From NCBI GenBank assembly GCA_964627505.1, contig CAZVKB010000006.1, forward strand, positions 1-54,099: a DNA stretch of 54,099 nucleotides, given 5' to 3'. A program made the translations under genes and the position numbers. The notes under the pieces were generated by a model. That model had not been told where the DNA came from and did not search any database. It was given only the letters and a program-made list of their open reading frames with translations. This stretch comes from an uncultured Actinomycetes bacterium (GTDB lineage Bacteria > Actinomycetota > Actinomycetes > S36-B12 > UBA10799). This document shows positions 1 through 54,099 of the stretch, one piece after another (the stretch's first letter is position 1; every line of letters starts with the position of its first letter).

Positions 1-55
1 CCCTAACCCGACACCGACGCGCCCAACACCCCTACACCCTGCATTGTGAAGAGCC
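1..55. mobile_element. Terminus (inverted-repeat end) of an ISL3-family, IS1096-like insertion sequence
   Basis: The reverse complement of 31..55 reads GGCTCTTCACAATGCAGGGTGTAGG, resembling the GGCTCTTC..GGTGTAG ends of actinobacterial ISL3/IS1096-type elements. It abuts jetA-like coding sequence and puts an in-frame TGA (47-49) in the jetA frame. No transposase is visible in the window. Confidence 0.72.
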
Positions 56-775
56 AGTTTCCGAGCTTTCTGGGATCTGCTGATGTCTAGCGAACGGCAG
101 GACGAGTTGACCACGCTGATCAGCGATGTGTTGAGCCTGCCAGCCATCAACTCCCCTGGATCCCAACTTCGCGGCATCCTCACCGAATGGCTGGTCGCAG
201 GTGAGGCGGTGCAGCGCACAGTCGCGCAACTGTCCAAGCAGATGCGCCGCTTTCTTGATACGCAGGCCTATCTGGACAACCGACGGATCGCCGAGATCAT
301 CCACGACATCGAGGCCACTGCCCTCGATCTCCGCGACGATCCACCCACCGGCACCATCACGGACATCACCGAGTCCCGTGCCGCGATCAGTCTGCCCATG
401 ATGCGCACAATGTATCTGCCCACACGTGACACTCACCTCGACTCTGATTCCGTCACCACCGGCGATGCGGATTTCACCACCGGAGACCTCTTCAGTCAGA
501 TCGCGATCGACGTTCGAATGCTGCGCCGAACAGTGGATCGCGTGCTGGCTGAGCGAGATCAGGTGACATTGGCCGATGTGGTCGACTATCAACCACTTGA
601 ACTGGGTTTGGCGGAACTCACTGGCTATCTCAAGGTTGCCGATGATGATCCCGCAGCAGTCATTGACGACACTCGCCGGCAACGGATCAGCTGGGAGGCC
701 GACGGGGTGCAACGCTGCGCCGATGTGCCGATGGTGTTATTCACCCGCAACGACACGGGAGGTAGCCGTGGCTGA
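56..775 (+). pseudogene. jetA: 3' portion of Wadjet JetA (DUF3375), interrupted by IS
   Basis: The frame reads SFRAFWDLLMSSERQDEL...AGEAVQRTVAQLSKQMRRFLD...PLELGLAELTGYL, typical of the DUF3375 C-terminal half. It overlaps jetB. Homology continues upstream of the ATG at 83 and stops at the IS end. Confidence 0.8.
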
Positions 776-1376
776 TCCTGTGCTCGGGCAGGCTGTGGTG
801 CCGCTGTTGAAGGGGGTGGTCTATGCCGATACCCAGACGGCTGCGTGGGAGACCCTGCTGGTGATTCCAGCAGCGGTGCGCGACTACCTTTCGCACCTCG
901 GTCTTGATGTCATCATCGACGAGGCTGAAGGCTTCGCCTATCTCACACAGCGTGACCCCGACGAGGAGTCGGATGCTCCGGCTATCCCACGGCTGATTGC
1001 GCGCCGGCCGCTTTCGTTTCGCGTCACGCTCCTGTTGGCGCTGCTTCGTCGGGCGTTACTCGAACTCGATGTATCTGGTGATCAGACTCGGCTGGTGCTC
1101 ACTCGCGACCAACTGGTCGAACTTGTTCGCACCTATCACCCGGAACGACACAACGAAGCCAAGTTGACTGAGGCCGTGGAAACCGACGTGCGCAAAGTAG
1201 TCGAACTGGGGATGGCGCGGCCATTACGCGATCAACCCCACACCTACGAGGTGCGTCGGGTCCTAAAGGCCTTCGTGGACGCGCAATGGCTGGGCGAGGT
1301 GTCGCACAAGCTCGCGGCCCTCGTGGACGAGCACAACACCACAACAGGGGACACCACAACAGGGGGAATCACATGA
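768..1376 (+). CDS. jetB: Wadjet JetB (DUF4194)
   Basis: GTG at 768 after a GGAGG RBS. Sequence LLKGVVY...LGLDVIIDEAEGFAYL...RRPLSFRVTLLLALLR...YEVRRVLKAFVDAQWL. Lies between jetA and an SMC-like gene. Confidence 0.88.
   Translation: MADPVLGQAVVPLLKGVVYADTQTAAWETLLVIPAAVRDYLSHLGLDVIIDEAEGFAYLTQRDPDEESDAPAIPRLIARRPLSFRVTLLLALLRRALLELDVSGDQTRLVLTRDQLVELVRTYHPERHNEAKLTEAVETDVRKVVELGMARPLRDQPHTYEVRRVLKAFVDAQWLGEVSHKLAALVDEHNTTTGDTTTGGIT
1336..1365 (+). repeat. 15-bp perfect tandem duplication ACACCACAACAGGGG x2
   Basis: Read directly at 1336-1350 and 1351-1365, at the jetB 3' end and jetC RBS. Confidence 0.9.
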
Positions 1377-4300
1377 CCTACACCCTTGAGCTCGATCTCA
1401 CCGACGATCCGACCGAGTCCGGCTACCGACTCTCGCGACTCGAGGTGCTGAACTGGGGAACCTTCGACTCCCACATCTGGACGCTTCGGGCTGATCGCGG
1501 CACCACTCTGCTCACCGGAGATATCGGTTCGGGCAAGTCCACGTTGGTAGACGCCATCACCACGCTCTTAGTTCCTCCGGGCAAGGTCACCTACAACAAG
1601 GCCGCCGGGGCTGAGCACCGCGAACGTACGCTGAAGTCATACGTATTCGGTCACTTCAAGACCGAGCGGGCCGATGAGTTGCGAGCCGCCAAGGCGGTGG
1701 GTCTCCGCGACGAGCGTTCCTACAGTGTGCTGCTCGCCGTGTTCGCCAACGCCGCGCTCGGGCACACGGTGTCGATCGCGCAGGTGTTCTGGCACCGGGA
1801 AGCCAGCGAAGCAGTGCAGAAGATGTTTGTGGTGGCAGATGCCGATCTGACGATCGCGGTCGACTTCAGCAACTTCGGGGCCACTGTGAAGGAACTTCGC
1901 CGCCGCTTGCGCAACTCCGGCGCGGTGATCAACGACTCGTTCCCGCCCTATGCCAAGGAGTTCCGCCGACGACTGGGTATTGACAACCCCCAGGCGATGG
2001 AGTTGTTCGGGCAGACGGTGTCGATGAAGTCCGTGGGCAACCTCACCGAATTCGTGCGCTCGCACATGCTCGAGCCGTTCGACGCCGACGACCGGATCAA
2101 CAACCTCATCGACCATTTCAACGACCTCATGCGGGCTCACGAGTCGGTGGTGAAGGCCAAGCGCCAGGTAGAACAACTCGAACCCATCGTCAACGAACTC
2201 GACACCTACGACTCGGTCGTGGCTGAGCGGCTACACCATGAAGCGATTCGCGACGGATTGGCCCGGTATGTAGCCGGGCGCAAGGTCGCGCTGCTCGATG
2301 GCCGACTCGCCATGACTGCGGCTGAGCAGGTAGTGGTCGCGGCGGACGAGGCACGTTTGCGCGCACGCGAAGACGCGTTGCGCGACGAGGAGAGCGACTT
2401 GCGCGATGCCATCAATCGCAGCGGCGGCGATCGCCTCGCCGGGATGGAACGCGAACGCGAACGAGCCGCACAGCTCCGTGCGGCCCAACGGATTCGCCGC
2501 TCAGATTACGAGCGGGTATGTGCCGCGTCGGAATGGCAACCGGCCGACGACGCAGCGGCTTTGGCGGCGCAAGTGAGTGCGGCCGCGGCCGAGGTGGACA
2601 CAATCGAGTCCCGTCGGGTGGAACTGGGCAACGAACAGACTGAACGGCAAGTAGCCCGACGCGATCTCGGTGTTGAGTTAGCAGGGGTGCAGGACGAATT
2701 GCGCAGTCTGGCCGAGCGCGACACCAACATCGACGCCCGGATGGTGGCCATGCGACAAGGCATGTCCGCTACCTGTGGGCTACGCGAAACCGACCTGCCA
2801 TTTATCGGTGAGCTGCTGCGCGTCAACGACGAGGCGTGGCGCGGGGCCGCTGAACGTGTCCTCCGGGGTTTCGGCCTGTCGATGCTGGTACCCGACGCAC
2901 ACTATGCGACGGTGGCCGACTGGGTGGACACCAACAATCTGCACGGACGTCTGGTGTATTACCGAGTGCGTGGCATTCCCACCGCGCCAGGAGTCACGGA
3001 CGATCGCTCGCTGGTGTGGAAACTCGACGTCAAGGCAGACTCCCCCTTCGCGGATTGGGTGGAGGCATCCTTGGCCAAGCGCTTCAACATCGTCTGCGCA
3101 ACTACATCCGCGGAGTTCCGCCACGCCGAGGATGCCCTCACCATTCGCGGCCAGGTTAAACGTGGCCGCGAGCGCCACGAAAAGGATGACCGTTCAGCCA
3201 TCGACGATCGCAGTCGATGGGTGCTCGGCTGGGATAACGCCGACAAACGCCGGCATGTGCAGGGCTTGCGGGATTCACTGACCACCAGAATCCGGGACCT
3301 CGACAACCGATTGGCCACCACAGTCGCGCAATTGCACCGCCTTGATGCCCGACGCGACAATTTGCGGGAACTGCAACGGTTCACGGACTTCACGGAGCTG
3401 GACTGGCAGAGCACGGCAGCCGATATCGCCCGGATGGATCGCGAGATCGCCGCGCTGCGCGAAGCCAGCGACGTCCTGCGTGAGCTCAACGCGCAACTGG
3501 AACGCGTGCGCTCTGACGCTGCGTCCACCCGGGCACAGATCACCGAGGTGCAAGGCCAACAAGCCCGCCTGGAGGCTCGCCGGGAGGGCGACGAGAGCAT
3601 CCGTCGGCGGCTGCTCGAGCGCTTTCCGGATCTGCTGCCGCTCGCGACGGGTGCCACGTCCGCCGCAACCGGACCCGTAGCCGATGCCGCAGCCGCTGTT
3701 GCCGGATACCTCGCCTCTGCACTCCCAAGCGGCGTGGAACCGACCGAACCCGAAGCCTGGGACGATGTTCGCGATAGTGCCATCGAACAGCTCAACACGC
3801 GTGTGAGCCGACTGGAAGACAAGGCTCGTCGGTTAGCCGCCCAGATCGTGCGAAAAATGGGGGAATTCCGCACCGAATGGCCGCTCGACACGCAAGAACT
3901 CGACACTTCCACCGAGGCTGGAAAAGACTATCGCGCGCTGTTGGGGCAACTGCGCAGTGACGATCTCCCGCGCTTCGAGCAAAACTTCAAGGAGATGCTC
4001 AACGAAAACGCCATCCGTGAGGTGGCATCGTTACAAGCCATGTTGCGCACCGCGCAGGATCAGATTCGGCGCCGCGTGGAGATCATCAATGAGTCACTGG
4101 CCGACATCGACTACCAGCCCCACACGTACATCCGGTTGGAGTCCGAACCAGCCACCGATGCCGACATCCGCACATTTCGCGCGGAGTTGCGGGCGTGCAC
4201 CGAGGATTCCCTCGGCGGCTCGGACTCCGACGACCACATGTATTCCGAGCAGAAGTTCCTCCAGGTCAAACAGATCGTGAGCCGGCTCAAGGGTCGCGAC

Positions 4301-4792
4301 GGTTCCGCCGAAGAGGACCGTCGGTGGCACGCGAAGGTCACCGATGTGCGCACCTGGTTCACCTTCGCAGCCAGCGAGCGCGTGCGCGCCGACGACAGCG
4401 AATATGAACACTACTCAGACTCCGGCGGCAAATCCGGCGGGCAGAAAGAGAAACTTGCCTACACGATTTTGGCAGCGTCTTTGGCGTATCAGTTCGGGCT
4501 GGTGAGTCATGCCACGCAGTCCAAAACATTCCGCTTCGTGGTGATCGACGAAGCTTTTGGCCGTGGCTCGGATGAGTCGGCGCGATTCGGCCTGGAATTG
4601 TTCAAACGTTTGGGACTGCAACTGCTCGTTGTCACGCCGCTGCAGAAGATTCATGTGATTGAACCGTTTGTCACCAGGGTCGGTTTCGTCTACAACGACA
4701 GCGGCCAAACCTCACGACTGGCGACGCTCACTATCGAGGAGTACCGCGAGGGAGTTCGGACCAGCCGGGACGAGCAGATGGCACGGCGGTGA
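1373..4792 (+). CDS. jetC: Wadjet JetC, SMC/MukB-like ATPase
   Basis: ATGA overlap with jetB. RLEVLNWGTF, Walker A GDIGSGKST, YNKAAGA, long coiled coil, signature SGGQK, Walker B VVIDEAF. Confidence 0.92.
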   Translation: MTYTLELDLTDDPTESGYRLSRLEVLNWGTFDSHIWTLRADRGTTLLTGDIGSGKSTLVDAITTLLVPPGKVTYNKAAGAEHRERTLKSYVFGHFKTERADELRAAKAVGLRDERSYSVLLAVFANAALGHTVSIAQVFWHREASEAVQKMFVVADADLTIAVDFSNFGATVKELRRRLRNSGAVINDSFPPYAKEFRRRLGIDNPQAMELFGQTVSMKSVGNLTEFVRSHMLEPFDADDRINNLIDHFNDLMRAHESVVKAKRQVEQLEPIVNELDTYDSVVAERLHHEAIRDGLARYVAGRKVALLDGRLAMTAAEQVVVAADEARLRAREDALRDEESDLRDAINRSGGDRLAGMERERERAAQLRAAQRIRRSDYERVCAASEWQPADDAAALAAQVSAAAAEVDTIESRRVELGNEQTERQVARRDLGVELAGVQDELRSLAERDTNIDARMVAMRQGMSATCGLRETDLPFIGELLRVNDEAWRGAAERVLRGFGLSMLVPDAHYATVADWVDTNNLHGRLVYYRVRGIPTAPGVTDDRSLVWKLDVKADSPFADWVEASLAKRFNIVCATTSAEFRHAEDALTIRGQVKRGRERHEKDDRSAIDDRSRWVLGWDNADKRRHVQGLRDSLTTRIRDLDNRLATTVAQLHRLDARRDNLRELQRFTDFTELDWQSTAADIARMDREIAALREASDVLRELNAQLERVRSDAASTRAQITEVQGQQARLEARREGDESIRRRLLERFPDLLPLATGATSAATGPVADAAAAVAGYLASALPSGVEPTEPEAWDDVRDSAIEQLNTRVSRLEDKARRLAAQIVRKMGEFRTEWPLDTQELDTSTEAGKDYRALLGQLRSDDLPRFEQNFKEMLNENAIREVASLQAMLRTAQDQIRRRVEIINESLADIDYQPHTYIRLESEPATDADIRTFRAELRACTEDSLGGSDSDDHMYSEQKFLQVKQIVSRLKGRDGSAEEDRRWHAKVTDVRTWFTFAASERVRADDSEYEHYSDSGGKSGGQKEKLAYTILAASLAYQFGLVSHATQSKTFRFVVIDEAFGRGSDESARFGLELFKRLGLQLLVVTPLQKIHVIEPFVTRVGFVYNDSGQTSRLATLTIEEYREGVRTSRDEQMARR

Positions 4793-6018
4793 CTCCAACC
4801 AGGGCCCAGCCCACGCACGGCGGCGCCGCATCCGGTCGGATCTGGACCACTCCGGCGATGGTGCGTCAGCGTGTGGCCAAATCGTGGGACAGCGGCCGAC
4901 TGCTGGCCAGCCTGGTTGTCGGCGAAAGCGCAACCGATGACGCTGAAGAAGCCGACACTTTTCCGCTGCGGATCGCGCTCACCGGACCTCGCGGCGCGGA
5001 TCTCGCTGCGCGCTGGACGGAGTGTCGCGACTGGGTGCGCAGTCATGAGAACGCTGGCGGTTACCGTATCGAATGGCGTGAGGTGAACGACCGCACTCTT
5101 GGACGCCAGCGATTGCCTGCCGCGGCCTGGCTCGACACGATCGACGACGCAGCCGCTTTGTGCGGAGTGCGGCGGGACTTGACGCGATTCCGCTCCGCGC
5201 TGACTGAGACACCCACGAACTTGCACGACTGGGTGCGTGCACATCCGAGGAAAGTTCTGGACGTGGGCGAGGACTGGCCGCTGCTCATCGACGTGGTTGA
5301 GTGGTTGGCGGAACATCCTCAGCCAAAGGTGTATCTGCGCCAGGTGGAGGTACCTGGCGTGCACACAAAGGTGATCGAAACACATCGCCGCACCATCGCG
5401 TCCATGGCTGATGCAGTGGGGATCCCCAGCGTTGCCGCCGACGGCCACGGCTGGTTCGAACGGCGATATGGCTTCCTCACAAAACCCGCGATGGTGCGAT
5501 TTCGGCTGCTCGACAGTTCTGCCCGGCTGCTGCCCGGCGTGACTGAGATGACGCTGCGGGTGACGGAGGCGGCGCACCTGCGGCCAGCGGTCAGCCGCGT
5601 ATTTGTAGTGGAGAATGAGATCAATTACCTCAGCTTTCCAGAAGTCGCAGAGGCCATGGTGATCTTTGGCCAGGGAAACGAAGCGCCCTCTGTTCTGCAA
5701 GGTTTACCGTGGCTGAGCGATGCGACAGCGTTTTACTTCGGCGATCTCGACACGCACGGCTTCGCCATTCTCGACCGCGTGCGGGTGGTGTTGCCCGAAG
5801 TGCAAAGTCTGCTGATGGACAGACGGACGCTGCTGGCCCACCGCCACGCGTGGACCATTGAACCCCAGCAGTCAACCCACGACATGGTCCATCTCACAGG
5901 TCAGGAACGTGAGGTGGTCGAGTTGTTGCGCAGCAATGAACTCGGCCCGGGAGTGCGCTTGGAACAAGAACGCATCGGTTGGCAGTGGCTGCGCGACGGC
6001 GTAGCCAGGTGCGGGTAG
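4789..6018 (+). CDS. jetD: Wadjet JetD, Toprim nuclease (DUF3322 + DUF2220)
   Basis: GTGA overlap with jetC. YLRQVEVPGVHTKVIE, VVENEINYL, YFGDLDTHGFAIL (Toprim DxD), RLEQERI. Confidence 0.92.
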   Translation: MTPTRAQPTHGGAASGRIWTTPAMVRQRVAKSWDSGRLLASLVVGESATDDAEEADTFPLRIALTGPRGADLAARWTECRDWVRSHENAGGYRIEWREVNDRTLGRQRLPAAAWLDTIDDAAALCGVRRDLTRFRSALTETPTNLHDWVRAHPRKVLDVGEDWPLLIDVVEWLAEHPQPKVYLRQVEVPGVHTKVIETHRRTIASMADAVGIPSVAADGHGWFERRYGFLTKPAMVRFRLLDSSARLLPGVTEMTLRVTEAAHLRPAVSRVFVVENEINYLSFPEVAEAMVIFGQGNEAPSVLQGLPWLSDATAFYFGDLDTHGFAILDRVRVVLPEVQSLLMDRRTLLAHRHAWTIEPQQSTHDMVHLTGQEREVVELLRSNELGPGVRLEQERIGWQWLRDGVARCG

Positions 6019-6085
6019 CGACACACCGCGGCCAAGTTGCCTGGACACCCAGAATCAGCCTGCGCTCGGGCATAGTCTTCCCGGA

Positions 6086-7642
6086 GTGAAGAGGGCCTCG
6101 TCTGCGAACACCGCACTCAACCCCGAGCAGCGCAAAATCGTGCTGGCCGTTTCGGCCGCCGCCGTCACCCTGCTCACCCTCTCGGCTAGTTTCAACTACG
6201 TCCTGCCCGACATGCTCACCGATCTCGATGCCACCGACTCGCAAACCGACATGGCTCGGCAGATTCCGACCATCGCCGCCCTGCTCGTCATCTTCATCGC
6301 TGGCGCAGTCGGCGAACGCATGGGTGCACGACGTGTCATGTTGGCCTCAACTGTGCTGTATGCCCTGGGTAGCGTGATCGTCACCGTTGCCCCGATCATG
6401 CCGGTCGCTACCCTCGGTCTGCTTTTCGCCAATGTGGGGAAATCTGCGCTCTTCGTCGTCGGTCTGGCACACATGAGCTCACAGATCGCGAGCAAAGAAG
6501 GTCGAGCCGCTGCCTTCGCCACCTTCTCAGCTGTGATGCCAGTGACATATCTGCTCATGCCGCTGCTCGCCGGGGTCATGTTGGCGAACTCGAGTTGGCG
6601 CACAGTTGCGACAGTGTGGTGCCTCAGCGGACTGCTGGGCACGATCGCCGTGTGGCGATTGCTGCCCGTTGATCAGCATGAGGAGCGCACAACCGGGGAA
6701 CTGCTCACCCCGGCGCTCGCCGGCCTGGTACTCGCAGCACTCGTGCAAGTGGTGACGATCCTGCCCGACTCAGGCCTGACCACTCGAGTGGCGTTCACCA
6801 TGACGGTGGGCATCGTTGCTCTCATCACCTTGTGGATCGCGATGCGGCGCATGTCACATCCCACCCTCTCGCTAGCGCCGCTACGTCACGGCGGACTGGT
6901 CCTGCTGCTGATCGTGCTGATCCTCACGATGTTCGCCAACCTGTGGTTCTACATGACCATGGCGTTGCAATACATGTTCGGTTTGACCTCGCTCCAGGTC
7001 GCGGTCGTGCTGGTCCCAGCCCAACTGGTGACGATCATCGGGGCCGGACTTGCCGGCAAACTCGTGCAGCGACGGGGTGTGGCTCTCGCCGGCACCATGT
7101 TGCTGGTGATCGTCGCTGTGGCACTTGCCACCAGTGCCTTCATCAATTTGGCCACCCCGGTATGGCTCGCTGTCGGAATCCTGTCGATCTACTCCGCCGC
7201 CGCGGTCGGGTCCGGTGTCGCCCTCACCAACGCCATCATGGACCTAGCCGGCGATGGGGAAGATGGCAGTGCCGCCGCCTTCCGAGGTGCCGCCTCCAAC
7301 TTGGGTAGCGCGATCGGCGTGGCCGCCATGACCAGCATTGTCTTTTTCGCCGCGGCCGCTTCCCTGCAAAGTCAGGCCACTGCCGCCGGCATCGATCCGA
7401 CTACCGCTTCAGAAGTTGCCACCGCGATGCGAGATGGTGCGACCTCTGAGGACACCTCGTCGCTGTACTCCGTGCCTGTGGCCGAGGTAGATTCCATCAA
7501 CAGCATGCAACAGCAGGCCTATGCGGCTGGTCTGCAAGCCCACGGAATTGTCGGCGCCGCAGTCACATTGGTCGCCGCAGGACTCTTCTACGTCGTCCGT
7601 CGCCGACAGGAGACACCTCCACTCGAGGTATACGCGGAGTAA
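6086..7642 (+). CDS. MFS transporter (DHA2-like, ~14 TM)
   Basis: Highly hydrophobic 518 aa. MFS motif A-like GAVGERMGARRV and a long loop before the last TM. Confidence 0.8.
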   Translation: MKRASSANTALNPEQRKIVLAVSAAAVTLLTLSASFNYVLPDMLTDLDATDSQTDMARQIPTIAALLVIFIAGAVGERMGARRVMLASTVLYALGSVIVTVAPIMPVATLGLLFANVGKSALFVVGLAHMSSQIASKEGRAAAFATFSAVMPVTYLLMPLLAGVMLANSSWRTVATVWCLSGLLGTIAVWRLLPVDQHEERTTGELLTPALAGLVLAALVQVVTILPDSGLTTRVAFTMTVGIVALITLWIAMRRMSHPTLSLAPLRHGGLVLLLIVLILTMFANLWFYMTMALQYMFGLTSLQVAVVLVPAQLVTIIGAGLAGKLVQRRGVALAGTMLLVIVAVALATSAFINLATPVWLAVGILSIYSAAAVGSGVALTNAIMDLAGDGEDGSAAAFRGAASNLGSAIGVAAMTSIVFFAAAASLQSQATAAGIDPTTASEVATAMRDGATSEDTSSLYSVPVAEVDSINSMQQQAYAAGLQAHGIVGAAVTLVAAGLFYVVRRRQETPPLEVYAE

Positions 7643-7694
7643 AACCCGCGGCGCAACGAGATGCTAAAGCGCGTGCAGGGTTCATACTGGCAAG

Positions 7695-10600
7695 GTGTCT
7701 ATTGCCAGTGATTCGATCAATCTCACACGTGTGCACCCGACTGCGGCGGCCAACAGCGATACCTCCCCCGCGCAGCAACCGCCCCCCTTCCCCGGCGTGC
7801 CCACTGTCATCAACGGCAACGGGGCCATCGCGCATGTGATGAGTCATGTGTGCGGCGGTGTCATCGGTTACCCGATCACCCCCTCCACCGAAATCTCGGA
7901 ACTTTTTGAAGCTGCCCGCGCCGAAGGTGGTCGCAACGTCTGGGGTCGCCATCCGTTCTTCTTCGAGCCCGAAGGGGAACACTCGGCGCAGAGCGGGGCT
8001 TTGGGCGCCGCCCTCACCGGCGGTCAATTCATCTCCAACGCATCGTCCAGCCAAGGAATTCTGTATGCGATGGAATCCCACTATGTGACGGTGGGTAAGA
8101 AAGTCGGGGGTTTCGTGCTGCAGGTGGCTGCACGGGTGGTCTCCAAGCACTCGTTGAACGTGATGGCTGGCCACGATGATGTCTACGCCCTGCTCTCCGC
8201 CGGCTACACCGTTCTGTTCGGTTCCAATCCGCAAGAAGCCGCAGATCTCGCCGCCATCGCCTACCGCACCTCGGCGCTGTCGTTGATCCCAGTGGCCAAC
8301 GCCATGGACGGTTTCGCCACCAGCCACATGCTCAGCGAGGCCAACCTGCCCGAACCCGAGTTGCTGCGCACCTACTTGGGTGACCCAGCCGGTCGCATCC
8401 CCTGCCCCACGCTGGCCCAGGAACTCCTCTTCGGCGCCAAGGGCCGTGTGTTCCAACTCCAGAACTATCTCGAACGACACCGCGATGATTTCTATCTCGC
8501 TGACTACGCCGCACTCTCGGAGCACCTGAAAACCCATGCCGTTGCGATCGAATCCGATAATGACGGGAATCTCATCGAGTCCACGCTCGGGTGGGTTCCG
8601 GAGGAGTTGCACGGCCAATGGCACCGCCAGTGGCGCAACGCTTTCGAACGTGGCACCCGCCAACTTGTTCCTGCGTTGGTCGACGTCAACGCCCCCGGCC
8701 TGACCGGTCCCGTGCAGAACCAGCCCGACTTCCAGGCCGGTGCAGCCGATCACCGGACCCATTTCGCCAGCGCTGTGCCCGCACTCACCCGTGAGGCGAT
8801 GGCCGAATACTCTGCGCTCACCGGCCGGACCTACTCCCCCATCCACGCCTACGACTGTGCTGATGCGGACTTCATCATGGTCGGCCTCGGTTCGATCACC
8901 GATGATGTCCGCGCCGTCCTGCCCTACCTGCGGGCCCAGGGGTACAAAGTCGGCGTGGTCTCAGTGAAAATGCTGCAGCCGTTCCCGGAGGCCGACCTGG
9001 TGGCCGCGTGCGCGAACGCCAAAGCGATCACCGTCTTGGAGCGCTCAGACCAGACCGCCCTCAGCAGTCTTGTCACCCAAGCCCTGTTCAAGGCCCGCGC
9101 TAACCACGAAGCGCAGCAGCGCGGAGACAACGACCAATACGACGATATTCCGGCGCTGTCCGCCACACCCAAACTCACCACGGCGATCTTCGGCCTCGGC
9201 GGTCACGATGTGCAACCGCGCCACCTCATCGCCGCCTTCCAGAATATGGCCGACGGCGGCAACGCCCCGCTGATCTACCTTGGATCACAGTTCTTCGATG
9301 AGCACCCCAACTCACACGTTGCCGAAATTCAAGAACGGTTACGGGCGGCGTATCCAGAGACCGAAGTGATGGCGCTGACCACGCAGCCCAACCCGTCGCT
9401 GCTGCCACCCGAAGCGCTGCGAATTCGTTTCCACTCCGTCGGCGGCTACGGCACCATCGCCACCGGCAAACTGCTCACCGACATCCTCGCCGGAGTGCTG
9501 GATATGCATTCGAAGTCGGCGCCGAAATATGGCTCAGAGAAGAGCGGCGCCCCCACCAACTACTACATCACGCTCAGCCCCGAACCGGTGCTGATCACCA
9601 ACGCGGAACTCGAAGATGTGGAAGTAGTGATCTCGCCCGATCACCGTGCGTTCATCCACGCCAACCCGCTCAAGGGGCTGGTCGATGGCGGCACGTTCAT
9701 TCTGCAGTCCAGTCTGAGCCCGCTGCAGGTCTGGCGGGAATTGCCCCGCCACGCCCGCCGCACCATCCGCGAGCGGCACCTGCACTTCCTGGTGGTCGAT
9801 GCTTTTGCCGTGGCCAAGCGGCATGCGCCGACTGCCGATTTGGAAACCCGGATGATGGGCATCGCGTTCATCGGCGCTGTTGTGGGGCACGTGGATCGCG
9901 TTGTGCGGGGGGCGTCGGAGGCGGCCATCGCGGAGAAAGTACGGGCTCAGATCGCCAAGAAGTTCGGGGCCAAAGGTGCTGCGGTCATCGAAGGCAACAT
10001 GTCTGTGATCTCTGACGGCATCACGGCCACCCAGAATGTCGATTACGACGCTCCGGAGTTTCGGGCTATCGATGACGAGGCGCCGATGCTCGTGCCGTTG
10101 GATGTGAGCTTGTCAGCCTCGATGTGCGCAACTTCCGCAAGCACGGCCGGCCTCTTCGATCCCGCATACTACGAAGACATCATGGCGCGGCCATTTCGCG
10201 AGGGCACCATCAGCGAAGCGCCGGTGCTTCCCGGGGTGGGGCTCTTCATGCCGCCTGGGAGCGCAGCCGGCAAAGACAAGGGATTGTTTCGTCGCACCGT
10301 CCCGGACTTCGACTTCAGCACCTGCACCGGCTGCATGGAATGTGCACTGGCCTGCCCCGACGCGGCCATCCCGAACATCGTCGCGGAAATTCCGGACCTG
10401 CTGCTGACCGGCATCGCCGAACTCGACATCCCCGATCGGCAGCGGGATGCGTTGCGGGCTTTGGTCTATCCGCTGTCCGAGCAGGTGCGCGAGGTGTACC
10501 GGCAAGACAAGACGCCGCGGCCCTTCCATGAGGCGGTTGCATCCGCGTTGGCGAGCCTGCCCGGGGTGCGTCCAGAGGACCAGCCCACACTCGCCCACAA

Positions 10601-12866
10601 TCTTGAGCGCCTCGTCACAGTGCTGGCTACGTTTCCGGTGGCGCGCACTCGACCGTTCTTTGACGCGATGGAGCGGACCGTCCCAGGTACCGGTGCCATG
10701 TTCGCCGCCACGATCGATCCGTGGAAGTGCACCGGGTGCCTCGAGTGCATCGACGTCTGCGGGCCGGGTTCGTTGACTCCCCTGGATCAGGATGACGACG
10801 TTCTCACAACTCTGCGCACGCGCTTCGAGTTCGCCACCGAACTTCCCAACACGCCCGCCCGTTTCCGCACCGACGCCACTAGCGTGGACGGCGATCTCAA
10901 GCGCCTCATGCTCGACCGGCACAACTACTACTCCACCAGCGGCGGGCACGGTGCCTGTCGCGGCTGTGGCGAGGTCACCGCGATTCGGTTGGTGATGGCC
11001 ACCGGCCACGCGCTCGGTGAGCAGCATCGGGCGGCGCATCTGCATCACCTGGCCGAACTCACCGCGGGGCTCGAGACCAAAATCGCCACACTAACCGCGC
11101 AGTCGACCACAACGGAGACCCAGTCCGCAGCCGCCGAACGCGTCGCTCGACTCACCGAACTGCGGGACGTGCTGGAACGTCGCCTGTACGACTATGAAGG
11201 CGGTGCCACGGGCAACGGGCCCGCGCCGATGATCGTGGCCAACGCGACGGGGTGCAGCAGCGTCTACGCCTCCACCATGCCCTACAACTCCTACTTGGAC
11301 CCGTGGGTGAACAGCCTCTTCCAAGACAGTGCGCCGTTGGCGAAGGGCATTTTTGAAGGTATCGCCGCCCAAACTGCGCCAGATGTGCGGGCGATGCGAA
11401 TCGCCGAACTGGAACTCGCCGACTCCTATTCGCCGCCTGCCGACCGGGCAACCGAGGGTGCAGGGAACGCGGATGATGCCAGCCAACTCGACCGCCAATT
11501 GCGAATGTTGTCGTGGTCGGAGTTCTCTCCTGACGAACTCACACTGCTGCCCACTGTGCTGACGATCGGCGGTGATGGCGCAAATTACGACATCGGCTTC
11601 GGGGCAATGTCGCGGATTCTGGCCAGCGACACTCCGATCAAGATGTTGGTGCTGGACTCCGGTGCTTACTCCAACACCGGCGGCCAAGCTTCCACCGCAA
11701 GTTTCACGGGCCAGGACTCGGACCTGGCGCGATTCGGCGGTGCACACGCCGGCAAGCACGAGGGTCGTAAGGAACTCGCCCTGCTGGCGTCATTTCACCC
11801 CAACGTTTTCGTGTGCGCCACCAGCACCGCGATGCACGGGCAGTTTTTGGCCGCCACGATGGAGTTCTTGTCCTATCCCTCGGCACCGGGCGTTATGAAC
11901 GTCTACACCCCGTGCGGTTCCGAACATGGCATCCCGGAGGCATCGTCGAATGCGCGGGCTCGGCTGGCGGTGGAAAGCCGCATGCACCCGTTGTTCGTGC
12001 ACGATCCACGCCGCGGCACCACCCTGCACGACCGGTTCTCGCTCGACGGCAACCCCGACCCGGGCCAACCCTGGACCACCAGCACGCTGGAATACCTCGA
12101 TGACAACGGCGAAGTAGCGCTGCTGGACACCGCGCTGACGCCTGCCGAGTTTGCACTGGGCGAGGTGCGGTTCAAAAAGCAGTTCCGCCGACTGCACGCT
12201 GCGGAGGAGGACATTGGCCTGCCCATGGCGGAGTTCATCGAACTCGGCCCGGAACAGCGTGCAGCCCACATGCCCTTCATCTACGCCACGGATGACGACC
12301 GCCATCTGATCAAAGTGGCGTGCTCGGCATCGATCGTCGCGCTTGTGGACGATCGGCGGCGCTACTGGCAGACGTTGCAGTACCTCTCCGGTGTGCACGA
12401 GGCGCAATTGACTGCCGTGCACCACGACGAACTAGCCGCCTTGCGCGCACAGTACGAAGAAGCCGCAGCTGCCCGGGAATCGTCCTTGGATGACATTGCG
12501 CGGGCGATGGCTGAGCTGGCCACGGCGAGCCAAGCGCCAGCCGGACCTGCACCGTCGATGGGTTTCGGCGGCGCACCTGTGGGGGCCGCTGCGGCCACTG
12601 TGGGCGCACCGGGCGCAGCACCTGCGGCCGAATCACACGCCCCGATCTACATCGACCCAGCCGAAGAAGCCCTGTGCAACGATTGCGGCACGTGCTACCA
12701 GGAGTTACCCCAGTTCTTCACGAAAACCACTGTGGTGATCGACGGCGAGGCGCGCGTGATAGCACGGGCGATTCCAGGCGCCGCCGAAAGTGTCGAGATC
12801 ACCCCCGAGATCGCCAAGCGGATCGACCGGGTCCGCGCCACCTGCGACGCGGAGATCATCCGATGA
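7695..12866 (+). CDS. Single-chain pyruvate (2-oxoacid):ferredoxin oxidoreductase, NifJ/PFOR type, with extra C-terminal ferredoxin domain
   Basis: YPITPST; gamma domain GGYGTIATGK and KYGSEKSG; CTGCMECALACP and CTGCLECIDVC; GACRGCGE; NATGCSSVY; TPP motif GGDGANYDIG; YSNTGGQAS; C-terminal CNDCGTC...C. Confidence 0.9.
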   Translation: MSIASDSINLTRVHPTAAANSDTSPAQQPPPFPGVPTVINGNGAIAHVMSHVCGGVIGYPITPSTEISELFEAARAEGGRNVWGRHPFFFEPEGEHSAQSGALGAALTGGQFISNASSSQGILYAMESHYVTVGKKVGGFVLQVAARVVSKHSLNVMAGHDDVYALLSAGYTVLFGSNPQEAADLAAIAYRTSALSLIPVANAMDGFATSHMLSEANLPEPELLRTYLGDPAGRIPCPTLAQELLFGAKGRVFQLQNYLERHRDDFYLADYAALSEHLKTHAVAIESDNDGNLIESTLGWVPEELHGQWHRQWRNAFERGTRQLVPALVDVNAPGLTGPVQNQPDFQAGAADHRTHFASAVPALTREAMAEYSALTGRTYSPIHAYDCADADFIMVGLGSITDDVRAVLPYLRAQGYKVGVVSVKMLQPFPEADLVAACANAKAITVLERSDQTALSSLVTQALFKARANHEAQQRGDNDQYDDIPALSATPKLTTAIFGLGGHDVQPRHLIAAFQNMADGGNAPLIYLGSQFFDEHPNSHVAEIQERLRAAYPETEVMALTTQPNPSLLPPEALRIRFHSVGGYGTIATGKLLTDILAGVLDMHSKSAPKYGSEKSGAPTNYYITLSPEPVLITNAELEDVEVVISPDHRAFIHANPLKGLVDGGTFILQSSLSPLQVWRELPRHARRTIRERHLHFLVVDAFAVAKRHAPTADLETRMMGIAFIGAVVGHVDRVVRGASEAAIAEKVRAQIAKKFGAKGAAVIEGNMSVISDGITATQNVDYDAPEFRAIDDEAPMLVPLDVSLSASMCATSASTAGLFDPAYYEDIMARPFREGTISEAPVLPGVGLFMPPGSAAGKDKGLFRRTVPDFDFSTCTGCMECALACPDAAIPNIVAEIPDLLLTGIAELDIPDRQRDALRALVYPLSEQVREVYRQDKTPRPFHEAVASALASLPGVRPEDQPTLAHNLERLVTVLATFPVARTRPFFDAMERTVPGTGAMFAATIDPWKCTGCLECIDVCGPGSLTPLDQDDDVLTTLRTRFEFATELPNTPARFRTDATSVDGDLKRLMLDRHNYYSTSGGHGACRGCGEVTAIRLVMATGHALGEQHRAAHLHHLAELTAGLETKIATLTAQSTTTETQSAAAERVARLTELRDVLERRLYDYEGGATGNGPAPMIVANATGCSSVYASTMPYNSYLDPWVNSLFQDSAPLAKGIFEGIAAQTAPDVRAMRIAELELADSYSPPADRATEGAGNADDASQLDRQLRMLSWSEFSPDELTLLPTVLTIGGDGANYDIGFGAMSRILASDTPIKMLVLDSGAYSNTGGQASTASFTGQDSDLARFGGAHAGKHEGRKELALLASFHPNVFVCATSTAMHGQFLAATMEFLSYPSAPGVMNVYTPCGSEHGIPEASSNARARLAVESRMHPLFVHDPRRGTTLHDRFSLDGNPDPGQPWTTSTLEYLDDNGEVALLDTALTPAEFALGEVRFKKQFRRLHAAEEDIGLPMAEFIELGPEQRAAHMPFIYATDDDRHLIKVACSASIVALVDDRRRYWQTLQYLSGVHEAQLTAVHHDELAALRAQYEEAAAARESSLDDIARAMAELATASQAPAGPAPSMGFGGAPVGAAAATVGAPGAAPAAESHAPIYIDPAEEALCNDCGTCYQELPQFFTKTTVVIDGEARVIARAIPGAAESVEITPEIAKRIDRVRATCDAEIIR

Positions 12867-15625
12867 CCGCCGGTGTTGAGCAGTCCACCCCACCCTCGCC
12901 GGAGCAGGCGGTGCTCGATCACCAGGCGGCTCTGCTCAAGCGCCGACTGCAGGCAGATCCGCGGGCTTTCCGGGACCTGTTCATTTCCGAAGGTGCCGCG
13001 GCGGTCGGCTGGGAGTTTGCGCAGCCGGAACTCAGCGATGGTTTTGTGCGCACCATGTGGGACACCCTCTCCCGAGGTGATGACAGCAGCACTGTGCTGA
13101 TGCGGTTCGTGTGGAACCTGCCGCTGGGGGGCAAGCGTAAGTTCATCCGCGGACTCGACCGCTGCCTCGCCGATCGCTATCCGATGTTTGCCGGGCTATC
13201 GGTGAACTGGCCGGCGAACAACGGTATCGAACCGTTCGTGCGCGATGCCGAGGCGCGCGCGCACGATTTCGACCTGGTCAATCAGGGTTATCTGGGATAT
13301 CTGGAGCAGGGGTACACCGCCCGCGACGTCGATCTGTTCGTGTGGCTAGAGGTGTTGCGGGACAAGCAGTGTGAGGAACGGCCCTGCGAATTGGGGGTGT
13401 TCCTCGCCGATCATCGCGAACCTACAGGCGGTTGCCCGGTGCAGATTCACATTCCGAAGATCTTGGAACGCATCGGCACCGGCAAGTTCTCCGAAGCTCT
13501 GGAACTGTTGGAATCCAGCAACCCTTTGCCGGATGTCACCGGCCGAGTGTGTCCGCAGGAGTTGCAGTGCCAGGGCGTGTGCTTGCTGAAGACTCCAATC
13601 GCGATCGGCCAGCTCGAGTGGTTTTTGCCGCAACGGGAAAAACTTGTCCATCCCGAGGGCGATGCCGTGCGTTTTGCTGGTCTCCCCGATCCGTGGCAGG
13701 AGGCTGCCCACGCCCCGGTGGCGATTGTCGGTTCCGGGCCGTCGGGCCTGATCAACGCATATCTGTTGGCGGCGCAGGGCTACCCGGTGACAGTGTTCGA
13801 GGCGTTCCACGCGCTCGGTGGGGTGCTGCGCTACGGCATTCCGGAGTTCCGCTTACCCAACGACCTGATTGACGACGTGGTGGCACGGATCCGAGCCTTG
13901 GGCGGAAAGTTTGTCCTCAACTTCGTCGTCGGTAAGACTGCCACCTTGCAGGATCTGCGAGACGCCGGGTTTGCCCACATCTTCGTCGGCACCGGCGCCG
14001 GACTGCCGCGGTTCATGAACGTCCCCGGCGAGCACCTGCTGAACGTGATGTCGGCCAACGAATTCCTCACCCGGGTCAATCTGATGCAAGGGCGCCGGGC
14101 TGACTTCGCCACCCCGCTGCCCGAGACAGATGGCAAGCAGGTGCTCGTGATCGGCGGCGGAAACACCGCGATGGATGCCGCCCGGACCGCGCGTCGGCTC
14201 GGTGGCATCGTGACCATCGTCTACCGGCGCACGCAGGCTGAGATGCCCGCCCGGCTGGAGGAACTCCATCACGCGCTGGAGGAGGGCATCGCGGTTGCCG
14301 AACTGCTGTCCCCGTTGGAGTTCCTGGGAAATGATCACGGGTTTGTCACCGCGGCCACGCTGGATGTGATGGAACTCGGTGAGCCCGATGAGTCGGGTCG
14401 GCGGCGTCCGCTGGCCACTGGCCGGACCGAGGTGCGGCGCGCCGATTTGGTGATCATGGCTTTGGGCAACGACGCCAACCCGATCATCAAAGACTCAGAA
14501 CCCAGGTTGGCTACCTCGAAGTGGGGCACGATCAACCTCGATCACCGTGGCTCGCAGGAGACGACGGTGCCTGGGGTATTCACCGGAGGTGATGCCGCGC
14601 GGGGTGGGTCCACAGCGATTCTGGCTGCGGGTGACGGGCAGTCGGCGGCGCGCGAATTGTTGGCATTGCCCGAGTTGCCGCCAGCAGAAGTGGCAGCCGC
14701 GGTGGCGCGGGCGCGGGAGTTCTCCGACGTGGCCGCAGGTGCCCAAACCATCGTGGGCAAGGTGGAATTGTCGCCGGGGATCGTGGAGTTCACGGTGCGC
14801 TCGCCGTTGATCGCCCGAACGGCACAGGCTGGGCAATTTGTGCGAGTCTTGCCGACCCCGGACGGAGAACTGATCCCGCTGACCCTGGCCGACTGGGATG
14901 CCCAGGCCGGCACCATCTGTCTGGTGGTGCAGGGTGTGGGTGCCAGCAGCATCGAGATCAATCAGATGACAGTCGGTGCGGCGTTCACCGGGATTGCCGG
15001 GCCGCTAGGACGTCCGAGCGACATCACCCGCACGGCGGAAGGTGCCACAGTCGTGTTCACGGCTGGCGGCTTAGGCCTGCCGCCGGTCTACCCGATCATG
15101 CGGGAACACTTGCGCCAGGGAAACCACGTGACGCTGATTGCGGGCTTCCGCACGGCCGAGTTGATGTTCTGGACCGATCCCCACGAGCGCATCGGGCAGT
15201 TACAGGCGACGTACGGCGATGCGCTGGACGTGGTGTACACGACCAATGACGGTTCGTTCGGGGTGGCGGGATTCGTTACCGATCCCTTGCGCAGCAAGCT
15301 CGCGGCCGACGACTCTGCGACTCGGCCGGTTGCCGAAGTTGTGACGATCGGGCCGCCGGTGATGATGCGGGCGGTGAGCGACCTCACGCGCGAGTTCGGC
15401 ACCCCATGTGTGGCCAGCCTGAACTCGATCATGGTGGATGCCACCGGTATGTGTGGCGCGTGCATGGTGCCGGTGGTCGTCGATGGCCGGATCGTGCGCA
15501 AACACGCGTGCATCGACGGGCCAGAACTCAATTCGCACATCATCGATTGGGATAAGTTCCTCCCCCGCTTCGGCCTGTTCCGGGATCAGGAACACGAGAG
15601 CTTGGTGCGACACGGTTTGGCCTGA
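12863..15625 (+). CDS. Fused NfnB(SudA/GltD-like)-NfnA(SudB/PyrK-like) NAD(P)H:ferredoxin oxidoreductase
   Basis: ATGA overlap with PFOR. GCPVQIHIP, TGRVCPQELQCQGVC, GSGPSG, YGIPEFRLP, GGGNTAMDAARTA, VYRR, then AGQFV, GPLG, GGLGLPPVYP, IGPPVMM and MVDATGMCGAC...CIDGPE. Confidence 0.85.
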   Translation: MTAGVEQSTPPSPEQAVLDHQAALLKRRLQADPRAFRDLFISEGAAAVGWEFAQPELSDGFVRTMWDTLSRGDDSSTVLMRFVWNLPLGGKRKFIRGLDRCLADRYPMFAGLSVNWPANNGIEPFVRDAEARAHDFDLVNQGYLGYLEQGYTARDVDLFVWLEVLRDKQCEERPCELGVFLADHREPTGGCPVQIHIPKILERIGTGKFSEALELLESSNPLPDVTGRVCPQELQCQGVCLLKTPIAIGQLEWFLPQREKLVHPEGDAVRFAGLPDPWQEAAHAPVAIVGSGPSGLINAYLLAAQGYPVTVFEAFHALGGVLRYGIPEFRLPNDLIDDVVARIRALGGKFVLNFVVGKTATLQDLRDAGFAHIFVGTGAGLPRFMNVPGEHLLNVMSANEFLTRVNLMQGRRADFATPLPETDGKQVLVIGGGNTAMDAARTARRLGGIVTIVYRRTQAEMPARLEELHHALEEGIAVAELLSPLEFLGNDHGFVTAATLDVMELGEPDESGRRRPLATGRTEVRRADLVIMALGNDANPIIKDSEPRLATSKWGTINLDHRGSQETTVPGVFTGGDAARGGSTAILAAGDGQSAARELLALPELPPAEVAAAVARAREFSDVAAGAQTIVGKVELSPGIVEFTVRSPLIARTAQAGQFVRVLPTPDGELIPLTLADWDAQAGTICLVVQGVGASSIEINQMTVGAAFTGIAGPLGRPSDITRTAEGATVVFTAGGLGLPPVYPIMREHLRQGNHVTLIAGFRTAELMFWTDPHERIGQLQATYGDALDVVYTTNDGSFGVAGFVTDPLRSKLAADDSATRPVAEVVTIGPPVMMRAVSDLTREFGTPCVASLNSIMVDATGMCGACMVPVVVDGRIVRKHACIDGPELNSHIIDWDKFLPRFGLFRDQEHESLVRHGLA

Positions 15626-15658
15626 AGCTGCGGCGTAGTGCCTGTGCCCCCTACGACT

Positions 15659-16564
15659 CTAGGTGCGGTTATTCGTATGCGTGAAGGCGTGCATCGGCGT
15701 GCCGTCGACTCCGGTCAGCCACACCTGCGCTTCCTGCGCAGTAGTGAGTGTGAGCAGTCGGGCGTCCCCTGGAATAAACAGCGGTTTGCGAAACGCCGAG
15801 ACCACGCTCACTGCCGGTGTGAGCGAATCCGCCACCGCCGCCACCGAGCGGGCCATCATCCAGCGTCCGTGAATGATGGTGGTGCGAAAGCCAAACGCAC
15901 GGGCCAGCAGTGGGTGCATGTGAATGGGGTTGCGATCACCGGAGACACCGGCGAAGGCACGTCCCAAACCTCCCGACAACGACACAACCGTGCTGGTGGA
16001 GGCTGGGTCCGGGTCCGGTACGTCTACTTCGACGGCATCGGTCACGGGATGCGCCGCCGCGTCTGCGCCCGCCACGCGTGCGCCACGACTCAGATACGTG
16101 CTGACCTCCTGCCAGGCAACACGGGAGGCATCATCGGCGGTTCTCACCTCGGTGACCACGTCCACGAGGGCGCCAAGTCGGTGTGCGCGCAGATTCTCGA
16201 CGTGCACACGCACACTGAGCACATCGTCTGAGTGCAATGCCCGCTCCGCCGTGATGCGATCGGTGAGATGGATCATGCCCAACGCGCGCAGCGGAAAGCG
16301 GCGTGCCGTCATGAGCCGCAACCCGGCTGCAAATCCCAAAATCGACGGAAACGTCACCGGAACCTGGCCGTCGTCGGCAAACTCGCATACCTCCCGGTAG
16401 TGCTGCAACAGATCTGCGTTTATCTGGACCCCAGTGAGCTGTTCCGACTCCATGGGCAACGTGTCGCCGCCACCCCAGATGGCATCCGGCAAGACCGAAC
16501 CGGCCACAGCTCGGGAGAACAGCTCCGCGGTAGTCGCAACGGATTTCACGTCTGGCAGATCCAT
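15659..16564 (-). CDS. MaoC-family (R)-specific enoyl-CoA hydratase/dehydratase (double hotdog)
   Basis: FPLRALGMIH, SGDRNPIH...IIHGRW and FRKPLFIP motifs. GAGGAG RBS. Confidence 0.88.
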   Translation of the reverse strand: MDLPDVKSVATTAELFSRAVAGSVLPDAIWGGGDTLPMESEQLTGVQINADLLQHYREVCEFADDGQVPVTFPSILGFAAGLRLMTARRFPLRALGMIHLTDRITAERALHSDDVLSVRVHVENLRAHRLGALVDVVTEVRTADDASRVAWQEVSTYLSRGARVAGADAAAHPVTDAVEVDVPDPDPASTSTVVSLSGGLGRAFAGVSGDRNPIHMHPLLARAFGFRTTIIHGRWMMARSVAAVADSLTPAVSVVSAFRKPLFIPGDARLLTLTTAQEAQVWLTGVDGTPMHAFTHTNNRT

Positions 16565-16682
16565 GCGGACTCCTCAGGTCGGCGATCAGGTGCGCAGATG
16601 CAATGTGTCACACCCGGCCACCGGTAGTCCTGCCGGAGCGGGTTGCTGGGTACGTCGCGCTCGATGCCCCGCACCCACACTC

Positions 16683-18368
16683 CTACAGGTACTGACCGGT
16701 GTGGTCCGTGGTATCGATCGCGCGCCCCGGTTCGCCACCCTGCTTGCCCTTGATCAGGGTGCGGATGAAGACGATCCGCTCCCCCTTCTTGCCCGAGATG
16801 CGCGCCCAGTCGTCCGGGTTCGTGGTGTTCGGCAAGTCCTCGTTCTCGCGGAACTCGTCGACGCACGCGTCGAGCACGTGCTGCACGCGAATCCCCTTGC
16901 GGCCAGTGGCGAGGAACTCCTTGATGGCGGACTTCTTCGAACGGGACACGATGTTCTCCAGCATCGCTCCGGAATTGAAGTCCTTGAAATACAGCACCTC
17001 TTTGTCACCGTTGGCGTAAGTGACTTCCAGGAACCGGTTTTCCTCGGACTCCGAGTACATGCGCTCCACAGCTCGGCTGATCATCGCTGCCACTGTGCGG
17101 TGCGGATCGTCGTCGTATTCGGCAAGGTCGTCCGGGTGCAGCGGTAGATCGGCGGTGAGGTACTTGCCCAAAATGTCGGAGGCGGCTTGCGCGTCCGGTC
17201 GCTCGATCTTGATCTTGACGTCGAGTCGGCCTGGCCGCAGAATCGCCGGATCGATCATGTCCTCCCGATTGGAGGCACCGATCACGATCACATTCTCGAG
17301 GCCTTCGACACCGTCGATTTCGCTGAGCAGCTGCGGCACGATGGTGTTTTCCACATCGCTGGACACACCGGAACCGCGGGTGCGGAACAGCGAGTCCATC
17401 TCGTCGAAGAACACGATCACCGGCATACCTTCGCTGGCCTTCTCGCGGGCACGCTGAAAGACCAGCCGAATGTGGCGTTCGGTCTCGCCCACGTACTTGT
17501 TGAGCAGTTCCGGGCCCTTGATATTCAGGAAAAACGAACGGCCTTCGCCTTTACCGGTGGTTGCTGTCACTTTGCGTGCCAACGATGCGGCAACCGCCTT
17601 GGCGATGAGGGTTTTACCGCAGCCGGGTGGACCGTACAGCAGGATGCCTTTCGGGGGGCGCAGTTTGTGTTCGGCGAAGAGATCCGCGTGCAGGTATGGC
17701 AGTTCGACGGCGTCGCGAATGGTTTCGATCTGGGTATGGAGGCCGCCGATGTCGGAGTATCCGATGTCCGGTACCTCCTCGAGGACGAGTTCTTCGACCT
17801 CGGACTTCGGCACGCGCTCGTAGACGTACCCGGAGCGGTTGTCCAGCAGCAGTGCATCGCCAGCCCGCAGTCGGGTCGCCAGCAGCGGCTCGGCCAATCG
17901 CACCACCCGCTCTTCGTCGCCGTGGCCCACCACGAGCGCTCGGAAGCCATCGACTAGGAGTTCCTTGAGTGTGACGATCTCCCCCACACACTCAAACTCC
18001 CCGGCGGCCACCACATTCATGGCCTCGTTGAGTTGCACTTCTTGGCCCCGAACGAGCTCAGCCAGTTCCACATTGGGGCTTACGGCCACACGGTGCTTGC
18101 GACCTGAAACCAAAATGTCGGCGGCTCCCTCACCGGCGGTGGCTAGGAACACGCCGAACGTGTTTGGCGGCGCCGCGAGCCGATCAAGTTCGTCACGCAG
18201 CGCCACGATCTGGTCGCGGGCCTCGCGCAAGGTCGTGGCGAGGCGCTCGTTGGAGGCACGCGCGGATTTCAATGCGGACGTCAGGTCTGCCACGGACGGC
18301 TGCTGGTAATTCCCCCAGATATCACTGGGCAGGCCAGACGGCGGATCGGGCTGGTCGTTGCCTACCAT
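16683..18368 (-). CDS. arc: Proteasome-associated ATPase ARC/Mpa
   Basis: N-terminal coiled coil, [42 protein letters not shown]-terminal GQYL docking motif. Confidence 0.97.
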
Positions 18369-18481
18369 TCCTGCCTCCTGCGGGGCGCACGGTCCGACGG
18401 CTCATCTGCCGAACGTGTTGTGCAGACCCTAACGCGATCGGACGTAATTGCCACTCCAGCTGGCCAGACTCCGGCGGAATT

Positions 18482-19402
18482 TTACCTGCCCGACACATCT
18501 GCCGCGGCGTCTGCCGCCTGCTGGGTTTGCTGATAATCGGTGCCGTAGGCGCCCTTCGCCGGACGTGTGCGGCGCACTGGCAGCACCGTGCCCGGGGCGA
18601 GCCTGCGGGTAAAGACCAAGAAGCCGGTGTGGCCCACCATCCGATGGGATGGGCGCACGGCTAAGCCCTCCACATGCCATGAGCGCAACAGCAGTTCCAT
18701 CGACTCCGGCTCCGTCCACCGACCATCGACGCGCAGGTGTTCGACTAGTCGCGACATCTGCGTCGTCGTTGCCACGTAGGCGCACAGCACCCCGCCGGGT
18801 CGCAGTAACCAGGCGGCCGCCGACACGCACTCCCACGGCGCCACCATGTCGAGCACCACTCGATCCGCACTCCCCTGCGCATCTGGAAGTGCATTCTCCA
18901 CAGCCGCGAGATCACCCACCTGCAGGGACCAGTTTGCAGGCTCCGAGCCGAAAAACGTGGCGACGTTGGTGCGGGCGATCTCGGCGAAATCAGCACGCCG
19001 CTCAAAAGAGGTGACGCTGCCGGAGGTCCCCACCGCGCGCAACAAGCTGCACGTCAGTGCAGCAGAGCCCACCCCCGCCTCCACCACTCGCGCCCCTGGG
19101 TGGATATCGGCCAGACCGACGATCACTGCGGCGTCTTTCGGGTACACCGGGGTGGCGCCCCGCGGCATGGAGAGCACGAAATCGGCCAACAGTGGGCGTT
19201 GTGCCAAATACGGTGCGCCTTTATTGCTCGTGACGATGATGCCCTCTGGACGGCCCAGTAGGTCGTCATGGGCAATCGCGCCCTTGGAGGTGAAGAACGT
19301 GCCCCCGGCGTTCAATGTGACTGTGTGCTTACGACCCTTCTGATCCGTCAATTGCACTCGGTCGCCGATGTGAAATGTGTTGGGGTTCGGGGCTTGAGCC
19401 AT
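18482..19402 (-). CDS. trmI: tRNA (adenine-58-N1)-methyltransferase
   Basis: GDRVQLTDQKGR, MPRGATPVYPKD, EAGVGSAALT, AVRPSHRMVGHTGFL. Start placed at ATG 19402, 7 nt after TACTGT. Confidence 0.93.
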   Translation of the reverse strand: MAQAPNPNTFHIGDRVQLTDQKGRKHTVTLNAGGTFFTSKGAIAHDDLLGRPEGIIVTSNKGAPYLAQRPLLADFVLSMPRGATPVYPKDAAVIVGLADIHPGARVVEAGVGSAALTCSLLRAVGTSGSVTSFERRADFAEIARTNVATFFGSEPANWSLQVGDLAAVENALPDAQGSADRVVLDMVAPWECVSAAAWLLRPGGVLCAYVATTTQMSRLVEHLRVDGRWTEPESMELLLRSWHVEGLAVRPSHRMVGHTGFLVFTRRLAPGTVLPVRRTRPAKGAYGTDYQQTQQAADAAADVSGR

Positions 19403-19446
19403 AGCGCCGACAGTACGCGAACTCATTGGCGGGATAAGGTCTGCCC

Positions 19447-20556
19447 ATGAGCGGGCAGGAGACCACACGGGCTAGCGGTCTGCATATGACCATGCTGGGT
19501 ATGCCCGTGCGAGTGCCACTATCCGGCATCATCGGGGTAGGGATCATTGCTTGGCTATGGCTGCCGTCATTCGGCGATGACCTGCGTGGGGTGGTGGCGG
19601 CATTGGTGTTCGCGGTGCTGCTGTACGCGGGAATTCTGCTGCACGAGTTGGCCCACGGTCTGACCGCCCGGCGGTTGGGAAACCGGGTACACGGCATCAC
19701 GTTGTGGATTTTGGGTGGGTTCACCGTGTACGAGCGGGAACGGCTCACGGCTGGCAAAGAAGCGTTGATCGCGGCCAGCGGTCCCGCGACGACTTTGGCT
19801 TTGGCGGGTGTGAGTCAAGTGCTCGTATGGACCATCGGTGCGAGTTTGCCGCCGCTGGCCGCGGATGTGCTCACGGCTTTTGTCTGGACCAACGTGCTGC
19901 TCGGGGTGCTCAATTTGCTGCCCGGATTGCCGTTGGACGGGGGCGGGATTGTGCGAGCGCTGTTCTGGGGACTGACGGGCAGTGAGTACCGAGGCACCCA
20001 GGTAGCGGCATGGTCTGGTCGGATTCTTGCGGCGCTGATTGTCTTTTTGCCGATGATGCTGGCGCTCGTGCCCGGTTCCACGATCGACTTTTTGACTGTG
20101 GTCATTGCCGCCGTCTTCGGCATATTCATGTGGGCAGGTGCCACCGCTTCGCTGCGCAATGCCCGACTGGAACATCGTTTGCCGACCATCACAGCCGGAT
20201 CGTTGGCGCGCCGCGCGGTACCAGTGGCGGCCTCCGACTCAATCGCGCTGGTGATGTCCCGCATGGCCGATGCGCAGGCTGGTGCTGCTGTGATCACCAG
20301 CCCGACTGGCGTGCCGCTTGGGATTCTCAACGACGATGCCGTCACGGCCGTTCCGACGGAGCGGCGCGCATGGGTGCACGCTTCGGCGGCGATGAACTCG
20401 GTGTCCTCCGACAGTGGCGTTGGCGCTTGGGTCGGGGGCCGCGATCTGATCGCCGCCCTGCAGAGCGCGGGGGCACCGGCGGTGTTGGTGCGGGACGAGA
20501 GCGGCGCGATTTATGGGGTATTAGCGGTCAGTGATGTGGAAGCGGCGTTGCGCTGA
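19447..20556 (+). CDS. Site-2 (M50) metalloprotease with C-terminal CBS domains
   Basis: HELAH zinc motif, NLLPGLPLDGG, CBS-like C-terminus. Confidence 0.92.
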   Translation: MSGQETTRASGLHMTMLGMPVRVPLSGIIGVGIIAWLWLPSFGDDLRGVVAALVFAVLLYAGILLHELAHGLTARRLGNRVHGITLWILGGFTVYERERLTAGKEALIAASGPATTLALAGVSQVLVWTIGASLPPLAADVLTAFVWTNVLLGVLNLLPGLPLDGGGIVRALFWGLTGSEYRGTQVAAWSGRILAALIVFLPMMLALVPGSTIDFLTVVIAAVFGIFMWAGATASLRNARLEHRLPTITAGSLARRAVPVAASDSIALVMSRMADAQAGAAVITSPTGVPLGILNDDAVTAVPTERRAWVHASAAMNSVSSDSGVGAWVGGRDLIAALQSAGAPAVLVRDESGAIYGVLAVSDVEAALR

Positions 20557-20624
20557 CCCGCGGCGATGTCACAGGTAATTGTGTCGACCGGGCCGACGGA
20601 GACTCGCGCCGTGGTGCCGAGTTG

Positions 20625-20646
20625 TGTCGGAGGTTCTGCCTAGAGT
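20625..20646 (+). promoter_or_regulatory. PafBC-dependent (RecA-NDp) DNA-damage promoter, leaderless
   Basis: TGTCGG-N10-TAGAGT, 7 nt before ATG 20654. Exact match to TGTCGG-N10-TAnnnT. Confidence 0.8.
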
Positions 20647-20653
20647 CCTACCT

Positions 20654-21526
20654 ATGGCCGATTCCACGCTTTCCGATCCCGCGCGCTGGCGCACCGAGCG
20701 CCTCACGGGACACCCCGATTTGGGCGCGCTCTCGCCGTCCCGCGCAGCCGATTTCACCACCTGCCAGCTGCTCTATCGTTTCCGGACAATTGACCGATTG
20801 CCGTCCGTGCCTTCAGCGGCTGCACTGCGGGGCACGCTCGTACATGGGGTGTTGGAGTCGCTGTTTGATCTGCCGGCCGCCGATCGGGTGCTCGCGCAAG
20901 CTGTCGAGTTGTTGCCTGCGGCATGGACTGATCTAGTCGCGAAAGATCCTGAAGCCGCCGCGGTTGTTGCCTCGGAAACCACCATTCCGGAGTGGCTGCG
21001 GCAAGCCGAACCGTTGCTCTCGCGCTACTTCACGATGGAAGACCCCCGGTTGCTGCAACCGGCCTTCCGGGAACTGTTCGTGCAGACACAATTGCCGGAA
21101 GGGCCGTTGTTGCGAGGATTTATCGATCGGGTGGATATCTCCGAGCAGGCTGGGGTCCGCATCGTTGATTACAAGACCGGTAAGGCGCCCAGTCCGCGGT
21201 TTGAACAAAAGGCCATGTTCCAAATGCGGTTCTACGCGTTGATGGTGTGGCGGATCACGGGCGAGATGCCCGCGCTGCTGCAGTTGAACTATCTCGGCTC
21301 CGGCACTTTTTTGCGTCTGCAACCAGATGCGGATGATCTCAACGAGTTCGAAGCTAACTTGCGTAGCCTGTGGGAATCCATCTTGAGCGTGTACGAGACC
21401 GGGGACTGGCAACCTCAGCCCGGTCCGTTGTGCCCATGGTGCTCTTTCCACGAGTTCTGTCCTGCCCAAGGCGGTGCCCCACCCCCGCTGCCGACTTCGC
21501 AGGTGTCAGGTAGGTTCACCACATGA
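20654..21526 (+). CDS. RecB-family PD-(D/E)XK exonuclease (Rv2119-like)
   Basis: LSPSRAADFTTC, RGTLVH, RGFIDRVD, IVDYKTG, QMRFYAL, C-terminal CPWCSF..CP. Confidence 0.92.
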   Translation: MADSTLSDPARWRTERLTGHPDLGALSPSRAADFTTCQLLYRFRTIDRLPSVPSAAALRGTLVHGVLESLFDLPAADRVLAQAVELLPAAWTDLVAKDPEAAAVVASETTIPEWLRQAEPLLSRYFTMEDPRLLQPAFRELFVQTQLPEGPLLRGFIDRVDISEQAGVRIVDYKTGKAPSPRFEQKAMFQMRFYALMVWRITGEMPALLQLNYLGSGTFLRLQPDADDLNEFEANLRSLWESILSVYETGDWQPQPGPLCPWCSFHEFCPAQGGAPPPLPTSQVSGRFTT

Positions 21527-22281
21527 CCACAGACACTCGCCAATCGGCGGCCAGCGCCGCCGGACTGACCAAGATATACGGGCAGGGCAGCACCGAAGTG
21601 GTGGCTCTGGATCAGGTCGATGTGGAATTGGCCGCAGGCGAATTCACGGCCATCATGGGCCCTTCCGGTTCCGGCAAGAGCACACTCATGCATTGTCTGG
21701 CCGGGCTCGACTCGCTGACCTCAGGATCAGCATTTCTCGGCGGCACATCGCTGGCCGAACTCTCCGACAAAGCGCTCACGCGACTGCGTCGGGATGAAGT
21801 GGGATTCGTGTTTCAGAGTTTCAATCTGATCCCCACCCTCACCGCAGCGGAAAATATCACCCTGCCGCTCAGTATCGCGGGCAAGAGTCCGGATCAGGAG
21901 TGGTTCAACACCGTCATCGACACGATTGGGTTGCGCGACCGGTTGGACCACCGCCCCAGTGAACTCTCTGGTGGGCAGCAGCAACGCGTCGCCTGTGCCC
22001 GCGCGATCGTGAGCAAGCCGACCATCATCTTTGCCGACGAACCCACCGGAAACTTGGACTCCACGTCTTCGGCCGAAGTGCTTGGCTTCCTGCGGCGCAG
22101 CGTGGATGAGTTTTCCCAGACCGTGGTGATGGTGACGCACGATCCGGGTGCAGCCGCCTATGCCGACCGCGTGATCTTTTTGAAAGATGGTCGGATCGTG
22201 GCCGAGTTGCGGGAACCATCCCGCGACGGTGTGCTCGATCAGATGAAGCGCCTAGACGAAGTCACCCAGGGGGCGAACTAA
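21523..22281 (+). CDS. ABC transporter ATP-binding protein (LolD/MacB-like)
   Basis: GPSGSGKST, LSGGQQQRVA, ADEPTGNLD. ATGA overlap with the nuclease gene. Confidence 0.95.
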   Translation: MTTDTRQSAASAAGLTKIYGQGSTEVVALDQVDVELAAGEFTAIMGPSGSGKSTLMHCLAGLDSLTSGSAFLGGTSLAELSDKALTRLRRDEVGFVFQSFNLIPTLTAAENITLPLSIAGKSPDQEWFNTVIDTIGLRDRLDHRPSELSGGQQQRVACARAIVSKPTIIFADEPTGNLDSTSSAEVLGFLRRSVDEFSQTVVMVTHDPGAAAYADRVIFLKDGRIVAELREPSRDGVLDQMKRLDEVTQGAN

Positions 22282-22284
22282 CCG

Positions 22285-24837
22285 ATGTGGCGCGCAACGC
22301 TGCGTTCCCTAGTCGCCTACAAGTTGCGATTGGCGCTCTCTGCCCTCGCGATCGTCTTGGGTGTGGCTTTCGTGGCTGGCACGTTTGTGTTCACCGATTC
22401 GTTGAAGCAGGCGTTCAATGACCTCACGAAGGGTGGACAAGCTGACTTGGTGGTGGAACCGGCCACCAGTTTTGACTCCCGATTCACCGAAGATGTCGCC
22501 CCGCTGACACTGCCCGACACGTTGGTTTCCACAATCGCCGGTGTCCCCGAGGCAGCGGCTGCTGCGGGTGTGGTCCAGGTACAAAACGTGATCGTGCTTG
22601 GCCCCGACGGCAAGCCGGTGGGTGGTCAAGCCGGCCCCGGCAGTATTGGTTCTGGCGAAAGCTGGATCGTCGACCCGTCACTGCAGGAGTGGAAACTAGT
22701 CTCGGGAGTTGCGGGTGAGGATGCAAATAGCGTCGTCGTGGACGAAACAACAGCCACCGACGCTGGCCTCACGGTGGGAGCGCCAGTAACTGTGTTGCTC
22801 CCTGATGGGACGACTGTGACCCCCACGGTGACCGGTATCGCCGAACCCACCTTGGCCCGATTTGGTCCGGGGGGTTCCGTGGTGCTGTGGGATTTGGCCT
22901 CTGCGCAAACCCTGCTGGGGACACCCGGTCAAGTGTCGAACGTCCGGGTGGCGGCTGCCCCCGATGTCACGCAAAACCAGTTGCAGGCGGCCGTCGCTCC
23001 GTTGCTGCCAGCGAACGCGGTCAGCCAGACCGGTGAACAGATCTCCAGTGACATTTCCGAACAACTCGATGAGCGGTTGAGTTTTCTGAACACGTTCCTC
23101 CTGGTATTCGGTCTGATCTCACTGTTCGTGTCGGCTTTTTTGATCTACAACACCTTCTCGATTTTGGTGGCGCAGCGCACCAAAGAACTGGCGCTGCTGC
23201 GCGCCATCGGGGCGACCCGAAGTCAGGTGTCGCGTGCGGTGCTGGTGGAGGCACTGGCCGTGGCGTTGGTAGCCACCACAGTCGGCCTGGTCCTGGGTGC
23301 TGGCGTGGCCGTGGGTCTGAAGGCGTTTTTTGCTGCTGCGGGCGCGCCCCTGCCAGGTTCTGGACTGGTGTTTCTCCCGCGGACTTTTGTGGTGTCGTAT
23401 GCCATCGGCGTCATCATCACTTTGGTGAGTGCCTTTATCCCCGCCCAGCGCGCCTCGGCGATTCCGCCGGTGGCTGCCATGCGGGAAGAGTCCACGCCGG
23501 CGGCGAAATCGCTGGTGACCAGGGGTGTGGTTGGTGGCGTACTCGTGGTGGTCGCCATCGGCCTTGCGGTAGTCGCGTTGACTTCGGATGCCGAAGGGTC
23601 CACCAGCGTGACGCTGGTGGGTTTGAGTGCGCTGTCCGCGCTGCTCGGTGCTCTGGCGCTGGCGCCGGTGGTCGCCCTAGTGCTGGTGCCACTGCTGGGG
23701 GCACCGTTCCGCTCGGCAATCGGCGCACTGGCCAAAGAGAACGCCCGCCGCAATCCACGGCGCACTGCAGCCACAGCTGGTGCGCTCATGATTGGTCTGG
23801 CTCTGATCTCGGCGATGAGTGTGCTTGCGGCATCTACGGTGAAATCCACCGATGCCGTGGTCGATGATGTCATCGGGGCGGATTTCGTCATCCTCGGTTC
23901 GTCGTTTCAACCATTCCCGCCCGCGGTGTACACCGCCACCTCGGAGGTGCCGGGTGTGAACGTCGCCACCTACGCCCGCACCGCACTCGCGCAAGTACCG
24001 GGTGGCGATGGCGACGGATCCTTCATCACGGTGATCGACCCCGCGCTGATCAGCGAGGTGCTCACATTGACCATGGTCAGTGGCTCGTTGGCAGATCTGG
24101 AGACCCCTGGGACCGTTGTCGTGGATTCCGGCACCGCCACAGACCAGCGGTTGGCGGTGGGTGACGAATTGACTTTCACCACGCTCACCGGGGAAGTACC
24201 GGTACGCGTGGTCGGTACGTATGAGTCTGCTGGGTTCTTCTCCGGCTTTGCTGCGGGGTACGCCACAGGCGACCTGTTGGGTGCGCCCAACCTGGACACG
24301 GCTATCTACTTGGAAGCCGCGCCGGATGCCGACTTGGGTGACGTGCGGGCTGGCCTTGAGGCTGCCATCGCGCCCTACCCGATCGTGACCCTGCAGGATC
24401 AGAGCGAACTCAAGGATCAGATCCGCAGCCAAATCAACCAACTGTTCGCGTTTATCATCGCCTTGCTGGTGCTAGCCGTCTTTATTGCCTTCCTCGGCAT
24501 CATCAACACACTGGCCCTGAGTGTGTTTGAGCGGACGCGGGAGATCGGCTTGCTGCGGGCGGTGGGCACCACCCGGGCCCAGGTGCGGCGCATGATTCTG
24601 ATCGAGTCGGTGCTCATTGCCGTGTTGGGTGGCGTGTTGGGATTGGTGTTGGGTGTGGCTTATGGGGTCGGACTACAACGCGTCTTGGCCGACGATGGCA
24701 TTAGCGAACTGGGCATCGACGTGCCGCAACTGCTGATGTTCCTGGTGGTTTCGGCCGTAGGCGGTGTGGTGGCGGCACTGTGGCCGGCGTACCGGGCGGC
24801 CAAACTCAATGTGCTGGCTGCGATCGCAACGGAGTAG
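22285..24837 (+). CDS. ABC transporter permease, double FtsX-type
   Basis: 850 aa, two FtsX halves (NTFSILVAQRTKELALLRAIGA; NTLALSVFERTREIGLLRAVG). Confidence 0.93.
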   Translation: MWRATLRSLVAYKLRLALSALAIVLGVAFVAGTFVFTDSLKQAFNDLTKGGQADLVVEPATSFDSRFTEDVAPLTLPDTLVSTIAGVPEAAAAAGVVQVQNVIVLGPDGKPVGGQAGPGSIGSGESWIVDPSLQEWKLVSGVAGEDANSVVVDETTATDAGLTVGAPVTVLLPDGTTVTPTVTGIAEPTLARFGPGGSVVLWDLASAQTLLGTPGQVSNVRVAAAPDVTQNQLQAAVAPLLPANAVSQTGEQISSDISEQLDERLSFLNTFLLVFGLISLFVSAFLIYNTFSILVAQRTKELALLRAIGATRSQVSRAVLVEALAVALVATTVGLVLGAGVAVGLKAFFAAAGAPLPGSGLVFLPRTFVVSYAIGVIITLVSAFIPAQRASAIPPVAAMREESTPAAKSLVTRGVVGGVLVVVAIGLAVVALTSDAEGSTSVTLVGLSALSALLGALALAPVVALVLVPLLGAPFRSAIGALAKENARRNPRRTAATAGALMIGLALISAMSVLAASTVKSTDAVVDDVIGADFVILGSSFQPFPPAVYTATSEVPGVNVATYARTALAQVPGGDGDGSFITVIDPALISEVLTLTMVSGSLADLETPGTVVVDSGTATDQRLAVGDELTFTTLTGEVPVRVVGTYESAGFFSGFAAGYATGDLLGAPNLDTAIYLEAAPDADLGDVRAGLEAAIAPYPIVTLQDQSELKDQIRSQINQLFAFIIALLVLAVFIAFLGIINTLALSVFERTREIGLLRAVGTTRAQVRRMILIESVLIAVLGGVLGLVLGVAYGVGLQRVLADDGISELGIDVPQLLMFLVVSAVGGVVAALWPAYRAAKLNVLAAIATE

Positions 24838-24901
24838 CCAGCAGTTGTGCCGCGGCACCCAATGGGCAGTCCCTCATGGGGCAAGAGCGTTACCCGCTAG
24901 C

Positions 24902-25231
24902 TCAGCTTGATTCACCGTCAGACCGATCTGAGGTCGCCACCCGCGTGGGTGACGCCGGCAACTCCGGCTGATATTGCGCTATCACCGTCGGCAGCGCTAC
25001 GTCTTTTGTGCGCTCGCGTCCAGCGTTGGCGACCACGACGGCCAGGTAGGGTAATGCGACCGCACCGACCACCAGCACCCAGCGCAGCCACCCGTCAGTG
25101 AACACAGCTCCCAGAAAGCAGAATGTTCTGATCGCCATCGACCACAAGTACCGTTTGGTGCGGGCGCTCTGATCGACGGAGAGGGCAACCTGGGCGTTGG
25201 TGATCTGATAGACCTGATCCCTGGGTGCCAT
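24902..25231 (-). CDS. DUF3099 family small membrane protein
   Basis: ITNA...RYLWSMAIRTFCF...LPYLAVVVAN. Start ATG 25231, 6 nt after TACCGT. Confidence 0.85.
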   Translation of the reverse strand: MAPRDQVYQITNAQVALSVDQSARTKRYLWSMAIRTFCFLGAVFTDGWLRWVLVVGAVALPYLAVVVANAGRERTKDVALPTVIAQYQPELPASPTRVATSDRSDGESS

Positions 25232-25336
25232 AAGGTAACGGTAAACCCAACGGGTCACGTCCACCACCCGGCCACCACGGGTACCCGGGAGTGTCGAAGC
25301 CCCCATGTCACGCACGCAGTCGAAGGAGCAAGTGTC

Positions 25337-25555
25337 ATGTCCAGCCGCACGTACAGTCTTACGGAAATTGTCGGTACCTCCACCGAAAGCGTCGATGACG
25401 CCATCCGCAACGCCATGTCTCGCGCGGCGGCCTCACTGCGGCACCTCGACTGGTTTGAAGTCACAGATATCCGCGGCCATGTTCGTGACGGTGAAGTTCG
25501 GCACTTCCAAGTCACGATGAAGGTGGGATTCCGACTGGAAGACCCCACGCCGTGA
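25337..25555 (+). CDS. Dodecin (flavin-binding)
   Basis: TYSLTEIVGTS...LDWFEV..IRGHV..G.V.HFQVTMKVGFRLED. AAGGAG RBS. Confidence 0.95.
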   Translation: MSSRTYSLTEIVGTSTESVDDAIRNAMSRAAASLRHLDWFEVTDIRGHVRDGEVRHFQVTMKVGFRLEDPTP

Positions 25556-25615
25556 TTCTCGACACCGCACGCCTGGACCATCGGCTGCTTCGAGCGGCGG
25601 CGTAGGCTAGCCCTC

Positions 25616-26392
25616 GTGTTCGCGTTTCTGCTGCGCCCGAAGTGGGTGATCTTCACAGTGCTCGTGCCCGTGGGCATGGTGCTGTGTCTGCTGGCTGCTG
25701 ATTGGCAATATGACCGCCATGTGGCACGCAGCGCGATGAATGTGCAGGTGGACGCCAGTTCCGCAGCAGCAGCGGCCCCAATTTCCGAACTGATGCCCCC
25801 GGGTGAGTCTTTTCCGAGTGAAGTTGAGTATCGCACCGCTGCCGCCGTTGGCACATTTGTCGGCCCCGATGTGTTGGTGCGCAAACAAGTCCTCGACAGC
25901 GCCCCCGGCTATTGGGTGGTCAATGCCCTGCGCACAGAATCTGGTGCGGTGTTGCAAGTCCTACGCGGGTGGGTTCCCCTGGGTGATAACGCCCGTACGA
26001 GTCCTTCCGTCCCTGCACCGCCCACGGGGCAAGTCACGGTGGTCGGCTGGCTCGCGCCATCGCAGACTATGCCGAACCCGGCGCCCACTGATCTCCCCCC
26101 GGGACAGGTGGTGGCCTTGGACACAGCCGTGTTAGCTGCTGGCCAAGTTACCTACCCGGCATATCTGGTGGCCACCGCGATGGATCCGGCGGATGCCGCA
26201 GGTCTCAAACCGGTTCCGGTCCCCCGCCCCGGTTTCGGTCCGCACCTGGCCTACTCCTGGCAATGGATCTTTTTTGCCTTGCTCCTCCCGGTTGGCTGGG
26301 TGCTGATGGTGCGCCGGGAAATCAAAGAGAGCGCCGAAGAACGTGAACAATCCCCGTCACGTGCACAGAGCTCACATGCGGCATCATCATGA
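25616..26392 (+). CDS. SURF1 family protein
   Basis: FLLRPKW, WQYDRH, GYWVVNAL, RGWVP, GPHLAYSWQWIFF. Confidence 0.9.
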   Translation: MFAFLLRPKWVIFTVLVPVGMVLCLLAADWQYDRHVARSAMNVQVDASSAAAAAPISELMPPGESFPSEVEYRTAAAVGTFVGPDVLVRKQVLDSAPGYWVVNALRTESGAVLQVLRGWVPLGDNARTSPSVPAPPTGQVTVVGWLAPSQTMPNPAPTDLPPGQVVALDTAVLAAGQVTYPAYLVATAMDPADAAGLKPVPVPRPGFGPHLAYSWQWIFFALLLPVGWVLMVRREIKESAEEREQSPSRAQSSHAASS

Positions 26393-27165
26393 GCATGTCT
26401 GCCGCGCTCACCCACCGCACGTACATAATTTCCGGTGGCAGCCGAGGCCTGGGCTACGCGACGGCTTCAGCCTTGGTGGCAGCCGACGCCAATGTGGTCC
26501 TGCTCGCTCGCCCCAGCGCGGACCTCGACGCAGCCGCGGCCGAACTCGGCACTGACCATTGTCTGGTTTTGCCTGGGGACTTGGGTGACCCGGAAGTGGC
26601 AGAGCGGGCGGTCGCGGCAGCGGCCTCCCGCTTTGGGCGGCTTGATGGGGCTTTGCTCAACACCGGCGGTCCGGCGCCATCATCGGCGAGCGGTACCTCG
26701 GATGAGCAGTGGTTGACGGCTTTCGCTGCTGTCTTCATCGCGCCGATGCGACTGGCCAGAGCCGTGGCAACGGCAATACCCAGCGCCCCGCACGAGGATG
26801 CCGCCCTGCTGTTCACACTGAGTTCGTCGGTTTTCCGACCGTTGCGAGGTTTGGCCGCTAGCAATGGGCTGCGGCCTGGATTGGCAAGTCTGATTCGGGA
26901 ACTTGCCGAAGAGTGGGGACCCAACGGCGTTCGGGTGAATGGAATCGCCCCAGGACGAATCGACACCGAACGGGTGCGGGCTTTGGATGCGCGCAGCGGT
27001 GATCCGGATGAGGTCCGCCGCGAGCGCGAGGCGCATATTCCGTTGCGCCGTTATGGCCGTCCAGCGGAGTTCGGCGCCGTAGCAGCCTTCCTGCTATCAC
27101 CCGCCGCTTCCTACATCACCGGTGCCGTCATCCCCGTGGATGGTGGCGCAACATTCAATCCGTGA
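26389..27165 (+). CDS. SDR family oxidoreductase
   Basis: SGGSRGLG, NTGGP, SNGLRPGL, RVNGIAPGRIDT, VDGG. Confidence 0.9.
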   Translation: MSMSAALTHRTYIISGGSRGLGYATASALVAADANVVLLARPSADLDAAAAELGTDHCLVLPGDLGDPEVAERAVAAAASRFGRLDGALLNTGGPAPSSASGTSDEQWLTAFAAVFIAPMRLARAVATAIPSAPHEDAALLFTLSSSVFRPLRGLAASNGLRPGLASLIRELAEEWGPNGVRVNGIAPGRIDTERVRALDARSGDPDEVRREREAHIPLRRYGRPAEFGAVAAFLLSPAASYITGAVIPVDGGATFNP

Positions 27166-29041
27166 CGTCGGTTTTCGTCTCGTGTGCGAATTGCGTGCGA
27201 TACAGGTCGGCGTATAGCCCACCGACGGTCATGAGTTCGTCGTGTGTTCCCCGCTGCACCACCCGGCCTGCCGCCACCACCAGAATCTGGTCGGCGGCGC
27301 GAATGGTGGACAGCCGGTGGGCGATCACCAGCGACGTGCGGCCAGCCAGAGCGTTGGCCAGAGCTTGTTGAACTGCCGCTTCGCTCTCACTGTCCAGGTG
27401 GGCGGTTGCCTCATCGAGCACCACCACCCGCGGCTCCTTGAGCAGCAGCCGCGCCAAGGCCAAACGTTGTTTCTCACCACCAGAGAGACGGTGACCCCGA
27501 TCGCCGACCACGGTGTCTAGGCCATCAGGCAACGAACGCACCAGCGTCGCGATCTGAGCAGCCTCCAACGCCTCCCACACCTGCTCCTCAGTGGCATCGT
27601 CTCGGGCGTACAACAGATTGTCCCGGATGGACTCGTGAAACAGATGCGCTTCCTGTGTCACATAGCCCACCGCGGATCGCAACGATGTGCCGCGTACCTC
27701 GCGGACGTCCATGCCGCCCACCTCAACTTCGCCGCTCGTCGCGTCGTACAGACGGGCGACCAACGCGGTAATCGTCGTCTTGCCGGCGCCACTCGGTCCC
27801 ACCAATGCCGTCAACGTGCCGGCTGCGGCCTCAAACGAGACGCCGTTGAGAACATCCGTCGTGGGGGCGGTTTCGGCTCGGGCTACCGACTCCAATGAGG
27901 CCAACGACACCTCAGCCGCTGTGGGATAGCGGAATTGCACATCCGAGAACCGCACCGCCAAGGGTCCCTCCGGCAGTGCCTGCGCATCAGGCGCATCGCG
28001 CACCAGCGGCGGCAGGTCCAGCACCTCGAACACCCGGTCGAAACTCACCAGGGCAGTCATGACGTCGACGCGCACGTTCGAGAGCGCCGTGAGCGGACCG
28101 TATAACTGGGCCAGCAGCCCGGTCAGTGCGATTAATGTTCCCAGGGTGATCGCACCTTGGATCACCGCGTTGCCGCCGAAGCCGTAGGTCAGGACTGTCG
28201 CCAACGCAGCCACAAGCGACAGAGCAGTGAAAAAGTACCGATTGGCCATGGCGATCTGGACACCGATGTCGCGCACCCGAGCGGCCCGACTGGCAAAGCC
28301 GGAGGCTTCGCGGTCGTGGTCACCGAACAGTTTCACCAACAGCGCCCCGGCTACGTTGAAACGCTCTGTCATCTGCGACGACATATCGGCGTTCAACTGC
28401 ATCTGTTCGCGGGTGAGTGCCTGCAACCGGCGGCCCATCCAGCGGGCTGGCAGCAGAAACAGCGGCAGCAGCACCAGTGCACCGAGCGTGATCCGCCAAT
28501 CCAGCAACAGCATGGTGATCAACACCACGACCACGCTGATCAGATTGCCCAACACCCCGGAGAGCGTGGAGGTGAACGCCTGCTGCGCCCCGATCACATC
28601 GCTGTTGAGTCGCGAGACCAGGGCTCCCGTCTGGGCACGGGTGAAGAAGGCCACAGACTGGGTTTGCACATGGTCGAACACTTCGGTGCGAAGGTCAAAA
28701 ATCAAACCTTCACCAATCCGCGAGGAATACCAGCGGCTCACGAGTCCCAGGCCCGCATCTACAAGGGCCACTACACCGGCAATAACCGCGGTCCACGTCA
28801 CCACCGCCGCATTGCCGGGGGTGATGCCATCGTCAATAATCCGACGAAACAGCAGCGGTTGCGCCACAGTCAGCGCTGCATCAATCACCAGCAGCACGAT
28901 GAAAGCGATGATGAGCGGACGGTATCCGCGGGCGTAACCAAGAATTCGCCGCCACGTGCCGCGCGAGATCTTGGCTTTCGTGACAGAACGATCGCGGGTG
29001 AACGAGCGCAGGGTGGTGAACGGCCCACCCGCCATGGACAC
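27155..29041 (-). CDS. ABC exporter, fused permease/ATPase
   Basis: Six-TM ABC membrane domain, GPSGAGKTT, LSGGEKQRL, LDEATAHLD. Start may be ATG 29035. Confidence 0.93.
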   Translation of the reverse strand: MSMAGGPFTTLRSFTRDRSVTKAKISRGTWRRILGYARGYRPLIIAFIVLLVIDAALTVAQPLLFRRIIDDGITPGNAAVVTWTAVIAGVVALVDAGLGLVSRWYSSRIGEGLIFDLRTEVFDHVQTQSVAFFTRAQTGALVSRLNSDVIGAQQAFTSTLSGVLGNLISVVVVLITMLLLDWRITLGALVLLPLFLLPARWMGRRLQALTREQMQLNADMSSQMTERFNVAGALLVKLFGDHDREASGFASRAARVRDIGVQIAMANRYFFTALSLVAALATVLTYGFGGNAVIQGAITLGTLIALTGLLAQLYGPLTALSNVRVDVMTALVSFDRVFEVLDLPPLVRDAPDAQALPEGPLAVRFSDVQFRYPTAAEVSLASLESVARAETAPTTDVLNGVSFEAAAGTLTALVGPSGAGKTTITALVARLYDATSGEVEVGGMDVREVRGTSLRSAVGYVTQEAHLFHESIRDNLLYARDDATEEQVWEALEAAQIATLVRSLPDGLDTVVGDRGHRLSGGEKQRLALARLLLKEPRVVVLDEATAHLDSESEAAVQQALANALAGRTSLVIAHRLSTIRAADQILVVAAGRVVQRGTHDELMTVGGLYADLYRTQFAHETKTDVTD

Positions 29042-29047
29042 GCGGGC

Positions 29048-29845
29048 TCAGCCCTTCAGCAACTCGGCCAGTTCCATGATGCGACCACGCTGCGCGCCCC
29101 GCTCAGCTGCCGCTTGCTCCAGGTGAGTCCGCCCGGCCACTCCACGTAGCAACTCCAGTACCGCTGAGGTGGCGTGGGGCATCGCGGCCAGAATCGCTGC
29201 CGCCAGGTCATCTGCGACCGCCCCCAATTCCGACTCCGGCACACACGCCAAAGCCAGACCGAGCTCAGCGGCTTCAGCGCCAGAAACGGCCCGGCCGGTA
29301 AGACACAATTCCAGTGCCCGGCGCTGCCCGACGGCTTGCGTCAAGGGCCAGGTGCCACCTAGATCGGGCACCAAGCCAAGCTGTATCTCTTTCATCGACA
29401 ACGACGCAGTGTCGGCCACCACCATCAGGTCGCAGGCCAGCGCCAATTGGAAACCAGCTCCAATCGCGTGCCCCTGCACGGCGGCGATGGTCACCACAGG
29501 TCGCTGCCGCCACCACAAAAAGGCCTGTTGATAGCGAGCAATCGTGGCGTCGCACTCGTCGGCCTCCACCGTGGCCAGGTCCGCCAGCGATGGCTCGCCA
29601 GGAATGCCGGGGCCGAACATGCGGCGGTCCAGTCCCGCGCTAAACGACTTACCATTTCCGCGCAGAATCACCACCCGGGCTCCCTCAGGCAGATCATTAC
29701 CGAGCGCCGTAAGGGCCTCCCACATACCTGGGGTCTGAGCGTTGCGACTATCTGGCTTGTCCAGGGTGACCCGCACAATCGGACCTTCCACAGTGGCGAC
29801 GACGCCGGCTGCGGAAAGCAGGTGCTGGGTTTGGGCGCTTGTCAG
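29048..29845 (-). CDS. Enoyl-CoA hydratase/isomerase (crotonase family), probable CTG start
   Basis: SFSAGLD, QGHAIGAGFQLALACD, E..LGLVPDLGG. First canonical start is GTG 29791, but the frame is open to CTG 29845, which has GGAGG 5 nt upstream. Confidence 0.88.
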   Translation of the reverse strand: MTSAQTQHLLSAAGVVATVEGPIVRVTLDKPDSRNAQTPGMWEALTALGNDLPEGARVVILRGNGKSFSAGLDRRMFGPGIPGEPSLADLATVEADECDATIARYQQAFLWWRQRPVVTIAAVQGHAIGAGFQLALACDLMVVADTASLSMKEIQLGLVPDLGGTWPLTQAVGQRRALELCLTGRAVSGAEAAELGLALACVPESELGAVADDLAAAILAAMPHATSAVLELLRGVAGRTHLEQAAAERGAQRGRIMELAELLKG

Positions 29846-30051
29846 GGTGACCTCCGTTGGGTATTGCCACCGCGCGCCCGCAGTTCTACTCCGGACTCTG
29901 CGAGCACTCGATGGACGAAACCGTAGGATCGGCCTGAGTCCTCAGCAATCGCCCGAATGCTGTGTCCAGCTGAATATTTGGCGACGTATGATTCCGCAAG
30001 CGCGTTCCTCTCGTCGCCCACAATACGCCGACCGCGATCTTGGTTGTCCAT
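29842..30051 (-). CDS. Small helix-turn-helix protein (actinobacterial)
   Basis: KYSAGHSIRAIAEDSGRSYGFVHRVLAESGVELRARGG. GGAGGAG RBS. Confidence 0.88.
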   Translation of the reverse strand: MDNQDRGRRIVGDERNALAESYVAKYSAGHSIRAIAEDSGRSYGFVHRVLAESGVELRARGGNTQRRSP

Positions 30052-30323
30052 GTGCTCCTCCGCCGATTCTTCCAGCGACCCCCCTGCGGGCCACAATGTG
30101 TCATTCAGCCCCCCACGGGCTGCCTGTTAACCGCTTGCACCTGCACTATACCCAGGTCAGGTGCTTTTGAAACTTCAATATTCTCGCTAGTTTGCTGCTA
30201 TTTCCGCTCATGGCCGCAATTTGTCGCAGTCAACTCTGATGACGGCCTGTCTGACCGGCTCCGGAGCCAGCCTCATCACATGTGCATTTGCTGTCACCCC
30301 GCGAAAACTCCAACTACCGGCAC

Positions 30324-30837
30324 TCACAGGCTCGTCGCGGTAGCCGCCGGAGCCCCGACCAGCATTGCCTGGCGTCCCAACGCACACGTAATGGCACCCA
30401 CATAGCCATGTGGGTCGTCGGCGTTGTTCGTGATGTGGCGGGGTTTTGGCCGCACGCCGATCTTTGGATAGTTGGGCATGACATCGCCGTAATCCAACAC
30501 GCAGCGGTAGTGAGGGCTGAGCAGCAATCGGCATGGCCTCTGCAATGCACAATCGGATCGCCATTAATTGGCTACGTAGTCACCGCCAATCCCATCCCAC
30601 AACGTGTTGTTATCTAGCAGGCCTCCTCACAAATTTCCGGCTCTAGCGTAGGCGGCGAACGATACGTCCGCACGAAACGTGGCTGGAACTGTCAGCACCG
30701 ACTCGCAGTTCACGTCATGCGCGACATTCACGCTGACATCGGTGCCGGGCTGCCTGCTGGCGGTCACGGGCACAGCACCCAAGCCCGCGATCAGCAGACT
30801 CAGCACCACAAGTAGGAAAGTTAACGAATTTCAGCAT
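30324..30837 (-). pseudogene. Degraded remnant of a secreted protein gene
   Basis: Signal-peptide-like MLKFVN/FLLVVLSLLIAGLGAVPVTA is split by a frameshift. Fragments DNNTLWDGIGG..N/NGDPIV and MPNYPKIGV...GAITCALGRQAMLVG are separated by stops or frameshifts. The region looks lower in GC. Confidence 0.55.
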
Positions 30838-30898
30838 GGGAGCAGCGAGACATCCGCATGCCACACCAGACCCGCAAGGCGGACGGTAGCCTGACCAC

Positions 30899-31450
30899 AT
30901 GGCCGTTCACTCTTCGCAAGTTCCGCTGGGCACCGCATTGCCCGATCAGACACTGCCCGACCTCAACGATCAACTCCACAACACGCTGGAACTGCGTGGA
31001 GCAGGCGTGTTGGTGGTGGTGTTCAGTTGCAACCACTGCCCGTATGTGCAGCATATCGAGGCCGCATTGGGCCAGCTCGCGGCTGACTATGCCGAGGCTG
31101 CGGTAACTTTCGTCGCCATTTGCAGCAACGATGTCACTACTCATCCCGACGATGACATCCCCGGTCTCACCGAGCAGGCACAGCGGGCCGGGTGGCAGTT
31201 TCCGTATCTCATCGACACCGACCAGTTCGTCGCTAAGGAATTTGGGGCGGTCTGCACACCGGATTTCTTCGTGTATGACATCAACGGAAAACTTGGGTAT
31301 CGGGGTGCGTTCGACGATTCTTCCCCCGGCAACGGCAAGCCGGTGACGGGTGCGGACTTACGCGCGGCGCTGGACTTGCTGCTCGCAGCCGCCCCGGTGC
31401 CGGAACCACAGCGTCCCAGCATGGGCTGCTCAATCAAGTGGCGCCAATAG
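30899..31450 (+). CDS. Thioredoxin-fold AhpC/TSA (redoxin) family protein
   Basis: CNHCPYV, ICSND..HPDD, FPYLID..Q.VAKEFGAVCTPDFF, SMGCSIKW. Confidence 0.9.
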   Translation: MAVHSSQVPLGTALPDQTLPDLNDQLHNTLELRGAGVLVVVFSCNHCPYVQHIEAALGQLAADYAEAAVTFVAICSNDVTTHPDDDIPGLTEQAQRAGWQFPYLIDTDQFVAKEFGAVCTPDFFVYDINGKLGYRGAFDDSSPGNGKPVTGADLRAALDLLLAAAPVPEPQRPSMGCSIKWRQ

Positions 31451-31495
31451 CTCCCAAGGCGCAGTATTCTGCGGCGTCCGCGATACGGTGCGAGG

Positions 31496-32482
31496 GTGCA
31501 AAAACGATCATGTGATGTGCTGATCATTGGCGCTGGCCCCACCGGCTTGTATGGCGCCTACTACGCGGGGTTTCGGGAGTTCGACACCGTCGTGCTCGAT
31601 GCACTCCCCGAGCCGGGTGGACAGATCACAGCGATGTACCCCGAGAAGGACATATTTGATGTGGGGGGCTTTCCGGTGATCAAAGGACGCGATTTGGTCG
31701 CGAATCTGCTTGAGCAGGCTGCGGTCGGAAATCCCGAGTACATTCTGGGCGAACAGGCCACCGGGTTGACCACCAGCGAAGCCGGGCCGGCTGTTGTCAC
31801 CACCTCGACCGGGCGAAAGATCGAGGCCAAAGCGGTGATCCTCACCGGTGGCATTGGGGCATTTCGCCCACGCGCTATACCGGTGGGCACCGAGTGGATA
31901 GGTCGCGGAGCGGAATACTTCGTACCGCGGCTCGCCGATTACACCGATCGGGACGTGTTGATCGTTGGTGGCGGGGATTCCGCATTCGACTGGGCCTGGT
32001 CGCTGCATCCTTATGCGCGTTCGATCGCAATCGTGCACCGGCGCGAAGAGTTCCGGGCGCACGCGGGCATGGTTGCCAAGGTGCGCGATCTCGGCGTGCG
32101 CTTTTTCACTCCCTGCGAACTTGCGGCGGTGCGCGGTGAGGACCGTGTAGCTGAGGTAGATGTGGTCAATCGCACCACGGGCGAAACCAGCACAATCGGC
32201 ACCGATGCCATAGTCGCGGCCTTGGGATTCATTGCCAACATTGGCCCCATCGCGGATTGGGGCATGCAACTCTACAAGCGTCGCGTGGTGGTGGACCCCA
32301 CCATGAACACCACCGTTCCCCGGGTACTGGCCGCCGGTGACATCGTCACCTACCCGGGCAAAGTGCCTTTGATATCAGTGGGTTTCGGCGAGGTCGCCAC
32401 AGCGGTGAACAACGCAGCGCCGCTGATCGGCCCCGAATACGGCGTCTTCCCAGGTCACTCGTCTGGCGCTGCCGCGGAATGA
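31496..32482 (+). CDS. TrxB-like ferredoxin--NADP+ reductase (YumC type)
   Basis: GAGPTG, GGQITAMYPEKDIFDVGGF, GGGDSAFDWA, HRR, GD..TYPGK..LI..GFGE, PGHSS. No CxxC. Confidence 0.88.
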   Translation: MQKRSCDVLIIGAGPTGLYGAYYAGFREFDTVVLDALPEPGGQITAMYPEKDIFDVGGFPVIKGRDLVANLLEQAAVGNPEYILGEQATGLTTSEAGPAVVTTSTGRKIEAKAVILTGGIGAFRPRAIPVGTEWIGRGAEYFVPRLADYTDRDVLIVGGGDSAFDWAWSLHPYARSIAIVHRREEFRAHAGMVAKVRDLGVRFFTPCELAAVRGEDRVAEVDVVNRTTGETSTIGTDAIVAALGFIANIGPIADWGMQLYKRRVVVDPTMNTTVPRVLAAGDIVTYPGKVPLISVGFGEVATAVNNAAPLIGPEYGVFPGHSSGAAAE

Positions 32483-32539
32483 CGCCCAGGTGCGTGGGGG
32501 ATGCCGCAGGCAGATCAGCCAACTGCTTAGGTTAGGGCT

Positions 32540-33067
32540 ATGAGCACACAACTCAATCCCGGATTCCCGTTCGATGCTTTTCGCGACGTCCTTGCCGACA
32601 ACCAGAAATTCGTGCACGACTACCACGCGTCAGATCGCACCGGACGTGCAGCCCGCGGTTTGGCCATCGTCACCTGCATGGATTCACGGGTAGTGCCGAT
32701 GGAAGCTGTGGGCATGTCAATCGGGGACGCCAAGATCATTCGCAATGCCGGCGCTCGAGTCACGCAAGACGTGCTGCGCACACTCTCCCTGGCGTGTTAT
32801 CTGCTGGGCGTCAACCGAATTTTGATCATGCCGCACACCGATTGCCGAATGGCCAAGGGCGAAGAAGAAGCCGTCCACCAGGAGATTTTCAACCAGTACG
32901 GGATCGACACGTGGAGTATGGAGTTTGCCACCACCACTGATCAACTCGGAACATTGCGGACAGATGTGATGCGCGCACGGGCGAACCCATTTCTGCCGGC
33001 GGATGTTTCAGTGGGTGGAGCAATCTACGACGTGGCCACCGGGCAGATCATTCCTCAGGACCTGTAG
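32540..33067 (+). CDS. Beta-class carbonic anhydrase
   Basis: TCMDSR, RNAG, HTDC zinc ligands, YDVATG. Confidence 0.92.
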   Translation: MSTQLNPGFPFDAFRDVLADNQKFVHDYHASDRTGRAARGLAIVTCMDSRVVPMEAVGMSIGDAKIIRNAGARVTQDVLRTLSLACYLLGVNRILIMPHTDCRMAKGEEEAVHQEIFNQYGIDTWSMEFATTTDQLGTLRTDVMRARANPFLPADVSVGGAIYDVATGQIIPQDL

Positions 33068-33094
33068 GGGCGCAACGACTGCGGGATTAGTCCC

Positions 33095-35188
33095 TCACGC
33101 ATCCACCCGGGCGATGTCGAGTTCGCTGGCACCGTTGACAATGAAGTCCTTGCGCGGCGCCACCTCGCTGCCCATGAGCAGGTCGAACACCTCAGCAGCG
33201 CCCGCCGCGTCCGCCACGGTCATGCGTCGCAACAGGCGCTTGCTGGGATCCATCGTGGTCTCCCGCAACTGCTTGGCATCCATCTCCCCCAAACCTTTGT
33301 AGCGCTGGATGGGATCTTTGACCCGGATGTTGCGCCGCTGGGCGTCTGCGAGCACACGCTTCATCTCGTCATCACTGTAGGTGTAGATCACTTCAGTGCC
33401 TTTGCGTCCAGGGTGCACAAGTTCCACTCGGTGCAGTGGCGGCACCGCGGCGTACACCAGTCCTTCCTCCAGCAACGGACGCATGTAGCGGTGGAACAGC
33501 GTGAGCAGCAGGCAGCGGATGTGGGCGCCATCCACATCGGCATCCGTCATGAGAATGATCTTGCCGTAGCGCACCGCATCAAGTTCAAACGTTCGACCCG
33601 AACCGGCGCCGATCACCTGGATAATTGCGGCACATTCGGCGTTCTTGAGCATGTCGGCCATCGAGGCCTTCTGCACATTGAGGATCTTGCCGCGAATCGG
33701 CAGCAACGCTTGAAATTCGCTGTTGCGGGCCAGTTTGGCGGTGCCCAGGGCACTGTCGCCTTCCACGATGAAGACTTCGGAACGCTCCGCAGTCTTGCTG
33801 CGACAGTCGGCGAGTTTGGCCGGCAGCGAGGATGATTCCAGCGCGTTCTTGCGACGTTGGGTGTCACGGCTGGTGCGGGCGGCGATGCGCGCCCGGGCAG
33901 CGTTGGCGATCTTTTCCAATGCCTGCTTGGCGAAAGCCTTCTGGCCATGCGGAGGAGTCTCGAACCAGGCTGTGAGTTGCTTGTTGACCACATGCGACAC
34001 GATCCGCGAGGCAGCCGGGGTCCCAAGCACTTCTTTGGTCTGGCCTTCGAATTGTGGTTCCGGTACCCGCACCGTCACCACAGCTGTCAAACCTTCGTAC
34101 ACGTCGTCTTTGGTGACGTTGTCTTCGCTGACGCGCAGAACTTTACCCGCGCGCAGGGCATCGTTGACGGCCTTGACCAGGGCGCGATCGAATCCCGCCA
34201 AGTGGGTGCCACCCTTGGGGGTAGCGATGATGTTGACGAATGAGACCACCTGGGAGTCATAGTCGTTGCTCCAGCGCAATGCGATATCGACGCCGAGCTC
34301 GCGCTCGACTTCCTTGGCTGACAGGTGACCCTTGTCGTCCAATACCGGCACCGTCTCGTGGAAATGCCCGAGACCAGTCAGGCGGATCACCGAGGTCACG
34401 GGCTCCCCCGCAGTGAGGTAGTCCACAAATTCGGCGATCCCACCTTTGAAGCGAAACGTCTCTTCCACCTGGTCTTGCGAATCGCGCTCGTCGCGGATGG
34501 TGATGGCCAGCCCCGGCACGAGGAACGCAGTTTGCCGGGCTCGGGCCACCAGGGAATTCCAGTCAAAATCCGCATCGGGGGTAAACACTTGCCGATCCGG
34601 CCAGAATCGGACTCTGGTGCCGGTCCGGGAAGTTGGCACCTTCTCCGTCTGCCGCAGACCGGACTTGCGGGTGAAGGAATCCTGCGGCGTGGGACCGTCA
34701 AACACCCCCGGCACCCCGCGTCGGAACGACATTTCGTGGGTGCGCCCTGCGCGATCCACCTCCACGTCCAAGCGCGCACTCAGAGCGTTCACCACGCTCG
34801 CCCCCACCCCATGCAGACCGCCGGAGGCGGTGTAAGAGGCGCCGCCGAACTTGCCGCCGGCGTGCAGTTTGGTCATCACGAGTTGCACCCCGGAGAGCCG
34901 GGACTTGGGATCGATGTCGACTGGGATCCCGCGGCCGTTGTCGGCAACTGCAGCTGAACCGTCTGGCAGCAGGGACACCACGATCTTCGATCCGTGGCCC
35001 GCAAGGGCTTCATCAACGGCGTTGTCGATGATTTCCCACAGGCAGTGCATGAGTCCACGGGCATCGGTTGATCCGATGTACATGCCGGGCCGTTTGCGGA
35101 CTGCATCGAGACCCTCAAGCACAGTGAGGTCTTTAGCCGAGTACCGCGGTTTGGCGCCACCGGGCGGGGTTTTGGCTTTTGCGGGCAT
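33095..35188 (-). CDS. parE: Type IIA topoisomerase B subunit (actinobacterial topo IV ParE)
   Basis: LEGLDAVRKRPGMYIG, EIIDNAVDE, SGGLHGVGASVV, VEGDSA, PIRGKILN, DADVDG, QRYKGLGEM. Its position near the principal sigma gene, away from gyrA/dnaA, favours ParE over GyrB. Confidence 0.88.
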   Translation of the reverse strand: MPAKAKTPPGGAKPRYSAKDLTVLEGLDAVRKRPGMYIGSTDARGLMHCLWEIIDNAVDEALAGHGSKIVVSLLPDGSAAVADNGRGIPVDIDPKSRLSGVQLVMTKLHAGGKFGGASYTASGGLHGVGASVVNALSARLDVEVDRAGRTHEMSFRRGVPGVFDGPTPQDSFTRKSGLRQTEKVPTSRTGTRVRFWPDRQVFTPDADFDWNSLVARARQTAFLVPGLAITIRDERDSQDQVEETFRFKGGIAEFVDYLTAGEPVTSVIRLTGLGHFHETVPVLDDKGHLSAKEVERELGVDIALRWSNDYDSQVVSFVNIIATPKGGTHLAGFDRALVKAVNDALRAGKVLRVSEDNVTKDDVYEGLTAVVTVRVPEPQFEGQTKEVLGTPAASRIVSHVVNKQLTAWFETPPHGQKAFAKQALEKIANAARARIAARTSRDTQRRKNALESSSLPAKLADCRSKTAERSEVFIVEGDSALGTAKLARNSEFQALLPIRGKILNVQKASMADMLKNAECAAIIQVIGAGSGRTFELDAVRYGKIILMTDADVDGAHIRCLLLTLFHRYMRPLLEEGLVYAAVPPLHRVELVHPGRKGTEVIYTYSDDEMKRVLADAQRRNIRVKDPIQRYKGLGEMDAKQLRETTMDPSKRLLRRMTVADAAGAAEVFDLLMGSEVAPRKDFIVNGASELDIARVDA

Positions 35189-35374
35189 CCCACGACTCTA
35201 TTGCGCTGGTCCTATGCCGCTGTTGCGCAGGCGCCCGAGTCGGCGAAACTTGTGAGTCATAGCGGGGAAATCTGCGGTACTACGCTGAGGGCGAAACGCG
35301 CGGGGTACGGGAAATGTCCCAGGCATGTGAGACTGTTGGCGTACTAGCACTGCACCTACGTCCCGGAGGTACTC

Positions 35375-35587
35375 ATGTCGACACTCACTCAGCCGGCTCC
35401 TTTGACCGCCTCCGACCGCTGCGATCGTTGTGGCGCTCAGGCCTACGTCCAAGTCGTTCTCACCTCGGGTGGGGATCTGCTGTTCTGCGGACACCACGCT
35501 CGCAAGCACCTCGAGCAACTGCGACCCTTGGCAACTGAGATTCACGACTTCACTCACGCGATCGACGAATCTTCCGCACCAGTGTGA
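35375..35587 (+). CDS. Small conserved actinobacterial Cys/His zinc-finger-like protein
   Basis: LTASDRCDRCGAQAYV...LLFCGHH. GGAGG RBS. Divergent from parE. Confidence 0.85.
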   Translation: MSTLTQPAPLTASDRCDRCGAQAYVQVVLTSGGDLLFCGHHARKHLEQLRPLATEIHDFTHAIDESSAPV

Positions 35588-36072
35588 ACCTGGAAGTCCT
35601 TGATGTCGTAGTTGCCGTCGTCTGCTTGATCGGCATTCTCGGCACGATCCTGCCGGTCCTACCCGGCACTTTTCTAGTCGCCGGTGCTGTGGTGGTGTGG
35701 GGCGTCGTCACCGGTGGGACCGCCGGTTGGGGGGCGGTGATCGCTGCCGTGGTGCTGTTGGCTTTGGCCACAGGCTTGAAGTACCTAATCCCGGCCAAGT
35801 GGATGCGCGATGGCGGTGTTGGTACATGGGTGCTGCTCGCCGGCGGTGCGCTAGGCATTGTCGGTTTCTTCGTGATTCCCGTGGTCGGGGTGATCATCGG
35901 TTTTGTGCTCGGCGTCTACCTCGCGGAACTCATCCGACTCAAAAACCTCCGGCAAGCCTGGCCCACTACCGTGACCGCGATGAAGGCCGCCGGCCTATCG
36001 ACGCTGATCGAATTCACGGTCGCCGTGTTACTCACCGTGGGTTGGTTCGTGCTTGCCCTGCGCATCGGCTAG
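35584..36072 (+). CDS. DUF456 family membrane protein
   Basis: PVLPG, GFFVIPVVGVIIGFVLGVYLAE. GTGA overlap. Confidence 0.88.
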   Translation: MNLEVLDVVVAVVCLIGILGTILPVLPGTFLVAGAVVVWGVVTGGTAGWGAVIAAVVLLALATGLKYLIPAKWMRDGGVGTWVLLAGGALGIVGFFVIPVVGVIIGFVLGVYLAELIRLKNLRQAWPTTVTAMKAAGLSTLIEFTVAVLLTVGWFVLALRIG

Positions 36073-38373
36073 CGCATTTGCGTCGGCTGAACTCGCGCTG
36101 GCTGCTGCCGCTTTGGCCGCAGCGTCGCCCAGGGCGGGGTTGGAAATCCGGCGGTAGGCGATCACCAGCAGCGCGGCCAGGACGAGCACCACTGCGGCAA
36201 CGGCACCCCAGTTGATGCCCGACTTCACCACCGGCGGGGTCAATGTGGAGACATAAGCCGCCCGTCCTTGCGCACCCTCTGGCGGACCGAAGGGCATCGC
36301 CGCTGCCAATCGCTGATCCGTGGCCTGCAAATATGCCGCAGCGAACGCTGGCTCGCCCGAGGCTTGCACCAACTGCTGATACAGCACCGACGTCCCTTCG
36401 AGTTGAAGTCGCACAGCACCGTCGGCGATAGTGGCCGAACCCGCCGCTGCGGCTTCCGTACCCGCAGCCACCCCAGCCGCACCATCCGCCGCCCCTGCCA
36501 CCCCGTCCGCCAACGCCTGCGCCCCGGCCGACAACTGATCGGACCCGGCTGCCAAAGCTCCGGACCCCCCTGTTAAAGCCTGGGATCCAGCGGCAGCTGC
36601 ATTTGCCCCGGTCGCAAGCTGGGTCAAGGCCAACGAGACACTGGCGACCGCGTCCCCGAGCAAGATGAGTCCTTCGTACACCCCGGGGTCTGTGGGGGAA
36701 CCGCTCAGCAGCGACGAGTTGACCGTCGCCAATCCCTGCTGCATTGCTTGCATCGCCGTGACAAGCTTTTCGCCAATCACAGCGGCTGCAGCGATGTCAG
36801 TCAACGCACCAATCGCCTCTTCGACGTAGCCACCGATCGTGATGGCAATCTGTTTTACCTGTTCGCGGGCTTGGATGAGCCAATCCAACGCCGCCCGGAG
36901 CGCGGGGCATTCAGCTGGCTCGGGTGTGACGGAGCATAAGGAATTGATCGCCTGCTGAAGATCGTCGATAGCCTGATCAGCAGCCGCAGACAAAGCCTTG
37001 AGTTCCTCGATGATCGCCGGCAACTCCTGTTCGATGATCACCAACAAAGCACCCGCAGCCCGCGAGACTTCCGTGTCGAGCATCGCAGCCCCCGCCTCGG
37101 ATGCCACCGCGATTTGATACAGCGTGGGCGGATTCGGCGAATCAGGGTTCAAAGGTGGATCCGCAGGCGAGCCCACCGCTGCCGCGATCTGTGCCACCGC
37201 CCCAGCCACCGATTGGATCTGAGCCCCGATCGTCGGCACCCCGGAGGTGCCGGAAAGTGCCTCGAGTCCACCCGCGACGGATCCCAGGCCAGTGCTGAGC
37301 TCACCCAATCCCCCAGTCAACGAGTCCAGACCGGCAGTGAGTTCCGAGGAACCGTCAGCCAGTTGCTCAGACCCGTCGGCGGCCGAATCCAAGCCTGCGG
37401 CAAGCTGCGCGCTGCCCGACTGCAGTTGGGTGAGCCCGGTGGTGAGCTCTGATGTGGCGCTGGCTAACTGCACTACGGCCTGGTCGACTCCTGCCACACC
37501 CGAGGTGAGCTGAGCGTTGCCGGCCACACTGGAGTCCAACAAGGTGGACACGAAGCCGGTTGTGGCATCTTCCTGTGCCGTCACCGGCACAACTTCCATC
37601 ATCAGCGCCGGCACTTGGAGATCATCTGCGGCGATCGTCAGCGTCTGCTGCTGGGTGTAATCGCCCAATGGCGGGTACAACACCAGTCGCCACTGCACCG
37701 ACGTTTCCCCCGCCGGGGTGGTTTCGACCACGCCGCCCGGTGCGGAGACCAACGTGGTTCCAGGCGGCAAGGTGGCTCGCAGCACGCCCACATAGGGGGC
37801 AAACACCGGAACGCTGCGGGTGACGCTCGTACCGTCGGACTCGGTGTAGGTGATATCCGTGAGTTCCGCAGTGGTGTTGGTCTCGGTATAGGTGACGGTG
37901 AGTTCCCCACTGCTGCGTGCCACGGTGGTGGGGTCTACTGCCTCCCCGAGTCGCTGATATTCGGCATGGAGCGCGATGGGCAGCGGTTTCCCGAAGGTTG
38001 CAGTGGTGGTGACCGATGGCACCGCGCCCCCGACCTGTACGCGCACCGATTTCGCCCCTGCTTCAGGGACACCGCGTTGCCCGACGTAGGCGATCTTGGT
38101 CGTGGACGTGGGGTTGTCCAGCGCGCGGGGTTCAGGCAGTCCCACGGCCGTCACCTGGTCGTACAAAATGGACGTTTCCGGTAGGCCGCTGGGGTCGAGG
38201 GTGGAAACCACCAACTCACTGTTGGTAATACTCGGTGCAGGCTCTTGGGCGGTGGGCGGGTTCCAACCCGAGGCCCCCGCCAGCAGTTGGGCTTGGGCAG
38301 GTGCGGCTGCCATGATGACGAGAATCACCACACTGCACACCGCCGAGCAGATTCTGGCTCGAGTCGAGGTCAT
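36028..38373 (-). CDS. Membrane-anchored X3-Leu-X2-Gly heptad-repeat protein (YhgE/Pip-like coiled coil)
   Basis: Signal peptide, beta-rich N domain, two heptad runs (QLQSGSAQLAAGL..., ALAAGSDQLSAGAQALADG...), C-terminal TM followed by RR. ATGA overlap with MMPL. Confidence 0.75.
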   Translation of the reverse strand: MTSTRARICSAVCSVVILVIMAAAPAQAQLLAGASGWNPPTAQEPAPSITNSELVVSTLDPSGLPETSILYDQVTAVGLPEPRALDNPTSTTKIAYVGQRGVPEAGAKSVRVQVGGAVPSVTTTATFGKPLPIALHAEYQRLGEAVDPTTVARSSGELTVTYTETNTTAELTDITYTESDGTSVTRSVPVFAPYVGVLRATLPPGTTLVSAPGGVVETTPAGETSVQWRLVLYPPLGDYTQQQTLTIAADDLQVPALMMEVVPVTAQEDATTGFVSTLLDSSVAGNAQLTSGVAGVDQAVVQLASATSELTTGLTQLQSGSAQLAAGLDSAADGSEQLADGSSELTAGLDSLTGGLGELSTGLGSVAGGLEALSGTSGVPTIGAQIQSVAGAVAQIAAAVGSPADPPLNPDSPNPPTLYQIAVASEAGAAMLDTEVSRAAGALLVIIEQELPAIIEELKALSAAADQAIDDLQQAINSLCSVTPEPAECPALRAALDWLIQAREQVKQIAITIGGYVEEAIGALTDIAAAAVIGEKLVTAMQAMQQGLATVNSSLLSGSPTDPGVYEGLILLGDAVASVSLALTQLATGANAAAAGSQALTGGSGALAAGSDQLSAGAQALADGVAGAADGAAGVAAGTEAAAAGSATIADGAVRLQLEGTSVLYQQLVQASGEPAFAAAYLQATDQRLAAAMPFGPPEGAQGRAAYVSTLTPPVVKSGINWGAVAAVVLVLAALLVIAYRRISNPALGDAAAKAAAASASSADANALADAQGKHEPTHGE

Positions 38374-41300
38374 CTGCGAGGCCCACGATCAAAGAATTTG
38401 GCTAGCGGGGAAATATCCTGCTCAGCAACGGAGATCGTCGGATTCCCATTGTGCTCAGCGGGATCCGCAACTGCTTCCTGCTCTTCTGAAACGGCACCCT
38501 GCACGCTTGCGGGCACGGTGGCGACCTCAGCCGGTGAGCCAACCGCTCCTGCGGGCGTGACGCCAGCGTGCGCAGGAATCTTGATCACGTCAAAGGTCTC
38601 CTTGTGATCAGGTGCGTCTCCCCCATCCCCGTAGTTGCCGGAAAGACGGGTCCTGCTCTGCCTTGGCCGACGTCCTACGAGCAGCATTCCGGCATGCACA
38701 ATCAGCAGCACCAAAATCGCCGGCACGATCACCGCCAGCAGAAGTTGGGCTGAATTCGCGGCTTCCTGCGCACCCAGCAGGGCCACCAACATAGTCAGCG
38801 CGGCCAACGACGCGGGTAGCACATAGGGCGTGCGGCCAATAATCACCAGCACCATACCCACCACGACAGTGGACCACCCCACCAGCCAACCAGTGCCGCG
38901 GCTCGGGTCACCCAGCGCCGACATAAACTGCGCCACGATCAGAAAACCAACAGCACCGCCGATGATGGCGAACGCCCGCGGTCCTGCGGTAAGTACTCGA
39001 CCGTCGCGCTTGCGTAACGGCGCCAAAGACACCACCCCACCGACCACCGCAGCCAGACCAGCCGCAGGCAGCAGCGCACCAGCACCATCCGCGACGTCGA
39101 AACCCAGCCCTGTGCCGTAAGCCAGCGCCAAACCCCACACCACCGCCACCGCTGCCACAGCCCAATACACCCGAATTGAGGCAGCGACCCGATGTCCACT
39201 GGCATCTGCGTCAGCGCTTCCAGACGGCGCCTTGGCGGCTGCCCTCTGGTCGGCGGCTCGAGCCAGATTATCGAGGGCAGCCGGATCGCCCTCCACATGC
39301 AGTTGCGGCAGTAGCCTGGAGAGCCACTCGGGCAACCACCACGTACCCTTCTGTGCCAGCACCATGATTGCCGGCACGAGCAGACAGCGCACGATCGTGG
39401 CATCCACGAAAACGGCAGTGGACAGGCCAACCCCGAACATCTTCACGATAGGGTTGTCCGAGAGCACGAAACTGCCGAACACCACACACATGATCAAGGC
39501 CGCCGCAGTGACCACCTTGCCGGTGTCTGCGAGCCCTCGTCGCACTGAGGCCGTCATATCGCCTGTGCGTTCCCAATGCTCGCGGAAAGCGGTGAGGAGG
39601 AAGACTTCATAGTCCATGGATAGTCCGAATAGCACCGCGAAGAGCATCATCGGCACGTACGACTCGATCACCACGGGCGCGTTGATGCCGAGTAAAGAGG
39701 CCCCCCAACCCCATTGAAACACCGCCACCACGACCCCGTAGGCCGCAGCGATCGATACCAGATTCATCACCGCAGCCTTGAGTGGAATGAGTAGCGAACG
39801 GTAAGCCACCATCAACAGAAGGAATGCCAGCGATACGACACCCAAGATGAACCAGGGTGTCTTCTGGGCGATCAGGCCCATGAGATCCGAGGTGGCAGCT
39901 GTGATCCCTCCGACGTGGGCGGACATGCTTTGCCCCGCAGTTGCCGGTGGCAACACTTCGGTGCGCAGTTGGTCCACCAATTCGCGGGTTTTGGGATCGC
40001 TCCCGCTGTATTCGGGGATCGCCCTGATGATGGCGACTCCACCATCGGTGCTCACCACCGGTGCTGACACTGAAGCCACACCCGGGGTAGCGGCGACTGC
40101 AGCCAGCAACTCCTGTAGCCGCGGGTCGGATCGTCGCGGATCACCCGCGCCAGGGTCGAGAGTGGTGGCGGCGGGCGGTGCGGTTGCCTCGTCTGCCTCG
40201 GTTGGGGTGGGGGCAGTCGCGGGCGCATACAGTTGCGTAGTGACTGCCAGCGGAGCCGTCGTCCCGGGTCCATAGGCGTCGGCCATCAAATCGTAGGCTT
40301 GCCGGGCCGTGGTGGACTGAGGCAACAATCCGGCGTCGGCCTGCCCGAGGGTGAGGCTGGTCGCTGGTGCGGCCAAGGTGAGCAGCAGGAGTGTGGTCAG
40401 CGTGGCCACCGGCCAGGGCCGCTTGGTCACACCATCGGCAAGCCGACCCCAGCGTGAGGCATCCAACTGCTCAGGGGTCTCGGGCTCACGATGCCGTTTG
40501 GGCACCACCGCCATCTTCATCAAGCCGAGGAGTGCGGGCACCAAAGTGACTGAGGCAGCAACTGCGCACGCCACCACGATCGCTGCGGCATATCCAAGCC
40601 AAGCGAGGAAGCTCAGTCCAGTTAATGCCAGACCACACACTGCCGCGATCAACGTCGCCCCCGCGAAAATCATGGCCGCACCGGCGGTGCCCGATGTGCG
40701 CCCGGCGGCATCGGGCACTGTGTATCCCTGCCGCAGTAACATGCGATGACGGGTGACCAAGAAGAGCGCGTAATCGATGCCGACGCCCAAGCCCAGCATG
40801 GTGCCCAAAGTGGGTGCGACGTCTGGGATGAAGACGAAGTTTGCGATGATCTCGACCCCGGCTAGTCCCACCCCAACGGCGATCAGGGCGTTGATCAGCG
40901 GGATGAGCGTAGCGCCGACTCGGCGCATGGTGATGTACAGCACGAGTACGGCTGCGAGTAGACCCAGCACCTCAGACATGTGAGTTTCGGGATTCGACAG
41001 CTTGGATCCCAGATAACCGCCCATCGCCACCTGGATATCGGGGCCCGCAATCTCGGTGGCCGTTGCCAGCAGTTCTTCGCCGACGCTGACCTTGCCCGCC
41101 GACGCATCGGCCACGGTCACACTCACCATGGCCGTATGGCCATCAGCGGAGATGTAGGAAGGTACTTCAGCCGGGGTTTGCACGACGGAGACATATGGCA
41201 AGTCCGCCAGTGCCGCTCCCACGCTCTCCGGGAGTTGCGAATCCGGCGTCGTGGCGAAATCCACGGAGTCACTGTGCATGAGGATGGGAGTGGCCTCGGC

Positions 41301-41501
41301 GGCCGATCCGGGAAACGCCCGATATATCAGGTCAGCGGCGACCGCGGAATCGGTATTGCTCAGTGACGGTGTTGTCGGCGGGTTGCCCGCCACCACCCGA
41401 CTTAGTCCGCCAACGACCAAGAGCACCGCAAACCACGCGATGACGACCAGCCAACCATGGGTGGCACACCATCGCGCGACTCGATAGAGCACCGCGGACA
41501 T
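38370..41501 (-). CDS. MMPL/RND family transporter with extra C-terminal membrane domain
   Basis: GLGVGIDYALF and FGLSMDYEVFL motifs, DATIVR..LVPA. About 300 extra residues follow the usual C-terminus. Confidence 0.9.
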   Translation of the reverse strand: MSAVLYRVARWCATHGWLVVIAWFAVLLVVGGLSRVVAGNPPTTPSLSNTDSAVAADLIYRAFPGSAAEATPILMHSDSVDFATTPDSQLPESVGAALADLPYVSVVQTPAEVPSYISADGHTAMVSVTVADASAGKVSVGEELLATATEIAGPDIQVAMGGYLGSKLSNPETHMSEVLGLLAAVLVLYITMRRVGATLIPLINALIAVGVGLAGVEIIANFVFIPDVAPTLGTMLGLGVGIDYALFLVTRHRMLLRQGYTVPDAAGRTSGTAGAAMIFAGATLIAAVCGLALTGLSFLAWLGYAAAIVVACAVAASVTLVPALLGLMKMAVVPKRHREPETPEQLDASRWGRLADGVTKRPWPVATLTTLLLLTLAAPATSLTLGQADAGLLPQSTTARQAYDLMADAYGPGTTAPLAVTTQLYAPATAPTPTEADEATAPPAATTLDPGAGDPRRSDPRLQELLAAVAATPGVASVSAPVVSTDGGVAIIRAIPEYSGSDPKTRELVDQLRTEVLPPATAGQSMSAHVGGITAATSDLMGLIAQKTPWFILGVVSLAFLLLMVAYRSLLIPLKAAVMNLVSIAAAYGVVVAVFQWGWGASLLGINAPVVIESYVPMMLFAVLFGLSMDYEVFLLTAFREHWERTGDMTASVRRGLADTGKVVTAAALIMCVVFGSFVLSDNPIVKMFGVGLSTAVFVDATIVRCLLVPAIMVLAQKGTWWLPEWLSRLLPQLHVEGDPAALDNLARAADQRAAAKAPSGSADADASGHRVAASIRVYWAVAAVAVVWGLALAYGTGLGFDVADGAGALLPAAGLAAVVGGVVSLAPLRKRDGRVLTAGPRAFAIIGGAVGFLIVAQFMSALGDPSRGTGWLVGWSTVVVGMVLVIIGRTPYVLPASLAALTMLVALLGAQEAANSAQLLLAVIVPAILVLLIVHAGMLLVGRRPRQSRTRLSGNYGDGGDAPDHKETFDVIKIPAHAGVTPAGAVGSPAEVATVPASVQGAVSEEQEAVADPAEHNGNPTISVAEQDISPLAKFFDRGPRR

Positions 41502-41556
41502 CCGGTCAGAATAGGCTACTGCTCAGACAACCCCCGCCCGAAAGGTCCGCTGGTAG

Positions 41557-43152
41557 TTAATCCAGATAATCGCGCAGTACCTGTGAACGACTCGGGTGGC
41601 GAAGTTTGCTCATGGTTTTAGACTCGATCTGGCGGATCCGCTCCCGCGTCACGCCGTAGACTTTGCCGATTTCGTCCAGAGTCTTCGGTTGCCCGTCAGT
41701 GAGCCCGAAGCGCATTTTCACCACGCCGGCCTCGCGTTCACTCAGCGTTTCCAAGACACCTTGCAACTGCTCCTGCAACAACGTGAACGACACGGCGTCG
41801 GCTGGCACAATCGCTTCGGAGTCTTCGATCAGATCTCCGAACTCGCTGTCCCCATCCTCGCCCAGGGGGGTGTGCAAGGAGATCGGCTCACGGCCGTATT
41901 TCTGAACTTCGATCACCTTTTCCGGCGTCATGTCCAGTTCATGGGCGAGTTCTTCCGGGGTGGCGTCGCGACCTAGGTCCTGGGTCATCTGGCGCTGCAC
42001 CCGGGCTAGCTTGTTGATGACTTCCACCATGTGCACGGGAATACGGATGGTGCGGGCCTGATCGGCCATGGCGCGGGTGATGGCTTGGCGAATCCACCAG
42101 GTCGCATACGTCGAGAACTTGTAGCCCTTGGTGTAGTCGAACTTCTCCACTGCCCGGATGAGTCCGAGATTTCCCTCTTGGATGAGGTCGAGGAACAGCA
42201 TGCCGCGACCCGTGTAGCGCTTGGCCAGCGACACCACCAGGCGCAGGTTGGCCTCCAGGAGATGCCGCTTTGCTGCCTGTCCGTCTGCGGAAATCCACTC
42301 CAGGTCCAACCGCAGTTCGTCGTCCTCGATCCCGGCGGCCAGCATCTCCTCGGCAAACAGTCCGGCTTCGATCCGTTTGGCCAGTTCTACTTCTTGTTCC
42401 GCGTTGAGCAGTGCCACCTTGCCGATTTGCTTGAGGTAGTCCTTGACCGGGTCTGCGGTCGCGCCAGCCTGATGAACTTGCTGGACCGGTTCATCGGTGT
42501 CATCCACATCGGAAATCACCAGTTCCTCAGCTGATTGCTTCGATTTTGCCGGCGCAGCGGCGCTATCCACGATCAGGGCCGGACGAGTAACCTCCTTGAG
42601 ATCCTCCTCAAGTTGCACCTCAAGCTCGGTCTCCAGGTGGTGCGCCTCTTCGAGATCGATGTGCTCGCCAGTGCTCTCCACAATGACGTGCAGATCTTCC
42701 ACGACCAGTTCGGGGTCCGCGTGATCGTCCAACTCGACATCAACTACGGCGATATCTTCCACGTCAAGCACCTCACCGAACACATCGGTAGCGGCGAGCG
42801 CCGCGACAGATTCCGGTGTCGTGGCGCCTGCCTCATCCACAGCCGCCGATGTGGCGCTGGCGGTGGCCTTCTTCGCCGCGGCTTTCTTAACCGGAGCCTT
42901 CTTAACGGCGGCTTTCTTCGCTGGCGCCTTCTTCGCGGCGGCTTTCTTAACCGGAGCCTTCTTGACCGGAGCCTTCTTCGCGGCGGCCTTCTTTACAGCG
43001 GCTTTCTTCGCCGGCGCCTTCTTGGCTGGGGCTTTCCGGGTCTTCACTGCCGGTGTGCCCTGGTCAGCGGTGGCACTACCTGCCTCGACGACTGAGGTTG
43101 CGGTGGAATCCTGCGCGTCTCCGGCGGAGATCGTGCTGGTTTTGGTCGGCAT
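41557..43152 (-). CDS. sigA: Principal sigma factor (SigA/HrdB/RpoD)
   Basis: [72 protein letters not shown]. Confidence 0.96.
42866..43035 (-). repeat. Degenerate 15-bp coding repeat, about 11 KKA(P/A)(A/V) pentapeptides
   Basis: [56 protein letters not shown] in the sigma N-terminus. Confidence 0.92.
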
Positions 43153-43238
43153 AGGTGCAGAGGGCCTTTCAATTGGCGATGAGCGGCCCGTTTATGGGCG
43201 CACTAAAGCAGGCTGCTGTCAAGCAGTGACGAGGGGAT

Positions 43239-43264
43239 AACTCTGACACACCAGCGACTATTCC
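43239..43264 (-). promoter_or_regulatory. SigR/SigH-type ECF promoter upstream of sigA
   Basis: Minus strand reads GGAAT-agtcgctggtgtgtcaga(18 nt)-GTT, matching GGAAT-N18-GTT. Confidence 0.72.
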
Positions 43265-43321
43265 CCCGCCACCGACTCCGACTTATTTTTCCTCTGACCA
43301 ATTCGCCTCACCACAACCGGC

Positions 43322-44467
43322 TCAACTTGCCTTCGGCCATGCCAGCGGGTCGCGCGGATCCACTCGGGCTGAGTCCTGATCCGCCTGCTGTGTCCCACGC
43401 AACTGCGCGAGGCCGATTGAGTCCAGGATGGCGTGCCACTTCTGCGGGGGTACCCCGGACTTGGCCGATGCCTGCACGATTCTTGCCAAGGAATTATTCG
43501 GCTGGGTGGACAACGCCTTTTCTGCCGCGATCGTGGCGAAGGCGCCGTCGCCAAGTTGCCATGTGACAGCCGCCAAAGTTGCAGCCACTGCGGGTTGGTA
43601 AGGCTCTGGGGTCATGGTCGTCAAGGCTGTCAACCAGGCCCGACAGTTGGACAATCCACGCCGGCGTTCCTGTGGTGGGGAAACCTGTAAAAGTCGATAC
43701 ATCAGAGGTTCCCGCACTCGGGCATCACTCAACGCAACCGCCCATATTGCTCCCACGGTGGCAAGTTCCGTGGGATCACAACGTCGCTGACAAGCTGCCA
43801 CCAGATCGTCTTCCACCTCGCGGCGCCAATCGTCACCGAAGCCTTCGAATTCGGCCGTTGTGAGCATGGCACGCGCGTCCGCAAATCCAGCCTCCGAAAG
43901 CAATGTGATGGCTGGGGTGAGGGAGGATGCCAAGGCTGATCTACTGGGGACGAACCCTAGTTCGGAGACGACCAATGCGAACCGAATGCGCTCAACTTCT
44001 TCGCCATCCAACGTGTGACCGCTAGTAGTACAACACTCACTGTGTCCGGGGCCGTAGTCCCACATCGCGAGTCCATCGGTGGCCAGGCAGTGTCCAGTGC
44101 GAATCCCCAGGTCTTGCAGAGATCGCGTCAGCGACGTGACGAGCCGCCGGTGCGCAGATGCGTTCGCATCGTCATGCCATAAGACCAAGTGCGCCATATG
44201 CAGGTCGACCTCGAGGGCTAGCGATCCCCGCACTGTTTCGGTGATCATTGCCACCACATCATCCTCGACGGCAGCGTCGTCGACGGGGGGCAAATCCACC
44301 CGCAACGAGACGACAACTTGGTTCGAATGCTCAGCCAGGAAGAGCAACACCACACTGTCGTGTGGAATGAAACCCACGAGATAAGGCAGGCTGGCAATCA
44401 TGGCGGTAGGGGACGTCACATGAATGGGGGGCTGCTGGGCCCCGGGTTGAGCTGGAGAATTTGGCAT
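43322..44467 (-). CDS. DUF4192 family protein
   Basis: SLPYLVGFIPHDSVVL, LRVDLP, ALSDARVRE, TLAAVTWQLGDGA.A. Typical location upstream of the sigma gene. Start placed at ATG 44467. Confidence 0.82.
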   Translation of the reverse strand: MPNSPAQPGAQQPPIHVTSPTAMIASLPYLVGFIPHDSVVLLFLAEHSNQVVVSLRVDLPPVDDAAVEDDVVAMITETVRGSLALEVDLHMAHLVLWHDDANASAHRRLVTSLTRSLQDLGIRTGHCLATDGLAMWDYGPGHSECCTTSGHTLDGEEVERIRFALVVSELGFVPSRSALASSLTPAITLLSEAGFADARAMLTTAEFEGFGDDWRREVEDDLVAACQRRCDPTELATVGAIWAVALSDARVREPLMYRLLQVSPPQERRRGLSNCRAWLTALTTMTPEPYQPAVAATLAAVTWQLGDGAFATIAAEKALSTQPNNSLARIVQASAKSGVPPQKWHAILDSIGLAQLRGTQQADQDSARVDPRDPLAWPKAS

Positions 44468-44519
44468 GGCTCGAGCATTGTCCAGCCACACCGATGCACA
44501 CCAGAGCATCTTCGTCAGC

Positions 44520-44528
44520 TGTGGATAA
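44520..44528 (-). promoter_or_regulatory. Single perfect DnaA box (TTATCCACA)
   Basis: TGTGGATAA on the + strand in the short intergenic region upstream of the DUF4192 gene. Confidence 0.5.
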
Positions 44529-44550
44529 CCACAACCCGCTCGACGGGGAA

Positions 44551-45705
44551 CTAGGCGAGAGTGGCTTGACCCTGCTTCTGCGCCCGACCTTCCTGTACCC
44601 GCCAGCCCACGAGGGTGGCGATTCCGGTGGCAGCTTGCGGCAGCAATTGCACAACCTGCCACACCACCACAGCTGCCAAAATCGCGTCCTCACTCAGTCC
44701 GAAGGCGGCCAGCATCGCCCCGAGCACTCCAGCTACGGTGCCCAAGCCGCCGGGGGTGATCGGAATCAACGTGCCGAGTCGGGAGATCGCGAAGGCGGCA
44801 AAAATCTCGGCGAAAGAGATCTGATCGCCACTTCCCGGTGCCACTCCACGCACCGCCACGAACAGGATCATGAACTGCATGAACGACACCGCCAGGTTGG
44901 TGACCGTCAAGGACATCCAGCGATCCTTGACTACGTCCACCACCTCGTCACGGAAACTCATCACTGAATCGGTGAGGTCGATGTCCTTGTGCATCCGTCG
45001 GAACACCGGAGCCGCGACCTTCTGCCCGAGCTTCCCGACCTTCATAGCGCTGGTCTCACTGCGCAAAATCAGCCAGAAAAGCACCACCATGATGATCAGA
45101 GCAGCCAGCCCGATCAAGCCCGCGTAGACCCAGGCCGACTGCAGTTCACCACTGTTGGCGATCGCCAAGACACCCAGTACGGGCAACAGGAATGTCATGA
45201 AGAACGACCAGACACTGGTCACCGCAATACCAGTGGTGGCGGCCGCTGGCGCCACTCGATAGGAAGCCAACATCACGTACTGCAGGGCGAGGGCAAAGGC
45301 GCCTCCGGCAGGTACGAGGGCGGCCATCATCCACGATGTCTGGCGCACCATGAAGGCCGGCTTGTACTTCAGGCCCGGGATCGCGCGTTGATAGGGAAAC
45401 ACGTACACCACGATGTTGACCACCGCGACCAGGATCAGAGAGACCGTCACGTAACGTGGCATCGCCTGGATCTGCGTCCAAGCGTCTGAGAATGAACCAA
45501 ACTGCTTCGACAGTCCCCAGAACACAAAACCCAAGATGATCAGCGTGATGATGGCGCCGATGACGGTCTTCTTCTTGTCCAACTTTGCGCTGGCGGCACT
45601 CGGCATCTGGTCCACGGTCGAGTCCGCGACCGACGACTGTTCTGTGGATGTGGGCTGATCATCCGGTTGCTGCGATGATGACGGTTTCGACGCGTCACTA
45701 GTCAC
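44551..45705 (-). CDS. Lysylphosphatidylglycerol-synthase TM region / YbhN-like flippase-domain protein
   Basis: Multi-TM, VPAGG and IPITPGGLG motifs. Start is uncertain (GTG 45705 after GGAG). Confidence 0.78.
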   Translation of the reverse strand: MTSDASKPSSSQQPDDQPTSTEQSSVADSTVDQMPSAASAKLDKKKTVIGAIITLIILGFVFWGLSKQFGSFSDAWTQIQAMPRYVTVSLILVAVVNIVVYVFPYQRAIPGLKYKPAFMVRQTSWMMAALVPAGGAFALALQYVMLASYRVAPAAATTGIAVTSVWSFFMTFLLPVLGVLAIANSGELQSAWVYAGLIGLAALIIMVVLFWLILRSETSAMKVGKLGQKVAAPVFRRMHKDIDLTDSVMSFRDEVVDVVKDRWMSLTVTNLAVSFMQFMILFVAVRGVAPGSGDQISFAEIFAAFAISRLGTLIPITPGGLGTVAGVLGAMLAAFGLSEDAILAAVVVWQVVQLLPQAATGIATLVGWRVQEGRAQKQGQATLA

Positions 45706-45835
45706 GAAACGGCGCTCCAGAGTCAGTTGGGGGTCGCGGCCGATCATGTGTGCACCGCGACTGCGACCATAGCCTTGCACACGCTGGCAGCGAAGACCGA
45801 CATGACATCCCCGCGTGCCGAGACAGCTGAACTCG

Positions 45836-46606
45836 TTAGTTGACGGTGCGCTCTTCGGCTAGCCCGCTACCGCCGTCCACCACCAACACCTGCCCTGTGG
45901 TGTAGGACGCCGTTGGGGACGCAAACCAAGTCACTGCGGCGGCAACTTCCGCCGGTGTACCGCTGCGGCCCAAAGGGGTAAACCTGCCCTCTGCGACCTC
46001 GCGCGGCAATTGGGAACCAGTGGCGATCCAGCCCGGCGCCACCACATTGCAGGTGATGCCGAAGGAGGCGTAGTCCAGCGCAACGGATCTCGCCAGACCG
46101 ACCATCGCAGCTTTCGCCGTCGCATAGATCGACTCCCCGCGCATGGCCATCACTGCCCCGGTGACCGAGGAGATCATGACGATTCGGCCGTAGCGGCGCG
46201 CAGCCATACCGGGCAGGACTGCGCGCGTGACGAAGAAAGCGGTGTCCAAGTTGCGAGCCAAACCTGCCCGCCAAGCTCCAGTGTCGACCTCCCCCGCCCT
46301 GCCGTTTTCGGCGGCCGCAGAATCTGAGCGACTGGTCATTCCGGCGTTGTTGACCAGAATGTCGACATCGCCTGCGGCCGCCACCGCCGCTGCCGCCTGG
46401 CGTTCGTCAGTGAGATCGGCAACAACTGCCGTGGCGGCTATTCCTTGCTCCTGCAACTGTGCAGCGCGTCGATGCACATGGTCCCCGGTGGCACACAAAC
46501 ACACTGCGGCCCCCCGGGTACCTAATGCCAATGCCACCGCAAAGCCGATTCCGTCACGTTGCCCCGCACCCGTGATGAGCGCGCGCTGACCGGTGAATTC
46601 CGCCAT
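45836..46606 (-). CDS. SDR family oxidoreductase (FabG-like)
   Basis: TGAGQRDGIG, LVNNAG, YATAK, NVVAPGWIAT, VDGG. GGGAG RBS before ATG 46606. Confidence 0.9.
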   Translation of the reverse strand: MAEFTGQRALITGAGQRDGIGFAVALALGTRGAAVCLCATGDHVHRRAAQLQEQGIAATAVVADLTDERQAAAAVAAAGDVDILVNNAGMTSRSDSAAAENGRAGEVDTGAWRAGLARNLDTAFFVTRAVLPGMAARRYGRIVMISSVTGAVMAMRGESIYATAKAAMVGLARSVALDYASFGITCNVVAPGWIATGSQLPREVAEGRFTPLGRSGTPAEVAAAVTWFASPTASYTTGQVLVVDGGSGLAEERTVN

Positions 46607-46652
46607 CTTTACTCCCTGTGACATCCAACTCCAGACCTGCCACCATAAGGGC

Positions 46653-47300
46653 GTGCACGTCAACATCATTGAGCATGCTGTTCTCGCCGATAGCCTCGCA
46701 CGCTTGCGCCAGCGCGATGTGGCGCAACCGGAGTTTTCCGCCTGTGTGCATCGGGCCACCTTGGTGCTGCTCGCCGCAGCCACAGCGGACTTGCCCACCC
46801 GGCGTGCGCACATCGAAACTCCCGTGGCCCCCGCAACGGTCGATGTGTTGACGGACCCGCCGGTTGTGGTCCCCATCATTCGCGCCGGCCTGGGCATGCT
46901 GGATGCAGCTCGGCTCTTGCTGCCGACCGCCCATGTGAGTTTCGTGGGACTGCGCCGCGACGAGCGCACTGCCGCTGCCCACTGGTATTTCGATGGGCTG
47001 CCGACCTCTTTAGCTGGCAAAGATGTGATCGTGCTGGAGCCAATGATCGCCACGGGCGGCACGCTCACCCATGTGGCTGATCGGCTCAGTGCCCTTGGGC
47101 CTGCCCGAGTCACCGTGCTCTCCCTGCTCTGCGCACCACAAGGGGTCGCTGCGCTGCGAGAGTGTGCAGCCACGACCGCCACGCCGATCCGGCTGCTCTG
47201 CGGAGCTGTGGACGAAGGACTGACGGCCGCCCACTTCATCACTCCCGGTCTCGGCGATGCCGGTGATCGGATGTTCGGTGAACCTGCGGCGTACTTCTAA
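46653..47300 (+). CDS. upp: Uracil phosphoribosyltransferase
   Basis: IETPVA, VPIIRAGLGM, RRDERT, PMIATGG, PGLGDAGDRMFG. Confidence 0.9.
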   Translation: MHVNIIEHAVLADSLARLRQRDVAQPEFSACVHRATLVLLAAATADLPTRRAHIETPVAPATVDVLTDPPVVVPIIRAGLGMLDAARLLLPTAHVSFVGLRRDERTAAAHWYFDGLPTSLAGKDVIVLEPMIATGGTLTHVADRLSALGPARVTVLSLLCAPQGVAALRECAATTATPIRLLCGAVDEGLTAAHFITPGLGDAGDRMFGEPAAYF

Positions 47301-47365
47301 GAACAACGGGTAGGCCAAGTTCAGATCACCAGGTTAATGTCAGGTGAATCGCGTATTCTCCCGAC

Positions 47366-48091
47366 GTGACGCCCGGTGAAAATCCGCACCCGCAGGTGCA
47401 CCCGACGCAGGCTCAGCCTGCGCGTGCCCACGTCAAGTCCGCGCGGGCCAACGCGGCTTTTCCGAAGCAAGTCAAACGGGCCGAAATGCCTGTGGGCGCC
47501 CCATTCGTGGTCACTGCCATCGTCATCATCCAGCTGGCTTTGCCGGAAACCGTCTCGGTGGGACCCCGCTGGGCCATTCCGGCTTTGGAAGTGGTCGGTG
47601 CAGTGATTTTGGCTTTGGTGCTGGCCTTGTCGGACTTGACTGGCCGGGCACGTCGGATAGTGGTGTCGGTCTACCTCACCATGCTGATCGCCTCAAGCGT
47701 GCTCAATGGACTGTTGCTCTTCGACTCGCTATTGACGACGCAGGCAGTGCCCGAAACGGGTCAAGAACTCTTACTGGCCGGTTTCGGTGTCCTCATCATC
47801 AACGTGCTCAGCTTCGGTCTCGTGTACTGGGAATTAGACGGCGGCGGCCCGGCGGGTCGGGAACTGGGATTGCACCCGCCGGACTTTCAATTTCCACAGC
47901 AAGCATCGGGGATGGACTGGCAACCGACTCTGTTTGACTACCTATTCACCGCGTACACCAACATCATCGCGTTCAGCCCCACCGACACCATGCCGCTGAC
48001 GCACCGCGTGAAGTTTCTCTTCGTGATTCAGTCCACGGTTTCCCTGGTCACGGTACTGGTCACGTTGAGCCGCGCCATCAACCTCATCTGA
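47366..48091 (+). CDS. DUF1345-like membrane protein
   Basis: YWELDGGGP, PDFQFPQ, W.PTLFDYL, AFSPTDTMPL. Confidence 0.8.
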   Translation: MTPGENPHPQVHPTQAQPARAHVKSARANAAFPKQVKRAEMPVGAPFVVTAIVIIQLALPETVSVGPRWAIPALEVVGAVILALVLALSDLTGRARRIVVSVYLTMLIASSVLNGLLLFDSLLTTQAVPETGQELLLAGFGVLIINVLSFGLVYWELDGGGPAGRELGLHPPDFQFPQQASGMDWQPTLFDYLFTAYTNIIAFSPTDTMPLTHRVKFLFVIQSTVSLVTVLVTLSRAINLI

Positions 48092-48137
48092 ACCGTAACG
48101 CCGAAACCTGACCGCAGTCTCGGTCGGAACTACCGCC

Positions 48138-48602
48138 TCAGGCCCACTTGCTGAGCCACAGCGCCTCGCCCACCTGCGCCAGGTTGGTGAGTTCAGCGTC
48201 TGCCTCATCGAGGTGATGTTCCTCGTCTTGCAGCAAGGTTTCAAAAAGCATCCGACTGCCCGGGTCGCCGGCTTCTTCGCACACCTGCACACCGCGGCGG
48301 TACAGATCGATTGCGAAAACTTCGCCCTCGCGGTTGAGCGTGAACTGTTCCACCACGCTCTCCCCCACTTGCACGGGTGAAAGCCGCTGCATGTTCGGCA
48401 CGCCATCGAGAAACAGGATGCGATCGATGAGCAGTTCGGCGTGCTTCATCTCTTCGATCGACTCGGCCCGATACTCAGCGGCCAACGTGGCATATCCCCA
48501 GTGCGCGGCGAGTTTGGCCGAGATGAAGTACTGATTGACTGCGGTGAGTTCAGCGGTGAGCGCATCGTTCAAAATGCTGATGACTGCGGAGTCGCCTTCC
48601 AT
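48138..48602 (-). CDS. bfr: Bacterioferritin
   Basis: LTAELTAVNQYF, ESIEEMKHA, RILFLDGVP, DEEHH ferroxidase motifs. Confidence 0.95.
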   Translation of the reverse strand: MEGDSAVISILNDALTAELTAVNQYFISAKLAAHWGYATLAAEYRAESIEEMKHAELLIDRILFLDGVPNMQRLSPVQVGESVVEQFTLNREGEVFAIDLYRRGVQVCEEAGDPGSRMLFETLLQDEEHHLDEADAELTNLAQVGEALWLSKWA

Positions 48603-48658
48603 CAATCCCTCTCTTCGGACATCCCGGACCCACCCGTGAGGTTGATCTCGATATATAG

Positions 48659-48677
48659 TTAGGTAAGGCTAACATAG
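48659..48677. promoter_or_regulatory. IdeR/DtxR iron box
   Basis: TTAGGTAAGGCTAACATAG matches TTAGGTTAGGCTAACCTAA at 16/19. Lies between divergent bfr and feoA. Confidence 0.85.
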
Positions 48678-48747
48678 GTGGTCGAACGGAGACGCGCGGT
48701 CTGTGCGCGCATCTCGGGAGGCCGCAGTGGACAATGTGGAGGACGAC

Positions 48748-48993
48748 GTGCGACAGATTCCACTGAGTGAACTGTCCCCAGGAACCTCCGCAGTGATCTC
48801 GCGACTGCACGAAGAAGACTCCCTTGTGAGCCGTCGCTTGGCCGACCTGGGATTCCTGCCCGGTACTGCGATCTCCGCACTACACCGGGCGCCCATGGGT
48901 GATCCAATGTCCTATCAACTGCGCGGCGCCAAAGTGTGTCTGCGGGCAGTGGATGCAGACAACATCTTGATCACTGATCCCGCATCCAACTGA
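48748..48993 (+). CDS. feoA: Ferrous iron transport protein A
   Basis: RRLADLGFLPG, APMGDP, LR..DA. GGAGGA RBS before GTG 48748. Confidence 0.92.
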   Translation: MRQIPLSELSPGTSAVISRLHEEDSLVSRRLADLGFLPGTAISALHRAPMGDPMSYQLRGAKVCLRAVDADNILITDPASN

Positions 48994-48994
48994 A

Positions 48995-50911
48995 GTGTCC
49001 GCTTCCTGCCACGACGGAGCGACCGGTGATCCGGGACTAACCTCAGCCCCCCGAGTTGCGCTGATCGGCGCCCCGAACGCGGGCAAGACCACATTGTTCA
49101 ATCAGCTCACCGGGCTGCGCGCCAAGACCGCCAACTATCCAGGGGTCACAGTCACCCGCCGCACCGGCACCGCGGTGGTAGATGACGCAACGGTGATCAT
49201 CGACGACTTGCCTGGCACGTATAGCTTGGTGCCCGTCAGCCCAGATGAGGAAGTCGTGGCCGACGCGCTTGCTGGCAGATTGGCCGGAGTTCCCGCTCCG
49301 GATGCCATTCTCGTGGTCGCCGATGCCACCACGATGTCGCGGTCGCTGATCCTGGTCGCCCAGGCGTTGCAGTTGGGTCTGCCCGCATGTGTGGTGATCA
49401 CGATGACCGATGAACTCCAGGAGCGTGGCGGCCGACTCGACATCATCCGGTTGCAGTCAATCCTCGGGGTGCCGGTGGTGGGAGTGGTCGGCACCAAGGG
49501 CATCGGCGTCCACACGGTGCGCGATCTGTTGGTAGCACCTGCGACCTGGCCAATTCCAGCACTGCGACCACCGGCAGACCTGGCGCAGCGCAGCGCTTGG
49601 ATCGACTCGGTGCTGGAGTCCGTGCTGTTTCAGGCGCCGCGCGAACACGCCTGGACCCGCCGAATCGATCGACTTCTGCTGCACCCTGTGGCCGGAGTGG
49701 TGATCTTCATCGGCGTCATGGTGGCGTTCTTTCAAATCATCTTCAGCTGGGCGGTGCCGGCGCAGGACGCTATCGAAGCGGCCTTGAGTTGGTTGTCGGC
49801 CGAGGTCACGCAGCGGGTGGCATGGGAGCCGCTGGCCAGCCTGCTCACCGATGGCGTGATCGGCGGCGTGGGCACGGTACTGACATTTATCCCCCAGATC
49901 TTCCTGCTGTTTCTGGTGATTTCGTTCCTGGAAAATGTGGGCTACATGTCGCGGGCGGCCTTCGTGATGGATCGGGTGATGGGCTCGATCGGGTTGGAGG
50001 GCCGAAGTTTTGTCTCGCTGTTGTCGTCCTATGCCTGTGCCATCCCGGGCATCATGTCGACCCGGACGATCCCATCTTCGCGCGACCGGATCGCGACCAT
50101 CCTGGTGGCGCCGCTGATGACTTGCTCGGCGCGGCTGCCTGTCTACACCTTGCTGATTTCCGCGTTTGTACCCAACGACCAGGTGTGGGGGCCGTTGTAC
50201 CTCCAAGGTTTGGTGCTGCTCGGGCTCTATCTGTTGGGTTCGGTGAGCGCTCTGCTGATCGCCGGCTTGCTCAAGCGCACTGCGCTACGGGCGAATGCGG
50301 CGCCTTTCTTCTTGGAAATTCCGCCCTATCGGGTACCGGGTTGGAAACTTGTGCTGCATCAGGTGTGGGACGCCATCCGATTCTTCCTGCGCAAAGCCGG
50401 GACCGTGATTTTACTCGCCTCGGTGGTGCTGTGGGGTTTGCTGCATGTACCGGTGGTGACCCCGCCCGCCGGCTTATCGCAGTCGGAGGCCACGAGTTAC
50501 CAACTAGAACACAGCGTTGCCGGCAGCATTGGGCGGGCAGTCGAGCCAGTATTCGCGCCTTTGGGGTTCAACTGGGAAATCAATGTGGGGCTGATTGCCT
50601 CTTTGTCCGCCCGGGAAGTATTCGTGTCCACCATGGGTCAGATCACAGCTGCTGAGGGCGATGATCAAGAATCGGTCGCCGCACAATTGCAGGGCCAGAC
50701 AAATCCGGACGGCACTCCGGTGTTCACCCCCGGCACAGTGGCCGCATTGCTGGTGTTTTTCGTTTTCGCCTTGCAGTGCATCTCAACGGTGGTGGTGATG
50801 AGACGGGAAACCAACTCACGGCGATGGCCGGCCATCGCGTTTGGATACATGTTTGCCTTAGCCTGGGTTTTGGGCTGGGTCGCCAATGTCACGGTGACGG
50901 CGTTGACATGA
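48995..50911 (+). CDS. feoB: Ferrous iron transport protein B
   Basis: GAPNAGKTT, NYPGVTV, DLPGTYSL, GYMSRAAF, CSARLP, AREVFV. Confidence 0.95.
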   Translation: MSASCHDGATGDPGLTSAPRVALIGAPNAGKTTLFNQLTGLRAKTANYPGVTVTRRTGTAVVDDATVIIDDLPGTYSLVPVSPDEEVVADALAGRLAGVPAPDAILVVADATTMSRSLILVAQALQLGLPACVVITMTDELQERGGRLDIIRLQSILGVPVVGVVGTKGIGVHTVRDLLVAPATWPIPALRPPADLAQRSAWIDSVLESVLFQAPREHAWTRRIDRLLLHPVAGVVIFIGVMVAFFQIIFSWAVPAQDAIEAALSWLSAEVTQRVAWEPLASLLTDGVIGGVGTVLTFIPQIFLLFLVISFLENVGYMSRAAFVMDRVMGSIGLEGRSFVSLLSSYACAIPGIMSTRTIPSSRDRIATILVAPLMTCSARLPVYTLLISAFVPNDQVWGPLYLQGLVLLGLYLLGSVSALLIAGLLKRTALRANAAPFFLEIPPYRVPGWKLVLHQVWDAIRFFLRKAGTVILLASVVLWGLLHVPVVTPPAGLSQSEATSYQLEHSVAGSIGRAVEPVFAPLGFNWEINVGLIASLSAREVFVSTMGQITAAEGDDQESVAAQLQGQTNPDGTPVFTPGTVAALLVFFVFALQCISTVVVMRRETNSRRWPAIAFGYMFALAWVLGWVANVTVTALT

Positions 50912-51486
50912 TCCGGATCGGTTCGCCCAAGGTGCGCTCAGCCAGTCCCCGGGTGCGGCTGCATGCCGAGTCGACAGCTGATCCGAGAGTGGTGCGCTGG
51001 GTGGTGCCCGCGGAGTGTGTGCGCAGCGTGGGACGTGTCACATGTGATGACGCAGACACCGATGTGCCGGCCGCCGTCCTCCAAGCGTTGGCAACTGGTG
51101 ACCTGACCCGAGTGTGCTTGACGGCGACGTCGATGGAGTGCGAAATCGCCGATCCTTCCCGTTGGCTGCACCTCGCACCGCTGATCAATGAGGCGCTCTT
51201 CACCTATCTGACGTCCGGTCACGTCCTGGCCTGTCAACGTTCAGACGCAGACGACGCCGCCCTCGCGAATGCAGTGGCAGAACTGGTGGCCGGAGATGTG
51301 ACCGACTACGCCACCAGCCATGGTGGAACTATCTCCTTGGTGGACGTTCGCAACGGGGTCGTCACGCTGCGACTCAGCGGTGCGTGCCGCGGCTGTCCGG
51401 CCGCGCAATCCACCATCACCGCGGGTATCGCCGCCAAACTCAACCCGAACTTGCCGCCGGTGGCCGGTTTTCGGGTGACCGACTGA
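50908..51486 (+). CDS. NifU/Nfu-family Fe-S carrier
   Basis: ATGA overlap with feoB. SHGG.I.LVDV, LSGACRGCPAA CxxC motif. Confidence 0.85.
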   Translation: MIRIGSPKVRSASPRVRLHAESTADPRVVRWVVPAECVRSVGRVTCDDADTDVPAAVLQALATGDLTRVCLTATSMECEIADPSRWLHLAPLINEALFTYLTSGHVLACQRSDADDAALANAVAELVAGDVTDYATSHGGTISLVDVRNGVVTLRLSGACRGCPAAQSTITAGIAAKLNPNLPPVAGFRVTD

Positions 51487-51549
51487 TCGTGGGTGGGTTC
51501 GACAGTTCCAGTTTGGGCAATCGGGCAGGATAGGACCGTGTCGGCCACG

Positions 51550-52206
51550 ATGAACCACGACGATTCTTTGGGCCTTCGGCTCATGGCCGGCGGGTTCGGA
51601 ATCGGTTCCACCTTGTTTGCCGTCGGGGCAGTGATGAGTGTTGTGGGTTGGCAGGTGGCGAACCCGACGTTTGCTGTGGGGGCGGTGTTCTTCACTGCCG
51701 CAGCGACCGTGCAGTGGCGCACGGCGATTCGTCATGATCCGGACAATCACCGGGTCTGGAAAGTTGCCGCGCAGGATTTCCGCAATCCGGATTGGCTGGC
51801 AGCGGTGATCCAACTGCTGGGAACCTTGTACTTCAACGTAATGACCATCCGGGCGTTGTCGATCACACTGGCGAACCCGGTGGAGTTCAACTCCGAAGTG
51901 TGGAAACCTGACATCTACGGTTCGGCAGCCTTCTTGATTTCCAGCGCGATTGCCGCGCACCCGGTCGCACGCCTGCGTCGACACCGATTGATCTACGGCC
52001 GCTCGCGGGTGATCGCGTGGTGCAACATTGCTGGATCATTCTTTTTTGCCCTCTCCGCAGTCGGCAATCAACTCATCGCACCGGACACGATGAAGAGCGC
52101 TGTGTGGACCAACCTGGGGACATTCGTCGGGGCGCTGATGTTCTTGCTGGCCGCCGTGCTGCTCTGGCCACCGCGTCAGCACGGGCCCTCGGCCAGCGCC
52201 ACATAG
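51550..52206 (+). CDS. Integral membrane protein (YrhK-like)
   Basis: Multi-TM; IGSTLFAVG, QLLGTLYFN, PDIYGS..FL, GTFVGALMF. Alternative start at 51493. Confidence 0.65.
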   Translation: MNHDDSLGLRLMAGGFGIGSTLFAVGAVMSVVGWQVANPTFAVGAVFFTAAATVQWRTAIRHDPDNHRVWKVAAQDFRNPDWLAAVIQLLGTLYFNVMTIRALSITLANPVEFNSEVWKPDIYGSAAFLISSAIAAHPVARLRRHRLIYGRSRVIAWCNIAGSFFFALSAVGNQLIAPDTMKSAVWTNLGTFVGALMFLLAAVLLWPPRQHGPSASAT

Positions 52207-52323
52207 CGCCCACACCGCACCTGCGGGGAGCGAACCGGAGCCTCGGGTGTTGCCCAGATGTTCACATCCCTCTTACACATTCGACTCCCAACACCGGTGC
52301 GAATATGTCAGGGTAAATACGTC

Positions 52324-52364
52324 GCGACCCCGGTACCACGAGCAACTGCTCGTGCCGGGGTCGC
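52324..52364. terminator. Strong GC hairpin between convergent genes
   Basis: GCGACCCCGG-tac-CACGAGCA-ac-TGCTCGTG-CCGGGGTCGC, just past the oxidoreductase stop codon. Confidence 0.7.
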
Positions 52365-52371
52365 CGCCATT

Positions 52372-53469
52372 TCACAAGTGTACGCCGGGCGTCAACTCCA
52401 CCACTTGCCCTTGTGTGGCAGATTCCCGGCACGCGTCCAACACGGTGGCGAGCACGAGAGCTTCCCGCCCAGTCACCGGTGGTGGCCCGTCGCCCAGGAT
52501 TGCCCGCGCCACGCTTGGGTAGAAGCGGTCCCACGCACCGGGCAAGCTAGGCACCGCAACCTCGTCGTCGCCCAGAAAGAGATGACCCCAAGCGGATTCG
52601 GGTTCCACTCCCCAGCCTGCCCCGAGGTCTGCGGGCGACAGTCCTGCCTTGAGTTGGGCCTCCTGACCGTCAAAGCCATAACTTACGAAACCAGCCCGCG
52701 AACCATTGACGAGGAATCTTGGTCCCGCTGCAGCAGACGCCAGGCTCGCCACAATGTCGCTGCGCACCCCGTTGGTGTGCTCCAGATGAATGGTCACGAC
52801 GTCCTCGGCTGCCACACCAGGGCGCACCTGCTGGAAGTCCGCAAATACCGCGCGCACCGGCCCCCACAGCACCAGTGCTTGATCGAGCAAGTGCGGACCG
52901 AGGTCGAATAACACTCCGCCACCGTGGCTGGCGTCGGCTGAATGCCAGCTGGATTTCACCGGGCGCGACCGCTCAATGCGGGAACCAAACCCGTGCACGG
53001 CACCCAAGTCTCCGCGCGCTACCAAGGCTCGCAGGGTGCGGAAATCACTATCGAAACGACGATTCTGATACGGCACAGCCAACCGGTTTACTTCCGCGGC
53101 GTGGCTCAGCACCTCTGCGGCCGCAGCCGCGGACAAGGCAAAAGGCTTGTCCACCACGACGTGCAGTCCCAAGGCCAGCGCTTCGTGGGCCACGTCCGTG
53201 TGCGTCGCAGTCGGGGTAGTGATGGTCACGCCGACGACACCCATGTCGGCCAGGTCCGACAGTCGGGAGACAACCTGAGTGTCTGGCAGGTCGGCCCGCA
53301 CCTGCGCCACCCGTTCCGGGGATGCAGTCACCACCGCCGTCAGTGCGAGTTCGTGCGCGGAGGTAAGCAAAGGACGGTGAAAGATTCGCCCCCCAGCGCC
53401 GTAACCCACCAAACCCCAGCGCAACGGTGACGTCGGCACAGTCGTGTCCATGGGGTCAGTGTGCTTCAT
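52372..53469 (-). CDS. Gfo/Idh/MocA family oxidoreductase
   Basis: GYGAGGRIFH, VVVDKP, YQNRRFDSDF, GGGVLFDLGPHLLDQ. Confidence 0.92.
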   Translation of the reverse strand: MKHTDPMDTTVPTSPLRWGLVGYGAGGRIFHRPLLTSAHELALTAVVTASPERVAQVRADLPDTQVVSRLSDLADMGVVGVTITTPTATHTDVAHEALALGLHVVVDKPFALSAAAAAEVLSHAAEVNRLAVPYQNRRFDSDFRTLRALVARGDLGAVHGFGSRIERSRPVKSSWHSADASHGGGVLFDLGPHLLDQALVLWGPVRAVFADFQQVRPGVAAEDVVTIHLEHTNGVRSDIVASLASAAAGPRFLVNGSRAGFVSYGFDGQEAQLKAGLSPADLGAGWGVEPESAWGHLFLGDDEVAVPSLPGAWDRFYPSVARAILGDGPPPVTGREALVLATVLDACRESATQGQVVELTPGVHL

Positions 53470-54072
53470 GGGGCCAGCGTGGCGCGACTTTCCACCACAT
53501 ACTCCAGTGCCGTCACCAACGCATGCGGATCAGGTACCCGAAAACGCGCGGACGTCTCCCCCGGCCCCACGCGTATCGTGATGTCTGTGGACTGTGCGGC
53601 GGTCATCACGGTCTCATCGGTCACGTCATCGCCCGCAAACAGCACAGTGGGATCACCGAGTCGATGACGCAACTCCATCACGGCCGCTCCTTTGTCCAGT
53701 GGATGCACGCCGACATCGAGCACGGACTTGCCCGCGAGCACATGCAGATCCGCCGCGCGTGCCAACGCTTGTACGGCCGCATGCAGTTCCGCACCCGCAG
53801 TCGGCTCTGCCTGGCGCACGTGAATGGCGAATCCGGCTGGTTTGGGTTCGATCATGGCCCCCGGCGTGGCATCCACCATGGCGGCGACTTCTGTTCGCAC
53901 CTGTCTCAGAGTTTCTGCTTGCCGGTCGCTGAGACGCTTGTGGTCTCGCCCACCCCACTCGGCGCCGTGACTGCCGATGAGCAGCACCGACTCGGTCACC
54001 CCACTGACCTCGCGCAAATCGGCCACTGGCCGACCCGAGACCAATGCCACAGTCACACCTGGGCTGCCGGCT
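53466..54072 (-). CDS. otsB: Trehalose-6-phosphate phosphatase (5'-truncated)
   Basis: VALVSGR, GSHGAE, GKSVLD, DKG, FAGDDVTDE, VGPGET. ATGA overlap with the next gene. Confidence 0.88.
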
Positions 54073-54099
54073 AGCCGGCAGCCCAGGTGTGACTGTGGC
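54046..54099. repeat. Perfect 54-bp palindrome at the window end (probable fold-back artefact)
   Basis: 54046-54072 GCCACAGTCACACCTGGGCTGCCGGCT is the exact reverse complement of 54073-54099. Confidence 0.9.

Follow-up and report, generated by a model that had tools for sequence, protein, structure and literature searches.

How a PFOR-type enzyme of unusual length might pass its electrons to the Nfn-like protein encoded directly behind it is the question raised by two adjoining genes of an uncultured actinomycete, found in a window of 54,099 nucleotides (the whole stretch of DNA analysed). Both reading frames were intact (PFOR-type, 7695-12866, plus strand, 1723 aa; Nfn, 12863-15625, plus strand, 920 aa). 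The sequence thereby confirmed the two-gene architecture that an earlier note had described, a giant PFOR ATGA-coupled to a single-chain Nfn-like protein, with frames, domains and the 12863-12866 overlap all in agreement. Features of the upstream region, the PFOR gene and the junction are as follows:

7683-7688, plus strand: CATACT, 6 nt 5' of the GTG start codon (7695), a candidate leaderless-promoter -10 element
7695-12866, plus strand: long one-subunit 2-oxoacid:ferredoxin oxidoreductase of the PFOR type, 1723 aa, assigned from domains, cluster motifs and the 6CIN match
8442-8657, plus strand: 72-aa insertion (residues 250-321), a candidate partner-binding element
10302-10769, plus strand: domain V with two CxxCxxCxxxC motifs (C877-887 and C1012-1022), from alignment and model
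12393-12638, plus strand: predicted 45-residue helix (1567-1611), then an Ala/Pro/Gly-rich tether (1613-1648) predicted by AlphaFold2 to be disordered
12639-12863, plus strand: C-terminal single-cluster ferredoxin domain (C1661, C1664, C1667, C1717), from its Cys residues, Fer4_15 and the model
12863-12866, plus strand: stop/start overlap ATGA, in which the PFOR stop TGA shares letters with the Nfn ATG (translational coupling)

An in-frame ATGA or GTGA overlap between PFOR and Nfn, the latter of the Pattern C class described below, recurred at 69 of 79 informative loci. Inspection of the locus revealed no ferredoxin gene adjoining the pair, as expected from the earlier statement that ferredoxin is fused to PFOR and absent as a free gene from the operon. 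A free ferredoxin of 108 aa is encoded elsewhere in the genome (C8:33155-33481), and the description "self-contained" is therefore true of the operon only.

The same note had suggested a survey of co-occurrence, and the survey bore out the pairing. A long PFOR lay directly upstream of Pattern C Nfn at 79 of 80 GTDB loci, the remaining locus being too short to tell, and all 79 upstream PFORs extended to the ferredoxin end. The PFOR tail was present in 12 of 401 Actinomycetes genomes, each time directly before Pattern C Nfn, and both genes adjoined in 9 of 401 Pseudomonadota genomes; across both samples neither gene occurred without the other, save for one contig-end fragment. PFOR and Pattern C Nfn thus behave as a two-gene cassette with near-strict co-inheritance. 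Their trees agreed in broad outline (patristic r 0.95, 55 pairs), with 10 of 37 supported PFOR splits in conflict with supported Nfn splits. Two genomes of the same genus lacked the cassette, which is accordingly dispensable in the genus. Clustering of neighbours at 81 loci revealed no conserved third gene, the largest cluster being a generic ABC-type ATPase at 12 loci, and no conserved carbon-fixation or amino-acid catabolic gene. In a mutual-information analysis of 55 paired rows, an alignment too shallow to weigh either way, 14 of 13,924 pairs joining a PFOR-tail position to one in the N-terminal/FeS region of Nfn exceeded z 4, and the control against the NfnA region was no lower (11 of 12,980). 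PntB was considered as a linked partner and rejected: it occurred in 12 of 12 actinomycete carriers and 22 of 25 carriers overall, an excess over the background (111 of 151 genomes) too weak to count among genomes so closely related.

Leaderless starts look common in the host genome, judging from 1048 long ORFs in which TANNNT peaked sharply 6-7 nt upstream of the start codon (100 and 59 counts versus 1-15 elsewhere). For CANNNT the peak at 6-7 nt was weak (63 and 53 versus 21-58 at other spacings), and the word also preceded 4% of internal ATG/GTG codons. A leaderless promoter for the PFOR-Nfn operon is hence plausible but unproven. The CATACT-6nt-GTG arrangement claimed earlier is present in the letters and its spacing fits the genome, but the CANNNT peak is weak and the arrangement is not conserved: a comparable site occurred at 2 of 61 homologue loci and an SD-like word at 20 of 61, no operator or leaderless promoter was conserved among these loci, and a sigma-70 scan found no promoter. 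RNA-library contigs from four runs of one biofilm study were scattered over both genes and their neighbours alike. None of those listed spans the PFOR/Nfn junction and their source may include DNA, so that these runs do not establish expression or co-transcription.

Profile scanning of the PFOR-type protein identified POR_N, PFOR_II, POR, Fer4, TPP_enzyme_C and, weakly, Fer4_15. The best PDB match was 6CIN (E 6.6e-84), and the closest solved relatives by both sequence and fold were one-subunit PFORs. Domains I, II, III, V and VI lie in one chain with three catalytic-chain [4Fe-4S] sites, whose 12 cluster Cys are kept in every one of the 58 PFORs aligned; these include all 8 Cys of domain V, where the model places a helical insertion of ~110 aa between the two motifs. 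TPP and substrate residues are T62, E95, R147 and N1327. Of these, T62, R147 and N1327 align with the Thr/Arg/Asn triad of 6CIN, which we take to act in substrate handling, and are common to several OFORs. The protein scored above no named NCBIfam cut-off, reaching 386.4 bits against the TIGR02176 equivalog cut-off of 911.35. It also carries KDK at the 6CIN position of EKR, a motif of linker domain IV (PMC13768988), and the stretch after R147 reads VVSKHSLNVMAG versus ALSTHALSIFG in 6CIN. With a score so far below TIGR02176 and with KDK rather than EKR, the sequence does not fix the substrate. The 72-aa insertion was present in all 10 aligned Nfn-coupled long PFORs and absent from the single Rnf-coupled one (L155), a distribution by which it may be a partner-binding element.

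Beyond the 45-residue helix, AlphaFold2 confidence fell below pLDDT 50, and the distance from helix to first ferredoxin Cys was 45-64 aa in the 53 rows, of 55, that the search pattern could measure. The ferredoxin itself is modelled as a separate small folded domain with a predicted beta-hairpin and is predicted to sit on a flexible tether. Its four Cys were invariant (58 of 58 aligned PFORs), whereas its Fer4_15 match (1658-1723, E 2.4e-4) was weak, falling just under the cut-off. Atlas neighbours 3 and 4 of the domain carry Fer4_13 (scores 0.88-0.89), which serves as a lead only.

Downstream, the Nfn gene comprises the following:

12863-15625, plus strand: Pattern C fused Nfn (PRK12779), 920 aa, with N-terminal helical, NfnB/L-like and NfnA/S-like parts
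12899-13222, plus strand: family-specific N-terminal helical domain (~residues 13-120), five helices in the model
13358-13618, plus strand: two-cluster domain, R166-D167-x2-C170-x4-C175, C191, C230, C236, C240 and E252, with a 15-aa spacer after C175
13850-14254, plus strand: bifurcating-FAD and NADP region (R330, R455-R456, R464), from the 5JCA alignment
14744-15610, plus strand: NfnA/S-like FAD/NAD domain with the [2Fe-2S] motif D859-x4-C864-x2-C867...C883, from domain scan and 5JCA match

The protein scored above the NF009415/PRK12779 cut-off (1562.5 versus 1519 bits) and matched NfnL at 188-598 and NfnS at 630-914, giving the order NfnB-NfnA. Pattern C is defined as a single chain with C-terminal a-FAD, NAD and [2Fe-2S] domains that is longer than Pattern B (PMC6405883), and the 920-aa chain has each of these properties. 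Its AlphaFold model was confident overall (pTM 0.83) and superimposed on 5JCA_L and 5JCA_S with TM 0.89 and 0.91, respectively. Cofactors are absent from the model and pLDDT falls below 50 at 171-189, 231-239 and 858-866, hence the model cannot tell whether D167 binds iron. Searching with residues 15-190, without a profile, produced 91 matches; the 10 inspected comprised one unrelated sequence and nine that were either misframed fragments or members of the family.

Conservation was counted over 194 Nfn sequences, with two pattern A sequences as controls for the distal motif. Where the canonical distal motif is RCx2Cx4Cx3CP (PMC6405883), all 194 sequences have Asp for the first Cys and read RDx2Cx4C-x14/15/18-CPV, whereas both controls keep RC. 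This family-wide Cys-to-Asp change is absent from the earlier note. The ERxPxT motif is ELxPLT in 194 of 194 (ELIPLT here), with Leu for Arg and Thr kept; Arg661, close to this strand in 191 of 194, may by its position replace the lost Arg. By alignment, the Nfn retains the tested bifurcation residues, namely the flavin-N5 Arg, the proximal Glu and the Asp-ligated [2Fe-2S] site. R330 corresponds to P. furiosus R201 (flavin N5) and R464 to R333, both in 194 of 194. The NADP Arg pair R455-R456 was found in 193 of 194, and the [2Fe-2S] Asp/Cys3 motif DGTGMCGxC...CV appears as DATGMCG[A/S]C...C[I/V]DGPE in all 194. E252, likewise invariant, aligns with P. furiosus E126, the proximal [4Fe-4S] Glu that keeps both branches coupled in NfnSL according to PMC9503767.

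Among known systems, the Pattern C class itself (Mobiluncus curtisii ADI67453 type; NF009415/PRK12779) shows no family-level difference from the present Nfn: its NfnA-like part is C-terminal, it is longer than other fused Nfn, and it occurs in Actinobacteria and Proteobacteria. The class was published as uncharacterised and singled out for study in a 2019 review (PMC6405883). The portion of that text available makes no mention of a PFOR partner, distal Asp or tethered ferredoxin for Pattern C, while its Figure 2 legend names PFOR among labelled neighbours that may or may not concern the Pattern C gene. NfnAB/NfnSL (NfnI; P. furiosus 5JCA, Thermotoga maritima 4YLF) shares the fold, the N5 Arg, second Arg, proximal Glu, NADP Arg pair and Asp-ligated [2Fe-2S]; the present Nfn differs in its fused B-A order, extra N-terminal helical domain, fixed PFOR neighbour, distal Asp for the first Cys, 15-aa rather than 3-aa Cys spacer and replaced ERxPxT Arg. 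One-subunit PFORs (Moorella thermoacetica 6CIN, Desulfovibrio africanus 1B0P; TIGR02176) share the I-II-III-V-VI order, three cluster motifs and TPP/substrate residues, but the present enzyme is ~500 aa longer, with several helical insertions, KDK for EKR and a fourth cluster in the tethered ferredoxin. In the propionibacterial nifJ1 operon, PFOR is co-transcribed with Nfn-like neighbours in a proposed ferredoxin-linked energy-conserving system. As described in PMC7650540, these neighbours are two separate genes, one GltD-like with an extra ferredoxin site and one dihydroorotate-dehydrogenase-like with weak similarity to NfnA, and quinone is proposed as third partner; by this description the gene set is different, and we set the operon aside as prior art.

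A more distant sister enzyme is the 1642-aa long PFOR L155 (G787:C1), 33% identical over 1429 aligned columns. It shares the large insertions and C-terminal single-cluster ferredoxin, but is flanked by rnfB and rnfCDGEA-like genes, is without the 72-aa insertion and belongs to a genome in which Pattern C Nfn was not found at E 1e-90. No paper was found on an L155-type long PFOR in an rnf operon. The PNO of Euglena and Cryptosporidium also takes pyruvate to NADPH without free ferredoxin, as proposed here, but joins flavodoxin and cytochrome-P450-reductase-type domains in a single chain; it is non-bifurcating and has no Nfn. Literature searches found no characterised example and no assay of a PFOR-Pattern C Nfn pair, in keeping with the earlier remark that none was known; the Nfn half was already a named class (PMC6405883), of which the note was unaware.

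We propose, at about an even chance of being right, that pyruvate and NADH together drive NADP+ reduction by the pair, with the tethered ferredoxin as internal shuttle. Pyruvate would be decarboxylated with TPP to give acetyl-CoA and to load the three PFOR clusters, and the C-terminal ferredoxin, swinging on the tether, would carry the electrons from domain V of PFOR to the distal cluster of a bound Nfn, on a side presumably remodelled by the Asp for Cys, two short inserts and the extra helical domain. The NfnB-like FAD would then confurcate these low-potential electrons with high-potential electrons from NADH, delivered through the NfnA-like FAD and [2Fe-2S], for a net reaction of pyruvate + CoA + NADH + 2 NADP+ -> acetyl-CoA + CO2 + NAD+ + 2 NADPH. 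At low oxygen and high NADH, the pair would stand in for pyruvate dehydrogenase in an oxygen-respiring heterotroph; a fermenting cell using it needs a large NADPH sink. Both partners carry their own additions (the Nfn N-terminal domain and the PFOR 72-aa insertion), which we counted for the proposal, and inside the L155 rnf operon a long PFOR with C-terminal ferredoxin shows the same design next to another partner that oxidises ferredoxin. In a stronger version, which we hold only tentatively, the pair would form one closed complex acting as a ferredoxin-independent pyruvate dehydrogenase that confurcates electrons; its cofactors would be TPP, two FADs, six [4Fe-4S] clusters and a single [2Fe-2S] cluster, and it would have a swinging ferredoxin arm and a non-cysteine ligand on all three Nfn clusters.

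Motifs do not prove bifurcation, as P. furiosus NfnII illustrates: it keeps the fold at 70% identity, yet is without NAD+-dependent activity (PMC6405883). By sequence comparison, no characterised Nfn motif in the same review shows the distal Asp or the loss of the ERxPxT Arg. The pair may accordingly be a dedicated pyruvate:NAD(P)+ oxidoreductase in which the tethered ferredoxin reduces NADP+ or NAD+ and coupling is not obligatory, having relaxed because the distal cluster is Asp-ligated or [3Fe-4S] and the NfnA flavin site is altered. Both substitutions are universal (194 of 194), exchange of one proximal-cluster ligand in NfnSL still allows 40-45% uncoupled activity (PMC9503767), and pyruvate, at -515 to -540 mV (PMC13768988), reduces NADP+ downhill without help. 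We nevertheless judge this unlikely: an uncoupled enzyme would have no use for the FAD/NAD fold, Asp-ligated [2Fe-2S], N5 Arg and proximal Glu, all of them invariant, and Arg661 may fill the place of the missing Arg. Decidedly improbable is mainly reverse operation, in which Nfn would bifurcate NADPH electrons between NAD+ and the tethered ferredoxin. The ferredoxin would drive acetyl-CoA carboxylation, making the pair a pyruvate synthase powered by NADPH that serves acetate assimilation or CO2 uptake. Nfn (PMC6405883) and PFOR (PMC13768988) are reversible, the tether would keep reduced carrier concentrated, the host has acetate kinase and PntB, and Sulfuritalea and Accumulibacter MAGs are among the carriers. 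In the host genome (94.7% complete), however, RuBisCO was not found and no NiFe hydrogenase scored above cut-off, which leaves the CO2 fixation suggested in the earlier note without support, and no gene of carbon fixation accompanies the pair across loci. An ATP-citrate-lyase search carries no weight here, as it matched neither the host nor any control genome. An Asp ligand also tends to raise the potential of an iron-sulfur cluster, which would disfavour CO2 reduction.

A different 2-oxoacid (2-oxobutyrate, branched-chain or aromatic) handled by the same architecture has a smaller chance again. The host has two other OFORs, and a four-gene porCAB-flavoprotein cluster on contig C27 would in this case handle pyruvate; substrate ranges overlap within the OFOR family (PMC13768988), and the lack of a named NCBIfam assignment and the residues after R147, unlike those of 6CIN, are consistent with another substrate. 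The one-subunit PFORs as nearest solved relatives, the triad aligned with 6CIN and the lack of any amino-acid catabolic gene travelling with the pair point back to pyruvate. Least probable is mere co-regulation, each enzyme drawing on the general ferredoxin pool with the fused ferredoxin as an optional extra carrier. A free ferredoxin exists in the genome and PFORs are mostly unselective for carriers in vitro (PMC13768988), but near one-to-one co-occurrence in two phyla, the conserved stop/start overlap and partner-specific additions argue for a dedicated pair.

The host is able to respire oxygen: it has cytochrome bd and a heme-copper oxidase. It also has aceE, acetate kinase and PntB. SURF1, which the earlier note had paired with bacterioferritin, lies in the window at 25616-26392, but none of the 28 + 8 window stretches scanned matched bacterioferritin. 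Were the pair confurcating as we propose, flavin-based bifurcation would extend to oxygen-respiring actinobacteria and betaproteobacteria, with a natural Nfn variant bearing Asp at its ferredoxin-facing cluster and a two-gene module, useful for redox engineering, that yields 2 NADPH per pyruvate while consuming NADH. Were the closed complex real, a membrane transhydrogenase run backwards would convert pyruvate oxidation into NADH and proton pumping, an actinobacterial counterpart of the PFOR-Rnf wiring in the sister enzyme. With a fixed partner for Pattern C Nfn, a direct assay becomes conceivable: pyruvate, CoA and NADP+, with versus without NADH. Cultured carriers of the cassette include Cellulomonas chitinilytica, Kineosporia spp. 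and Piscicoccus intestinalis.

By sequence comparison, the long PFOR and Nfn genes form a real, conserved two-gene cassette, which ties a named but untested Nfn class (Pattern C) to a previously undescribed long PFOR bearing its own ferredoxin. An earlier note had read here a giant PFOR with a fused ferredoxin, ATGA-coupled to a single-chain Nfn-like protein, and the evidence bears out all three features. The frames share an ATGA stop/start overlap in the window sequence:

7695-12866, + strand: long PFOR gene, 1723 aa, intact frame
12863-15625, same strand: fused Nfn gene, 920 aa, intact frame

Co-occurrence of the two architectures, which the earlier note had proposed surveying, proved consistent. 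A GTDB scan revealed at least 590 stretches encoding a relative, and neighborhoods were counted in the best 80 of these, mostly from Actinomycetota with several betaproteobacteria. Among these best 80, a long PFOR extending to its ferredoxin end lay immediately upstream of Nfn at 79, with an in-frame ATGA/GTGA overlap at 69 of the 79; the exceptional locus has just 135 bp of upstream DNA. An even draw of 401 Actinomycetes genomes yielded nine Pattern C genes over cut-off, one slightly under, two frameshifted and one cut by a contig end. PFOR was present at all 11 non-self Pattern C loci with upstream DNA and absent beside Nfn at three Pattern A (canonical two-gene nfnAB) control loci. The PFOR tail occurred in 12 of the 401 genomes, every one beside Pattern C. 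Both genes were adjacent in 9 of 401 Pseudomonadota genomes, eight of them one tight clade and hence not independent; the three sets may overlap, and their counts are not additive. Five unpublished genomes (G006, G029, G031, G035, G042) are counted in the actinomycete denominators of 401 and 151 genomes; all are non-carriers, and no positive claim depends on them. Neighbor comparison across loci revealed no conserved third gene. PFOR and Nfn trees broadly agree (r 0.95), with 26 of 37 supported PFOR splits recurring in the Nfn tree and 10 conflicting. The cassette is absent from two same-genus genomes. Pattern A nfnAB itself occurs in a few Actinomycetes genomes (L042:6665-8877, L043:5310-7531, L044:6907-9089), the last adjoining separate OFOR subunit genes.

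Pfam and PDB searches gave the 1723-aa protein a one-subunit PFOR layout. Because of large insertions, it scores 386 bits against TIGR02176, below the cut-off of 911. In Moorella thermoacetica PFOR (6CIN), the aligned counterparts of T62, E95 and R147 are T29, E62 and R112, and N1327 is invariant among aligned PFORs; we take T62, E95, R147 and N1327 to be substrate and TPP residues. In an alignment of the query with 57 intact loci out of 80, all 12 Cys that serve the three standard PFOR clusters, together with four additional Cys (C1661, C1664, C1667, C1717), were invariant (58/58). In an AlphaFold2 model of residues 860-1723 (mean pLDDT 77.5), whose best fold matches are PFORs, a helix of 45 residues leads into a disordered linker of 36 residues, and the C-terminus forms a small folded domain, an arrangement that predicts a ferredoxin carried on a flexible arm.

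The 920-aa Nfn belongs to the class that Liang et al. 2019 named Pattern C and listed as uncharacterized (PMC6405883). It scores over the NF009415/PRK12779 cut-off and matches NfnL, then NfnS, along its length. Its model (pTM 0.83) superposes on both chains of Pyrococcus furiosus NfnSL (5JCA_L, TM 0.89; 5JCA_S, TM 0.91) and has five extra N-terminal helices. At 12863-12905, the window Nfn, like its closest relatives, is missing an N-terminal stretch of ~35 aa that precedes the helical domain in most Pattern C proteins. Residues were tallied over 194 distinct Pattern C strings, some being the same protein from two sources (121 including the query, 1 from a separate search, 66 intact of 80 loci, and 6 of 8 loci from genomes with G handles). 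All 194 keep the N5 Arg, second Arg, proximal Glu and Asp-type [2Fe-2S] motif, have a 14-18 aa spacer before CPV, and replace the ERxPxT Arg with Leu and the first Cys of RCx2Cx4Cx3CP with Asp; two Pattern A controls retain that Cys. Judging by the ligand pattern of the fold, the replaced Cys presumably belongs to the distal cluster. This cluster is the predicted ferredoxin docking site (PMC6405883). The Cys-to-Asp change at the cluster facing ferredoxin runs through the whole Pattern C family.

Beyond the observed anatomy and linkage of the pair, we infer substrate, shuttle, binding, confurcation and direction as follows. PFOR would oxidize pyruvate with CoA to acetyl-CoA and CO2, the tethered ferredoxin would shuttle electrons internally to a bound Nfn, and Nfn would confurcate them with NADH to reduce 2 NADP+ to 2 NADPH. 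The net reaction, pyruvate + CoA + NADH + 2 NADP+ to acetyl-CoA + CO2 + NAD+ + 2 NADPH via an internal ferredoxin shuttle, has in our judgment an even chance of being correct. The main rival, an uncoupled pyruvate:NAD(P)+ oxidoreductase, is rather unlikely; on its side, NfnII shows no NAD+-dependent activity although its fold is the same (PMC6405883), and NfnSL is partly uncoupled by one ligand swap (PMC9503767).

Operation in reverse, as pyruvate synthesis, is improbable. The earlier note's CO2-fixation alternative finds no support as autotrophy, RuBisCO not being found in the 94.7% complete host genome. That another 2-oxoacid is the PFOR substrate is slightly more improbable again; the host has two OFOR systems besides the cassette. 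Least probable is that the two genes are merely co-regulated. The host also encodes AceE pyruvate dehydrogenase, heme-copper oxidase, cytochrome bd, PntB, acetate kinase and a free ferredoxin; no NiFe hydrogenase scored over cut-off in the same 94.7% complete genome. This gene content fits an oxygen-respiring heterotroph with low-oxygen options. By ORF sequence, the second OFOR module (host contig G000:C27:12394-16998) comprises porC-porA-porB-like genes and, after them, the gene for a GltD-like flavoprotein of 548 aa with a C-terminal two-cluster ferredoxin; it is another candidate 2-oxoacid:NAD(P)+ oxidoreductase and has no free ferredoxin gene. The third (G000:C52:509-3428) consists of two-subunit korAB-type oxidoreductase genes.

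One further long PFOR was present in the 401-genome Pseudomonadota sample:

L155:7331-17820 (G787:C1): Rnf-linked long PFOR locus

This 1642-aa protein (33% identity) has a C-terminal Fer4_13 ferredoxin and lies inside an rnf operon, with rnfB upstream and rnfC, D, G, E and A-like genes downstream. An insertion of 72 aa that 10/10 aligned Nfn-linked PFORs share is missing from this protein. The single example suggests that the Nfn module has a pyruvate-to-Rnf counterpart, and that a tethered-ferredoxin PFOR is built to serve one fixed ferredoxin-oxidizing partner, Rnf or Nfn.

Full-text searches, with most subscription papers outside their scope, yielded no description of the long-PFOR/Pattern C pairing or assay of either protein. 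The Figure 2 legend of PMC6405883 names PFOR as a neighbor of some nfn gene. Examined sections of a 2026 PFOR review list domains I-VII and no ferredoxin-fused form (PMC13768988). In the text available, Poudel et al. treat the M. curtisii protein solely as a deep-branching Nfn (PMC6085437), a related idea is proposed for a propionibacterial gene set with different genes (PMC7650540), and the parts seen of PMC11494915 and PMC13689815 hold nothing specific.

The GTG start of PFOR is preceded by CATACT with a 6-nt gap. Because TANNNT (sharply) and CANNNT (weakly) peak 6-7 nt before host start codons genome-wide, the leaderless promoter proposed earlier is plausible; with a comparable site in 2 of 61 homologue loci, it is no family trait. 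In 106 of 1048 long host ORFs, the first start codon has TANNNT 5-7 nt upstream, compared with 0.2% of internal codons, which suggests frequent leaderless transcription. Upstream of the cassette are an MFS transporter gene and, directly before both, a Wadjet/MksBEFG-like four-gene cluster (83-6018: DUF3375, DUF4194/MksE, SMC-like ATPase, DUF3322-JetD_C); a convergent MaoC gene lies 33 bp downstream. Elsewhere in the window (48995-51486), feoB precedes a NifU-domain gene, representing iron uptake and Fe-S assembly functions.
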